60,000 nucleotides of DNA from Botryllus schlosseri (taxonomy: Eukaryota), in assembly GCA_051294905.1 (NCBI GenBank), contig CM119371.1, positions 17,052,001-17,112,000 on the forward strand, read 5' to 3'. The notes beneath the pieces are model-generated. The model was not told where the DNA came from. It saw only the letters and a list, made by a program, of their open reading frames with translations, and did not search any database. Shown piece by piece: positions 1 through 60,000 of the stretch. The stretch's first letter is position 1, and the number at the start of each line of letters is the position of its first letter. The translations under genes and the position numbers were made by a program.

Positions 1-1130
1 CGGTACGATTTCTAGTTTGAGTCGATTTCAAACGAAGCAAGGAATTTTGTCGAGACATAGCATCCCAGTTATGATGTGGACATTCCCTTTCTGATCGGCA
101 ATGCCATCTCTGGTTTCATGGACATGGTCACATTTGCCTATTTATCAGCATGCTGAAGAAGTTTGACCGCTATTAAGTCGAATCTGCTTGTCTGCATGCC
201 TTATCTACAATATCATACAGTATTTTTCTAATATCCCAGACAGACTCGCTGTTCACCTGAGAATCGGTGGCGTCTTATTCATTCTGGTCTGGAATATGCG
301 TTCCCTCAATTCTAGTTATAACAAAATAGTCAGTCACACACCTTGTATTGTCGACTATATACGCCATGATTTGAATGAGTATAGCTATCAAGATGAATAC
401 ACTGAATTATTGTTAATCAAATAAAATATTTCTCAATTTGCGCCCGGAAAACATGCAATTAAACACGCAAACCATAGCCTAGCTGAGAAATGGGCAATTT
501 TCCAGGCGGGCCAAATGTAAAGCAAGAAATTCACGCTCTCTCGATCTCACCCAGCCGACGAGTGTTCGTATTTCACAGCGTTTCTCTAATAATGCCCATT
601 CAAAGTCTATCTCTTAACACGGCAATCGCCTCGCCAGAAAGAAAGATGACGGGTTTTCTTCTGACTCAAGTTAACATTCTTTTAGTGCTACATATCTTCT
701 TCAAATGTCAGACTCCATCCCACCCCTCTATTTTCGGGGTCGGCAACCTTTTGCTAGTCACGGGCCAAATTTCGAGTGTACAACTTTTGGCGGGCCGGAA
801 TTTTTCTTAATACTATATTTTACGCTCACTTCGGCACATTATCCTACATTGCTTCAATCTCAATTATACCAATGATGAAACACAAGTATTTACACTTCAA
901 CAACGCAGAATAAATGTGACAATTGACGCAGCTTGCTTTTTGACAATTTTTCGACTTCTGGTAACAAGTCAGATGAAGCAAGAATCAGACCATATTCTAA
1001 GTGGGCGTCCGAAATACGTGATCTTGGCTTGCACTTCGTGAATTTCATTGCGCAAAACTAATGCTCACATGCATACGTGCTACCAAAAATCGATGCAATG
1101 TCTTTTGCATCGTTAGACAAGTTGGGATAA
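1..1130. repeat. Copy 1 of a local direct duplication (partner ~3252-4772), with two internal deletions
   Basis: 1-530 aligns to ~3252-3788, ~526-733 to ~4146-4353, and ~736-1130 to ~4381-4772. Near-identical ORFs 490..810/4182..4520 and 1061/4646 confirm the match. Confidence 0.9.
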
Positions 1131-1452
1131 ATATCGCGCCGCGTCAAGCTCGCCTTTTTCATGACATCAAAATCCTTTTCGGAGAAAAAGAGGACAAATT
1201 CCCACAAATGAGGACATTTAGCCGTCCTCTGAGGACACTCTCAATTTATAATTTTCGATACGTACATTCCAGAACAGTTAACAACTGGTAACGGTAGTCG
1301 CGCATGTGTCTCCGTAAATATGTAGACTATCCTGTATTTAATGTTCACGGAATTCCTCACCGGTTGGGAACCACTGCTCTAAGGTCTATGGCTATGCCAT
1401 TAAATTGCAAATTGCAATAAATGTACAATTTTATCAATGTCGTTACTAATTA

Positions 1453-1818
1453 GGGCAAGTTTTTGTTGCAGTTAAATCCGTGGAAAGTTGCATTTTGACC
1501 ACATTTTGCTCGGTTGACTAAAAAAAAGGTCAATTTTCCGGCTCAGCTCCCGAAATGCCCGTTAAGGCGTTACTTCGGTGCTGATTTGCGGTATTTCAGT
1601 CGAATTTGGCCGTGTATTTCACCAAAATCGAAAATACTTTCATGAAAAATCGAGAAATTTGCAAAATGTTGCAAAAAGTTGCATGAAAAAAATGGACAAA
1701 AGTTGCAAAAAGTTGCACCATAAGATTCCTTCAGACAGCTTAAAACAGCATTCTCACGAGTATTTGGGAAGCTGCCGGAACCTGTAAAATAAGTGTCAAA
1801 CGTTGCAAAAACTTGCCC
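1453..1818. mobile_element. MITE with probable 9-bp TSD (MULE-like)
   Basis: Termini GGGCAAGTTTTTG / CAAAAACTTGCCC; flanks TACTAATTA (1444-1452) and TACGAATTA (1819-1827), 8/9 match. Confidence 0.7.
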
Positions 1819-3251
1819 TACGAATTACAGCAATTGGTGAAACTTGCCAATCCTATTTAATTTATTATTAGTAATTAATTTCAAGAGAACTTTGAAAGCA
1901 ATTGTTTTGAGATTTTAAGGAAGTTGGACTCGGAGTCTGATCAGGAGCATTTTCACAAACCATGACCCCAACTCCAGCCAGTATTTTTTCTCGACTCCGA
2001 ACAGAAGACGTGCCAAAAGTGTTTGAGACTCCGACTCTACAGTCCTTTGCGCCATATCTGTAGCTACCACGTCCTTCAAGGCCCGAAACGTCCCAAGGGA
2101 GTGCTGGCGTCCACGTTGGGAACTACTGTTGCAAATGAACTGTATGATATGATGTACCATTACTCTTGAATACATTATCCCCAAGTCTATTACCATAAAA
2201 AAATCATCCACAGAGGTCGAGAGTCGAATTTGAAAAAAAAAACGCTTGTTGAAGTTGTGGCGTTTGGTACGCATATGTAACGCGCAGTTATAGCAATATT
2301 GACATAGCTCGACAGACATCTATTGATTGTTTGCGATTAATCATTCACAGCAATCAACCGAGGTTCGAAGTATGAGGCAGTGACTATGATAATGCCTCAA
2401 TGTAATCGCTGCCATAGTAAGTCTGCGGCGCTGATTGAAAAACAGACGTAGGTTACCAGGGAATTTTGAGGTTATTTCTATTGTAGAAACTTGTGGTTAA
2501 TAGTTAGTAAAGTGTCTATGGTGTTTCCTAAAAGGTAAAGGAAATATCTCATTGTGATGATAACGTTATGGAGATAACTCACTGAACTATATGTTGAAAC
2601 GTAGGCCTATTCTTCTTGCATACTTCGAAATATCGCCAGAATTTCATAAATTAGTCCATTTTATGCGGCATGATTTTTGTCTGTGTGTACGTGTAGATTC
2701 TGTTCACATTCCGTTGTAAGAATGATCGCTGATCATTTTCTTCTCATCGTTTTATTCGTCTAATTCTGTGATTCCCGAGCTTTCGACTTGTGGCAGACTA
2801 GAAAGATTATAAAACGACCGCGGTACACTTACAAGAAAATTGCTTAAAATGTCTATTCACGTGGTAATGCGATGGCCATGCTTGTTTATAAAAAAAATAT
2901 TTGACATGTTACGAGGTTTAATTGTTGATAAACATACCCGCATTTCGTCGTTTTGTCGGCAATGGCAATAGATTACAGCTTTAGAGGTCAGTCAAAACGA
3001 AAATAATGCTCACGTGCTAATACCCATTTAGGTGCAAATGACAATACAATTTTGATTGCACTTATGGAATATAGGATTTGTGAGTAGATATTGAAAGTTG
3101 GCTTGAAAAAACATTATGTTAAACAGGGCGCGTAAACTATTGCTTGATTAATGGCTTCCGAATGAACAACCTAGCTATATTTATTTATAGCAAATCGTCT
3201 CAAGTTTTGTTGAAGTGTCAGTTGAATTTCAGACAATGCTCTTATGGTTTA

Positions 3252-4772
3252 CGATACGATTTCTGGTTTATGAGTTGCTTTGAAACTAAGCAAGGAATTT
3301 CTTCGAGATATAGCAGCCCATTTATTATGTGGACAAGACCCTACTGATCGGCAATGCCTTGTCTGGTTTCATGGACATGGTGACATATGCTTATTTATCA
3401 GCATGCTGAAGAAGTTTGACCACCATTAAGTCGCATCTGCTTGTCTGCATACGTTATCTACAATATTATACAGTATTTCTCTAATATCCCAGAAAGACTC
3501 GCGGCACACCAGAATCTGCGGCGTCTAATTCATTCTGCTCTGGAATATGTGTTCCCTCAATTGTACGTATAACAAAGTAGTCAGTCGCACACCTTGTATT
3601 GTCGACCATACGCCATGATTTGAATGAGTAATTGAGTATAGCTATCAAGATGAATACAATGAATTATTGTTAATTAAATAAAATATTTCTCAATTTGCGC
3701 CCGGAAAACATGCAATTAAACACACAAACCATAGCCTAGCTGAGAAATGGGCAATTTTTCAGGCGGGCCAAATGTAAAGCAAGAAATAGGTAGGCGGGCT
3801 GAGCCAAAAGTTTAACTATATTCCGTGGCGTATCTTATTTCTAAATTGAAAACATTGAATTACATTGTTAACACAAACTGATACCTAAGTGGATGCGCTA
3901 AATTCAGGCTACGGGAAAGTGAGGCCCAATTTACAAAAAAACTTTTTATTTATTCCGTGTCATTCTTAAAAACAATGTAAATCACGAAACATTTCTAACT
4001 TATTTGAATCACATTTCCCCAGACCATTTACCGTGGATACGTCAAAATGCATCTGGGATATTACAAAGCTGGTATTCGTCCCGGGCTGTGTGTATAGCTT
4101 GGCATATGGCCTTGTTGCATTGAGAGCTTCCCCGGCAAATGGCCTGAAATTCACGGTCTCTCGATCTCACCCAGCCGACGAGTGTTCGTATTTCACAGCG
4201 TTTCTCTAATCATGCCCATTCAAAGTCTATCTCTTAACACGGCAATCGCCTCGCCAGAAAGAAAGATGACGGGTTTTCTTCTGACTCAAGTTAACATTCT
4301 TTTAGTGCTACAAATCTTCTTCAAATGTCAGACTCCATGCCACACCTCTATTTGTAGGGTGACCGTAATCATGTACACCAGGGGTCGGCAACCTTTTGCT
4401 AGTCACGGGCCCAATTTCGAGTGTACAACTTTTGGCGGGCCGGAATTTTTCTTAATACTATATTTGACGCTCACTTCGGCACATTATCCTACATTGCTTC
4501 AATCTCAATCATACCAATGATGAAACACAAGTATTTACACTTCAACAACGCAGAATAAATGTGACAATTGACGCAGCTTGCTTTTTGAAAAATTTTCGAC
4601 TTCTGGTAACAAGTCAGATGAAGGAAGAATCAGACCATATTCTAAGTGGGCGTCCGAAATACGAGACCTTGGCTTGCACTTCGTGAATTTCATTGCTCAA
4701 AACTAATGCTCACATGCATACGTGCTACCAAAAATCGATGCAATGTCTTTTGCATCGCTGGACAAGCTGGGA
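3252..4772. repeat. Copy 2 of the local direct duplication
   Basis: Longer copy. It retains ~3789-4145 and ~4354-4380, which are absent from copy 1. Confidence 0.9.
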
Positions 4773-4920
4773 TAAAGATCAATTTCAAGAACGTACTCCT
4801 TGTCAAAGTCATGCAGCGATATGCTCTTTGTATGGAGTTTGTCATTCAATCACTGCATCGCATTTTAAAAAGGCCCAGTTGAAATTTTCAGGCAATGGTA
4901 ATGGCGTCCACATTAAATGA
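4559..4920 (-). pseudogene. hAT transposase C-terminal dimerisation-domain remnant
   Basis: Minus-strand translation DLYPSLSSDAKDIASIFGSTYACEH*F*AMKFTKCKPRSRISDAHLEYGLILPSSDLLPEVENFSKSKLRQLSH matches the Charlie/GTF2IRD2-type motif FGSTYxCExxFSxMK...SRxxDxHL...QxSH; contains stops. Confidence 0.85.
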
Positions 4921-6003
4921 AGTACTGAATAGTCAGAATTTGTTTCGTATAGAAGGAATGTCGGCAAAGCGGTTGAATATTCAGTAATGAAAATTCGTAT
5001 CACAGTTACAAATATAGTGTTGGTACTAGGTTTTCTCTCCTCCAGTATAGGAAAGTGAGTATAATATTCTCACTACAGTTGACATTCCCAGAGACGCAGA
5101 TTTGTTTCGAATGCACCTCAACATCTCATGTATTCAGTTGCCTACGGATGCTATAGTTAGGCTATCTGTCTGTAAGTTTGAGATTTTGCCATTGCGTCTA
5201 AGATATTCCAGGCGTTTGTTGAAACAAAGGAAGGACACCTTTATTGTCACACCCCATCGGTAAACCCTTTAAAAAGTATGGTACACCTTCGGTTGGTTGC
5301 GAGATACACCCGATTGATAAGCACTGATCTAGTCTACTAGACAATCTCCATTTCTTACTTTAGTGCTCTTCAACCTTTTTCGACGTGGTACACCCTTTTA
5401 ACGTTTGCTCAAAACTCGTACACCCTTGTTCATTAGGGGACTTTAAAAATGACTTTTTTTCAACTCGTACTGGCTACTTGATAAAATTGTTAGGTTACCT
5501 AACTTGAGCCTACACACCAAATTTGGTTCAATTCAAACCAGTAGCCGCATTTCTACGAGAGAAGAAAGTTTCTATTTATTATATAAAAATAAATAACGAA
5601 AAATGTGAAATTTTTCTGTTCACTCCATGAAAGTATTAGGTTGTCTATAAAAACGATGCTCTTCAAATTTGGTTCAATTCCAACCAGTAGAAGCGGAGTT
5701 ATTGCCGTCAAAAAATTTGGATTTGATTAAAATAGTATTTGGTCACAGAGTCTATTCGCAGCCAGTTAGGCCGCCCGCCACGCAAATTGCAATTTCTTCC
5801 GTGTTAGCCCAAAAACAGCATGACATTACGAACGATAATCAACCTAAATGTAACAGTATTGGAGAGAGAGTAGGTAAAGCTACTGCTGCTGAAGCAGTAA
5901 TTCAGATCAGCGATGATAGCAGGCGCACCAGCCTACTGCGACACTGCGTATCAGGCCTGCCCCACACCACACACAGTCGATAGTAGCACATGGGCTGTAA
6001 GAT

Positions 6004-6277
6004 GACGAAATAGCGCAGTGGTATAATCCGCGGCTGCAACACCAATGGGTGCGGGTTCGAGTCCGACCGAGGTCGACTTCCGTTACCCAAGTGTTGGAGG
6101 TTTACCTAGGCTCCTCCTCGCCACTTCATCCGCGTCAGCGGTGTCTTACAAAAGCCTAGAGGTGGGCCGTGCTATAAGTCGGCAGTTGCGGAAAATAAGA
6201 AGAATATCGGCCTGGTGTAAATGACCATAGTAGTCGACAATCACCACGAATACCCCAAAACAAACAACAAGCAACAA
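6004..6277 (+). mobile_element. tRNA-derived SINE
   Basis: A box TAGCGCAGTGG (6011), B box GGTTCGAGTCC (~6054), CAA/AAAC-rich tail, ~14-bp TSD ACATGGGCTG(T/C)AAG (5988-6001, 6278-6291). The empty site is present in the sister copy at ~7490-7520. Confidence 0.9.
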
Positions 6278-6875
6278 ACATGGGCTGCAAGGGATGTCAG
6301 TAACATCAGGTCGTATGCCGCTGTGCACAGTCTATTGTCGCTAATTTGCATCAATAATACCAAAATACTAAATTACAAATGTAAGGCGAAATATTGGACA
6401 TAAAATCGGCATTTTAAAACAAAACGGTTTCGATTTCAACATAGAAGCTGTTTCGACCCTGACGTCACTTCATTTATGTGCATTGCGATATTTATTAACG
6501 TCAGGTAGGAAGTACCGATTCAAGAAGTCTGAGCTATCGCGGCGGTTTCCTCAAGAATCACTAAAAGGCAAATGACTAGCTGAACACATGTTTGCTGCAT
6601 ACTTTCCAACACCAAACGGAACCATTGGTCTATTGCCTACGGCTAAATGAAAAGGAGAAATATTTGCTTATGACATCACAATCAAGCGGTGTACAGTATT
6701 ACACTTGAGATAACATCGTACTACATTGCTCATTAACCTGTGCGTCAACCTGTACTGACCCATAAACCTGCCTTTGTGATAGCTAGCAATCGGCTCATTT
6801 TAATTCGGATCTGGTACACCCCTGTACACCCCATCCGAGTGGTACACCCTTTGCAAATTTTTGTACACCCTAGGG

Positions 6876-8131
6876 CAGTGCTCTTCAACGGGGGTTGTCG
6901 TACACCCTAGGGTGTACCGGAATTCGCAAAGGGTGTACCACTCGGATGGGGTGTACAGGGGTGTACCAGATCCGAATTACAATGAGCCGATGGCTAGCTA
7001 TCACAAAGGCAGGTTTAGAGGTCAGTACAGGTTGACGCACAGGTTAATGAGCAATATGGTACGATGTTATCTCAATTGTAATACTGTACACCGCTTGATT
7101 GTGGTGTCATAAGCAAATATTTCTTCTATTCATTTAGCCGTCGGCAATAGACCAATGGTTTCGTTTGGTGTTGGAAAGTATGCAGCTTACAAACATGTGT
7201 TCAGCTAGTCATTTGTCTTTCAGTGATTTTTGAGGAAACCGCCGCGATAGCTCAGACTTTTTGAATCTGTACTTCCTATCCGACAGTGATAAATACGCAA
7301 TGCACGTACATGAAGTGACGTAGCCAGCCAGGGTCGAAACAGTTTCCATGTTGAAATGGAAACCCTTTTGTTTTAAAATGCCGATCGTATTTCCAATATT
7401 TCGCCATATATTTGCAATTTAGTATTTTTTTATTAGTGATGTAAATTAGCGACAATAGACTGCGTATACCGGCATACGATCTGAGGTTACTGACATCTCT
7501 TGCAGCCCTTGTGCTACTATCGACTGTGTGTGGTGTGGGCCAGGCCTGATACGAAGTAGGCTGGAGCTCCTGCTATCATCGCTGATCTGAAATACCGCTT
7601 CCGCAGCAGTAGCTTTACCTACTCTCTCCCCAATACTGTTACATTTAGGTTGATTATCGTTCGTAATATCATGCTGTTTTTGCTCTGACACGAAATAAAT
7701 TCCAATTTGCGTGGAGGGCGGCTTAACTGGCTGCGAATAGACTCTGTGATTAAATACTATTTTATTCAAGTCTAAATTTTTTGACGGCAATAACTCCGCT
7801 TCTACTGGTCTGAATTGAACCAAATTTTAAGAACATCGTATTTATAGACAACCTAATACTTTCATGGGGTGAACAGAACAATTTCAAATTTTTCGTTATT
7901 TATTTTATATAATTAATAGAAACTTTCTTCTCCCGTAGCAAGGCGGCTACTGGTTGGAATTGAACCAAATTTGGTGTGTAGGCTTAAGTTAGGTAACCTA
8001 ACAATGTTATCAAGTAGCCAGTACGATTTGAGAAAAATAGTCATTTTTGAAGACCCCTAATGGACAGGGGGTACGAGTTTTGAGCAAACGCTAAAAGGGT
8101 GTACCACATCGAAAAAGGTTGAGGAGCACTG
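6876..8131 (-). mobile_element. hAT-type MITE (inner copy B), same family as A, inverted
   Basis: CAGTGCTCTTCAAC...GGTTGAGGAGCACTG; flanks CCCTAGGG (6868-6875) and CCCATAGGG (8132-8140); reverse complement of copy A along its length (ORFs 5669+ and 7446- are homologous). Confidence 0.88.
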
Positions 8132-8498
8132 CCCATAGGGTGTACGACAACCCCGGTTGAAGAGCACTGTCCTACTTCGACCGCCTTCGTTTTATGGCGT
8201 CACAATAGACTAATACGATGTAGGCAACTTATATCGTAGCGATGCCACATTCTTTCCAAACAATTATGCACTGCTGATTGAAACTCATTGTGAAACGGCT
8301 GGCCGTATTCTTGTGTTAGCTAATTATTATGCCGCGGGCCGGAAGATTTCGCTTGGCGGGCCTAATCCGGCCCGCGGGCCGTAGGTTGCCGACCGTTGAT
8401 GTACACTGATTGACTTGTTTTACAGTTTGGAAACGTACGTCATGTCAATTTAAATTACAGTCCTAGTAATTCGCAATAGAACGGTGTCAGTATAGAAA

Positions 8499-9072
8499 TT
8501 AAACATGGAACAGCAATGACCGATTTCGGAGCTTCGTTCCGCTTCGCTGAGGTTGGAGTGGAGAATTGTTTTGCGTAAGCGACTGTAGGATTTCTGGCAA
8601 TCCAAAAGCTATCTTCCCAAGCGCAGAAATTACTGAATCTGGTCTTGATAGAAAGCTACTGTTGTACCGATTCCGATAATATAAACTAAAATAATGATCA
8701 GGCACTGATCAACCTAGAATCTGTCATCCCGTCTGAAATATCGACATTGTTCAGAACAATCGGGTAACCGCAACACAATCGCCATAACAATGACACGTTG
8801 CGACTCTCCGATTGTTCCAACAATGACGATAATACAGACTTGGAGGACGGATTATAGGTGGATCAGTGCCTGATCACTATTTCAATTTGTATTTTCGGAA
8901 TCGGTGCCATAGTAGCTTTCGATCAGGACCAGATTCAATAATTTCTGCGCTGGGGAAGATAGCTTTTGGATTGCCAGAAATCCTACAGTCGCTTACGCAA
9001 AAAAATTCTCCACTCCAGCCTCGGCGAAGCGGAACGAAGCTGCAAATTCGGTCGTTGCCGTTCCATGTTTAA
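8499..9072. mobile_element. Foldback MITE with ~210-bp inverted arms bounded by TTAA
   Basis: Arms ~8499-8712 and ~8859-9072 are reverse complements (mirror ORFs 8499- and 8866+); ends TTAAACATGGAAC / GTTCCATGTTTAA. Superfamily (Kolobok/piggyBac-like) uncertain. Confidence 0.75.
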
Positions 9073-10948
9073 TATTTATAATGTCAGTGAGCATACTTTG
9101 CTATATTTGCAGTATTTGAAATCCAGATTATACGTCCTATACGTATGACCGCGTGATCACTGTACAAGTTTACAACGTATGCTACTACGTATGTACACAG
9201 CTATGCACTGTACGTACACATACGAACAAGCAAGCATAAAAGTAAACGCTTTTCCGGTTCAGTTCATTCAGCCTTTGATCTATGCGACATATTGGCAGAC
9301 CTAATCCTAAATAGATTTTTTGTTCTAAATCACAGACTACGTTTTACGGGCCAGTCAGAATCGCGTCACGGCCCTAATTTGGCATCAGTACAATCTAAGT
9401 AAGCAGGCCTATGCTATGCTACATAATACTTCATAATTAATCAGGGTTCCGGGACATATATGGAATGCCCTGGTCCACCCTGAAGTAGTTTACTTTACTT
9501 AAAAACAGTAGGCCTAGCGGACAGAATTACTGGAAACATATCCGATAAGTACATTCTGCATGGAAATGTTACGGAACTTATGCACAAGGCGCCGTCCTTT
9601 ACTCGTACATGTGAATCACTATCTATTTAGTGTTTCACATAATTTTTTTAAAATATTGTCGAATGTTTCCCCATGAACACTTTAATTACGTATACAGTTT
9701 GGGGTTTGTACTTCACTTATTCCATATAGAAACATATGCATTAAACAACCACTGTTTGCGGTACTATTTTTGAACATTTAAAGCAGATTTAAACAAGAAA
9801 AAAATATTTTTTTTATATTTTTCAATTTTATTTTTCAATTTAATTACTTTTTGCCCATGACTTTATGCGCTGTTCGATCGTGTTCGATTCACGATCCCGT
9901 GCGCGAGTCGTATATGTGAGTTAGGGATAGGGCCTTCACACAAAACCACGTCCGAATTGGGCGATTGCAATAGAGTTAATCCCAGTTTTCGGAGATCGCA
10001 TGAGTCCATTTCCAAAGCTGTTCCCCGCATGTGCTCGTAGCTTGGCTTGTGTAAGCTGAGGTGTACGTACCTCCGGCCTATCCGCATGAGTTCGCTCTTC
10101 ATTATTTGTATGGCTCGGGTCCGCGTAGTCATGTGATACAACTTGTCATAATTTAATTACTGTTCATAATGAGGGGGTTCCCCCACGGTATGGACATGTG
10201 CGGCCGCCAACCCCTCATCCGAGACTGCCGCTCTGGTACAGCCCCGCATGATCTCTTTTAGGGTTGTAGTCGGAATATCCTGGCCCAACTTGTCCTTTAG
10301 GAGTTGCTGCAAGCATAGTTGTGGCACGCATTCGGGAGGCTTGTACGAATATTAGCAAGTTCAACTACCCGGTTGCATAACCGTTCCAATTCTGTCTTCA
10401 CTTTCTTATCAGTTCCATCATACAGTTCATACGTTTTTATCGGGCCGCGACCATGTCTATAGAGGCCGTGGCGCGGTTTTGATGTCGGTGGAGAGAGAGC
10501 GAGGGTATCTGTATTCAGTGGGGCTTCCACACTCGATTTTTTCTGCCTCTGAAGGGGCTGCGTGCCCGCATCCAACTTCACGCCGGCGGTTTCAACGCCC
10601 GACGGGGGCCCTTTTTCTGGAGAGGCTAGCATATCGCCTCCAGACTCTTCTTCATCCACAAAATTTGTAGTGTGGATGTCGACAGCTGCTTTCAATGCAA
10701 TCTTCTCGGTATATGGCACAACTGCTGCGGCCATGGGGCCGTCGTGAACGATTCCCACCCTTCTATTGTGGCGAATGCAGTGGCCGTTGTTTTCAAGAAT
10801 CTCTTGAACATGATGTTCCTGAGAGGTGCTAGCGGGGCTTCCGCGCTCAGCACGCAAGGATTTCGGTGTCACAGCGCTCACCCGACTTAATTTTGTATCT
10901 GTGGTTCCTCCACACTTGGCGCAAAATCCTTCCGAGAGACAGGGACAT

Positions 10949-13900
10949 TAGGGTTGTTCAGAATTGATCGACTTTCAAAAAGTCGTGGTTTTCAGTCCGA
11001 TTCCCATGCCTTATACCATAAAAACATATTCTAGCTACATTTTTTCGTAATTCATCCCTTGCATCCGTGTGCATTTTGAGCTGGAAAATTATCGGCTAAA
11101 AATGGGGGATTCCCCTAAAATTTGAGTGTCGCCATTCGGACTAGGCTAGTAAACGTCATATTATAAGCTGGGTTTATGCAGCTATTGCGGTTTGGAGTGC
11201 TGCATAACCTTATTATAGAAAGTATTGCCGGTTCAGGACACCATTTTCATGTCCTACCCTTACTTAGAACTCCTCAAAACTGCCTAAGACTGATAGTCAT
11301 GTTGTTGGATCACATATCCTACACTCCTCAACCCTACCTGAGATTGTCCATCAATTTCCGGGATCACCATGTGCAACAATACAACTGTGAATGTATCATT
11401 CACTCACAGCCACATTTTAAACATCACATTGTTCAAAGGAAACGAAACAATAAGGAAAAGAAATAGATCAACTTGGCAAATACTACTTAAATCAGGTGGA
11501 TGAAATGGTTGCTTTAGAGAAATCGGCATATCTGTTCCCGTGATCTTCCACGGCTTGTAAGAGGCTCGTCCGCTGTTCTTTGTCATCTGTTTTTAAAGCA
11601 TCAAAGTCGGTATTCAATTTTACCAAACGCTTTGCTGCGTCTTCAACTACTTCAACACTACTCACAAATTCTTGAGCAGCCACAAAATGCGGATTTGTGT
11701 GCCATTCCGAAACTGGAAGACTCAACTAATCATGTTCGGCATGTATAGCATCGAATAGAAACCATGATTCCGGTCCAATTAAAGCAACCATACTCATTGA
11801 CTCGGAGACAGAGTCAGAGATTAGACTCAGAGGTAAACCTCTGCGAAATTGTTCAAGAATTGGCATTTGCAGCAATTTAGCAGCCATCGCTTCCTTCACT
11901 TTGTCAGTAATCTTTGGTTTAGCCGAGAACATTGTAGATACCACCGTTTCATCGGTGAGATGCCAATGATGTTTTCACATCTTTTTATATGCCACATCAG
12001 CAACTGTGAAGTCGCATGATGTAAAGTCTGTCATGTCATGAAGAAATTTGAGATCATTACTCTGTGCGTCACATGCAATATTAGTTTTAAGCTGGGACAG
12101 AAAACTGGGCAATATTTATTCGTACCAACTTTCTAATGAACTCTTCAGAATAGCCCATTTGCTCACTCAACATGAACATTTTTTGACAGTACAGCACTTG
12201 ATTCGTCCATCCAGTGCTATAGTAGCACCAGGCTTGCGAAAACGATTATCAACATATTGGTCATCTAAAATCACCAAGGCGCCTGTTGCACAGTCTCTGT
12301 AGTCATCTCTTATCAATACTTCTTTCTGCTTTCCATTATATGGCTTAATCAGTGGAATTATTCTTGCTTTGCTTCATCAGCTTTCATCGCCAACCCGCTG
12401 CCTTCATCAAACTGAAGTGTTTTAGAGCTTCTTAATTGATCAATATCTTTCCACTTCTTGGAAGGTATTAAAATCTGTGTTTTCAGGGCCTGTGGTCGCC
12501 GATCCAAATACACACTTCAGTTCCAAATCTCCCGGATGACTAGTTCATGAATATGATGGCGACAAGACTGCAGAAAACTTTCCTGTTTATCAATTCTTCA
12601 AGTAACAGAACAATTTTTTCCATTGTTTGAGGATGTTGTGTCAAACACAAGAGCTCTGACATTTTTTGTTAAATTATATAGTTCCAGCAGTTCAAATGAC
12701 GGATCAGCCTGTGCTTTTCCTGTAGCACTCTCCAGAGTTCGAATGCGAAGAAGTTTGCCCTTCTCAAATGCGTTACATCACGTAGACGATGCCAGCACTG
12801 CCAAGGCCTCAAATTGCTCTCCTAAACGACTCCCAGTGAGCTTTCCATTCCAGTGCAATGTGATGTGCTTTGGTGGATCGTTTGCTATTTTTTCAACAAC
12901 AGACTCAGAAATTTTAAAACGATTTGCAATGCGTCGTCGATAGGTTCCAGGTCTTGAAAGATGAAAGTCATTAGGGTCACCATCGCAAGCTTTAATCAGT
13001 GCTGCAGTTATCATGGTAGCAGCATTATCGCTGACTTTCAAGTGATCGGAAACCTGGCATATGTCTTTGTCGTTGAACAGGTTTACAGGCGCTTTTAGAG
13101 TCACAAATTTAAAGCAATGACCCGATGTCGACTGCGCCACTTCAAAATCACTGCTGTGGGAAGTGTCATCTACCTGCGAAGATATAGATGAGCTCTCTGT
13201 AAATTCACCTTCGCTACTTGAAGCTGGTGCACTCTCTCGCACTCATGGTCCGTCTCTTTTGTTGCATGGTTTTCACTTTCAACACTGTATCTTTGCCACC
13301 AATCGTTGCTAATCACGGACCCCTTTGATCCTGATAAAATGTTTTGTATTCATGTTTCTTATCGCCGGAGAGAAGTGTACTTGCTTCAATTGTCGTCATC
13401 GCGTCAGGAGCTCCTCTATGCCCATAGCTTACTCAACTTGGCTTCAAAGTCACTTTGTTTTCTTGATACATATTGCTCGCCTTTAGTGACAGCCATTTGG
13501 TTTCTGTTTTCACACTGTCTCTAATCTTTCAATGGCATTGACTTGTGTGATGGTCTTTGTGGCAGCCAGGAACCAAAAACTGGTTCATTTTTCGCATATG
13601 AATGCTCTCTTAGGTGTAACACATACTGCATAACTTTCCTAAGAGTAAGCAGCTTCGATCTCGTAATGTTTCCTCAGAGGGCCCAGCTAGGAAATGCTGT
13701 GTCTGCGACCGTGATCTTCTAGTTTTCTTTGATACTATATCACTAGATGGCAATTTTCTTTTTTTTTTTAGATATTTTGCACTAGAGCTAATCCTAGAAA
13801 AATAAATATACATCAACTCAGTCAAGCAACAAAGAATAGTTTGAAACATTTCATTTCTCTAAGGTCAAACACATACTGCACAACTTGAGCAAGAATAGTC

Positions 13901-14498
13901 GGATTAGATCCAGTTATTGATTCTGGAAGATAATGATTCCTAAATTGGAAATACTCCGACCAGTATATTGCTATCTTAGGAAATAACATAAAATTCAGAG
14001 CAACCGATTGGCTGTTTTCCACAGTCACTGGAAAGGACATTTACAAGCTTTGTTTTCTATCTCAGTAGACAAGAAAGAGTATCAGGTCCATTAGATCGAA
14101 TAATTCAATACTGCTACAATACTATAACAGCATGAGTTAAAAAGCTACCTGGTAAGTCCTGCACCTCAATCGTAAACACAGTTCTTCAACAACAAAGCAG
14201 CAAAACACCTGAGTAATCAATGATCCCCATTTCACTGCCGTGCCTAGCGCGTCATCAACGCTAGAACATCCGCTTCACGTCAATGAGAACACATGCGATT
14301 GCTGTCGAGTCACTCATAACGGGGGAATCCCCAAATTCCGAAGAATTTTTTTGGTGCATGAAAAAACGGCAAAATGCACACGGATGCAGGGGATGAATTA
14401 CAAAAAAAGTAGCCAGAATTTGTTTTTAAGGTATAAGGCATGGGAAACGGACTGAAAACCTAGACTTTTTGAAAGTCGGTCAATTCTGAACAACCCTA
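10949..14498 (-). mobile_element. hAT transposon, hATm-type, complete ends, transposase inactivated
   Basis: TIRs begin TAGGGTTGTTCAGAATTGA and extend imperfectly ~130 bp; exact 8-bp TSD AGGGACAT (10941-10948, 14499-14506). Confidence 0.92.
11492..13849 (-). pseudogene. hATm-type transposase pseudogene
   Basis: Fragments LHWNGKL...ALAVLAS, VFDTTSSNNG, CRHHIHELV, EVVEDAAKRLVKLNTDF, DKEQRTSLLQAVEDH match the HWDGK / FDTTxxNTG / CRHH / VVNDxAERGVKL motifs; multiple stops and frameshifts. Confidence 0.85.
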
Positions 14499-14698
14499 AG
14501 GGACATCTTTGGTCCCGAGGGGCGTCAGGTGGGCTTCCAGTCTCGACGCTGTGTAACGTTGCAGCTTCCACCAACCCATCACCAGTAGCAGCGTTGCAAG
14601 TACTGCTTCCAGCTATGATTTTTGCCGTGTCCGAATACACGGACAATGATAGTTCATAATTTACTGTAGTCCTTTACTGGGGTCCTTTAACTCTGTTG

Positions 14699-15247
14699 CT
14701 ACTGAGGGAGCTGTTGAACTTGCTCAATCCATTTCAGTCCTATTATGTTTAACGGGACTCCTTCACCAGTTGCGAACGGTACTGGCAAGTCGTCCAGCTT
14801 GATGACGACGACAAAGTTGACACAGGATGATGCTCCTATGCCGCGCGATTTCATTTCGAGAGGCTGTCTTTCAGTCCAGCTTTGTGGGTAGGCAGCTTTA
14901 ACAGCATCTTGGGTTATCAAGTTAGGAACACTTCCCGTATCCGCAAGAAATTGTGTACCTGTTTTTGTGTCTTGGGTGTTCGAAATCTGGCTCGCCTCTT
15001 GACTGCTGGACGGCGTCAACTGCGAATGGTCCACCCCAACACCCGAGTCGTGAGTGTGCGAAAGGCCGCGTCCCCTCTTGTCTGACGCTGGCATTCCCGG
15101 AGCCGTTCGCACGTTCTGAGAGTTTCGCGAATGCGGGTTGTTGTTTCTTCTAGCGTCGGGCTGTCTTCCCGACCTTCCTGGGACCCGCGATCCCGTCTGC
15201 CCCCCGGGTGCAGCGCTCCTCCGATAGGGGTTTTCACCGGTCATCAC
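14699..15247 (-). pseudogene. Retroviral-type aspartic protease (retropepsin) ORF remnant
   Basis: DTG catalytic motif in FLADTGS with a downstream IIGLKW (ILGxDW-like) motif at typical spacing. Confidence 0.7.
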
Positions 15248-17370
15248 GTCACTAGGAAAACGATTTGTTTCAGCTGTTCGGGCGGGATTTCGCCGCGGCG
15301 GCGGATTACGATTTGGTGCTGGGTATCGCTGACGGCCGGTTGCTAGCGAAGATTGGGGAGGCCTGCCAGCCGGCAGGCAGGCAGCCCCGGTGGTTGCACA
15401 TTATAGATATGCACTGGTGGTAGGGGTGACATAGTGTCAGCATTTTTTCCTTTACCCTCTTCTTGATCATCCTTTTAGAATGCTTCTACTTTTACTATGC
15501 ACATTTTAGCTACTCATAAGTAGACAGAAGATTTGGAATCGGGTTGTTTTAGTTTTATAAATGGAACTGTCATAGCAGGAACTTGCTGAAATAGCCACAG
15601 TAAGATAGGGGCCAAATACATTTTTGAAAGTTGCTGTTTTTGTAGTGTCCTGTGACCATTTGCGAATATTCATTCTGCAAATTCCAAAGAAACCACTTGT
15701 GATTTACTGCTGCAAGCGGAACCTCCAATGAAATTTACTTTTTATTTAATCATTTATTCTATACTGGAAATAAATACTTCTACTTGACTACCAATGCTCA
15801 TGCTGATCACTTTGACCACATCTGGTGTCGGGCCATACGCGATATCAGGGAATGTACATAAAATAGAGATGATGTATTTAGAATTTTGATGTGTCCTGAA
15901 TCGGCCAGGAAATTATACTTCGTACCAGGGCTTTCGTCGATTTGACGTGTCCCTTGACTGCCGGATGGGGTTATTTTCATTGCGCTATAGGTTGAGTCTC
16001 TCCTCTTGAATACGTTCGTCTGAACAGTGGCGTTTCGGGCGAGCTTTTTTTTCTGTTCAATGATATATTCTTGGTTGCGATGTGTTGCTTTGGACTACTG
16101 GATTCCGCGTCCAGTCCTGACGCTGCCTCCAACGTATGCTGTGTGTTTTTGTAGTTGAGATGCTCAGTGCTCGCGCTCACACTGCCGAAAATTGGAAATT
16201 CGGCTAATCGTCCAAGTAGAAGGTCCTGGTACGAGATGTCGGATGTGATGCCGTTTGCTTCTGCCGTGAGCTTCTCAATCTGGCGCTATGAGTCCATAGG
16301 TGAGACGAGGAAACGTTAGGGGTTGTGTACCGGTTGGCAATTGCAGATAGGAGAGCGCTGATCGACAATTATTCGTCTCCAGACTCTCCCCCATCCTCTG
16401 GAACTGCCGGGAAATGACGTTTAACGCCGGAAGAAACGATGGGACCTCCAGTAATTTATAGTGCAGCTTGAGCTCTTTGTGGCCTCCAAGTAACCTACAC
16501 TGAGTTCATATACCTCAGCGGATGCAAAAGTTCACTTGATGTATGTCTTTGTGTGACCCCCACTCTTTTCGGCGCAGTCGATCTTTGATTGAAGTCTTTG
16601 TAGTTGCAGCAGCTATAGCAATGACCGTTCAAGGCCCAGATGACTATTATAATCCTTATACGGTAGCCTATACCTTAATACAACCAACTACTCCAATTAG
16701 GTCACGCAGATAACAATAGGGCTTCTCTATGCACATTGCACATACTGATATAAAACCAAAAGTTAGCCTATTTATCATCACGCACGATCTAAAATCTAAA
16801 TAATTCTCCAAGGTTTGTTCTCACAATAGATGTGAAGGCCTTTCCTGCCACGTACATAATATACAAGTGATATGCCATTAGATGCCCACAAAAGTATCAA
16901 CACTCAGAGTCCAAGCCAACGAATTGGCAGATCACCACTTCATTTATATAAGTATTCCAGTCTTTCAGGTGTAGACAACCATTTGCAGTTGAGGCATTGA
17001 TTTCTTGTTGAATCGTTTCTTCAAATACTTTCGTGCCTATTCGAGGTCAGGGAATTCCATCAGGATACGGGTTTTCGTCCGTGGCTCTGTCGTAGCGAGA
17101 TTTCAAATGCAATATATCTCGATTACTGTTTTGGTTCGGTTCATCTTTAATTCATCTGTTTCATGGAGCTGTACCGGCGCATTTGATCGCGCTGCTTCAT
17201 TTCTGTGTACCTTACAACTGTGGCAAGCAGGCGATCCTATCAATGTATGCTTGAGAGCCTTTAGGGGTACATCCGAACATCACCTTTCGAGCCCAAATGA
17301 CGTCAGACTCTTTCAATGCCTTGGTCAGTGTTTTGTGGATGTCTGGACACTTCTTTACATGTTCTGCTTC

Positions 17371-17391
17371 GGTGGTGGTGGTGGTGGTGGT
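17371..17391 (+). repeat. (GGT)7 microsatellite
   Basis: Read directly from the sequence. Confidence 0.95.
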
Positions 17392-18196
17392 TGAATTTGG
17401 CATCTATGCTGCCTACCTGGGTAACAATTGCTCACCGCAGCTGATATACAATTCGTGTGGGCACCACATGACACATAGATATAAAATACATACACTAATA
17501 TAAAAATGCGACAACACTTACTGCAAAAGTTCGCATGCACGAAAAATGGTGGCCCCATTTAATGGCAGCATGATCGTAAAACTGGCATGCATACGACAAT
17601 TCCATATAAGCATCACTCTATTTTCGACACATTTGCATCGCAAACCATAGTTTCAGTTCCGTACTGGTGATTGAATGGCTACGCCGCACTACATAAAGAC
17701 GCCAATCAGATTATCCAGCTAAGCAATTATACCACAAGTTATGGCGAGCTCATTCCCATCAACCATCCGAAACTGCCCACTCTTTTCCAATCATTAAATT
17801 TTGCTGGTATTTAAGATTTTTTTTAAATTATGACCAGGGCAAGCCATTCCCTGCTAGGCATAATACTTATATACTTTTATATTTGATTTTCGATTTCAGG
17901 GCCCATCCACTCTTATATAGGGGCGGGAGGATATAGCCCAAATTCTGCATTTACGCATATAGTTTCGACTCCAGTGTCGTGAATGCCGCCGTCTTAGCTC
18001 AATGAACACAGCTATCGGGCCAAATAAGGCGCACTACTTGTGATATTATTCTTGACCAAGTATTATTCAACATTTCTTTCATCGAATTGTCTCTATGCGT
18101 AAGGTTACAGATTTAACAAGACAGGGTGATTACATATCTGTCGCTTCAGCGACGGCTTATTCCGTATCATAGCAGCTTCGTATGGGTAGCTATAGG

Positions 18197-19173
18197 CAGT
18201 GTTGGGATCAAGTCACTACCTTCGAGTCACGAGTCATCTCGAGTCATTGCAGATTTTGACTCGAGTCAAGTCAAGTCAATCGATTTTCAAAGGTGACTCG
18301 AGTCAAGTCAAGTCACTGGTTTTTTGGAGGTGACTCGAGTCAAGTCGAGTCAAGTCAAGTCAAGTCAAGTCACGAGTCAAGTCACAATTCAAGTCAAATT
18401 GAATTTTTGAAGTACGAGGGATGGTTCAAAGTCAAAAGTCAGTATATTTTGCTAGCTGTGTGAAAGACAGATTATTTGATCATTTATGTTGAATGAAATA
18501 ACGAATATCAAGTTAAATATGCATGCGAAAAGACGTATCCCTCACGCAACGCACACATAGAACTGTCAGTTGTCATCAGCCAGAATATAGGACCTGATGC
18601 GAAGCTTCGAGAAGTTGAAACAAATTGATATGATACAATAGCCTACACATCTACCTACCCGTCTACACATACCTGAGAATATAAATGCACAAACTATATT
18701 CGTCCGATTTAAATCATACAAGAGGGTTGGTGAATGTGAGCATTGCGCAACATAGCATTTGGCCGTCTAAGAAACAGAGACACATTGCTATTTAGATTAA
18801 TCTTCTATTACTACTTCGACGACGTAAGCTATGATCGTTGAGTTTGCGGTCAATTTAGTTGTGACGTAACAATGGAGGATCCATGTAACGAGGATCAGTG
18901 AATGACTGGTTGCTCTCACAAGTGACACCGGCGTATTTCGAACAATCTTAACATACACAAGATACAGTGATTTAATCGACAGCGTTTACTTGATGACTTG
19001 AAATTGACTCGTAAATTTTTCTTCGAGTCACGAGTCAATGCACATTTTTGAAGCTCCGAGTCAAGTCAAGTCAAGTCATTTTTCCAAAGTGACTCGAGTC
19101 AAGTCAAGTCATACGAAAAAGTTGACTCGAGTCTGACTCGAGTCAAGTCATGACTCGAGTCATCCCAACACTG
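18197..19173. mobile_element. hAT-type MITE with GAGTCAAGTC subterminal arrays
   Basis: TIRs CAGTGTTGGGAT / ATCCCAACACTG; exact 8-bp TSD GCTATAGG (18189-18196, 19174-19181); many GACTCGAGTC(AAGTC)n units at both ends. Confidence 0.93.
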
Positions 19174-21539
19174 GCTATAGGTGATTCGTATATACCACCA
19201 CTATTGTTTTCAGTTACTATAGCCTTGTCCATAATCTAGCTATTATGGTGCTATCTTCTTAGCTTTTAGGTGGGGAGGTCGACCTTGTCGGAATCCTAAA
19301 GAGACCGTGTCGATGTAATTATTAAATACATAACTACATTATTGACTCATATCATCAGTATCGCATTGTTGTTAGTACACTGGTATAGAACAATACAAGC
19401 GAATTTCAAGCATTCCGTGTACATATATTACACCATTGCTATACATTGAGTAGTACATTTGTAGTACTTAGGGTATATGCATTACAGTTCTCAATTGATA
19501 AAATATTAGTATTTATTTTTAGAGTTAGCTAGATTCAGGTTTGCAATTAAAACTAGTATCATTTTTTGCAATTACAATACATGATACAAAATTATTGAAA
19601 TACACATATATAACTTTAGTAATCTACAAAAAAAAATTCAGCTCAATCAAGGCAATCTACCCAGCATTCACCTTCAAGGTGATATATTCCCCGAGTTAAC
19701 GCCTAAGCAAAACTCTGCACTAAGGGATTCGAACATGGGATATAAATGACGATCTTGCCTCAGTAATTGTATGATAAAAAAAAACATTTCTGGCCGAATG
19801 CGGCTCTTTTTTTGTAGGGATGTATATATATATATATATATATATTTTGCATTTTCGGTTAAATTCTTATCTTTTGCACTTCTCTAAAATGTCAATATTC
19901 TACATACAAGCATCAAATTTTTTTCATTCAGTTTTATATCCTTTTAATTTTCAGACGGATGCCACAAAATATGTACAACGAAGTCACTCCCCTTTTTTTT
20001 AATTATCGGAGGATGCCATGAAGCCATGCGATTCCCTAGTGTCGTGGCAGTAGAGAATGTGAGCATGGTTTTTCCTCAAACAAAATAATTTATTCCTCAA
20101 ATGGCGACTAGGCGCAGCGTCTGTTAATCAAAGCGCGCTGCCGCCAGTTGGGAGTGGGGGTAATAAAGGGCATTATGATTACACTCAATTCAGTATAATA
20201 ATAGTATCTCTACAAACAAAGAGGTTAGTGCGCAGTCGGACTCAATATAGGCCGATCACTACAAGTATCATGATGACAAACTGCTCGATACCCATTGCAT
20301 ACAATTAGAGTAGTACATAACTCATTATTAGCCAATCAATAATATCATATGTGCGCCATCAATCACATTTATAGATATGAAAGGTTAATTCATACGGGTG
20401 CTGACACAGAGAATATTTCGTCTCAAATAGGGAAGTCTCACATAAATTCAAACCTTTAGGCATGGTTGTTCGGCGTTGTTTCTGGTAACTAACGCCATAT
20501 CGCGTTGCTACAAATAGGTATCATTAACAGAATTGAAACACGAAAAGTAAGGCATATACCAACATATAGGTTTATTGTTCATCCTGGCTACGGGGCGTAT
20601 TTAGTATTATGGGGTGTTTTTGTATAGGATCTCCAATTTGCTAGATCAATCCAGCATAAATACTATTAGCACGTTTACTGACCAATTATTTTCTTCTAAC
20701 CTGCGCTAATACAGCATCGCTTACGCAAAGTGAGGGAACACCATAATAGTGTTACAAGCTGGCGGGTATTTCTAATAATAGGGAATCACACTGGTTTCAA
20801 AAATATATCACCATCTTAGCGATAATAGATCTTGAGTCATGACAACTCTTGCGCTTAGCCAAATAAGTACACTGTTAGAAAAATTTTGGTAAATTTACTC
20901 GTAATTGCGAGGCAGCAGTTTTACTTACCCTGGTAACGTTAAATACTAAAAATTAGTAATTTTTTTACTATAATTTTAGTAAATTTTCTGACTCAGGATA
21001 AGCAGCATTTCTACTCACTCTTGTAACCTTGATGCTAAAAATTAGTAACATTTTTACTCTTTCTAGTAAATTACTAGTAAAGCTAGCACTGAATTCACAG
21101 CCCTGTCTAGTGTCAATCAATGTATTGATTGACTTAATGCTATATGCATGGCGGTTTTCTAACACTTCGCGCCCTGGTAATACGCACAACTCCATGGAAA
21201 TTGAATCAAATGTTGCAGCATGAAAGAATTTATTTTCATGTTCTATTCCGTTTCCCGCAGGAGGTTGGTGAGTTTCATCGCCTTTTGATGAACTCTAAGT
21301 GTCTTTCTCTTTCTTGAACACTTCGCGCCTACGTCGGAAATCTCGGCGAAGACTCTGTAATATATGAAATATATCTTATAACATAACTGGGGGCTGGCCA
21401 TCAACAAGAGCTAATTTGCTTCAGACAAAACTATATTGCTGCATTAACAAAGTTCTGTAGCTTATTCACTATGGGCTACCAGTACCCCATATGTTAACAT
21501 TTTCGTGTTAAATTGTGATTGTTATAAGCAAGCAGAGCA

Positions 21540-21845
21540 CCACAATAGTTAATTGTTACTGTCAATGTGTTGCAGAGCTCTGATTGTTTAAAATAATGCA
21601 GATGTCAGATTTTTCAGAGCGATTTCAAGGCATTCTAGTGCCCATACCGCATTTTAATTTCTATTTTAGAAATCACCGTTACACTAGCTTTTCATTAGGA
21701 CCGGATTCAATAATATTTTGCGCCCTAGTTGCCAGCAGTGAGATCACCAATAAAGGTGCCTTTGCACTGCCCAGCAGTGAACGCAAGCAGCTGAGCCGAC
21801 CGAAGAAACATAATAAGTCATTGCCATTACGGGTTGACATTTGAT
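21540..21845 (-). mobile_element. Diverged fragment of the 8499-9072 foldback family, in the last accessory-gene intron
   Basis: Nucleotide similarity, reflected in ORF text HFNFYFRNHRYTSFSLGPDSII vs HYFNLYFRNRCHSSFRSGPDSII. Confidence 0.7.
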
Positions 21846-23429
21846 AGTCTAACTCTCACTCAGCTTACCTTTACATAAACTCCAACGTGGCTGTCAGTTC
21901 GCTCGGGTATTCCAGGTTGAAAACATAGAATGTGACGAACAGATACGCCAAAGCAACGTAGGAGTCCGTGGTGAATATCATTGATCTTTCGGCAGTTACC
22001 ACAAACTCCTTCAGATTGCAGTTCGATGAGCCTGAAAATAAACAAAAGTTGTAAAGTAGTCAGCGCTGCTATTCAACTAGATGTAGGGCTATACTGTCAT
22101 AAATTTATACTCGATTACGAGTAGAAGAAGCGAAAAATCCAACCACTCGAGTGTAGTGCTAGTAGGCACTTCAGAAGAGCAAGGCATCAATATAAGGTTA
22201 ATTATCTTCTCAGGATCCATGACTAACACAAAAATGCATTGTTAGTATGCAGCACATTTAACGCCATTGGCTAGGTTATGAAATAGAGACTGTGCAGACA
22301 ACCAGAGGCGCTGGTCAGTAATCAAGTATATCTATTATTTTGGCATACTCAAGTAGGTTTGCCAATGTTGCCTACTTGAGCTACTTATATTTTAGTGGTT
22401 GTGGCATTTGACTACTTCCACTTGTACGAAACAGTGATGGGCAGAACTACTGACTTTCAAGTGTTCAGATTTTGTAAAGTAGTTATGGGAAGTTTTTCAT
22501 TTTCACAACTACGGCATAACTATTGACAAGATAGTGAGTACCTATGACTGTCTTATCAGTGGTACCAACTTGCTCGCACTCCCTATCTCTACACCACGCT
22601 CACCAAGCACACCCGCGGAGGTAACAAATTTCCAGAGAAACCAAAAATCAGACGATTTTCACATTCATATCAAACCGATTTGTGCAATACAAAACCGGAC
22701 ATTTTTATAATCGAGACTTATGCCGCTATTCTGTGCATGTCACTTACTGACAATAGCAGGAGTGGGCAATCATTTTTACAATACAAACTGGTTTTAACAT
22801 GAAATGATTTAATTCAATTTGAGGCTCAAATCATTATGCCCGACCTAAGTCCATGAGATTCGCACGATGACTTTATACTTGCAATAAATTCAGTAACAGT
22901 CAGTTAGTCACCCATACTTTATGTACATAAATACTTACCGATTGTAATCAAGAAAGGGTGGTTCGGCGCATCTGCCATAAAATCTTGAGCAATGTCCTGA
23001 AAACAGATATGCATGTGTGAGCAATGATTCCAATATCATTTTTGAGTAGTGAGAATCTTTACCGGAGGACAGGCAACAACAACATTATTAAACAAAGTTA
23101 TTACCAACAATAGAACAGAACTACATTGGAAACATTCACAAAATCGGTTTTGGGGCTAATATAATACTAACCATTCTTTTGAACAATTGAGAGGCTGGTT
23201 CGTCAAAGGACGCACAGATCAGCTCGAGGATGCCAAGAGAGGAAGCATATGATTCTGATTTCGTTATCTCCGATATAGTTGAAAGTCTTGACACTGTTTT
23301 CTGTACTTTCTGCGTCGTCATATTTTTTAATGTCCTGTGAAGAGTACAATTAGCATTTATTTAAAATGAAAGCAAAGATAACAGGTATCTCGTTGATATA
23401 ATTGTCTTTGAAATATGTTAGTATAGTGT

Positions 23430-23807
23430 GTATAGGAGCGAAGTTATTGCAGTAGAAAAATTTGAATTTGAATAAAATAGTATATACGGTGACTAACTCT
23501 TTAATTATTTGTTATAAAATCAAGGAATAAGAAATTTTTCTACTGCAGTAACTTTGCTTCTAGTGGTTGGAATTGAGCCAAATTTAGTATGCATCATCTC
23601 TACTGACAGCCTAACAATTTTATGGGGTGGACAGAAAAATTTTGAAATTTTTATTTTTAATGATAATTTCAAAACTTTCTACAAGAATCACGCTTCTACC
23701 GGTTAGAATTGAGCCAAAAATGGTGAAGCATTTTTTTTAACCAACTCAACAATTTTATCAAGTAGCCAGTGAAATCTGAAGGAATTTCATTTTTTGAACA
23801 GCCCTAG
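23430..23807 (-). repeat. Fragment related to the internal module of MITEs A/B (~5433-5730)
   Basis: Shared CTGGCTACTTGATAAAATTGTT and AAATTTGG(T/C)TCAATTC motifs in a ~130-150-bp repeated unit. Confidence 0.65.
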
Positions 23808-24169
23808 TGTGTAGCCTATTTATGAGAGTACAAAAAAATCTTGCTTACTTTTGAATGCGAGGCCAGTTATTGTCCATCTTGCGAATCAAGAATTGCTTGG
23901 AATTTCCTGTACCAGTGAGAATACCATAATGTTGAAACATGAACTCAACTTCAAAGAGAAAGGGCCACATTTCTCAGATTGTTGATACTGCAGCAGGTTC
24001 ATTGATTGTCTTTCTTTGGAATGGATACGGTATGTAGTTTACATTAGCATTCCCACTTTCTCTCTGTCTGGAACTGCCTTTCTGCTTTCTTCGATAAGAC
24101 ATTTCTGGTCAGCGCTCAGTATGAGATGTACTGGTAAGTTCAGTATTTTCTTGCTCCATGATTGAGGCT

Positions 24170-24636
24170 TTAACCTGTTTTACAATCTCGTTACAATGGG
24201 AAGCTAACAGCTTACGCAGCTCAGCCATGATGTCTTGCACCGTAGTTGAAGAAATGAGGTTTTTGCACTACATCCTCATTGCAAACATAATGCTCGGGTT
24301 ATCATTCCTAAATTTCTCTTCCTGAGCGTTGTCGCTCATTACATCGGCAGCAAGCAACAGATCCTGGGCGATTGAACTCTGGCTTGTACTAGAATTATTG
24401 CAGAATTATGGTTAGTTGGCTGAATCACATTGTTCACATTGTTCCGAAACGGTATGATATCGGCTAACATGACTGGAAAATGACGATGTCACGTCATACC
24501 TCTTGGAACAGTGCAGATAAGGACACTTGACGAATAATCCGCTTCCAATATGGCTTTTCAGGTGACAAAAGATATCTGATGTTGAAGAAAGTTCCATACC
24601 TCAGATGACCACCGGGCATTTCAAATCTACTGCCAT
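24170..24636 (-). pseudogene. EnSpm transposase N-terminal zinc-finger region remnant
   Basis: HLKSH...VKCPYLHCSKRYDVTSSFSSHVSRYH (C2H2-type), then MFAMRM*CKNLISSTTVQDIMAEL; catalytic region missing. Confidence 0.7.
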
Positions 24637-24958
24637 TTCTTTATAGTTAGACACCAACACAGCTTCCTCCTAAATAAATCCGAGATTCCGCCTGACACGC
24701 GACCGCAGCACCTACATCCTAGCACGTGAATCAGTAATTTGTCACGACCTGGTGAACACAAATTCTTGGATTGTTACGTAACTATGCTGAATTTCATTCC
24801 TTGGTGATTTGGCGCGATTCTGAGTTCTGATGCTCTGACGATATAATTGGGTTTTCAAATTCGTCGTGACTATAGCATTCGCATAATACAAATTATTATA
24901 AATTATGAGCCGTTGATGATGAATTACGGTATCATCACAGGTGAGGCTTGGCCGATAT

Positions 24959-26090
24959 CAGGGGTGGGCAAACTACGGCCCGCGGGCCGCATGCGGCCCG
25001 CAACACCGTTCTGTGCGGCCCGCGAGAGTCTAAAGAAACTTATTAAAAATATTGATAAATCCGTACTAAAAATCGAATTAATGCAGGGACTTGATTAAAC
25101 TTTTTAGCATATTTCACCATGATATTTTTAAGGAAGTGGTTCTCAAACTGCATGGGGTCACGCCCACCTTGCGGGCGTGAAAGCATCCGAAGAAAAGCGC
25201 AAAGCTGAGATCAACTGAAAAAATTTTTCGCGCACTGCGCGATTTACTTCCAATTCACGTTTGTTGCTCTGTATTTAGTCTAAATTTCATCTTTAAAAAT
25301 CTCTCATCCACTGTCGTGGCCTTTCATGCCATCAAACTATCCGCAAGGTTTGCTAGCATCCTGGTTTCGTTTTGTGATATGACGATAAATGGGACGCGAT
25401 ATCTTTCACCATCATGAGGGGCGTGTCTTGCAAAGTTTGAGAACCACTGTTCTAAAGTAAAGACTTCTTATTTTATTTTTTATGTTTAATGTCTGGCACG
25501 ACAGCCCGATTTTGAAACTCACGCTGTTTGAATGGTCTCAACTGCTAACAATCACAGAAATCCTAAACGAGATTGACGTAATTCGGATCACGAGTGTGAT
25601 TTCAGATTGGTCACTCCAGTTTTAATTTTTTCATTGATGTGGTTATAAAAAACGATTCGCGCTTGTCTTATGCGGAGAATGAGGGTATTAAATATTTTAT
25701 CTACACAGTAGAATCGTGTTTGAAGCTAGCATGCTTATGATGCCGTCAGCATCGTGTGTCCTGGAGCTGAAACAAGAGTGGATTAGCTAATCTATGAACA
25801 GATCACTGCTGACAGATTTTAATTTCAATCCTGTTCTAAGAATCGATAGTTTTGACAAATTTGGTTATTGTGGTCGACCAGCCTATGAAATCTCGCCACT
25901 GTTTCTGGCGCATGTACGATATCATCATAGCAATGCTTGGTTTGTTTCAAATAAGCATCTCCTTGTCCTCACTATATAATCAAATACCAATATTGCGTTT
26001 TGGTTTATAGTCCCAGTTTTATATAGTGCGGCCCGCGAATGGATTCAAATGTTGAATGCGGCCCGCGAGCTCAAAAGTTTGCCCACCCTG
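24959..26090. mobile_element. hAT-type MITE nested in the EnSpm element
   Basis: CAGGGGTGGGCAAACT / AGTTTGCCCACCCTG; TSD GCCGATAT vs GCCTATAT; GCGGCCCGCG subterminal motifs. Confidence 0.88.
25134..25449. mobile_element. Small hAT-type MITE nested in 24959-26090
   Basis: AAGTGGTTCTCAAACT / AGTTTGAGAACCACTG; degenerate 8-bp flanks TTTTAAGG vs TTCTAAAG. Confidence 0.75.
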
Positions 26091-26353
26091 GCCTATATGT
26101 ATACCTCAGATCTCCTTTTACGCTTTATTTTTGAAGAATAAATACGCAAATTTCGTGGTTCGCAAATCTCATGGTCTGAAAATGTTCAATATTTAGTCAT
26201 TCAGGAGCATTGATACACAGTGCCAATAATCCGTATCATAGTAATAATTGACGGGTTTACTAAAAACGATAGTAAATTATGTTACTACAGCAATTCGTAT
26301 TTGGTTTACTAATTAATAGGTGTAAATTTACTAATTTTTCTAACAGTGTAGGT

Positions 26354-27612
26354 CAGTGGTCGGGAACCTATGGCTCGCGAGCCATATATGGCTCTTTTGG
26401 GCATAAGATATGGCTCTTTGCCAAATATTTGTTTTTTTACTGAATTGATCAATATTGCAGCAATTTGTTAGTAAATTTTCGTCGCGACCAGAATAATTAT
26501 TCTCGCGGCATTATAAACATGTCTTTGGGAGGTAAAGGCAATGCCGTCTTCAGGTTTAGGGGCTCGGACCCCCTCTTTTCAAAATCCTCAAATTCAAGTT
26601 ACGGTCGCGCCGGCGACCAATATCACTCGCCAACTCTATGAACCCGACTCGAAATCTAGGATTGCGCGATAAGTTGATTGATCAAAGAGAATAGCAGGCA
26701 TGGCGACGGCAATATGACAGCGTAGTTTTCAAATCCACATTGTATCCCTGATCTACAGCGCGAAATGAACTGCTGTGGGCGTGACATTCACAATTACAAA
26801 CTCGATTTACAAGCAACGTCATATCTATCCACGTTCTTGATTGGCAAGTAGCTCTGTAGTACCGGCGATAAAATGTAGGCGTGTAGTGCAACGTTATATG
26901 TTACCGCCGAATACTTTGAGAATTGAGAAGTCGATCATTATTTAGATTTTCGGAATCAGTGGATCAATATCAGTTATACTAAATTCTAAGATTTTTACCA
27001 TTTACAATATTTACAATTTACGTTATCAATGGTGAGGATTGCCCGTCTGTGTCTTTCCTCTCGTTTCGCGCTTTATTTTCGAACAATAAATATGCAAATT
27101 GTGTGAATTTTGGAGTAAAATGTTCGAAATCTAGTCATTCATGAACATCAATAGACAATACTAATAGTAATTGATGGTTTTACAATTTTCGTTCACTCAT
27201 CCTGACGACAGGTGAGGCACTGCCTCACTTTCCTCCCCTGACCCCAAGTCACTGATGTATCACAGCTTAGAGTCGGTAGGCCTACATAATGGTAGTGACC
27301 ATGGTTGGCTCCACCTACGCATGTGATCATGGGTTCTCGCATTTAAAAGGACCATCACGACGATTCTACTTACCCGCAACTCAAGTTTCGGGTGCTCAAA
27401 TAAGGCAACCAGCATGATTAGTTCTAGTTTTCATGGTAAAACGTGGCGCACACGACGAATCCCACGTAGTGAGTTCAAATTAGTGCTACCATGACGCAAG
27501 GAATTTTCAATTGTGATGTAACTGCTGATTGACATGTATGGCTCTTTTGGAGTTAAAATGGAAAAAATAACGCCAATATGGCTCTTCGGACAAAAAAGGT
27601 TCCCGACCCCTG
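26354..27612. mobile_element. hAT-type MITE
   Basis: CAGTGGTCGGGAACC / GGTTCCCGACCCCTG; exact 8-bp TSD GTGTAGGT (26346-26353, 27613-27620); ATATGGCTCT subterminal motifs. Confidence 0.92.
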
Positions 27613-30600
27613 GTGTAGGTGGTTCTGAGCATGCCGAGTCGGGTTTACAAAAGCGTTATCAACCACAATGATTCGTTGCACTATGTTAGCTGATCAGTAT
27701 ACAGACTGAGTACCTGGTTATCCTCAACAGGGAACGAGCACAGATTTAAATGTTGGGAAATCGGTAGTGTCAATAATCACGCATGCGCAAAATTGCTAAA
27801 TTGAGTGAAGCCCTAACATATATAGAGTAGAGCCTGAAGCATTAGAAATTGTAAAGACAAGTCGATATGACGCAGTACCAAAATCATATGCACAATTGCA
27901 CATTCATGAGATACCGTTCTACAAACACACGTTACGCTTACGAGTGCGTAAACGCGCATTATTAATTCGATTCCAGCCATGCACGAAACTTGCTACAAGC
28001 GAGCACAAAACACTGTGGAGTGTGGATAATAGACATTCCATGAAAAAGAGTTACACATCGCAAGCCAGATCACTCAAACATCATTGTAATAAGCATGAGC
28101 AGAATTTAGCAATACTGAATAACGGGTTGTCTTTGAACCGCGTATTTTAACCAATTTCAGATCACTTATCACTGTTTTAAGCGCCTTGCACATATGTTAC
28201 GGACTATAGCGCTTTTCAAACGTATCGTATCCGCTCACTATTTTAGGCAATATATTGATCGGAACAGAGGTTACTAGCTCGTGGGTAATGAAGACGTATG
28301 TTTTGGTTTGATCGTGCGCCACCAATACTTTGCTTTTATGGAGGGTCTACATCTATTTGGTAGCGAACTTATTGAAATTGTGCAAAGGCTGGATAATTAC
28401 CTCTAGCTGACGCCGTAAATCTGGTGTCGAGCTTGTTGTTCATAAAAGTTTATGCAGCTGATACAGAATCCACTTTGGCTAGATCTAGCGCAATTCCACT
28501 CGCGTCACGCACGATTTAATGCGAATTGATTTTGCGATTCAAATACCGCAGTGCCGTGTAATCTGATCCCCACAGCACAAATGCGAGCCGCAGAAGAAAA
28601 TCAGATGATCCGTAAAAAATACCAACTTGGAATTGGGTACGTCTCTCGAAAGAGCGTCGTTTATGGCACGCCTAGGCGAGTCCAACATTTCGACAATCCC
28701 GATGTGAGGCCAAGAAATCAAAGCATGCAACGAAATGACCAATATTAGGGCGACCATTCTTTGATATACATGAGAAATTCAAAAATTATATCGTTGGTTA
28801 AAAAAATTGTCAAAATTCTGTACGTAATTCAAATTTGCTTTGCAAACAACATTTCGTTTCTTACGTAGAGATTGCAGCGGCTGTGACCCTATTCTCTCGC
28901 TTTTTTAGACCACAGCCTGTAGCCTATTTTGGTGTCTTATGTTTTCCCAAACTTACGCCCATAACGTAATTCTGAATCTGAAATTTGACGGCTTGACGGA
29001 CATTGTTTCTCATAGTACATCGGTGTTTCGCGACATCTCAGCAAAAGTGTTATTAGGTTGCGGTCTTTAAAATACGATGTAGACAACATTGTTGGTATCA
29101 AGCAACGGGTGTGTTATCAGCGCTTCCACAGTATACACTGAACCTCATTGCTTCTAGAACCCAACTGCTACTGTGGAACGTTTAGTCTCTATTGTTGCCA
29201 AGGTATTTCGTAAGGACAGCTAGTTCCAACCCAAAATGCAGAGACCAACCTTATGTGAACAATGCCTAATTAAAATACTTGAATGCAAAATTTTGTCAAA
29301 ATTAAACTCCTAATGTTCATGAATGCAAAAATTGTGCATTTATTTAGTGCAAAATCTTCCGTTTTTTTTTTTAAATCAATAACAATTGTCCCACCCAAAG
29401 ATACATCATCATTAATATTAGACACCAATTTTCGAAGACTTACGCTCATTGATAACAATGATGAATCACACCATAGGGGTCGGGAAAGGACAAATACTAT
29501 ATAGCAATATCTGCAACTACAAATATCAACGACGAAATTCATATATGGATTCGATAAATCGCAGTATTTACTCATGACATGACTTCTCTCGGCGCGCCCA
29601 AGCCGATACGAACAAACACATTAGTCCTTACTTCATCGGGCACGGATCTTTTAACATGGGATATCTGGCGTCCAGTTACTTCACAACCGAACACTGGAAT
29701 ACGGCAGTAGGCTATATTAATAAACAGAATATGGCCATACATAGAGAAAAGTTGGCCACCCCTGGTTTAGGGAGTATAGGGATGCTCTCAATATGCGTCG
29801 AATCAAATTCAAACCTAGGCCGTAAATTAGCTGCAAATCAAAACATGCGTATGCACCATTATTTATTATACCGTTATTACATTTGGATTTCTAAGTACAC
29901 GACACATGATGCCACCTTCCTTAATTATACGATCTAGTTTTAATAGCCACATCGTTACTTGGATAGAAATCGGATTAAAGACCTTGATATACACATATTT
30001 CCCAATTCTGAAATTTAGGCTTGTTGAAGCGACTTGCTTGCAACCGAGAACCTTGATTTCGCCAAAATATTTCAAAGTCTTGATCTAAACCCAGCCATGA
30101 CGCCATTCTGAGCGTCCCGAGAAAAATTGAAAGTAATGCCCATGTATGAATTTATGACGTAACAATTGAAGTTACAATTTAGTCACTGTTTCCACAGTTA
30201 AGTTCAAATCTTGTTCGTTGCCCGTGTTACGACATTCAATCCATACCCTTGTTTCAACCCAAATCAGTTTACTCCTCTTTAGGGAGGTGACTCAAGTCAA
30301 TTTCTTAGTCAAATCAACATAAATTTCCAAAATAGAAGCCATGACTCAAGGTCAATAGATTTTGCAGACAAATTAACCCAATACGATGAACTGCCGACCC
30401 ATTTGCGAGTTAGTTTACCAATTTAAAGCTTGTTCCAATCATAATGCACAATGAAATGCTCAAATTGTATATTTGTTAGATTCAAATACTATAGTGGGAC
30501 GGTTCCAAATCCTATAGCAGGCTCACATAGAAACTCTGGTCGTGGTGAATGGCGATAACACACTATGATAAAGTCCTAAATTACAGAACAATTAGGCCCC

Positions 30601-31538
30601 CCAACACTATTATACTCGCAAGACCGCTTCCCCAATTATGAAGGAAACATAGCACTTACTGTTATCACCATTAATTAAGACATATACAAAATACTTCATC
30701 GCGTGTACGGCTCTAATGCACACACACCTTGTTGATTCCGAAAGCTGAAAGCGTAGATGTAAGAATAGCCTTGAAAGTTCAATCGATAATTTCACAATAG
30801 TGCAGACTGCCTATAGTGCCCATACATCTGATACAGGATTCCTTGCTCGAGTTACGATACTCACTTAGATATTGAAGCGATTCTGATCACTCTATGTTTT
30901 TATTTGATGTAGCTGACCTCAAATCTTTGCTCATATATATACGCAAAACAAAATAATTTTCCAACAGGTAAGTAGTTTTCAACACATAGTAATCTCGGTC
31001 GCGTAGCTATGTAGGGTATATGTAGACCAGACTGATCCATTCCAAGTCCTTATTCTACGTCTAATTGTAATGATAGGACAATACGCATAATACCAATGGT
31101 ATACATTCGTACATAAAGACGAGTACAGGAACATACAGTCATACACACATATGAATGTGAATAAGTCAACCTCAGTTTCTCCAAGCTTTCATCTGAGCAT
31201 AACTACAAAGATAGACGATTAGGTTATTATCTAACTCCAACCTAAGTACATACTGATGAAGAAGTTAACGTACAAATGCTTATATGCCTTCAGAGTAAGG
31301 AATTGCGTCATCGTTAAAAGGGTTTGGTGGATGACAAGATAATCGTTCTGCTATTTTGCGAAGTCAATTACCGTACCCAGCGCCCCAGGAAACTGTCACG
31401 AAAACTCCTACATTCCTACATAAGGGATTAGTATCCGGATGGCCAGTGGTGTTTCCTTTCCAGAAATGCACGTTGCAGTAGTACCGGAAGGTTTCTACTC
31501 TCAAGGCATGCCGCGAGCGCCTGCCTTCCACTTATGAC

Positions 31539-32066
31539 TAGGGCTGGGCAAAATCGAGTACCTGAGTGATTCGATTCTGAATCACGTAAAATGCTTCGAG
31601 TCGAGTCGAGTAATCGAGTATCACTCATTATGACGCCATAGCATAATATTATTTGTCAAAGTTCAAATATGTACCTTTTAAGCGACCACAAAGAATATAA
31701 TGCCTGTTATCCATAATATTAAGGATACTTTGTTATTTTTTCGACCATACCGATTTCATTGCACTTGGTGACAATATTGTGGGATGATCATGACTTCGTA
31801 GATGTGCTATTTCCAGTAACGTTCGTAGCTTTGTACTTCATGTTTCGTATGCTACGATACGGCCAATCAAGGTTTCAAGGCTTCAACAGTGAAATTAGCA
31901 TAAACTCGTTGATCGTTGATAAACTCCTCGTTGATAAATCAACTTTCAGTGGTGAGGAGCGTATAATGTCAGTACTCGAAAAAATCGTCTTTTACTACTC
32001 GACTCGAATCATTAAAATTAATACTCGATTCAGATTCGAGTACTCGAATCATTGTGCCCAGCCCTA
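31539..32066. mobile_element. hAT-type MITE with TACTCGA/TCGAGTA subterminal motifs
   Basis: TAGGGCTGGGCA / TGCCCAGCCCTA; exact 8-bp TSD CTTATGAC (31531-31538, 32067-32074). Confidence 0.92.
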
Positions 32067-33672
32067 CTTATGACCCTCCCAAAACCCGCACACACAAAAA
32101 GAATATTACAACATGGGTTTCCCATATTTGGTGATGGAGCGTTTTCGCCGCGCACGCGATAAGAATGACATAAGGCAGAACATTAGCTGCAAACTCGATT
32201 TTGCAGTACTTTGTCAAGACACGATTGCCGTCACAGATTTATTGCCCGTACTACACAGACTTGGCGCATAGCAGTATAAATATTACTCCGGTCTACTGCA
32301 CGAAACCTGCGAACTATATCAGTTTTTGCCCCGTTGTCTAGAATACGATGGTGGCGTTACAAACTTACCAACAACGACAATCCGAGCAAAATCGCAGTAT
32401 CACGTTCAACGATTACGGTATGACGTATTAAATGAATATGTTTTACACACTCCGTGTGGTGATTTCCATGGAGGAAATCATTATTTAAAATTTTGCATTT
32501 TGATCGAAATATGTTGGGCAGAACAAGTACTGCCTCGACCATGCAGGATCGTTACTCAGGCCGGATGGCTGGCACCATGCCTTGTACGATTTAAACTTTA
32601 ACCGAGGCGATATTGAGTTTCGCCATGCGTCCAAAAAGAACTAGTGGACCATGGGAATTATCCTCACAACCAATTTATAGCAAGCATTCATGTATCAATT
32701 TAGCCCATGACCGCAGAAACGAGTGCGACACTTTTACAAATAGTTTAACCAGGCCGATGAATGAAAATGCCGAGGTAAAGTGGACTCGCGTCACAATGGT
32801 CAATTCAAGTTAAGAGCCTTTATTAATTGGTAAACGGGCGTCCGGAAGTTAAAACCGAATTTAGAGAAATTACAGATTTTACGCGTAGAGGCAATTTACT
32901 GACTGAATACCCAGTATGTGCTTGTGCGCCAATACTTTTGCATTTTAACATTCAATATTACCACACGTGTACGTACAGCCTCATTGCGCGATGTTTGTAT
33001 CACTTTTGTCATTGCGGAGTGCTTTATACCGCACGCAAATGACGATAGTAACTATCGCCTTTAATTCTGATCCATCGTATACGGTCAACCATAGACGGGA
33101 ATGTCAAACCCGATTTAGCGTCGCGGGCCGGACCAAAACCTTGATCGTTTGAGCCGGGCCAGTCTAATCAAGCATGATGTCTACCTATAAAACTAGACAT
33201 ATGGTCATAAGTTCAATTTAAAGTCCATGCACAGTGCACACAGACCGATTACAGAAACACGGGCTCTATTCTAGCAATACGTTCCCGAGAACACATTTTC
33301 GAAGCAATCATACTATCAGGTTGTTGTTTTTTTCATGCTAGTCGTTTTCCGAGTAATGACCTAAGATGTCCAATGTCCATATACGTCACTAGTAATCGCA
33401 ATTATGCCTTTCAATCATTCCGCGCTAATGCGTTTATTCCGTTTACGAGACATCATCCACATTATCATTATTAATACAACAATTATGGCGGCTTAGGTAA
33501 CATTTTGAAACTACTCCCAATTGCTCACCACCGATGAAAGGTTTCTTACGATGTATGTGTTCCCCTTCATTTGTGATACTTTCGAGATGCTCGTCATGTA
33601 GCTGGTTTTCTTTAGCGATAACGGTAAAGCTGAGGTCAATTGACGTATATTTCGTGGTGCAAAATTCGCGTG

Positions 33673-34602
33673 ATTCAGGGTTTGTCGTAGTCAGCTCCTG
33701 CATCGAGTCGTCTCCCCCGCTCTTCGCCACCATTCACTAATATGGTAACAGCTGGAACAGGTGAAAAAGAAGCCCTAGGATGTTAAAACGTGGATTTGCC
33801 GTATCCAGAAATTACGACTGGAGTGGGCGCATGCGAGCAAACTTTCAAACCTAAAAATGTAACATTTTGTGCAGAGGCATTCAGGGTTTGTCGTAGTCAG
33901 CTCCTGCATCGAGTCGTCTCCCCCGCTCTTCGCCACCATTCACTAATATGGTAACAGCATGGAAATTACATTGCTTGAAATGATATTGACTCGGTCGGGG
34001 AGAAAACCGGAGTGGTTGGTATTACTTTTGCCGAAGTTCGCCGTTGCGTCACTAACAATTTCCACGGGTGTAGATTTCCTGAAACGAACTACTTAAACCT
34101 ATTAAAACATGTCGCCATTTTTAATTTACATTGCTATATGTGAAAACCACATTCTCGTGGGGGCTATATCTGACCGTCAGTTCCAGACGTGTCACTTTAG
34201 TTCAGTTCTGTTGTGATTGGCGCCTATTGCATGAATAACCTCCCACATTGTTTAATCGTCGTCTTGGTCTGTCCGATTTTTAAATCTAATTCATGGCGCG
34301 CTATATATATTTCCCGCCGCCAAACCTTACCCAAAACAACGCCAGTAAAATTCAAGATTGGGCTAGACGTAGAACGTTGCGAGGTACTCCCAATGTTTCT
34401 GTAATATTAGGACGGCAAAGATACACGTATTTGTATGATATTTCCCTTTTAACCGAGCGCATAATGTTACCGGCATGCCTCTGCACAAAATGTTACATTT
34501 TTAGGTTTGAAAGTTTGCTCGCAAGCGCCCACTCCAGTCGTAATTTCTGGATACGGCAAATCCACGTTTTAACATCCTAGGGCTTTTTTTTCACCTGTTC
34601 CA
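33673..34602. repeat. 80-bp direct duplication flanking a 128-bp inverted copy of nearby sequence
   Basis: 33673-33752 = 33879-33958; 33753-33880 is the reverse complement of 34475-34602 with few mismatches. Confidence 0.9.
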
Positions 34603-37194
34603 TATGGGTCGTACTACTCAATCCACCCGCTAATTTCCCATTTATGTGCAACATTTTCACGTATATAGTGCAACACTTCAATATTTACACTCAGTGTTCC
34701 CATTATACCCCGTTATTGGTTACGGCCCTTACTTCACTTGTACCAATGTTACTGTAATCAATGAATTTCCTTTTATATAGATTGTTGCTATACATACTAA
34801 GACGAACAGTCATTCCGGGCAATCCGGTTGCAAAAGCATGGACGAATGCGAAGAGATCTCAGGTATCGAAGGATAAAATAATTTATAGGGCCTACTGAAA
34901 TCACTAAATTTGATACTAGCTGTAAATCAATAGAGGTAGGCAAGAAAGTGTTTGTATAGTTGGCTAATTGGAGTCATGACATAATCCTGAATCAAAGATA
35001 AGCACCGCGTTGTTATCTGTAACTGTAGAATTGCGATTGTGTCATCTGGCAAAAATTATAACTTGAAGTAATTAAAAAACATCGACAATATGTTACATGT
35101 AGCAGAGTATAAATGGATGATACGCGATACGCGAACCCATGTAATATATGCGAAGGTGATGTCCGTCATCACTGACGGACAACGTATGGCGTGTGACCAC
35201 CTAGCCAAAATCTAATACACCGGCTTATTCAAAATTACATATCTAATTAAAATTTCGGTTTGGATTTTTTTTAATCGAAACCTTATCTTCCATTTCGCGT
35301 AGTACTATGTCAATCAAAGTTTTTTAAGTGATGGTTACAGCTCGTGCCAGGCCTGCAGTGTGGAATAGCATGTTGACGGCTATCTGACAGTCGTCGGGCA
35401 TGTCCAGATTGTCCACGCGCAATTTCAAATGAAAGCAATTCCTAATAAATGAATCCTAGTCACCCCGCAATCGATCTAGCTTCCCATTACATGTCACCTC
35501 TTTTTGTAGCTTGTCCATTTATATTAGCTTCTTTTACTTCTCATTCTAATGTGCATGCCTCCTATTTACATCGCTAAGGCCCATGGTTGGTGTCTAGCTA
35601 CTTCAAGTCATTATGACACCAGCCTGTCTTTTCATTGTATCCCAGACTTGTAGTATTTGTAATGTTGAAATAGTTACTAAACTGACACTGCTACTGTTGG
35701 TGCTTGTTTACCCGCAATCACAGAAAACCAACAGCGCCTGATCTAGTGCCCGAGGCCATCAAGGTTGCCGTCAAATTGACCCCAGGCGAACAAATATGTC
35801 ACCGATATTTTTATGTTTGGTCGGATTGTTCTTGCCAGCCATGTAATCCCAAATGGTTTTATATACACTATAAATCGGAATAAAGCATTAGCTGATTATT
35901 ATCGTTGAAACCTCGCCGCAATGAGCTAACGATTGAGCATTGGTCAGATTTTGAAAGTATAGTGGGCAGACTGAGTATATTTCTCGTCATTTTAATCGGA
36001 TCGATCCCGACTGTTTATCACTCTTTCTCGCATTGTTTATGTCACGTGGAGTCAACTAGGCATGACGACAAGCTTTCAGATCTATGTGCTGGTCAGAGAA
36101 AGTCAGTTTTAGGTGGATTGAATGCGTAAATAATATTCAGGCTTACTGCAGAAGACGTAGCACATTTCAAACATGCATTGGATCGGATAAAGATTCTGAT
36201 TCAATTTACTTTCTTGTGATAATTAACTGTTCTACTGTTGTATTATTGTATCGTATTGTATTCTTGTATTGTAATACCTGTTGTAATATTAACTTATGAG
36301 GTTACTTTGACCCCACCTCGACATTCGTTTTATGGTGTTACGCCTTAGGGGGATATCTTGAAACGGGTAAACAGTAGGGTTCGAAAGAGGAAGATTCCTC
36401 GTTATAACGTCTTGCATGAGGTTAATAAACATATGTACACCGAAATTGGTAAGACAAAAAGCATAATAACTGATGGTGTCAATTTGATCCCACCTCGCCA
36501 TTCGTGTAACGGTTTCCTACCTTAGGGTTATGGGCGTATCCAAGGAAGTAGTGAATTCAGACTCCACTTTTCAAATCGTCCCATTGATGTCATATATTGG
36601 CTGCTAGTGAATATTTACTTATCAGTTTAATATGGTCGTTCATTACTATATTCGGATAAATGTGATCATTTAGGGGGACGCAAAGCCCTATTAAATCTTC
36701 ACATTCCGCGCCTAATATTCTAGTTGACACGAAACCATCAATAATGCCGATTCCATGGTCAAATTTCGAGATCAAGCTCATTTCATCCATGACCTTTGTA
36801 TATGCATTTCTCATGTTGACGTATATGTTGACTATATCAATATTTCCCTCGATCTTTCTCCGGATTTAAAAGAAACTAGAGAGAAATCTAGATCGAATAA
36901 ATCTATTCCGTAGGGTCGAAAGTGGAGTTTGTAAAATTGCTGATACCAATGTCATGTCTAATCAGCAATAATTATCACTAGCGAATTCGTTTTACCCAAC
37001 ATATCGCAATCAATAAAATCCAATTCAAGGAATGACTGCGCACGCAACTACACAGAGATCACATAAGTTTACGATATTTTAGCTCTGGTACATCAGCTTG
37101 CTCCTCGCTTGGGGATCAATACCCCTATATGTTTCCTCGCATGTGTCTACTAAAATTAAACCATAATGGAGTGAAATGTGTGTCTCATTTAAAG

Positions 37195-38304
37195 GGTCCA
37201 CAGCATTTGCCGAAGCAGGCAATATTCAACAAAATATTGCGAATGCAACGATCAATGTTGTAGGCGGAAATCAGATCAATGAAACCGATGTCAAGACGGA
37301 GCATACACCTATAGATGGAAATTTAGGAATGGAAAATAGCAATAAAAGTATGTTTGACCAGTTTATTCTCTAAGACCGTGTCGATGGCAGTGATATGTGA
37401 AATGCAGCATCCAGTATTATTACAATGCTGTACAGCACTACTTTCGGTGACGTCTAATTTTTCTAGTATGGACACCACCTTCAGTGAACCGTATGTACTA
37501 ATCCTAAAAACTTTTCGAAAGGTACCGTATCATTGGCAGTGGGCGACAATGTGAAACAACAATTCGTCAACGCAAAGCTTAATGTGGTTGGAGGAAATCA
37601 GTATATCACGAATTACACAGTTTACCGAACGACAGGTGTGTGATATAAATAAACGATGATGTTGTGAGTAGGCCTACTCAATATACGGTGCGTTAGAGAA
37701 TAGATAAATTAAGATCCAACTACAAATTCAGTTATACATTTCTCAATGGCAGATCAAATGACACTATCATTAAACGATATTTTCACAGGAAGGATCGATC
37801 AACTGATTATCTAAATGCATCAAGATGCAATCCATCGTGATATATTGGAGCTTAACCAGTCAGCGTCTATCTATTTAGACCCGTCCAACAATGCAGAAGC
37901 TGGTCATTCCACTCGGCGTGTTGAGGACAGCCGGAAAAAAGTATATGGAATCGTTGATTCCCCGGTTATTGACCCGAAATGCAATTCTGTTAAGGTTAAG
38001 TGCAAAGAGAAAATCACAGGTATGAATTTCCAAATCAGTCGCTGTTGTGCAGTGTCATGCTAAGATTATTCCGGAGGATTTATTGTATTTATCGTATTAG
38101 TATTATATATACTTTATTCACAGTAAAACTGGTAAATTCACACATAATCTGGGGAGCACCCTGCCCCCAAAGGAAATGGCGCGATTGGGGTAAATTTTCA
38201 AAATTTCAATAATACAGTCAAAATGTTATTCCTATGCAATACACGTAGAAGTCAGATTACAGAATTGCAGTAGATGAAGAATAGGCAAGGGTTACAGAGT
38301 AGAG
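37195..38304 (+). pseudogene. Spliced gene remnant with tandem NVVGGNQ-motif exons (possibly NLR/immune-receptor related)
   Basis: Exons 37195-37347, 37522-37635, 37789-38019 and 38249 onward, all with AG/GT borders and phase-1 junctions that read through in frame; single stops at 37812 and in the 38249 exon. Family assignment is inference only. Confidence 0.6.
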
Positions 38305-38403
38305 CAGGGGTTCTCAACCCGTGGCCCGCGACATCTTTCATTATCAACGCATTTACTACTGACACAGTATTGTTGCATATTAATTTAGATACTTGGCTCT
38401 CTT

Positions 38404-38682
38404 GGTTGCCCGACATATGAGCATGCGACACAATGGAAAACGACAGTTCAGCATGGAACACATCAGCATGCGTCACTTCAGCATGTGACTGTATAACCCC
38501 AAAACTTACCCTAACCCGAAACATAGCCTAACCTAACCTAACCTAAAGCCTAACCCTAACCCAACCATAAATCCAACCCTAACCTACCCCTAACCCGTAA
38601 TTTAACCCACATGCTCATGTGTCGCATGCCGAAGTCTCGCATGCTGTAATGTCAATGTCGCATGCTCATATGTCCACGGACC
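38404..38682. mobile_element. MULE-like MITE with 9-bp TSD and (CCTAAC)n core
   Basis: GGTTGCCCGACATATGAGCATGCGACA / TGTCGCATGCTCATATGTCCACGGACC; exact TSD GGCTCTCTT (38395-38403, 38683-38691). Confidence 0.88.
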
Positions 38683-40184
38683 GGCTCTCTTATCGTACCG
38701 TCTCTGTGTCGTTGGAATACTCATTATTTGATGTGTTCTGGTTTCTCGATATCTGATCGAGTTAAGATTATTTTTTTAATCGGCCTTCCTCTGAACTCTG
38801 GTTTAAGAGAATTTCGCTGCGTAGTACATTTTTAGAGAGTGTTTTAGTCACTGCGAATGGTTTGAACAGAAACAAGAAAAAGTAACGGGAAATTAAACGG
38901 CAAAAACTGTGTTTGTAACACTGTGCGTGGAACAATGAATTTGCTTTCTCAGATACAGCTGAAAAACCGATTTGTCATATTTGTCGAAGAACAATTGTCG
39001 CGAAGAAGCATAAAATGATACAACGAAAATTTCTTCTGGAGTTATACATATAACCTGATCTTGAAAATCGTTGCTAGCTAGAAGTCAAGCCCGAGAATCT
39101 ATATTTCAAGGCATTGTTAAAATTGCCAACGACGTTACAGGCACATTGGAATAACGCTAAACCCAAGGAATTTGCTTGAGAAGGAGTAATTTCAATCAAA
39201 ATTTAAAATGCTGTGCGAATTTTCGCTGTTTCTTGCACTTAGCAGCAGGGACACCAACACATGACAGATTTCGAAGCTACAGTTGTCTGATGCAGCCGCG
39301 ACCAGAAGAGTAGCAGTAATGTCAGTCAATCTCCTATTGCACGTTGCCGCATAGACCACATTAGCCTAGCATTGGGCCACTCCACAAACTTCACAGATGC
39401 TGCATAGCAAATGATCTGGGTGCATTTTATCAGAGTGGACATATTTGCAGAGGAAATGCAGGCAAGGCAAACGTGGGGAGGGGACCAGCGAAAAGCATCA
39501 ACACTACAAAGCTGACTTCTGTAACTATTGCTGACCTCAAAACACCAGACTTTTTCTCTTATCAGGGAGAGCTCAAAGGGATAATGGCCTCTGTAACGAA
39601 AATGTTACGGTAATGCGCCGCTGGGAGATGCATTATTCTGAAAATAAAACAGCAACTGTTAACTTACGAACGGTGTCCATCATTGCTTTAGAATGCATTT
39701 ATTATTAACATTAATTGTGAAAATGGGACATTGTGGCGCTTATCACCTTATTTGCGCCACGGCAAAAAATTTCGTATTGCATGTCGCAAATCGTTTACCT
39801 AAAAAGAAAATTGCCTAAATCAACACACCAGGACGAACTCAACGAGAGGCGATAGAAGTTCCGGCAGGTTATCTATGGTGAACTCAACTTTCACGTTCAA
39901 GCAGAAATCAATCAAATATATGCTAGGTGCCAATCATATTTTGGGCATTCGAGGAGGAAGTGATCCACATTCTCGGGTACGACTTTAGAATGCATAAAAA
40001 GGTACTAAACGCCCGTCGCCCGTATAGGACTGGTAAATAGGCTACACAGTAGCCTAGGTTTAATAGTAGCCCGCAAATACATAGTAAAAATGTTCTGCGG
40101 CCCGCGGCGTCTTTTGCTGGTAAAATGCGAGTAGTGTTATGGGAATCGTTTATTGCCCGCCAATCCCAGAAGGCCACGTCGCCT

Positions 40185-40410
40185 TAATTGCCACACCTAC
40201 ATTGCCACATCATCCGCCCATTGCCGCACCTACGGGACGCCTATTGCCACATCATCCCCCCATTGCCGCACCTATAGCACACCTATTGCCACATCATCCA
40301 CCCATTGGTACATCACATACCACATTCATCTGTGTCACATCATCAAGCGTCACACCTATAGTGCCACATCATCCATTGCCACATCATCACCGCATTGATT
40401 GCCGCATCTA
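40185..40410 (+). repeat. Subterminal short tandem repeats (ATTGCCACATCATCC / ATTGCCGCACCTA units); mirrored at ~55109-55334
   Basis: Read directly; accounts for the repetitive LPHHPPIAAP ORF text. Confidence 0.85.
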
Positions 40411-40479
40411 TATTGTGCACAGCGCCGCATCAACCAGCGCGATGTCGATTGCTGCACCTATAACACTCATTACCACGCC

Positions 40480-40556
40480 AAAACTTTCCTTAGCTAGAAT
40501 CGAACCTGGCTTGGATGGGTATAATGTCACGTCGCTCACCACCGGGCTATTGAGCA
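40480..40556 (-). ncRNA. Putative tRNA-like Pol III transcription unit (left arm copy)
   Basis: Minus strand: A-box-like TAGCCCGGTGG, B-box-like GGTTCGATTCT at tRNA-like spacing, then TTTT. Confidence 0.45.
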
Positions 40557-41668
40557 AACTACCCGTATTGAGCTGTTTTGAGAATATAACCGCCGATTCT
40601 CTCTTAAATTCCGAGACAACACCTTTTTCGAGTTATTACACATAAATGTAAGACTATAACAGCTGTGTCATCATTAATTAGTCAATGATTTCGGGGAATT
40701 CTGCAAATGCAACTTAATAATACAGATATCGCAACCATAAAGGCCTACGATCACGCAAAGCTCATGCACCGCGCATATTGCCGAATACTATTCCAAGAAA
40801 TTGACGCGTGTAAATGCGGCACGAATATAGTTGCTTACGATTCCAAGAAGTCGGATCACATCGACAATATGAATTAGAACATTCTAAATATAGTTGCGAT
40901 TCCAAAAAGTCGGATCACATCGATAATGGGAATTAGAACATTCTAAATATAGTTGCGTTTCCAAGAAAACGCCGCGCTGGCGTTACGAATTAGAATGTTT
41001 AGTTCCGACGTAAAGCAATTCGCATTCTGAAAACTTCACATTTCTATTACAAGTATTGCCATGTGCGCAGGGACGCAGGTATCGCAGCTGAGGTAAGACC
41101 AATGTATTTTCGTGTCAATTTAAACTCAATTTAGCTATAATTTCTCGATGCAGCATTAGCTTACGCGAATTGTGAACGCAGATTGATTTACGTTGAGATT
41201 TCTCCAATAGCTAACGTAATGGTGAGTCCTGCGCGTGGCTATAATGTTAACCGGCAATATAGCCGAAGTCGCACAAATTCGAATGTATACGCAAGTTTTC
41301 TGTTAAAGGTAGACTATCTAGGCTCGCTTATTACTCGAATCTCGGTGTGGTTATAATAATTAGCTAGAGCAATAGTTTATCACCTATATTTAAATTCGCT
41401 CATTTCATTTCAGATCAAAACGCCGACATCGCATATACGCAATTTACGCTCGGAAAATTTCGCATTTATCACAACTATCGCGCTATGCACTTCAGCTAAT
41501 GACGCAGGTGATTTAGGCTACATTTCCGTATAGATTCGCACTAAATTTGGTTATAATTACGCGGGTATGCACTTCGGATTTGAGATGGATGTTAGTCTAT
41601 GAATTCTTGCTTTACTCGCGACCTAAAGTTGATAAATTGCGAGTTGTAGCAAGCATCTAACTACTGAG

Positions 41669-43027
41669 ATTATGCCGATTTTACAAGTCCATAAGCTGCT
41701 GCTTTTAGATATGTGATTTTAATAGCTAGTGCACTGATGCTTTTCCGATAGTGAATTAAATCTATAGCTAAACCTATGTCTATGCTATAATTTATCTCCT
41801 AAAACGCTATGCCACTGCGGGCTATAACATTTCAGATCACTGACATCACATCTGTTCCAGACGGTAGCGTTCAAGGCTACATCTTTGCGCAGCTATATCA
41901 AAGAAGTGTGCCGAGGTCGTATCAAAGTCGCTCAACTATAGCATAGATTGTGCCCGCAAAATGCAAATTCGTATTAAGTGTAGCCTGGCTAGCTTCGCTT
42001 ATTACTCAATGTTCAGTAACGCCGTATTAATGTAAGCTGCGTTTGCCGGGGCTATAGGAACGAAGTCACTCAATACAAATTCCTGGCTCTTGCTAGATGA
42101 TGATAATATGAAGCCACTACTCCATAAGCTGCTGCTTTTAGATATGTGATTTGCATTATGCCGATTTTACAAGTCCATAAGCTGCTGCTTTTAGATATGT
42201 GATTTTAATAGTTAGTGCACTGATGCTTTTCCGATAGTGAATTAAATCTATAGCTAAACCTATGTCTATACTATAATTTATCTCCTAAAACGCTATGCCA
42301 CTGCGGGCTATAACATTTCAGATCACTGACATCACATCTGTTCCAGACGCTTGCGTTCAAGGCTACATCTTTGCGCAGCTATATCAAAGAAGTGTGCCGA
42401 GGTCGTATCAAAGTCGCTCAACTATAGCATAGATTGTACCAGCAAAATGCAAATTCGTATTAAGGGTAGCCTGCCTAGTCCCGCTTATTACTCGATGTAT
42501 AGTAACGCCGTAATGTAAGTTGCGTTTGCTGTAGGAGCGAAGTCACTCAATACAAATTCCTGTTTCTTGCTAGATGATGATAATATGAAGCCACTAGCCC
42601 ATAAGCTGCTGCTTTTAGATATGTGATTTGCATTATGCCGATTTTACAAGTCCATAAGCTGCTGCTTTTAGATATGTGATTTTAATAGCTAGTGCACTGA
42701 TGCTTTTCCGACAGTGAATTAAATCTATAGCTAAACCTATGTCTATGCTATAATTTATCTCCTAAAACGGTATGCCACTGCGGGCTATAACATTTCAGAT
42801 CACTGACATCACATTTGTCCCAGACGCTAGCGTTCAAGGCTACATCTCTGCGCAGCTATATCAAAGAAGTGTGCCGAGGTCGTATCAAAGTCGCTCAACT
42901 ATAGCATAGATTGTAGCAGCAAAATGCAAATTCGTATTAAGGGTAGCCTGCCTAGTCCCGCTTATTACTCGATGTTCAGTACCGCCGTAATGTAAGCTGC
43001 GTTTGCTGTAGGAGCGAAGTCACTCAA
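41669..43027 (+). repeat. ~480-bp tandem repeat, ~3 copies; mirrored at ~52492-53850
   Basis: Unit start ATTATGCCGATTTTACAAGTCC at 41669, 42155 and 42632. Confidence 0.92.
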
Positions 43028-43574
43028 TTTTTAGATTCAAATATAGCGTATCGAGTACTTTTTTCTCAACTGTAATAAAAACTTTTAGACTCTGGATTTT
43101 GTGTAGTAGGCTATATACTAATTTACAATACCGCATTTGTAATTCGTGCAAGTACAGGAATATCATAGTTCTTGTAACAAAGTTGTCTGCGCACAATATA
43201 TGTTAATCATAAGTCCTACACATTCATGGTTTCGTCCAAGTTTGAGTTTTAGAAAATATTATACCGACATCGCGGCATCTTTTAAAAACAAAACCATGAT
43301 CAATGGTTGAGAGACCATTTTTGCTATTTTTCATTGACATAAGTCATTCTGGAACGCGAAAACGCATTGTACGATATAGATGAAAATTAAGCAAATCCTA
43401 GGATCCTCATTTTCAAAGTAGCTTAGATCTCGAAATAAGCTTTGACTCGCTATTCTCCTCAAACCATGGAATTATCACGAGTATCAGCACCTTCGATCAC
43501 TGAAGAAAAGGATGAAATTATATCCGAAGCATATTCCTTGACCAGGAATTTTATCATGTACGAACTCGACGGCT

Positions 43575-46370
43575 CATGCTAATATGTGACTCCTCACCTT
43601 GAAACTTGGTACGTAGTTGTAGGAATTGTGATAATGCAGCATACCAAATTTCCTCACGCATTTCATAATGGAACAACTTTAAAACTAACGCGGTTCTACA
43701 TCGACTTTTTGCGTACATCTGTTTTGCGTGGGGGCGTATAGCACGTACCTATACATAGTCAACTTTAACAACGGAATTACCATGCTTAACATTGAATCCC
43801 AACTCGAAACTTGATACGTAGTTGTAGAACATTATGGCAATGCACCATGCTAAATTTCATCACACATCTAATGATGGAACACCTTTAAAACTAACGCAGT
43901 CGAATACCGACTTTTACGCATATCTGTTTTGCGTGAACATAGCATATACCTATACATAGTCAATTTTAATAGCAGAATTACCGTGTTAAACATTGAATTC
44001 CCACCTTGAAAGTTGGTACGCGGTTATAGGAGATTATAACAATGCACCATACCAAATCCCATCACACATTTCATGATGGAACAACTTTAAAACTAACGCG
44101 GCTCTACATCGACTTTTTGCGTACATCTGTTTTGTGGGAGCGTATAGCACGTAGCCTACCCATACATAGCCAACTTTAATAACGGAATTACCATGCTTAA
44201 CATTGAATCCCAACTCGAAACTTGATACGTAGTTATAGGACATTATGGCAATTCACCATGCTAAATTTCATCACACATCTAATGATGGAACACCTTTGAA
44301 ACTATCGCAGTCGAATACCAACTTTTACGCATATCTGTTTTTCGTGAACATAGCATATACCCATACATAGTCAATTTTAATAACAGAATTAGCATGCTAA
44401 ACATTAAATTCTCACCTTGAACGTTGATACGCGGTTATAGGACATAATAACAATGCACCATACCAAATTTTGTCAGACATTTCATGATGTAACACCTTTA
44501 AAACCAACGCAGTTCTATACAGACTTTTGGCTAAATCTGTTTTTCCGTAGCGTAGCACGTACCTATACATAGTCAACTTTAATAACGGATTTAGCATGTT
44601 AATAATCGACTTAGTTTAAATAAAATACGGAATATAAACTAATCGAAAAATTCGGTAACCAATTTCGCGTAGGCTATGCATGCATACAAATGAGGAAAGT
44701 TACATCAACGCGTGTTAAAGTAGCTGTATCGAGTTATCGAATGATTTTTCCTTACATCAAAACAACTAGAATGTATAACTAAATTGAAAAACGTATCTAA
44801 ATGAGCTCCAGGGCATTGTGATTATGCTGCATACCAAATTTCATCACACATTTCATGATGGAACAACTTTAAAACTAACGCAGTTCTATAGCAACTTTTG
44901 CCTAAATCTGTTTTCGGTAGCGTGTACATATACATAGTCAGATTTATTAACAGAATTATCATGCTAATATGTGACTCCTCACCTTGAAACTTGGTACGTA
45001 GTTGTAGGACATTGTGATTATGCAGCATACCAAATTTCTTCACGCATTTCATAATGGAACAACTTTAAAACTAACGCGGTTCTACATCGACTTTTTGCGT
45101 ACATCTGTTTTGCGAGGGGGCGTATAGCACGTACCTATACATAGTCAACTTTAACAACGGAATTACCATGCTTAACATTGAATCCCAACTCGAAACTTGA
45201 TACGTAGTTGTAGGACATTATGGCAATGCACCATGCTAAATTTCATCACACATCTAATGATGGAACACCTTTAAAACTAACGCAGTCGAATACCGACTTT
45301 TACGCATATCTGTTTTGCGTGAACATAGCATATACCTATACATAGTCAATTTTAATAGCAGAATTACCGTGTTAAACATTGAATTCCCACCTTGAAAGTT
45401 GGTACGCGGTTATAGGAGATTATAACAATGCACCATACCAAATCCCATCACACATTTCATGATGGAACAACTTTAAAACTAACGCGGCTCTACATCGACT
45501 TTTTGCGTACATCTGTTTTGCGGGAGCGCATAGCACGTAGCCTACCCATACATAACCAAATTTAATAACGGAATTACCATGCTTAACATTGAATCCCAAC
45601 TCGAAACTTGATACGTAGTTATAGGACATTATGGCAATTCACCATGCTAAAGTTCATCACACATCTAATGATGGAACACCTTTGAAACTATCGCAGTCGA
45701 ATACCAACTTTTACGCATATCTGTTTTTCGTGAACATAGCATATACCCATACATAGTCAATTTTAATAACAGAATTAGCATGCTAAACATTAAATTCTCA
45801 CCTTGAACGTTGATACGCGGTTGTAGGACATAATAACAATGCACCATACCAAATTTCGTCAGACATTTCATGATGTAACACCTTTAAAACCAACGCAGTT
45901 CTATACAGACTTTTGGCTAAATCTGTTTTTCCGTAGCGTAGCACGTACCTATACATAGTCAACTTTAATAACGGATTTAGCATGTTAATAATCGACTCCC
46001 CACCTTGAAACTCGGTACGCAGTTGTAAGACATTATGACAATGCACCATGTCAAATTTTGTTACGCATTTCTTGATTGAACAACTTTAAAACTAACGCAG
46101 TTCCATACCGACTTTTGCGAGTGCGTAGCACGTACCTATATGCATACTCAACTTTCATAACGGAATTACCGAGCTAAACATTGAATGCGCAACTTGAAGA
46201 TTGGTTCACAGGTGTAGGGCAGTATGACAATGGAACACATCAAATTTCATCACACATTTCATGATGGAACACCTTTAAAACTAACGCAGTTCTATACCAA
46301 CCTCGCGTGAATCTGTTTGCGGGAGCGTAGCACGTACCTATGCGTGATCAACTTTAGTGATGGAATTACA
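43575..46370 (+). repeat. ~185-190-bp satellite-like array with a 1386-bp higher-order duplication; mirrored at ~49150-51945
   Basis: Recurring ACCAAATTTCATCACACATTTCATGATGGAACA.CTTTAAAACTAACGC; ORFs 44034 and 45420 are offset by 1386 bp; unique interruption at ~44610-44810. Confidence 0.92.
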
Positions 46371-46443
46371 TATGTAATTAAGTTTCAACACTTTTACAAT
46401 GATTCGTCTTGCTTCCTATAACATCCCACTCGAGAAAATGCGT

Positions 46444-47730
46444 CGTAGGATATAGATGAAACTAGCACCACTCATCAAGACCGCTGAAAACAGTACATTT
46501 CAACATTTAGTAGCAGTAAATTTCTAGTAAAGTACAAGACGTGATGATTTCCGAGTGAGCTAAAAAGTAAGTATTGCAGGTATAGTTTACCTGAAAACCG
46601 AATACTCTGAAATAGAAGTAGATGCAGTGTAAATAGTTAATCACTTGATTAAGTTTAGTGCAAGCAGATAAAACCTATACTTGAGTAGTACAAAATGCAC
46701 GAGTACTTCGCTATCGCCTCCCTCCACGTAATAAGTGTCTACGGTTTAAGACTGCTTTTACCGATACTCGTCCGTTTCAGTTTTAGATAGAATTCGGAAA
46801 CCAAATAATTTCATAGACATAAGCTAATTTAATGAATTTACTCGAATGTACTATGCTGCGCTGATAAGATTAATTATAATATACTTATCATGTTACAGCG
46901 ATTTTTCTAGCGTAGAAAATCTTTAAAATGTAGTAAGCAGGCCAAATGAAGATATTCGTTGAGCTGAATAAACATAAAAAATACTCTAGACTACTTTATC
47001 GGTACTTTACAGTTACAGTTTTAGATAAAATTTGTCCCTTTCACCCATAATTACAACTCCTCGCTATCTAAACATGTTTAGAATATATTATTTGCGATGA
47101 TACGAACCCGTGAAGTACTCAAGTTGCTTTTCGTAGGATATAGATGAAACTGACAACACTCACCAAGACCAGTGATCCACTGAAAAAAGTACATTGTAGC
47201 AGTAAAGTCCTACTAAAGTACAAGAAGTAATGATTTCCCAGTTAGTTAAAAAGTAAGTATTCAGGTATAGTTTGGTCGAAAAAGCGAAAAACTCTGAAAT
47301 AGAAGTAGATGCAGTGGAAATAGGTAATCACTTCATTAAGTATAGCGCAAGCAGGCCAAACCTATACTTAAGTACTGCAAATGTACAAGTACTTCGCTAT
47401 GTTCTCCCTCCACGTAAAAAGTGACTAGGTTTTAGAGTACTTTATCGGTACTCGACAGTTTCAGTGTTAGATGAAATTTGGTAAGACTTTAAATTTCAAA
47501 GTAGTTTGAGCTTACGTTTGTATCACCTTGACAAGTAACATTATCAGACATGAAAATGATACTATCACCGAATATAGAAGTTAACACGCGTCAGTGTGCT
47601 TCGGAATTCACGAGAAATTGCTTACTAAGAGAAGTATATTGTTGTATACACAATAGTGGAGAGAATATTTAAAATGTAGTTAGCAGGCCGATGGGTATTC
47701 GTTTAGTTGTACAGGCATAAAAAACATTCC
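46444..47730 (+). repeat. Diverged ~690-bp tandem duplication next to the palindrome centre; mirrored in the right arm
   Basis: CGTAGGATATAGATGAAACT at ~46444 and ~47132; CTCTGAAATAGAAGTAGATGCAGTG occurs in both. Confidence 0.85.
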
Positions 47731-47737
47731 CGCGCGC

Positions 47738-47781
47738 GTCTTAGTATTAGGTGGTAGGGTTAGGAAGTGTTTTGTTTAAGA
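47738..47781. other. 44-bp asymmetric central spacer of the palindrome
   Basis: GTCTTAGTATTAGGTGGTAGGGTTAGGAAGTGTTTTGTTTAAGA, between CCCGCGCGC and GCGCGCGGG. Confidence 0.95.
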
Positions 47782-50700
47782 GCGCGCGGGAATGTTTTTT
47801 ATGCCTGTACAACTAAACGAATACCCATCGGCCTGCTAACTACATTTTAAATATTCTCTCCACTATTGTGTATACAACAATATACTTCTCTTAGTAAGCA
47901 ATTTCTCGTGAATTCCGAAGCACATTGACGCGTGTTAACTTCTATATTCGGTGATAGTATCATTTTCATGTCCGATAATGTTACTTGTCAAGGTGATACA
48001 AACGTAAGCTCAAACTACTTTGAAATTTAAAGTCTTACCAAATTTTATCTAACACTGAAACTGTCGAGTACCGATAAAGTACTCTAAAACCTAGTCACTT
48101 TTTACGTGGAGGGAGAACATAGCGAAGTACTTGTACATTTGCAGTACTTAAGTATAGGTTTGGCCTGCTTGCGCTATACTTAATGAAGTGATTACCTATT
48201 TACACTGCATCTACTTCTATTTCAGAGTTTTTCGCTTTTTCGACCAAACTATACCTGAATACTTACTTTTTAACTAACTGGGAAATCATTACTTCTTGTA
48301 CTTTAGTAGGACTTTACTGCTACAATGTACTTTTTTCAGTGGATCACTGGTCTTGGTGAGTGTTGTCAGTTTCATCTATATCCTACGAAAAGCAACTTGA
48401 GTACTTCACGGGTTCGTATCATCGCAAATAATATATTCTAAACATGTTTAGATAGCGAGGAGTTGTAATTATGGGTGAAAGGGACAAATTTTATCTAAAA
48501 CTGTAACTGTAAAGTACCGATAAAGTAGTCTAGAGTATTTTTTATGTTTATTCAGCTCAACGAATATCTTCATTTGGCCTGCTTACTACATTTTAAAGAT
48601 TTTCTACGCTAGAAAAATCGCTGTAACATGATAAGTATATTATAATTAATCTTATCAGCGCAGCATAGTACATTCGAGTAAATTCATTAAATTAGCTTAT
48701 GTTTATGAAATTATTTGGTTTCCGAATTCTATCTAAAACTGAAACGGACGAGTATCGGTAAAAGCAGTCTTAAACCGTAGACACTTATTACGTGGAGGGA
48801 GGCGATAGCGAAGTACTCGTGCATTTTGTACTACTCAAGTATAGGTTTTATCTGCTTGCACTAAACTTAATCAAGTGATTAACTATTTACACTGCATCTA
48901 CTTCTATTTCAGAGTATTCGGTTTTCAGGTAAACTATACCTGCAATACTTACTTTTTAGCTCACTCGGAAATCATCACGTCTTGTACTTTACTAGAAATT
49001 TACTGCTACTAAATGTTGAAATGTACTGTTTTCAGCGGTCTTGATGAGTGGTGCTAGTTTCATCTATATCCTACGACGCATTTTCTCGAGTGGGATGTTA
49101 TAGGAAGCAAGACGAATCATTGTAAAAGTGTTGAAACTTAATTACATATGTAATTCCATCACTAAAGTTGATCACGCATAGGTACGTGCTACGCTCCCGC
49201 AAACAGATTCACGCGAGGTTGGTATAGAACTGCGTTAGTTTTAAAGGTGTTCCATCATGAAATGTGTGATGAAATTTGATGTGTTCCATTGTCATACTGC
49301 CCTACACCTGTGAACCAATCTTCAAGTTGCGCATTCAATGTTTAGCTCGGTAATTCCGTTATGAAAGTTGAGTATGCATATAGGTACGTGCTACGCACTC
49401 GCAAAAGTCGGTATGGAACTGCGTTAGTTTTAAAGTTGTTCAATCAAGAAATGCGTAACAAAATTTGACATGGTGCATTGTCATAATGTCTTACAACTGC
49501 GTACCGAGTTTCAAGGTGGGGAGTCGATTATTAACATGCTAAATCCGTTATTAAAGTTGACTATGTATAGGTACGTGCTACGCTACGGAAAAACAGATTT
49601 AGCCAAAAGTCTGTATAGAACTGCGTTGGTTTTAAAGGTGTTACATCATGAAATGTCTGACGAAATTTGGTATGGTGCATTGTTATTATGTCCTACAACC
49701 GCGTATCAACGTTCAAGGTGAGAATTTAATGTTTAGCATGCTAATTCTGTTATTAAAATTGACTATGTATGGGTATATGCTATGTTCACGAAAAACAGAT
49801 ATGCGTAAAAGTTGGTATTCGACTGCGATAGTTTCAAAGGTGTTCCATCATTAGATGTGTGATGAACTTTAGCATGGTGAATTGCCATAATGTCCTATAA
49901 CTACGTATCAAGTTTCGAGTTGGGATTCAATGTTAAGCATGGTAATTCCGTTATTAAATTTGGTTATGTATGGGTAGGCTACGTGCTATGCGCTCCCGCA
50001 AAACAGATGTACGCAAAAAGTCGATGTAGAGCCGCGTTAGTTTTAAAGTTGTTCCATCATGAAATGTGTGATGGGATTTGGTATGGTGCATTGTTATAAT
50101 CTCCTATAACCGCGTACCAACTTTCAAGGTGGGAATTCAATGTTTAACACGGTAATTCTGCTATTAAAATTGACTATGTATAGGTATATGCTATGTTCAC
50201 GCAAAACAGATATGCGTAAAAGTCGGTATTCGACTGCGTTAGTTTTAAAGGTGTTCCATCATTAGATGTGTGATGAAATTTAGCATGGTGCATTGCCATA
50301 ATGTCCTACAACTACGTATCAAGTTTCGAGTTGGGATTCAATGTTAAGCATGGTAATTCCGTTGTTAAAGTTGACTATGTATAGGTACGTGCTATACGCC
50401 CCCACGCAAAACAGATGTACGCAAAAAGTCGATGTAGAACCGCGTTAGTTTTAAAGTTGTTCCATTATGAAATGCGTGAAGAAATTTGGTATGCTGCATA
50501 ATCACAATGTCCTACAACTACGTACCAAGTTTCAAGGTGAGGAGTCACATATTAGCATGATAATTCTGTTAATAAATCTGACTATGTATATGTACACGCT
50601 ACCGAAAACAGATTTAGGCAAAAGTTGCTATAGAACTGCGTTAGTTTTAAAGTTGTTCCATCATGAAATGTGTGATGAAATTTGGTATGCAGCATAATCA

Positions 50701-53700
50701 CAATGCCCTGGAGCTCATTTAGATACGTTTTTCAATTTAGTTATACATTCTAGTTGTTTTGATGTAAGGAAAAATCATTCGATAACTCGATACAGCTACT
50801 TTAACACGCGTTGATGTAACTTTCCTCATTTGTATGCATGCATAGCCTACGCGAAATTGGTTACCGAATTTTTCGATTAGTTTATATTCCGTATTTTATT
50901 TAAACTAAGTCGATTATTAACATGCTAAATCCGTTATTAAAGTTGACTATGTATAGGTACGTGCTACGCTACGGAAAAACAGATTTAGCCAAAAGTCTGT
51001 ATAGAACTGCGTTGGTTTTAAAGGTGTTACATCATGAAATGTCTGACGAAATTTGGTATGGTGCATTGCTATTATGTCCTATAACCGCGTATCAACGTTC
51101 AAGGTGAGAATTTAATGTTTAGCATGCTAATTCTGTTATTAAAATTGACTATGTATGGGTATATGCTATGTTCACGAAAAACAGATATGCGTAAAAGTTG
51201 GTATTCGACTGCGATAGTTTCAAAGGTGTTCCATCATTAGATGTGTGATGAAATTTAGCATGGTGAATTGCCATAATGTCCTATAACTACGTATCAAGTT
51301 TCGAGTTGAGATTCAATGTTAAGCATGGTAATTCCGTTATTAAAGTTGGCTATGTATGGGTAGGCTACGTGCTATACGCTCCCACAAAACAGATGTACGC
51401 AAAAAGTCGATGTAGAGCCGCGTTAGTTTTAAAGTTGTTCCATCATGAAATGTGTGATGGGATTTGGTATGGTGCATTGTTATAATCTCCTATAACCGCG
51501 TACCAACTTTCAAGGTGGAAATTCAATGTTTAACACGGTAATTCTGCTATTAAAATTGACTATGTATAGGTATATGCTATGTTCACGCAAAACAGATATG
51601 CGTAAAAGTCGGTATTCGACTGCGTTAGTTTTAAAGGTGTTCCATCATTAGATGTGTGATGAAATTTAGCATGGTGCATTGCCATAATGTTCTACAACTA
51701 CGTATCAAGTTTCGAGTTGGGATTCAATGTTAAGCATGGTAATTCCGTTGTTAAAGTTGACTATGTATAGGTACGTGCTATACGCCCCCACGCAAAACAG
51801 ATGTACGCAAAAAGTCGATGTAGAACCGCGTTAGTTTTAAAGTTGTTCCATTATGAAATGCGTGAGGAAATTTGGTATGCTGCATTATCACAATTCCTAC
51901 AACTACGTACCAAGTTTCAAGGTGAGGAGTCACATATTAGCATGAGCCGTCGAGTTCGTACATGATAAAATTCCTGGTCAAGGAATATGCTTCGGATATA
52001 ATTTCATCCTTTTCTTCAGTGATCGAAGGTGCTGATACTCGTGATAATTCCATGGTTTGAGGAGAATAGCGAGTCAAAGCTTATTTCGAGATCTAAGCTA
52101 CTTTGAAAATGAGGATCCTAGGATTTGCTTAATTTTCATCTATATCGTACAATGCGTTTTCGCGTTCCAGAATGACTTATGTCAATGAAAAATAGCAAAA
52201 ATGGTCTCTCAACCATTGATCATGGTTTTGTTTTTAAAAGATGCCGCGATGTCGGTATAATATTTTCTAAAACTCAAACTTGGACGAAACCATGAATGTG
52301 TAGGACTTATGATTAACATATATTGTGCGCAGACAACTTTGTTACAAGAACTATGATATTCCTGTACTTGCACGAATTACAAATGCGGTATTGTAAATTA
52401 GTATATAGCCTACTACACAAAATCCAGAGTCTAAAAGTTTTTATTACAGTTGAGAAAAAAGTATTCGATACGCTATATTTGAATCTAAAAATTGAGTGAC
52501 TTCGCTCCTACAGCAAACGCAGCTTACATTACGGCGGTACTGAACATCGAGTAATAAGCGGGACTAGGCAGGCTACCCTTAATACGAATTTGCATTTTGC
52601 TGCTACAATCTATGCTATAGTTGAGCGACTTTGATACGACCTCGGCACACTTCTTTGATATAGCTGCGCAGAGATGTAGCCTTGAACGCAAGCGTCTGGG
52701 ACAAATGTGATGTCAGTGATCTGAAATGTTATAGCCCGCAGTGGCATACCGTTTTAGGAGATAAATTATAGCATAGACATAGGTTTATCTATAGATTTAA
52801 TTCACTGTCGGAAAAGCATCAGTGCACTAGCTATTAAAATCACATATCTAAAAGCAGCAGCTTATGGACTTGTAAAATCGGCATAATGCAAATCACATAT
52901 CTAAAAGCAGCAGCTTATGGGCTAGTGGCTTCATATTATCATCATCTAGCAAGAAACAGGAATTTGTATTGAGTGACTTCGCTCCTACAGCAAACGCAAC
53001 TTACATTACGGCGTTACTATACATCGAGTAATAAGCGGGACTAGGCAGGCTACCCTTAATACGAATTTGCATTTTGCTGGTACAATCTATGCTATAGTTG
53101 AGCGACTTTGATACGACCTCGGCACACTTCTTTGATATAGCTGCGCAAAGATGTAGCCTTGAACGCAAGCGTCTGGAACAGATGTGATGTCAGTGATCTG
53201 AAATGTTATAGCCCGCAGTGGCATAGCGTTTTAGGAGATAAATTATAGTATAGACATAGGTTTAGCTATAGATTTAATTCACTATCGGAAAAGCATCAGT
53301 GCACTAACTATTAAAATCACATATCTAAAAGCAGCAGCTTATGGACTTGTAAAATCGGCATAATGCAAATCACATATCTAAAAGCAGCAGCTTATGGAGT
53401 AGTGGCTTCATATTATCATCATCTAGCAAGAGCCAGGAATTTGTATTGAGTGACTTCGTTCCTATAGCCCCGGCAAACGCAGCTTACATTAATACGGCGT
53501 TACTGAACATTGAGTAATAAGCGAAGCTAGCCAGGCTACACTTAATACGAATTTGCATTTTGCGGGCACAATCTATGCTATAGTTGAGCGACTTTGATAC
53601 GACCTCGGCACACTTCTTTGATATAGCTGCGCAAAGATGTAGCCTTGAACGCTACCGTCTGGAACAGATGTGATGTCAGTGATCTGAAATGTTATAGCCC

Positions 53701-54962
53701 GCAGTGGCATAGCGTTTTAGGAGATAAATTATAGCATAGACATAGGTTTAGCTATAGATTTAATTCACTATCGGAAAAGCATCAGTGCACTAGCTATTAA
53801 AATCACATATCTAAAAGCAGCAGCTTATGGACTTGTAAAATCGGCATAATCTCAGTAGTTAGATGCTTGCTACAACTCGCAATTTATCAACTTTAGGTCG
53901 CGAGTAAAGCAAGAATTCATAGACTAACATCCATCTCAAATCCGAAGTGCATACCCGCGTAATTATAACCAAATTTAGTGCGAATCTATACGGAAATGTA
54001 GCCTAAATCACCTGCGTCATTAGCTGAAGTGCATAGCGCGATAGTTGTGATAAATGCGAAATTTTCCGAGCGTAAATTGCGTATATGCGATGTCGGCGTT
54101 TTGATCTGAAATGAAATGAGCGAATTTAAATATAGGTGATAAACTATTGCTCTAGCTAATTATTATAACCACACCGAGATTCGAGTAATAAGCGAGCCTA
54201 GATAGTCTACCTTTAACAGAAAACTTGCGTATACATTCGAATTTGTGCGACTTCGGCTATATTGCCGGTTAACATTATAGCCACGCGCAGGACTCACCAT
54301 TACGTTAGCTATTGGAGAAATCTCAACGTAAATCAATCTGCGTTCACAATTCGCGTAAGCTAATGCTGCATCGAGAAATTATAGCTAAATTGAGTTTAAA
54401 TTGACACGAAAATACATTGGTCTTACCTCAGCTGCGATGCCTGCGTCCCTGCGCACATGGCAATACTTGTAATAGAAATGTGAAGTTTTCAGAATGCGAA
54501 TTGCTTTACGTCGGAACTAAACATTCTAATTCGTAACGCCAGCGCGGCGTTTTCTTGGAAACGCAACTATATTTAGAATGTTCTAATTCCCATTATCGAT
54601 GTGATCCGACTTTTTGGAATCGCAACTATATTTAGAATGTTCTAATTCATATTGTCGATGTGATCCGACTTCTTGGAATCGTAAGCAACTATATTCGTGC
54701 CGCATTTACACGCGTCAATTTCTTGGAATAGTATTCGGCAATATGCGCGGTGCATGAGCTTTGCGTGATCGTAGGCCTTTATGGTTGCGATATCTGTATT
54801 ATTAAGTTGCATTTGCAGAATTCCCCGAAATCATTGACTAATTAATGATGACACAGCTGTTATAGTCTTACATTTATGTGTAATAACTCGAAAAAGGTGT
54901 TGTCTCGGAATTTAAGAGAGAATCGGCGGTTATATTCTCAAAACAGCTCAATACGGGTAGTT

Positions 54963-55039
54963 TGCTCAATAGCCCGGTGGTGAGCGACGTGACATTATAC
55001 CCATCCAAGCCAGGTTCGATTCTAGCTAAGGTAAGTTTT
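54963..55039 (+). ncRNA. Putative tRNA-like Pol III transcription unit (right arm copy)
   Basis: TAGCCCGGTGG at 54970, GGTTCGATTCT at 55013, TTTT at 55036-55039. Confidence 0.45.
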
Positions 55040-55500
55040 GGCGTGGTAATGAGTGTTATAGGTGCAGCAATCGACATCGCGCTGGTTGATGCGGCGCTGT
55101 GCACAATATAGATGCGGCAATCAATGCGGAGATGATGTGGCAATGGATGATGTGGCACTATAGGTGTGACGCTTGATGATGTGACACAGATGAATGTGGT
55201 ATGTGATGTACCAATGGGTGGATGATGTGGCAATAGGTGTGCTATAGGTGCGGCAATGGGGGGATGATGTGGCAATAGGCGTCCCGTAGGTGCGGCAATG
55301 GGCGGATGATGTGGCAATGTAGGTGTGGCAATTAAGGCGACGTGGCCTTCTGGGATTGGCGGGCAATAAACGATTCCCATAACACTACTAATGCGGCCCG
55401 TTATACACGGGAAGTTGAGAACCCCTGGAGTAGAGGTAGAGATGATTGAAAATGAAGAATCGAAATTACAGAAATTATGCTGTGATTCACAAGTGTAATT

Positions 55501-55780
55501 TTAGTCCAGTGGTGCATTCAAGGCCTTCCGAAGAACATGCAGAGTACTCAATAACGTGATCTTTTGGATCATGTCGAACCGAACGTTACCCGGAATTTGT
55601 AGGATATGTCCCATGAGTCTTTTGCTTACGACCCCTCTAGCGCCAATGACTATCGGTACAATGTGTATTTTGCATAGCCACATTTTCTCACATTCCATTT
55701 TGAGATCTGCGTATTTGGATTGCTTTTCAGATTTTTGTTGTTGTTGTATGTTGTGATCAGCTCGGACATCTAGTTTAGTG
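55501..55780 (-). mobile_element. Non-LTR retrotransposon 3' fragment (restriction-like endonuclease C-terminus, R4/Dong-like)
   Basis: SEKQSKYADLKMECEKMWLCKIHIVPIVIGARGVVSK...MIQKITLLSTLHVLRKAL matches the EKxxKYxDL...W...VPIVIGAxG...QKxxLLxT motif. Confidence 0.8.
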
Positions 55781-55789
55781 AATAAGCAT

Positions 55790-55946
55790 CATCATCATTA
55801 TTGGTTCATTAGCAATTTAATCAGTTCAATACACCAAAAAAATGCGATACAATGAAAAGACAGGAAGATATCGAAGCGACTTGGAGTTGTCTATGGAATC
55901 AGACACCAACCTTGGCCTAGGCGATGTAAAGAGGAGGCATGCACAC
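55790..55946 (-). repeat. Retroposon-like 3' end with (ATG)n tail; related inverted copy at ~35550-35645
   Basis: Shared GTGCATGCCTCCT.TTTACATCGC...GGTTGGTGTCT...CCTGTCTTTTCATTGTATC. Confidence 0.55.
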
Positions 55947-58900
55947 TAGGGTTATTCAGAATTGACCGACTTTTAAAAAGTCTAGGTTTTCAGTCCGTTT
56001 CCCAAGGTATTCAGTCCGTTTCCCATGCCTTATACCTTAAAAACAAATTCTGGCTTCTTTTTGTTGTAATTGTAATTGTAACCCAAAAAAATCTTCGGAA
56101 TTAGCGCAGCATTAGTGATTATAGTATTGTAGCAGTATTGCATTATTCGATCTAATGGACCTGATACTCTTTCCTGTCTACTGGGATAGAAAACAAAGCT
56201 TGTAAATGTATTTTCCAGTGACTGTGTAAAACAGCCAACTGTTTGCTCTGAATTTTATGTTATTTCCTGAGATAGCAATATACTGGTTTAGGAATAATTA
56301 TCATCCAGAACCAATAACTGGATCCAAGCCGGCTATTCTTGGGCAAGTTGTGCAATATGTGTTTAACCCAAGAGAACTGAAATGTTTCCAACTACGGTAT
56401 CCTTTGTTGCTTGACTGATTAGCTCTAGTGCGAAATGTCTGGAAAAGAAGAAAGCTGGTATCTATACTGCAATAGTATCCTATCAAAGAAGACTAGAAGA
56501 GAACGATCGCAGACAGATCATTGGAGGAGGCCATTACGGTATCGAAGCTGCCTACTCTGAGCCAAGTTCTGCAGCAATGTGTGCCACACACGAGAGCATC
56601 TACGAAATATGAACCACGGCGCAGTAGATGAAGTAAAAGGTTTTTAGTTACTGGCTAGCATAAAGACCATCACGAAAATCAATTGTCATCTAGTGCAATA
56701 GTATCAAAGAAAACTAGAAGATCACAGTAGCAGACACAACATTTCCTAGTTGGGCCATTTGAGGAAACATTACGGGATCGAAGCTGCCTACTCTTAGGAA
56801 AGTTATGCAGTATGTGTTACACCTACAGAGAGCATTCATATGCGAAAAATGAACCAGTAACGTTACACATACAGGACGTAGGAGATGAAGTAATAGGGTT
56901 TTGGTTCCTGGCGGCCACAAAGACCATCACACGAGTCAATGCCATTGAAATATTAGAGACGGTGTGAAAACAGAAAACAAATGGCTGTCACTAAAGGAAT
57001 CTGAGAACAGCAATAGGCATCAGGAAATCAAACCGACTTTGAAGACAAGCTGAGTAAGCTATAGGCATAAGAGCGACAGTTGAAGAAAGTAGGCTACAAT
57101 TCTTTCCGAATACATAAAATTTTATCATGATCAAAGGGGTCCGTGATTAGCAATGATTGGTGACAAAGATACATTGTTGAAAGTGAAAATCATGGAACAA
57201 AAGATGCGTGGTGCGAGAGATGCTGGTGCACCAGAATCAAGTAGCGAAGGTGAATTTACAAAGATCTCGTCTATTTCGTCGCAGAAAGCTGACACCACAG
57301 CTGTGATTTCGAGGTGGCGCAGTCGACATCTGTTCATTCCTTTAAATTTGAGACTATGCAAGCGCCTGTAAACCTATTCTACGACAAAGACCCATGCCAG
57401 GTTTTTAATCGCTTGAAAGTGAATGATGATGCTGCTAGCCTGCTACCATGATAGCTGCAGCACTGAATAAAGCTTACGATGATGGCCCTAACGACTTTCA
57501 CCTTTCAAGATCTGGAACCTATCGACGACGCATGGTAAATCGTTTTAGAATTTCTGAGTCTATTTTGGAAGAAATACCAAACGATCTAACAAAGCACATT
57601 GCATTGCGCTGTGATGGAAAGCTCACTAGGAGTCCTTTAGGAGAGCAATTTGAGGCCTTGGCAGTGCTGCCATCGTCTGCGAATTCCAACGCATTTGTGA
57701 ATAGCAAACATCTTAGCAGTCGAATTCTGGAGAGTGCTACAGGAAGAGTACAGGCTGATCCGTCATTTGAACCGCTGGAACTTTATAATTCTACAAAAAA
57801 TGTCAGAGCTCGTGTTTGACACAACATCCTCAAAAAATGGAAGAAATAAAGGTGCGGTTCTGTTACTTGAAGAATTGATGAACAGGAAAGTTTTCTACGT
57901 TGCCTGTCGCCATCATATTCATGAACTAGTCTTCCGGGAGGTCTAGAAGTGAAGTGTGTGTTTGGATCGGTGACCACAGGCCCTGAACATACATATTTTA
58001 ATACCTTCAAAGAAGTGGAAGGATATTGATACATTAAGAAGCTCTAAAACACTTCAGTTTAATGAAAGCAGATGGTTGGCGATGAAAGCTGTTGAAGCAA
58101 AGCAAGAAATCATTCCACTGATAAAGCCATATAATGGAAAGCAGAAAGAAGTCTTGATGAGAGATGACTACAGAGAATGTGCAACAGGCGCCTTGGCAAT
58201 TTAAGATGAACAATATGTTGATAATAGTTTTCGCAAGCATGGTGCTACTTAATGCCACTGGAAGGATGCGTCAAGTCCTGTACTGTCAACAAATGTTCAT
58301 GTGGAGTGAGCGAATGAGCTATTCTGAAGAGTTCATAAGAAAGTTGGTACTAATAAATACATTCATTGCACTGTTGTATGTCCCAGCTTGGTTGAAAACT
58401 GGTATTGCATGTGACGCACAGTGTAATGATCTCAAATTCCTTCATGGCATGACAGACTTTTCATCACACGATTTCACAGTTGCTGATGTGGCATATAAAA
58501 AGATGCGAAAACATCATTGGAATCTCAACGAGGAAACGGTGGTATTAACAATGTTCTCGACTAAACCAAGGATTCCTGACAACGTTATGGAAACGATTGC
58601 AGCAAATGCCGATCCTTGAACAGCTTCGCAGAGGTATAACTGTGACTCTAATCTCTGACCCTGTCTCTGAGTAAATGAGGCCGGAATCATAGTTTCTATT
58701 CGACGCTATACGTGTCGAACATGATTGGTTGAGTCTTCCAGTTTCGGAATGGCATACTGGTCCGCATTTTGTGACTGCTCAAAAATTTGTGAGTGATGTA
58801 GAAGTAGTTGGTGTGGAAGATCATGGGAACAGATATGCCGATTTCTCAAAAGCAACAATTTCATCCACCTGATTTAAGTAGTATTTGCCAAGTCGATCTA

Positions 58901-58947
58901 TTTCTTTGTGTTAATGTTTCGTTTCCTTTGAACAATGTGATGTTTAT
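55947..58947 (+). mobile_element. Second, diverged copy of the hATm-type transposon; transposase pseudogene; right end interrupted
   Basis: Starts TAGGGTTATTCAGAATTGACCGAC; colinear with the reverse complement of 14498 down to ~11420; motifs CDGKL, VFDTTSSKNG, VACRHHIHELV, HHWNLNEETV; ~230-bp internal duplication at ~56460-56945. Confidence 0.9.
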
Positions 58948-60000
58948 TAGGGATGGTGTGAACGCGAGGTTCACGTTCGCGTTCTGTGTGTGAACCTCAG
59001 AAATTTAGAGGTTCACGTTCACAAACGAACCTTGGTAGGTTCTGCACTGTGAACCTTTTTCATATATTACAATTTTCTCCCCATTATGACATCTCTGGTT
59101 GAAATTTATTGCATTTCAACTGCGGGCCACTCTATGCACGGCGCTGGCAGCATAAATAAATTAAGGGGGCACTTCTCTTTAAAAGTGATTTTTTTAGGTG
59201 TTCACGTTTGTAGTCATAAATTCCCAAAGGTAGATGCGAGCCCCATGATTCATACATTGCTGGAAAGGGCAGGAAATTTCCTTTCCAAATATGGTCTTCA
59301 TGTTGTACCATGAGCATGTACCCCATCGGTACACTTACTCAAAAAAACATGAAAATATTGAACACGCGTATTAAAAATCCTAAAAACTCAAAAGTCTGTC
59401 AAGATTTTCCTTCAAATATTGTTGTAGTAATAGTACAGGTGTATACCTACAAAATAATGGAGGGATTTTCAAAAAAAGGTTTTCTAACAAAATTTATTAA
59501 ATATTTGTCAGCGAACCCTAAATTTTCATTTTTTTCAAGATTCTTTCCCCTGTAAAAATTTTTCTGGACAAAATTTTGAGAAAACGCTCCATTATTTTAT
59601 TATACGTACCCTAACCATCATTTGTGCAAGATGAATCGGACAAGCAGGTGCCGAGCAGATACAATTTTTGTGCAGAAAAAGTATATTTTGAGAAAAACGC
59701 GTTTAAAAAATCAAAACTACAATAACTTCGAAAAACAAGGATATGAACACTGATCATGACATCAATGGCCACATTAGTTGATTTGCATCACACATTGAAC
59801 CATATATAACACAACCTGAGCATTAATAGCCGCCAGGCACATAGTCTGATGTGTCTAAGGACTCTTGAACTCTTTAAATTTTTCACAGCGAGAGAGCGTC
59901 GAGATGCAGTCTGTCTTTTTTTTCGCTTCAAACCAGTTCCATTTTTGTGAACGTGTTCTCTGGCAAGTTTAGGCTTTCAAGAACACTCAAGTATACACTG
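58948..60000. mobile_element. Further nested element ends (TAGGGATG... with GTGAAC/GTTCAC motifs; TTAAGGGG... from 59161), other ends not in window
   Basis: hATm homology stops abruptly at TAGGGATGGTGTGAAC; no TSD can be verified. Confidence 0.45.

Follow-up and report, generated by a model that had tools for sequence, protein, structure and literature searches.

A family of whole-length palindromes with Polinton/Maverick-like ends in the genome of Botryllus schlosseri

A palindrome inserted into a hAT-like repeat

The window analysed here (60 kb of contig CM119371.1 of Botryllus schlosseri) contains a 15.3-kb palindrome at 40130..55389, a structure far beyond chance. It consists of a left arm (40130..47737, plus strand) and a right arm (47782..55389, minus strand) of 7,608 nt each, separated by a 44-nt spacer (47738..47781, plus strand). 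An ungapped comparison of the arms showed 16 mismatches per 7,608 positions and no indel, the mismatches including the position pairs 40389/55130, 40487/55032 and 47594/47925 that a preliminary description of this DNA had named. The spacer is non-palindromic, is flanked by the self-complementary GCGCGC and would form the loop of a hairpin. The element starts with AGTAGT (40130..40135, plus strand), a doubled trinucleotide with an AG start mirrored by ACTACT at 55384-55389, and its ends read AGTAGTGTTATG at the left and CATAACACTACT at the right.

A conserved 30-nt terminal motif, CCAATCCCAGAAGGCCACGTCGCCTTAATT (40160..40189, plus strand; mirror 55330-55359), adjoins a subterminal array (40188..40408, plus strand; mirror 55111-55331) in which TTGCCRCAYC occurs eight times within 19/42-bp tandem repeats. 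This decamer, present in eight copies per element end and nowhere else in the 60-kb window, is a candidate protein-binding site. Further inwards lies a 477-bp tandem repeat in 2.8 copies (41669..43028, plus strand; mirror 52491-53850) homologous to repeats located towards the right end of two gene-bearing copies (C11 and C1b, see below; 87-93% identity), followed by the remnant of a Bcl-2-like gene (43442..43579, plus strand; mirror 51940-52077, minus strand). The place of the remaining Bcl-2-like gene is taken by 202/411-bp tandem-repeat arrays (43575..46369, plus strand; mirror 49150-51944), and related arrays are also found in the C9, C4 and C6 palindromes. The inner arm adjoining the centre (46430..47737, plus strand) is conserved, with identity to other centres. 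The sole frame of more than 100 aa (173 aa, 40124-40645) begins in the flanking DNA, and an Rfam search over the whole window found no family.

The element is directly abutted on both sides by a 6-bp target-site duplication (TSD), AATGCG (40124..40129 and 55390..55395), and is inserted into another repeat. The left part of this host repeat (38305..40129) has the terminal inverted repeat (TIR) CAGGGGTTCTC and is preceded by an 8-bp duplication, GAGTAGAG, at 38297-38304; its right end, GAGAACCCCTG, lies at 55396..55427, and GAGTAGAG recurs at 55428-55435. The 8-bp duplication on both sides and the ends of the CAGGGG type, short TIRs which we take to be typical of hAT, identify the repeat as hAT-like, and as no transposase frame was seen, we regard it as a non-autonomous copy. 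In L072 and L073, two copies of the host repeat that are uninterrupted, AATGCG is present once and the left flank runs directly into the right one; their alignments are continuous across the site, hence the flank alignments overlap by exactly 6 bp. The palindrome was inserted as one unit, with the formation of a 6-bp duplication. The preliminary description is borne out in all these respects: the arms, the spacer, the ends and the exact TSD were re-found, and the halves of the hAT element rejoin in the empty sites, as expected if the whole palindrome had moved as a unit.

Relatives of the palindrome and candidate helpers

The 44-nt spacer has 104 matches in the genome at up to three mismatches, 53 of them exact (control: 0), and the 30-nt terminal motif has 323 (160 forward and 163 reverse) at up to two mismatches (reversed control: 0). 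Roughly 160 elements are bounded by the terminal motif. Six complete ones were read, and all six have 6-bp duplications, mutually different, and AGTAGT...ACTACT ends, one end of the C4 copy being AGTACT. Judged by the common spacer, the element is one of about 100 palindromes and no lone oddity; the family is resident in the genome with many intact-looking copies, and that the whole-length palindrome is a trait of the family is a new finding. Arm positions 6302-7652 (spacer included) share 94% identity with the C4 copy and positions 5445-7652 (spacer included) 98.5% with the C9 copy, while for centre loci elsewhere the identity is about 95-99%, measured over all of the fetched stretch (27/29) or, in two truncated cases, over the part retained. 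Among the 39 pairs of termini that were formed, six of the eight single-spacer palindromes measure 15.08-15.64 kb and eight of the ten capsid-bearing elements 17.0-19.1 kb. Elements with two spacers (n=3) reach 20.9-22.6 kb, which counts against a strict packaging length and weakens the idea of a strict head-full size limit.

The AGTAGT ends, the 30-nt terminal motif and the subterminal repeats also occur on elements that carry genes. The C1b element encodes a retroviral-type integrase (Pfam rve, E 2.2e-14; 54 bits, cut-off 32.6) with a chromodomain, and the packaging ATPase of a gene-bearing element scores as Pox_A32 (E 8.6e-09, above the cut-off). The capsid protein resembles DJR-like_dom at E 0.0095, its 15.6 bits being below the Pfam cut-off of 27; in the Atlas clusters nearest to it, PF21738 is present in 24-30% of the members. 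This 425-aa protein has 36 genomic matches of at least 94% identity with a stop-free open frame, 35 of them full-length; with about 100 spacer-bearing palindromes against these 36 matches, the gene-bearing relatives are outnumbered. A 155-aa frame that occupies the protease position matched no family, and a PHROGs search with eight frames that had no assignment in the gene-bearing element returned nothing.

A 17.6-kb copy (C1:31166731-31184377), both bounds of which are exact terminal motifs, represents the 17-18-kb form, which carries the start of a pPolB gene. One frame is colinear with residues 5-306 (E 2e-52) of a 1,294-aa PF03175 polymerase and a second one, in which the FDFES exonuclease motif is present, with residues 311-431 (E 1e-28). 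The two pieces represent the first ~430 residues (one third of the gene), with a change of frame between them that reflects a frameshift or a short intron. A 136-aa polymerase fragment on its own gave only weak zinc-finger noise in Pfam. A genome scan with Pfam PF03175 gave no match, nor any signal in its controls; this is a false negative, since a pPolB protein query finds 36 near-full to full-length matches in the genome, 30 of them without stops. As far as can be told, these 36 belong to a second Polinton family.

In a tblastn search with seven helper proteins the palindrome itself revealed no replication, integration or capsid gene, only the 46-aa Bcl-2-like remnant; it lacks the polymerase and integrase of its own that define an autonomous element. 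Its ends are common with elements bearing an rve integrase, an A32-type ATPase, a DJR-like capsid protein and a pPolB gene start, and it is therefore a non-autonomous Polinton/Maverick. The preliminary assignment to this class, which had called for other copies with different 6-bp TSDs and for gene-bearing elements with the same ends, thus agrees with the TSDs, the ends and the relatives alike. The first 400-800 nt of this copy are 87-92% identical to the scored gene-bearing ends, a caveat for its compatibility with present-day helpers.

Most relatives carry one Bcl-2-like gene in each arm, a new finding. The copy in the window has retained about 45 codons (residues 2-46 of the stop-to-stop frame; tblastn 83% identity over 46 aa, E 9.6e-20). 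It had been called gene-less: this holds insofar as there is no stop-free frame of at least 100 aa wholly within an arm, it does not hold for the Bcl-2-like codons kept, and the palindrome family is not gene-less, because its members carry the gene in each arm. Full-length relatives of the remnant score as Pfam Bcl-2, on which alone the identity of the gene is based, a word-based homologue search with the protein having given no match at E 0.001. The frame is free of stops in 142 of the 150 scored matches, and the pairwise dN/dS values of 0.31-0.82 (five sequences with poorly aligned tails) indicate moderate constraint and no more. The two convergent genes are presumably an anti-apoptotic cargo, and the present copy, having lost nearly all of its own, would be a passive rider.

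Concerted arms and their possible cause

The arms were compared over 1,448 aligned central columns in 29 intact centres, three truncated ones of the total of 32 having been dropped. The two arms of a copy differ at 0-12 positions (0 to 0.83%, a continuous range), with no difference in 12 copies, while the median divergence between copies, computed on all 32, is 1.24%. At the 47 sites where the minor state is present in at least four arms, partner arms agree in 1,362 of 1,363 cells. In the full set of 32 copies the nearest neighbour of an arm is its own partner for 54 of 64 arms. The arms are structurally symmetric despite consisting of tandem arrays that are prone to indels and very different from copy to copy. 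Over the columns compared, the arms of the family evolve in concert, which is new, and arm differences are mostly private (54 of 62 are singletons).

The origin of the arms can be traced beyond the TIR of the gene-bearing elements. Within gene-bearing copies, arm positions 768-1228 have matches only in right-end-specific DNA. In the C9 palindrome, arm positions 1-1394 share 98.8% identity with the C1b right end; the TIR of C1b itself extends over only ~520 bp. Since the arm DNA past the helper TIR matches the right end only, both ends of the palindrome come from one (right) helper end. We propose, with fair confidence, that the element, as a non-autonomous Polinton/Maverick derivative palindromic over its whole length, is served in trans by helpers and has its arms equalised via fold-back replication. 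Helper elements would supply the polymerase and the integrase. As protein-primed replication proceeds by strand displacement, the single strand displaced from the palindrome would fold into a ~7.6-kb hairpin, which would at once rebuild a duplex origin, an advantage over the short terminal "panhandle" of the helper, and would turn differences between the arms into mismatches. Repair of these would make the arms alike before each integration, so that divergence of the arms would arise only thereafter. The founding palindrome was probably a one-ended, truncated replication product that, having snapped back at the GCGCGC next to the spacer, served as its own template.

To our knowledge, the replication of Polintons has never been observed, and a protein-primed mechanism with self-annealed single strands is an analogy with adenovirus and phages. 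For adenovirus and PRD1, the relevant passages of one source describe the panhandle model, which concerns displaced strands and the restoration of terminal homology, as still unproven, and say that direct evidence for an intrastrand intermediate (panhandle or hairpin) in protein-primed replication is lacking (PMC11886824). Going beyond the proposal above, the palindromes might be true satellites of a still-active endogenous polintovirus, remade in every round of replication from one folded-back strand, packaged into helper capsids at 85-95% of the helper length and re-integrated; the doubled viral Bcl-2-like gene present in many palindromes would then keep the infected cell alive. We put this forward tentatively. 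The preliminary description spoke of a candidate satellite or defective genome and of a snap-back form folding into a hairpin; we, too, infer these from sequence.

Helper-dependent transposition could be the same and the arms be kept alike on the chromosome, by arm-to-arm gene conversion or repair with ordinary duplex copying and no role for replication intermediates, a reading we consider rather unlikely. Gene conversion is known to keep large chromosomal palindromes alike, and those of primate sex chromosomes likewise have arms of more than 99% identity evolving in concert; these are, however, single-locus host structures, whereas the present family is mobile, multi-copy and bounded by target duplications. 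Conversion could equally yield concerted arms, and near-identical arms within copies against 1-5% between copies fit any homogenising process. The continuous range of arm differences and the prevalence of singletons are, in contrast, what post-insertion accumulation predicts. In the C9 copy a SINE-like insertion with a 13-bp duplication is present in one arm only and has been neither copied nor removed, with arms otherwise ~99.85% identical, which implies that a change made after insertion is not transferred to the other arm in place; it is a single counter-example. An older copy (C6) has asymmetric arms at 99.1% identity, and independent insertions have no left/right difference in common, the only shared ones being in two centres of one element.

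That the host keeps the palindromes as sources of hairpin RNA (siRNA or piRNA) against the Polinton family, via read-through double-stranded RNA, is very improbable in our view. The arms do hold a helper end and Bcl-2-like sequence in inverted orientation, and such RNA could coexist with fold-back replication as a side effect, but about 100 dispersed copies with their own 6-bp duplications and open Bcl-2-like frames look like the amplification of a parasite rather than like a locus of the host. Practically negligible is the chance of an assembly artefact, or of a local inverted duplication made in place, instead of a mobile unit: long-read assemblers can produce false palindromes, yet AATGCG bounds the whole structure, the empty site is present elsewhere, every complete element read has a duplication of its own, the spacer recurs at 104 places, and there are private substitutions between the arms, unlike the product of a single read. 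Chance, artefact and local duplication were rejected on these grounds, and the support for the palindrome as assembled is internal (private mismatches, duplications, ~100 loci).

Relation to known elements and significance

A TSD of 5-6 bp is a criterion for Polintons/Mavericks, and TIRs of the 5'-AG...CT-3' type with a short terminal tandem repeat were reportedly given as the defining pattern by Kapitonov and Jurka in 2006. Like the autonomous members of this class (polintoviruses, adintoviruses), the palindrome has a 6-bp duplication and inverted ends with 5'-AG and a short terminal repeat, and its ends are common with elements encoding pPolB, an rve integrase, an A32-like ATPase and a DJR-like capsid protein. 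An Anolis Polinton, as recorded in the pertinent part of its description, has a 6-bp TSD, a TIR of 584 bp and a length of 17,487 bp (PMC3014272), and Bcl2 and IAP homologues are among the accessory genes that a section of another paper reports for adintoviruses (PMC8502044). The inverted repeat of autonomous Polintons comprises a few hundred bp, while that of the palindrome is the entire element. In Polintons of the butterflies Pieris and Euchloe, according to the part of a preprint that deals with them, the TIRs have grown to ~2 kb, with duplication of the hexon and adenain genes (bioRxiv 10.1101/2025.02.07.637071). The direction of change is the same, the TIR spreading inward and doubling genes; their TIRs are, however, a minority of an autonomous element, whereas in the palindrome they are all of a non-autonomous one except for 44 unpaired nt.

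The adenovirus 12 derivative SYREC ("symmetric recombinant") is said to have a symmetric structure of near-genome length (Deuring et al. 1981). SYREC and other snap-back or inverted-dimer defective genomes of protein-primed viruses are, like the palindrome, symmetric with one parental terminus at both ends; the arms described here are mirrored head-to-head around 44 nt, and both come from the helper right end. SYREC depends on a helper, as stated in the passage concerned (PMC2396429), and its length is near that of the helper; the palindrome can be likened to it in these respects, its helper dependence being deduced from its gene content and ends. SYREC is an episomal laboratory isolate with host DNA, whereas the palindromes have integrated between target duplications, pass through the germ line, have been amplified to about 100 copies, are divided into sublineages and often have a Bcl-2-like gene of viral type.

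Foldback elements (Drosophila FB, Galileo) resemble the palindrome in their long, tandem-repeat-rich inverted arms with little or no coding capacity. They move by transposase-driven cut-and-paste, with target duplications of 7-9 bp and FB- or P-type ends; a foldback transposon is excluded by the 6-bp duplication in all six complete elements and by the ends common with integrase-bearing Polintons. Palindromic non-autonomous Polintons in fish had been mentioned in the preliminary description. A full-text literature search for palindromic, foldback or non-autonomous Polintons found no precedent; Repbase and Dfam, outside its scope, may hold a prior entry.

Polintons are regarded as transposons and viruses at once. 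Halves that change together between lineages, with private mutations after insertion, are the pattern expected of an obligatory fold-back stage in replication, and the identity of the arms may thus show how Polinton-like elements copy their DNA. If the satellite reading is true, no Polinton would have had a satellite or defective-interfering lineage described before, and the palindromes would be natural, genome-scale evidence that protein-primed replication passes through an intrastrand panhandle or hairpin. The family shows that non-autonomous Polintons can exceed their helpers in number and can bear two doses of an apoptosis regulator. One Polinton family has seeded the genome of B. schlosseri with about 100 near-perfect 15-kb palindromes, and as long palindromes are normally considered fragile, these loci are candidate hotspots of rearrangement.

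Structure and insertion of the palindromic element

The element at 40130-55389 of the window is made up of two inverted arms, each 7,608 nt long (40130-47737, forward, and 47782-55389, reverse), separated by a 44-nt spacer (47738-47781). An ungapped comparison of the arms over the 7,608 nt showed 16 mismatches and no indels; the three mismatch pairs cited in a preliminary description are all among them. The termini are AGTAGTGTTATG... at the left and ...CATAACACTACT at the right, with AATGCG immediately outside both. Each arm comprises a terminal block with 19/42-bp repeats, a 477-bp repeat in 2.8 copies, 202/411-bp arrays (~2.8 kb) and a unique inner part. At the five arm differences nearest to the centre, comparison with 56 other arms gives G as the derived base in all five (four in the left arm, one in the right), a sample too small for interpretation.

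The host of the element is a hAT-like repeat (CAGGGGTTCTC...GAGAACCCCTG) flanked by GAGTAGAG, an 8-bp duplication. Two uninterrupted copies of this repeat elsewhere in the genome carry a single AATGCG, the left flank being continuous with the right flank. This shows that the palindrome was inserted as one unit, as had been proposed from the window alone, creating the 6-bp duplication that is the signature of the family. Elsewhere in the window, a foldback-like structure of ~2.3 kb (5586-7906) is built of nested inverted repeats (arms of 355 nt at 92% identity, 184 nt at 88%, and 287 nt at 94% with 29 nt between), and a second inverted pair (8485-9086) has 245-nt arms 112 nt apart.

The family and its gene-bearing relatives

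Searches of the genome assembly (495.5 Mb, 219 contigs) yielded at least 44 matches to the element's first 401 nt (40 of 652 candidates scored). For a conserved 30-nt motif situated 30 nt inside the element end there are 323 matches, 160 forward and 163 reverse, against none for the reversed control. This number suggests a family of ~160 elements, most of them located by their coordinates. All six complete elements, the window's copy and five others, have the termini AGTAGT...ACTACT, and each is flanked by a 6-bp duplication of its own (AATGCG, CATTTG, CGCGAA, CGCACG, TACGGG and CATGGA), as the preliminary description had predicted for further copies.

Genes are present in two of the five other complete elements, with Pfam matches to a BIR (IAP) domain, a Bcl-2 domain, a Pox_A32-type packaging ATPase and an rve integrase with chromodomain. 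A 425-aa protein of these elements has a weak Pfam match to a double-jelly-roll-like domain, and the Atlas clusters nearest to it carry the same Pfam family. Among 99 of 274 candidates scored, this putative capsid protein has 36 genome matches of at least 94% identity in an open frame without stops (35 full-length) and further sets at ~82%, ~70% and ~35% identity. Most gene-bearing copies have only the ATPase-to-capsid part in common with the two read, their left part being ~3 kb longer. One of these longer left parts, read over 2.5 kb, has two frames that align in order to residues 5-306 and 311-431 of a protein of 1,294 aa annotated as PF03175, the protein-primed polymerase family, with an FDFES exonuclease motif within the matched frames; the frame changes between the two pieces, and the gene was read to residue 431 of the 1,294-aa match. 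Gene-bearing elements with matching ends, which the preliminary description had anticipated, were thus found, with an rve integrase, an ATPase, a weak capsid domain and a partial polymerase (to residue 431). By sequence comparison, the window's element has its ends in common with the integrase- and polymerase-bearing copies. The AGTAGT ends, the 6-bp duplications and the helper genes identify the family as Polintons/Mavericks, all the hallmarks of which it appears to display; within this family, the window's element is a non-autonomous copy.

In one gene-bearing variant (C1:8322176-8348964, stretches L039-L041; C11:8194283-8208996, L037-L038) a BIR/IAP gene and a Bcl-2-like gene stand in place of the left part. 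This arrangement occupies 5 of 28 places scored; in most copies the polymerase occupies the left part. The variant copies encode an integrase, an ATPase and a capsid protein but no polymerase, so they should themselves be helper-dependent for replication. Nested in the C1 copy is a second, unrelated palindrome (L040-L041, element coordinates 11340-24602) with 6.1-kb arms, 99.5% identical, and a ~1-kb centre. Genome-wide, there are at least four capsid-protein lineages (~94-100%, 82%, 70% and 35% identity to the query), mostly in open frames, and 36 near-full to full-length pPolB matches (frames of 1,212-1,306 aa, 30 without stops), several of which adjoin the 35%-identity capsid genes. Together these imply that the genome hosts several apparently intact Polinton families.

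Whole-length palindromes and their Bcl-2-like cargo

Three of the five other complete elements (on contigs C9, C4 and C6) are palindromic over their whole length; they measure 14.5-16.0 kb, and their arms are 99.1-99.9% identical. Allowing up to 3 mismatches, the genome contains 104 occurrences of the 44-nt spacer (53 exact; control 0). Of 29 centre loci fetched from elsewhere, 27 are ~95-99% identical to the window's element over the full fetched stretch; 26, and the window's own, are palindromic across ~1.5 kb per side, while 3 are truncated or rearranged. The full-length palindrome is a trait of the family, including the ~100 spacer loci, and not a single oddity. Past the 520-700-bp TIR of the helper, arm DNA matches the helper's right end only, and the C9 palindrome begins with 1,394 nt that match the right end of a gene-bearing copy at 98.8% identity; as judged from these matches, both palindrome ends come from one end of the gene-bearing element.

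Three elements with family ends contain two spacers in the same orientation, 5.8-6.9 kb apart, and total 20.9-22.6 kb (C3:4207939-4228871, C5:21052768-21074921 and C5:24797138-24819717). Four more same-orientation spacer pairs, 7.4-10.4 kb apart, lie on C1, C5, C11 and C13. Judged by the coordinates, the central palindrome seems to have undergone direct duplication in this arrangement. Sizes were taken from the 39 termini pairs that the first 100 motif matches (of 323) allowed, annotated with listed spacers, capsid matches and 27-mer matches on contigs C1-C6: 6 of 8 single-spacer palindromes measure 15.08-15.64 kb, and 8 of 10 capsid-bearing elements 17.0-19.1 kb. This hints at a packaging constraint, which the three two-spacer elements do not fit.

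The window's element had been described as gene-less. This holds insofar as no stop-free frame of at least 100 aa lies wholly within its arms; however, a Bcl-2-like frame is present in each arm of the C9 and C4 palindromes (Pfam E 9.3e-15 and 1.1e-22), with the motifs BH1 NWGR and BH2 GGW, and the window's copy retains residues 2-46 only of this stop-to-stop frame (43442-43579 and its mirror), directly followed by the tandem arrays. The 150 scored genome matches of this protein (of 2,485 candidates) all have E ≤1.8e-75, 142 of them without a stop, and a 27-mer that is invariant in the gene was found 230 times (control 0). Of the 150 matches, 108 pair up convergently at distances below 20 kb, giving 54 pairs; the 44-nt spacer lies between the members of 13 pairs, in 9 at most 7 nt from the midpoint. 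Pairs lacking it fall into other spacing classes (including ~3.25 kb), which implies that palindromes with other centres also exist. Pairwise dN/dS values of 0.31-0.82 (five sequences, tails poorly aligned) suggest at best moderate constraint. Bcl2 and IAP homologues are already on record, in a passage of PMC8502044, as adintovirus accessory genes.

Concerted evolution of the arms and a proposed mechanism

For 32 centres (30 fetched loci, C9 and C4), the inner ~1,450 nt of each arm were aligned, and the 1,448 columns (of 2,236) in which occupancy was at least 90% were kept. Leaving out three truncated copies gave 29 intact centres for per-copy counts, which represent fewer independent insertions, several loci being two centres of a single element. 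Arms within a copy differ at 0-12 positions (0-0.83%), with no difference in 12 of the 29; the between-copy median distance is 1.24%, and two sublineages are ~5% apart. At 47 sites with the minor state in at least four arms, both arms of a copy are concordant in 1,362 of 1,363 cells. The arms change in concert. Singletons make up 54 of the 62 arm differences, and left/right differences common to more than one locus occur only in the two centres of one two-spacer element. The arm arrays are indel-prone and very different between copies, yet no indel separates the arms of the window's copy.

The main rival explanation, less likely yet plausible, is that arm-to-arm gene conversion in the chromosome keeps the arms alike. 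In the C9 palindrome, a SINE-like insertion of ~307 bp with a tRNA-like head and a 13-bp target duplication (L031:5023-5330) is found in the left arm only, where it disrupts the Bcl-2-like frame, and the C6 palindrome, an older copy, is asymmetric. Changes after insertion are therefore not visibly equalised in place; the arms were identical at, or shortly before, insertion.

We propose instead that the arms are matched during replication, for which helpers would provide the polymerase, as well as the integrase. The AGT-AGT terminal repeat would fit the slide-back step of protein-primed initiation known from adenovirus and phi29. When strand displacement during replication releases one strand of a palindrome, that strand would self-pair along its entire length, rebuilding a duplex origin faster than the short panhandle of the helper and making any arm difference a repairable mismatch. 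Such self-pairing could explain both the concerted arm change and the success of the family. The founder palindrome is probably the product of a one-ended molecule that folded back and primed its own copying at GCGCGC, a self-complementary sequence next to the spacer. The panhandle idea, including the proposed restoring of terminal homology, is described in part of PMC11886824 as current for adenovirus and PRD1, without direct evidence.

The closest known systems are autonomous Polintons, with which the family has ends, duplication and helper genes in common, butterfly Polintons, foldback transposons, whose target duplication differs from that of the palindromes, and adenovirus 12 SYREC, reportedly a symmetric recombinant of that virus. 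The helper dependence of SYREC is noted in a portion of PMC2396429; in butterfly Polintons, according to an excerpt of bioRxiv 10.1101/2025.02.07.637071, the TIRs have grown to ~2 kb, so that they duplicate genes. Full-text searches of the literature found no report of whole-length palindromic Polinton derivatives; an earlier Repbase or Dfam entry may exist. We regard the whole-length palindromic derivative as a new form within the known Polinton kind.

Follow-up and report, generated by a model that had tools for sequence, protein, structure and literature searches.

A palindrome of more than 15 kb in the genome of Botryllus schlosseri turns at a hairpin with a GC-rich stem and a telomere-like loop, and the question raised by this locus is whether that apex is a working site, an inherited trace of how the palindrome arose, or a random breakpoint. 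The window, i.e., the whole stretch of DNA analysed, comprises 60,000 nucleotides of contig CM119371.1 (assembly GCA_051294905.1), and all coordinates refer to it. The palindrome occupies 40130-55389 (15,260 bp), with arms of 7,608 nt that differ at 16 positions and account for 15,216 of the 15,260 nt, making it nearly entirely self-complementary; at its centre lies a 62-nt hairpin (47729..47790). The parts of the element are the following:

40124..40129, + strand: left copy of the 6-bp target-site duplication AATGCG (6-bp match by chance about 3e-4)
40130..40135, + strand: left end motif (AGT)2 (AGTAGT), as in PMC8097293
40130..47737, + strand: left arm, 7,608 nt, non-coding
47782..55389, - strand: right arm, mirroring the left with 16 mismatches, terminus (ACT)2 (ACTACT)
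55390..55395, + strand: right copy of the duplication AATGCG, repeating the left copy

This is a gene-less mobile element with Maverick/Polinton-type ends. It has the (AGT)2//(ACT)2 ends, the 6-bp duplication and the terminal inverted repeats of that group, for which PMC8097293 gives (AGT)2//(ACT)2 or (AG)3//(CT)3 ends with a 6-bp duplication and a length of 12.7-24.6 kb, a range that includes the 15,260 bp found here; the end-motif match and the duplication are each expected by chance at about 3e-4. Because the palindrome stops exactly at the target duplication, the element was inserted as one unit. Ends, duplication and length are thus shared with Mavericks (PMC8097293 and PMC10748475), whereas the inverted repeats of intact vertebrate Mavericks measure 46-1,447 bp in the same sources, compared with 7,608 bp here around an interior of only 44 nt. 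Autonomous Mavericks also carry core genes (protein-primed polymerase, integrase, ATPase, protease, capsid), none of which was found in the 20 of 22 arm frames (at least 55 aa) that were scanned; in the same 20 frames there was no recombinase or resolvase and no Pfam family above cut-off, with one zinc-finger match below it, and the longest open frame of the arm has 173 aa. The left arm holds tandem arrays of 42, 59, 477 and 202 bp and a 1,386-bp duplication, which is present mirror-wise in both arms, and no further copy of arm or spacer was found elsewhere in the 60-kb window.

The apex itself is built as follows:

47729..47737, + strand: left GC clamp CCCGCGCGC, pairing with the right clamp
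47738..47743, + strand: bulged G47738 and left half of the 5-bp inner stem (TCTTA, 47739-47743)
47744..47776, + strand: 33-nt loop, G/T-rich on this strand
47750..47764, + strand: four G-tracts (GG, GG, GGG, GG) in GGTGGTAGGGTTAGG, a weak two-tier quadruplex candidate
47755..47763, + strand: nonamer TAGGGTTAG, 9 of the 10 letters of the full POT1 site TTAGGGTTAG
47777..47781, + strand: right half of the inner stem (TAAGA), pairing with TCTTA
47782..47790, + strand: right GC clamp GCGCGCGGG

Clamp, bulge, inner stem, loop and G-tracts had all been read from the letters in the original prediction, and each agrees with it letter for letter and in position. The loop includes the telomere-like 10-mer TAGGGTTAGG (47755-47764), and GC content is 34% over the 1 kb preceding the apex. 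On its own the 44-nt spacer does not fold stably (0 kcal/mol), and the axis of the palindrome is a 33-nt unpaired loop rather than a symmetric short-loop site. Pairing of the clamps is by itself uninformative, because the whole 7.6-kb arm is mirrored.

The centre nevertheless stands apart in composition and descent. The only all-G/C 9-mer among 7,600 in the arm is the clamp itself (24 of 7,600 have at least eight G/C); shuffling the spacer 20,000 times recreated a 5-bp inner stem behind a bulge in 14 cases; four GG tracts with 1-3-nt loops occur in 152 of 44,676 flanking 33-nt windows and in 0 of 7,576 arm windows, or with 1-7-nt loops in 580 and 123, respectively; and the exact telomere 10-mer occurs in 96 of 44,654 flanking 44-nt windows, all these patterns having been picked after inspection of the sequence and overlapping windows being non-independent. 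Directly before the clamp lies a copy of a unit found further inside the arm:

46917..46986, + strand: arm-internal unit, paralogous to the stretch directly before the clamp
47663..47729, + strand: apex-proximal copy of this unit, similarity stopping at the first base of the clamp

The two align with a score of 71, reached in none of 2,000 shuffles. The spacer as a worn continuation of the unit was considered and rejected, the score beyond the clamp being -26, which 1,907 of 2,000 shuffles matched. Nothing else in the window matches the 60-nt module closely at the level of 16- or 20-mers. The centre is a module unrelated to the repeat unit of the arm, whose similarity ends at the clamp. The paralogous unit also accounts for an apparent "opposite strands" joint at 46945/47800. 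Searches with the centre gave two microRNA-precursor matches only in Rfam (36.5 and 24.7/100 bits, far under the cut-offs), which are plain hairpin matches; exact-pattern scans gave 0 matches in viral contigs, where patterns from the terminus, the inner end of the arm and the join of stem and loop were used, and 0 in prokaryotic genomes with the loop pattern. A single metagenome-contig match was dismissed as chance: it lies in a terminator-like part of a bacterial sequence that shows no similarity to the window by BLAST.

Contigs of four sequencing runs bear on whether the centre recurs. The apex is fully covered in two of the four and partially in run X11, and the gap in run X10 is not counted as absence. 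A contig from a second study (record 26 of run X15) covers 47484-47800 with the same centre and four differing letters, placed by our assignment at 47497, 47594, 47681 and 47712, none in the apex; it apparently carries the centre unchanged. A diverged contig of run X1, which may be the window's own sample, covers 47682-47799 with the same centre, 16 differing letters and one gap (86%-like), the listed contigs running just 18-22 letters past the right-hand join, under the 31-letter rule. The agreement of these two contigs in the place of the centre, together with the clamp composition and a module unlike the arm repeat, upholds the view that this is not a random breakpoint. The clamp lacks one CG step in about 15% of X1 depth (4,811/32,906; 20 contigs), summed contig depth in X1 (2e4-1.5e5) not being taken as copy number or as arm-to-spacer ratio.

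Variation along the arms is informative on how they are kept alike. One feature sets this copy apart:

46433..46434, strand not assigned: point at which contigs of all four runs depart from the window sequence; this structural junction of the copy has its mirror image in the right arm

The arms carry no mismatch at this junction. Among the best supported 40 of 98 variant rows, the window's left-arm letter makes up less than 5% of X1 depth in 11; of these 11 letters, seven are shared by the two arms, including one at 0.06% and one at 0.1%, and the remaining four are left-arm-only mismatches. Because family-rare letters and one structural junction are shared by both arms, the arms appear to have been re-equalised, which fits the prediction of a snap-back hairpin cycle. 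The functional turn-around proposed in the original prediction is upheld in this respect, the shared rare letters and the mirrored junction being consistent with a hairpin turn-around, but conservation of the apex above that of the arms is unsupported by the contig comparison. Flip/flop orientation among copies was rejected on logic as a test, since a perfect palindrome flipped is the same molecule; a flipped spacer gives its other strand, so orientation is defined only relative to flanks or arm-private letters, such as those at 47546 and 47594, at one locus.

We regard as reasonably likely that a palindromic, gene-less satellite of Maverick/Polinton elements has inherited the apex as its fold-back junction, in which the seed inverted repeat survives as the hairpin loop, and the element probably first folded back on itself at this point. 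In the ancestor, a short, GC-rich, imperfect inverted repeat (clamp, bulge and 5-bp stem) would have served as the seed by folding within a single strand, either displaced or broken, and priming synthesis back along the arm; this would yield two copies of one end, with bulge and loop as the unmirrored remains of the seed. Starting from the (AGT)2 ends, the protein-primed polymerase of a helper Maverick would then displace a strand that snaps back into a 7.6-kb hairpin closed by the apex loop; once the loop is copied through, the 15-kb duplex would be regained, with an integrase end on each side. The arms could be equalised before insertion either by mismatch repair acting on the folded strand or by fresh strand switching at the apex, and the clamp would speed and fix folding, the loop sequence being carried along with no protein partner required. 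The viral, prokaryotic and metagenome collections scanned yielded no helper element, no free hairpin molecule and no parent carrying the seed repeat internally, which counts against this reading. Large palindromes are seeded by short inverted repeats through fold-back priming (PMC3734650), and the palindromes of the Tetrahymena rDNA type described there resemble ours in being long and centred on a short inverted repeat with a spacer; ours, however, is a mobile unit, is not a product of programmed or cancer-related amplification, and has an imperfect seed of at most 14 bp compared with 42 bp. Strong hairpins give rise to self-complementary truncated AAV genomes through template switching (PMC7397707), and snap-back defective viral genomes have been described (PMC13506859); in both, one end is copied back into a near-total non-coding palindrome around a hairpin-forming sequence, and near-total self-complementarity without coding capacity is also what we found (20 of 22 arm frames scanned). 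Unlike those genomes, the present element is integrated, inherited and multi-copy, has retained a single centre despite a divergence of at least about 14%, and has a loop of 33-44 nt.

A working role for the loop is possible. The nonamer TAGGGTTAG is reportedly named as the minimal human POT1 site in the title of a published study. The apex could then be a selected cis-acting cassette, in which the clamp turns the polymerase in each cycle and a host telomere protein, either POT1 or a different reader of TTAGGG, sits on the single-stranded loop and keeps Mre11-Rad50 and ATR from recognising the hairpin end. In its free state the element would be a linear replicon with one protein-primed end and one telomere-mimicking hairpin end; we hold this to be unlikely, though less so than the other alternatives. 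In its favour, the loop contains one of only two copies of TAGGGTTAG in the window (base frequencies give a chance of about 2e-4 for a 33-nt loop, calculated post hoc), the 60-nt module without close match elsewhere in the window persists in the 86%-like copy, and hairpin ends are processed by Mre11-Rad50 and single strands shielded from ATR by POT1 (PMC13685816). None of the best supported 40 of 98 variant rows falls in 47715-47800 (against an expectation of about 2.5; p 0.08 when estimated by hand), but these rows are skewed to high depth, which makes the absence near the apex weak. Full POT1 binding requires TTAGGGTTAG (PMC3241663), of which the loop matches 9 of 10 letters at a single site only, and the POT1 of the animal studied here may have another specificity. 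Furthermore, the clamp tolerates the loss of a CG step, and TTAGG-rich loops of short hairpins are also found in an unrelated repeat (38463-38648), i.e., they are readily available in the genome. The stronger version is more doubtful still, namely that the extrachromosomal form of a gene-less Maverick satellite family is a linear hybrid replicon of 7.6 kb. One of its ends would be protein-primed and the other closed by a dedicated cassette of 60 nt, whose GC clamp forces the turn and whose candidate POT1-type loop is capped by host shelterin; if true, a satellite of an endogenous virus-like element would here be mimicking a telomere.

FB-like foldback transposons have very long inverted arms of tandem repeats with little between them, a build that the arms described here recall. 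A foldback cut-and-paste transposon, or an inverted duplication formed in place, with arms equalised by chromosomal gene conversion and a passive apex without a hairpin replication intermediate, is nonetheless improbable: inter-arm conversion is able to spread private letters, but ends and duplication follow the Maverick rule exactly, the palindrome ends exactly at the duplication as expected of unit insertion, and mirrored large rearrangements are easier to obtain by re-copying than by conversion. The integrated palindrome also has the shape of a replicated hairpin-telomere junction, as in N15/TelN, Borrelia/ResT and poxviruses, where a hairpin end replicates into a palindromic junction (PMC13685816 and PMC3533235). 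However, a resolution site at which a resolvase cuts a palindromic dimer into two hairpin-ended halves, as the original prediction had allowed, is very improbable, since the centre is a large unpaired loop with a GC-rich closing stem instead of a gap-free central palindrome, the other end is of terminal-protein type, no resolvase was found in the 20 of 22 arm frames scanned, and protein-primed strand displacement would give a hairpin without any cut. Two-tier DNA quadruplexes are weak, and the usual G4Hunter-type threshold is 1.2. It is equally improbable that the loop acts as such a quadruplex, pausing the polymerase and triggering the turn: the 1-3-nt-loop pattern is uncommon (also 106 of 5,000 shuffles of the loop), and RNA parameters place a quadruplex in the loop of the 80-nt hairpin, but the same program gives none with the 33-nt loop alone, three of the four tracts are GG where tracts of at least three G would be expected, the structure is formable on just one strand, and the best 25-nt score is 0.96, when 176 windows of the 60 kb reach 1.2. 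The functional quadruplex suggested earlier is therefore not supported. Fold-back chimeras yield mirror images with short spacers, but an assembly or read artefact is the least probable explanation of all, given the target duplication, the distinct flanks, the 16 arm mismatches and a second study in which arm and spacer join in the same way.

To our knowledge, replication of animal Mavericks/Polintons is understood through a model of strand excision, annealing of the ends and protein priming and not through observed intermediates. One study (PMC9341505) is said to mention a Polinton-1N1. Among the papers listed in our literature search, none was seen to describe a palindromic non-autonomous Polinton or its centre, although repeat databases, subscription papers and supplements may hold such families; what is added here is the anatomy of the palindrome centre and its recurrence. 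A palindromic satellite with one fixed turning point would predict a 7.6-kb snap-back molecule and arm equality renewed with each insertion, and variation of the 33-nt loop across copies would tell whether the loop is selected. Were a telomere protein to bind it, mobile elements would be seen to have a new means of concealing DNA ends; were it unbound, the apex would still date and explain the birth of the family.

Arm equality in itself could also stem from chromosomal gene conversion or, in part, from assembly consensus. Of the 16 mismatches between the arms, four are no more than 420 nt away from the apex, compared with 0.9 expected (binomial p 0.01, with the limit set afterwards; p 0.52 when placement is tested over the whole arm), and such an excess near the apex is the opposite of what stronger repair near the loop would leave.

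The apex hairpin (47729-47790) stands at the middle of a 15,260-bp palindrome whose two arms differ by 16 mismatches in 7,608 nt:

40130-47737, left arm of the palindrome, 7,608 nt
47729-47737, left GC clamp CCCGCGCGC, pairing with the right clamp
47738, bulged G
inner stem, TCTTA/TAAGA pairing
47744-47776, loop, 33 nt
47750-47764, G-rich motif GGTGGTAGGGTTAGG inside the loop
47782-47790, right GC clamp GCGCGCGGG
47782-55389, right arm, mirror of the left arm

The palindrome starts with AGTAGT and finishes with ACTACT (chance approximately 3e-4), and AATGCG on either side is a 6-bp duplication (chance also approximately 3e-4). Both features are shared with Mavericks, whose commonest signature, in the available portions of the source, is (AGT)2//(ACT)2 with a 6-bp duplication, in elements 12.7-24.6 kb long with inverted repeats of 46-1,447 bp (PMC8097293). 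The content, however, differs: the arms are made of tandem arrays, no open frame exceeds 173 aa, and a Pfam scan of 20 of the 22 frames of at least 55 aa (the other two being near-duplicate or flank frames) found nothing but one sub-cut-off match. The element therefore has Maverick ends without Maverick genes, and an autonomous Maverick was ruled out by the frames scanned. It is probably a snap-back, non-autonomous derivative. Neither a palindromic non-autonomous Polinton nor the centre of one turned up in our literature search, although repeat databases or supplements may contain such families; polymerase-less Polintons, inverted repeats of approximately 2 kb and short terminal palindromes are on record in eight sources, the available portions of which describe nothing built like this palindrome (PMC10748475, PMC6431247, PMC5499653, PMC11296320, PMC3533235, PMC8009405, 10.1101/2025.02.07.637071, 10.64898/2026.07.28.741278). 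Arrays of 477-bp and 202-bp units, together with a duplication of 1,386 bp (41669-46369 and mirror), take up more than half of each arm and bring the element to intact-Maverick size; a packaging-size constraint is a possible cause of this bulk. An open frame of 168 aa (40139-40645, mirror 54874-55380), starting 10 nt inside each end, is largely made of 19/42-bp repeats, matches no Pfam family and is probably spurious.

As originally noted, the clamps pair, the 1-nt bulge and the TCTTA/TAAGA extension are present, and the loop carries its G-rich motif. Of the 7,600 9-mers in the arm, the clamp alone is all-GC and 24 have at least eight G/C; when the 44-nt spacer between the arms was shuffled 20,000 times, 14 shuffles gave a bulge followed by a 5-bp stem; a short-looped four-GG pattern was counted in 152 of 44,676 flanking 33-nt windows but 0 of 7,576 arm windows, and the exact telomere 10-mer in 96 of 44,654 flanking 44-nt windows, all these patterns being picked post hoc with the sequence already seen. 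The 80-nt hairpin folds at -23.4 kcal/mol, a figure that is barely informative because the arms are mirrored anyway, and folding prediction gave no fold for the spacer by itself.

The centre is a module separate from the arm repeat unit. A unit found inside the arm (46917-46986) has a diverged copy in the 67 nt preceding the clamp; the likeness is strong as far as 47729 (0/2,000 shuffles) and absent beyond it, where 1,907 of 2,000 shuffles score equally well; elsewhere in the window the spacer has no 16-mer match within two mismatches and no 20-mer match within three. The module also recurs. Part of 46400-47790 was found in 19 of 24 listed sequencing runs, from 10 studies, and contigs of four (X1, X10, X11 and X15) were compared with the window. 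In X15, from another study, one 320-nt contig spans 47484-47800 with four other letters and no gaps; if these letters are, as we assign them, the four full differences at 47497, 47594, 47681 and 47712, all outside the apex, then clamp, bulge, inner stem and loop seem to be unaltered. X1, possibly the sample from which the window itself came, gave 13,386 contigs, and a diverged one among them (approximately 86% alike) also spans 47682-47799; X11 contigs extend to approximately 47763 and those of X10 stop short of the apex. The left arm-spacer join is covered by more than 31 letters on each side and the right join by only 18-22 letters past it, and none of the 20 loose ends listed (251 more exist) lies at the apex. 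The clamp minus one CG step makes up 4,811 of 32,906 of X1 depth. The absence of variant rows from 47715-47800 among the best 40 of 98 (approximately 2.5 expected, p 0.08 by hand estimate) does not imply extra conservation, because the row ranking favours high depth. The finding that would have refuted the original reading, a spacer of other sequence in fellow family members, did not occur in this small contig sample of four runs.

The arms are re-equalised, single-origin changes having been copied from one to the other. In 11 of the best 40 of 98 variant rows, the window's left-arm letter has less than 5% of X1 depth. Four of these are left-arm-only mismatches, and therefore new mutations, as the right arm keeps the common letter; seven are present in both arms, and the both-arm letters at 47046 and 47681 (0.06% and 0.1% of depth) are as rare as one-arm mutations. 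Also mirrored are the 1,386-bp duplication and 46433/46434, a junction of the window copy without counterpart in many family members, where contigs in all four runs depart from the window. The both-arm changes are accounted for by hairpin folding combined with either repair or strand switching at the apex; chromosomal conversion or assembly consensus may be the source of the equality. The last 420 nt before the apex hold 4 of the 16 arm mismatches (47317-47594 and mirror), where 0.9 would be expected (p is 0.01, post hoc, and 0.52 over the whole arm), which speaks against stronger repair near the loop; cruciform-linked mutation is possible there.

The available portions of three sources describe fold-back priming at short inverted repeats as seeding long palindromes (PMC3734650), self-complementary truncated AAV genomes as arising at hairpins via template switching (PMC7397707), and snap-back defective genomes as near-total palindromes without coding capacity (PMC13506859). 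We infer, with some confidence, that in an ancestor the clamp-bulge-stem would have seeded a fold-back palindrome, and that the element would now pass from a 15-kb duplex to a 7.6-kb hairpin and back, driven by the protein-primed polymerase and integrase of a helper (a putative intact Maverick/Polinton), with the loop presumably a passenger. A foldback transposon with arms equalised by conversion agrees with the arm repeats but not with the element ends, and seems to us quite improbable. That palindrome and centre are an artefact is hardly credible, given the flanking duplication, the arm mismatches and the centre in a second study's contig.

A selected cassette at the apex is unlikely, although the loop contains TAGGGTTAG (chance approximately 2e-4 per loop, post hoc), reportedly the minimal human POT1 site in a paper's title. 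Such a cassette would also suit hairpin ends exposed to Mre11-Rad50, which targets them, and single strands shielded by POT1, as the available part of PMC13685816 describes. Against it, full POT1 binding requires TTAGGGTTAG (PMC3241663, available part), of which the loop matches only 9 of 10 letters; there is one putative POT1 site, no more, and telomere-like loops are locally on hand (38463-38648). We doubt strongly that the loop, with its candidate POT1-type site, is a telomere mimic. The resolution site and two-tier G-quadruplex of the original prediction fared worse: the centre lacks the short-loop symmetric core of a resolvase site and the arm frames scanned encode no such enzyme, and for a quadruplex three tracts are only GG, the best 25-nt score is 0.96 and the loop alone has no predicted fold, so that we hold either function to be very improbable. 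Finding the spacer in both orientations among copies, expected from hairpin replication, would prove nothing, because turning the spacer of an arm-spacer-mirror yields that molecule's opposite strand, and both directions are guaranteed at different loci; to be meaningful, direction has to be read at a single locus, relative to its flanks or to letters private to one arm.

The small hairpin element at 38463-38648, unrelated to the apex, has imperfect inverted arms and a loop of approximately 100 nt rich in CCTAA/CCCTAA, repeating the design of stem and telomere-like loop, and holds the sole other copy of TAGGGTTAG in the window; TTAGG-rich loops are therefore part of the genome's repeat stock. 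A second small palindrome (6589-7191) has 287-nt arms at 94%, a 29-nt spacer and repeated GTACACCC motifs near its centre, and short arrays of TGACTCGAGTCA palindromes and AGTCA runs lie at 18257-18397 and 19052-19170.

Follow-up and report, generated by a model that had tools for sequence, protein, structure and literature searches.

A conserved tRNA-like Pol III unit at the capsid-side end of one Polinton lineage in Botryllus schlosseri

The window analysed here, a stretch of 60,000 nucleotides (60 kb) of the Botryllus schlosseri genome, harbors a 15.26-kb fold-back element at positions 40130–55389. The element begins with AGTAGT, terminates in ACTACT and is flanked by a 6-bp target-site duplication (AATGCG on the plus strand, at 40124–40129 on the left and 55390–55395 on the right). 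The left arm (40130–47737) and the right arm (47782–55389) are 7608 bp long each, have 16 mismatches between them and enclose a unique fold-back centre of 44 bp (47738–47781). Both arms are repeat arrays, and the core genes of an autonomous Polinton are absent from the window element, in which the longest stop-to-stop frame comprises at most 173 codons. By integrase and capsid searches, the Polintons of this genome fall into at least four groups, A, A2, B and C (a lower bound), with integrase/capsid identities to family A of 94–100% within A, about 82% for A2, 66–69% for B and 52–54% for C. The outer 2.7 kb of the right arm displayed 97% identity to the capsid-side end of one coding family-A Polinton. 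In addition, a 174-bp segment at 51940–52113, mirrored in the left arm, matched at 86% the region in which the Bcl-2 frame begins in a coding copy.

At positions 54963–55039 of the plus strand, 350 bp inside the right terminus at 55389, the right arm carries a Pol III type-2 unit of tRNA geometry that points out of the element. With the start site placed according to tRNA geometry, the predicted RNA has a length of about 75–80 nt. The original prediction had described an A box, a B box about 43 nt downstream and a TTTT run about 12 nt later, and all three motifs were found: the A-box-like TAGCCCGGTGG at 54970–54980, the B box GGTTCGATTC(T) at 55013–55022, starting 43 nt after the start of the A box, and a T4 run as candidate terminator at 55036–55039, located 12 nt past the B-box 11-mer and 13 nt past the B box at 55013–55022 (all on the plus strand). 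A further conserved motif at 54932–54948 (plus strand; approximately −30 to −15) lies just upstream. The mirror copy that had been predicted at 40480–40556 is present on the minus strand, with the A box at 40539–40549, the B box at 40497–40506, T4 at 40480–40483 and a copy of the upstream motif at 40571–40587. It differs from the right unit by a single base (40487/55032) and, since it is part of the duplicated arm, provides no independent evidence.

The sequence thus has an A box near the 5′ end, a B box within 30–60 nt and an oligo-T run behind, as is typical for type-2 Pol III genes. The A-to-B spacing of 43 nt compares with 42–43 nt in intact tRNA genes located in sister families of the element. 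T4 is a normal stop in this genome, being the first T run behind tRNA genes in 39 of the 53 contexts examined. The window A box has one deviation from the consensus, a G where tRNAs have the invariant A14; several diverged family-A relatives have an A box without this deviation and fit the pattern fully. The combined A+B pattern, built on the consensus of the two boxes, occurred 0.15 times per shuffled 60-kb window, with at least one occurrence in 13.5% of the shuffled windows, and host flank yielded 4 matches per 132 kb, one of which had T4 in place. A single A+B match in 60 kb is therefore not rare, and the above-chance evidence is the recurrence of the unit at Polinton ends.

The unit had been predicted not to be a canonical tRNA, and our analysis agrees. 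ARAGORN found 0 tRNAs in the 60-kb window, Rfam at E≤10 matched the unit neither to tRNA (RF00005) nor to VA RNA, and the cloverleaf register accommodated 12 of 21 pairs, at the level of shuffled sequences (mean 10.6, p = 0.31), compared to 21 and 20 pairs in true tRNA controls. The predicted fold of the window unit was no better than that of shuffles (z of +1.0 to +1.5). No conserved fold was detected across 20 family-A-type units, for which alifold yielded −0.1 kcal/mol (115 of 200 column shuffles were as low) and the mean single-sequence z was +0.85, indicating slightly worse folding than in shuffles. We further inspected parts (3–25% each) of four raw RNA runs. Positions 54600–55199 were covered by 16, 2, 0, and 13 reads, and the unit itself had a depth of 0 in three runs and 1–2 in one, with no joints; as the libraries were of mRNA-type cDNA with 90–150-nt reads and thus unsuited to a 77-nt RNA, these counts are no test of such a transcript. 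In run X16, three reads of a related element end at 55149 in a poly(A) run within the terminal repeat, in outward orientation, which may represent a Pol II end or internal priming.

Genome searches place the unit at Polinton ends. A search with the unit plus flanks returned 94 candidates, of which 40 were scored, and all 30 loci fetched run on into the element arm. A pattern of the unit body devoid of the B box matched the genome 105 times at ≤2 mismatches, compared to a single match of the control, and the B-box 13-mer had 117 exact matches; among the first 30 of these, 25 were Polinton ends (23 in the arm, two in another Polinton subfamily) and the remaining five unrelated tRNA or SINE heads. 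The unit is therefore present in about 105 copies, with those inspected located in Polinton ends. Heads of tRNA-derived SINEs likewise have A and B boxes at tRNA spacing and have lost the cloverleaf. In contrast, the window unit has no SINE body or tail, as predicted, and no target duplication of its own; it has its own T4 and occurs undispersed. A common dispersed SINE head, one of three points that together would have contradicted the original prediction, was ruled out by the 30 of 30 loci within the element arm and by the genome-wide copy count; a second point, a lack of conservation in related elements, is contradicted by the data below. An old, diverged SINE may nevertheless be the source of the unit. 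An ordinary-looking tRNA-derived SINE head does occur elsewhere in the window, at 6011–6063, and recurs in the flank of locus L188; its body is unrelated to the terminal unit.

Conservation at the same position in related elements, proposed originally as a check, was examined and was found in diverged family-A ends and in family A2. Among 18 distinct family-A haplotypes (rows L159 and L029 were left out), none of the 14 key columns, including those of the A box, was variable, compared to 56 of 292 other columns (p = 0.055; p = 0.25 if only shared variants are considered); taken alone, the family-A column test is weak. We then compared 16 diverged copies, taken from 20 matches to the body pattern that lack, or are not listed with, the exact B-box 13-mer, after exclusion of mirror, truncated and centre copies and of L293, L295, L296, and L309. 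The B box and T4 lie outside the pattern by which these copies were found. Relative to the window unit, 12 of 192 cells differed at key letters located outside this pattern, compared to 219 of 672 at other letters, and in the seven most diverged copies the numbers were 4 of 84 and 130 of 294, where cells represent non-independent events. The B core was present in 11 of the 16 selected copies and damaged in five, while T4 was present in 14 and missing in two. As matches were obtained by motifs or similarity, the sample is biased toward conserved copies. Diverged copies with a visible terminus end 45–111 bp behind the unit, which again faces outward. These data show that promoter and terminator letters are preferentially conserved in a module of fixed, outward position.

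Eight further elements are bounded by paired units, five of them fold-backs and three with long frames; six have exact target duplications, one a duplication with a single mismatch, and one was unparsed. The long frames of the coding elements encode an rve integrase with chromodomain (E = 2e-13) and an A32-type ATPase (Pox_A32, E = 8e-9), and the helper capsid displayed a weak jelly-roll Pfam match (E about 0.01). The PolB profile PF03175 matched only a family-C frame (E = 5.5e-8), to which the corresponding family-A frame is 37% identical. Relatives of the capsid and the polymerase were looked for in viral contigs and none were found. The integrase and ATPase genes of the helper, together with the AGTAGT/ACTACT ends and the 6-bp duplication, support the earlier assignment of the host element to Polinton relatives. 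The published description of vertebrate Polintons/Mavericks, in its accessible text, gives (AGT)2//(ACT)2 ends, 6-bp duplications, terminal repeats of some hundred bp and sizes of 13–25 kb (PMC8097293); the window element has such ends and such a duplication and differs from these elements in being a gene-less, wholly palindromic derivative. The coding Polintons also carry accessory genes with Bcl-2 and BIR/IAP domains and, in family B1, a caspase-domain frame (L098:6594–7271, L098:8780–9412, L119:2252–2863, and L111:7862–8632). One coding copy contains a BEL/Pao-type retrotransposon-like frame (DUF1759, DUF5641; L097:6869–10000 and L098:1–1167), and a 22-kb element (L094–L096; G000:C1:40580100–40602900) consists of nested fold-backs with multiple palindrome centres within one insertion.

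Coding family-A helpers mostly carry the unit at a single end, on the capsid side; in three coding copies both ends contain it. From the end predicted to be polymerase-side in coding copies of family A we took 19 stretches, 11 of which had a visible terminus, and the unit was absent in all 11. These ends still share the motif located just upstream of the unit. Among nine end pairs, seven had an exact 6-bp duplication (one after a shift by one ACT repeat), one had a single mismatch and one was unmatched. As a target duplication is common to at least seven of the nine end pairs, ends devoid of the unit do integrate. We conclude that the unit belongs natively to the coding Polintons of one lineage, at their capsid-side end. 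Since the helpers are mostly single-ended, the two-copy layout is a product of repeat extension or fold-back; the claim of one unit inside each terminus is hence true of the window element, as a fold-back result, but does not extend to the coding helpers. Three ends retained the B box and T4 and had no recognisable A box. In three polymerase-side family-A ends (L162, L171, and L183), a second, inward-facing B box occurs approximately 330–400 bp inside the end in a T-arm-like stem; it has no clear A box and is kept between diverged ends.

The terminal 30 bp of the window element (55360–55389 on the plus strand, mirrored at 40130–40159) are the presumed origin and integrase site, and are hypervariable among family copies and apparently shuffled from short modules. 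Terminal segments occurred in 36 distinct forms among 47 distinct family-A ends, 34 of them exactly 30 nt long, with a mean pairwise difference of 53% over the inner 25 nt, compared to identities of 96–98% between the integrases. Among the seven end pairs with exact target duplication, three had different terminal 30-mers at the two ends.

The unit is absent from the terminal repeats of families B and C and from all 17 loci of a further group of ends that share terminal modules (L184–L200; four elements were read through). These absences indicate that the unit is lineage-specific and dispensable for the movement of some ends. A requirement for mobility is also unsupported, as related non-coding elements devoid of the unit exist.

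In sister family A2, a terminal repeat of approximately 430 bp contains a tandem pair of outward-facing units plus a third B box, at both ends of the copies read. The geometry of these units, with 44 nt from A to B and 14 nt from B to T4, is close to that of the window unit (43 and 13 nt), while the unit bodies are unrelated to it (z about 0). ARAGORN and Rfam returned no match for the A2 units either. The tandem A2 paralogues differ at 20 of 58 ordinary positions and at none of 14 key positions (p = 0.006), a test that is partly circular because one of the units was found by motif. Across 29 A2 ends, 8 of 28 key columns were variable within the units, compared to 58 of 116 others (p = 0.03), and pooling of A2 with A yielded 8 of 42 and 70 of 172 (p = 0.006); the common changes in the A2 B box occur at tolerant B-box positions. 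In 38 gap-free copies, the A2 units shared a modest, extended hairpin that surrounds the B box and in which wobble changes predominate. The 5′ letters of diverged A units resemble those of A2 units, which suggests common descent of the two.

Sister families B1 and B2 contain intact tRNA genes, for Ala in B1 and for Ala, Pro and Leu in B2. The genes are tRNA-Ala(TGC), tRNA-Pro(TGG), and tRNA-Leu(TAA) (L111:7277–7348; L114:7738–7810 and 8526–8597; L116:1444–1527). In a comparison by eye, 24 of the 63 tRNA matches listed were located a few kb away from a match to the integrase or capsid of family B. Codon compensation by these genes was considered and rejected, as family-B genes show no preference for the codons concerned (19–27% of their codon families). 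The further group of ends (L184–L200) contains worn tRNA-Leu copies. Judged from this series in sister families, which starts with intact tRNA genes and ends with worn copies of tRNA-Leu, a Polinton-borne tRNA gene is the likely ancestor of the unit. A search for the parent isotype, covering Lys, Glu, Met, and Ala genes at 30 loci, gave best local scores of 46–48 compared to shuffle maxima of about 40–50. One of the host regions (G000:C3:34.49–34.51 Mb, L040–L057) is densely packed with tandemly arrayed tRNA-Lys(TTT) genes that include many variants.

In 77 distant metagenome Polinton loci, totalling 509 kb, the A/B pattern matched seven times compared to a shuffle expectation of 0.6, with five matches outside open frames. 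One extra unit was recognised by its B box, and one unit was an Rfam tRNA. The tRNA-like A/B units located between genes occur in L226, L229, L240, L257, and L264, that of L229 with an internal T6 before the B box; none of the metagenome units lies within a demonstrable terminal repeat. Their assignment as Polinton Pol III units is suggestive only, as host SINEs could give a similar density.

The placement, copy number and geometry of the unit are direct observations, and a function can be proposed from them. We tentatively favour a role in cis, in which a tRNA-derived Pol III unit would be kept for factor loading and terminated transcription beside the element end, because conservation covers the letters of promoter and stop but not the transcribed body or its fold. 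By this mechanism, fold-back replication would have copied the native capsid-side unit into both ends of the gene-less derivative. As is known for type-2 Pol III promoters, host TFIIIC would bind the A and B boxes and load TFIIIB upstream, and Pol III would make a short, unstructured RNA of approximately 77 nt that stops at T4, ahead of the terminal origin and 350 bp from the end. Occupancy, or the act of transcription, may then create an open or boundary-like patch that protects the end, together with the late genes beside it, from host chromatin. A role of occupancy is supported by the three ends that retain the B box and T4 and lack a recognisable A box. In yeast, TFIIIC-bound sites and tRNA genes act as chromatin boundaries (PMC3395662, accessible text). 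The tDNA barriers and ETC sites described there are centred on B boxes, as are these three ends, with factor occupancy that here is proposed from sequence; ETC sites differ in that they do not recruit Pol III, whereas the window unit has retained both A box and terminator and resides on a mobile element. Against a role in cis stand the weak family-A column test, the absence of the unit from all polymerase-side ends with visible terminus, which nonetheless integrate, its absence from all further-group ends and from the terminal repeats of families B and C, and the damaged B cores and lost T4 runs in selected copies. The retained terminator is equally compatible with a selected RNA product.

Such a product would be a Polinton-made Pol III RNA, roughly 77 nt long and active in trans in the manner of VA RNA in adenovirus or BocaSR in bocavirus; it is possible and in our view rather unlikely. 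The RNA could serve as a replication cofactor or, as a decoy, could bind La, Dicer or an innate sensor, and the fold-back satellites would carry two copies each. The terminator is kept as well as the promoter, at fixed distance; the unit is duplicated in A2, where a hairpin surrounds the B box; like BocaSR, the unit lies between capsid genes and terminus; and helpers with Bcl-2 and BIR genes are a sign of host conflict. However, family A has no conserved or stable fold, the A and A2 bodies are unrelated, Rfam, including VA RNA, was unmatched at E≤10, and the length is about half that of BocaSR. BocaSR is a 140-nt Pol III RNA with internal A and B boxes from the 3′ non-coding region of human bocavirus 1 and is needed for DNA replication (PMC8242256 and PMC11194592, accessible text). 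Like the window unit, it is a gene-internal A/B-box Pol III unit in a non-coding region by the capsid-side end, there of a small linear DNA virus. In contrast to the predicted transcript of the window unit, with about 77 nt and no conserved fold, BocaSR is structured and abundant, and its role in replication has been demonstrated (same sources). The VA RNAs I and II of adenovirus share the type-2 promoter and the setting of a protein-primed linear dsDNA element related to Polintons (in part from the accessible text of PMC8242256). The window unit differs from them in being half the size, in having no terminal, central and apical stems, and in its position in or beside the terminal repeat instead of mid-genome. 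The stable conserved stem structure of 140–170 nt that characterises RNAs of the VA/BocaSR type was not found in the window unit. Given the missing cloverleaf, conserved fold and Rfam match, the unit is not VA-like in structure. The comparison with VA RNA made in the original prediction therefore stands with respect to type-2 boxes in a Polinton element but not to a stable fold or an Rfam match; both a 75–80-nt RNA and a boundary element are live readings, the former without a stable VA-type fold.

The broader reading of an undescribed class of terminal Pol III genes in animal Polintons, worn from captured tRNA genes and producing a trans RNA for replication or evasion of host defence, which fold-back satellites keep and double, we regard as unlikely. 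If it is true, gene-less satellites would supply or compete with their helper through RNA.

That the unit is a passive passenger of the terminal region, a tRNA gene or the head of an old SINE that an ancestor acquired on a single occasion and that has been decaying since, appears decidedly unlikely. The loss of the cloverleaf, the sister-family series down to worn tRNA-Leu remnants and the many ends devoid of the unit are in accordance with decay, as is the zero read depth in three of four RNA runs (a weak point in view of the library type), and motif- and similarity-based finding favours conserved copies. However, under neutral decay the letters of boxes and terminator would not be spared when 36–57% of the others change; the diverged family-A copies, found by a pattern that excludes the B box and T4, mostly retained them, and the tandem A2 paralogues do not differ at any key position. 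The abundant-looking SINE head nearby (6011–6063) has an unrelated body.

It is very improbable that the letters are conserved for a reason other than Pol III, such as a splice donor, an antisense frame, or a binding site of an element protein. The right copy has a perfect AG|GTAAGT at 55030/55031, before T4, which would close an 84-nt exon with one frame open, but the left window copy has no GT at this site, GTRAG survives in just 6 of the 16 selected copies, the seven most diverged all having lost it, and no joints or loose ends occurred at the site in the four RNA runs. A splice donor was therefore rejected. An antisense frame of 67 codons from 55077 is open in most family-A ends, and variants are unevenly distributed over its codon positions (18, 6, and 5). 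This frame was rejected as well, as it has 25 replacement and 4 silent changes (dN/dS of about 2) and one stop; the frame opposite to it has several stops. The 3-base periodicity of variants at 54874–55077, where neither strand is coding-like, is probably due to chance. A mere chance match to loose consensus motifs, conceivable from the rate in shuffled windows and from the deviation of the A box at a normally invariant position, is scarcely credible in view of the same geometry, direction and place in A2 with its unrelated body, the full A-box fit in diverged family-A ends and a flank background, T4 included, of 1 per 132 kb.

tRNA genes on polinton-like viruses and viral Pol III RNAs are already in print. 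Among protist polinton-like viruses and virophages, 558 tRNA matches were reported in 8300 genomes scanned (PMC12220804, accessible text), and tRNA genes are also described in the accessible text of PMC8502044. As in the sister families studied here, these are tRNA-type Pol III genes on relatives of Polintons; the window unit, in contrast, is no tRNA, has a fixed place at the end and would be missed by scans of the kind used in those studies. The main text of PMC8097293 does not contain the words 'tRNA', 'non-coding', or 'non-autonomous'. A search of open literature yielded no description of a Pol III unit at the ends of Polintons in animals; subscription journals, repeat databases or supplements may already annotate it.

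The unit is real and conserved, with a function that we propose. Were it only a relic, it would amount to a minor annotation detail. Since standard tRNA and Rfam scans miss it, the unit is possibly widespread and overlooked. Polintons have been described via their proteins, and their non-coding ends are almost unstudied. The unit forms a link between the tRNA genes known from relatives in protists and the small RNAs that adenoviruses and parvoviruses produce with Pol III, and a conserved terminal Pol III unit represents a testable handle on end accessibility, or on a VA/BocaSR-like RNA, in integrated Polintons.
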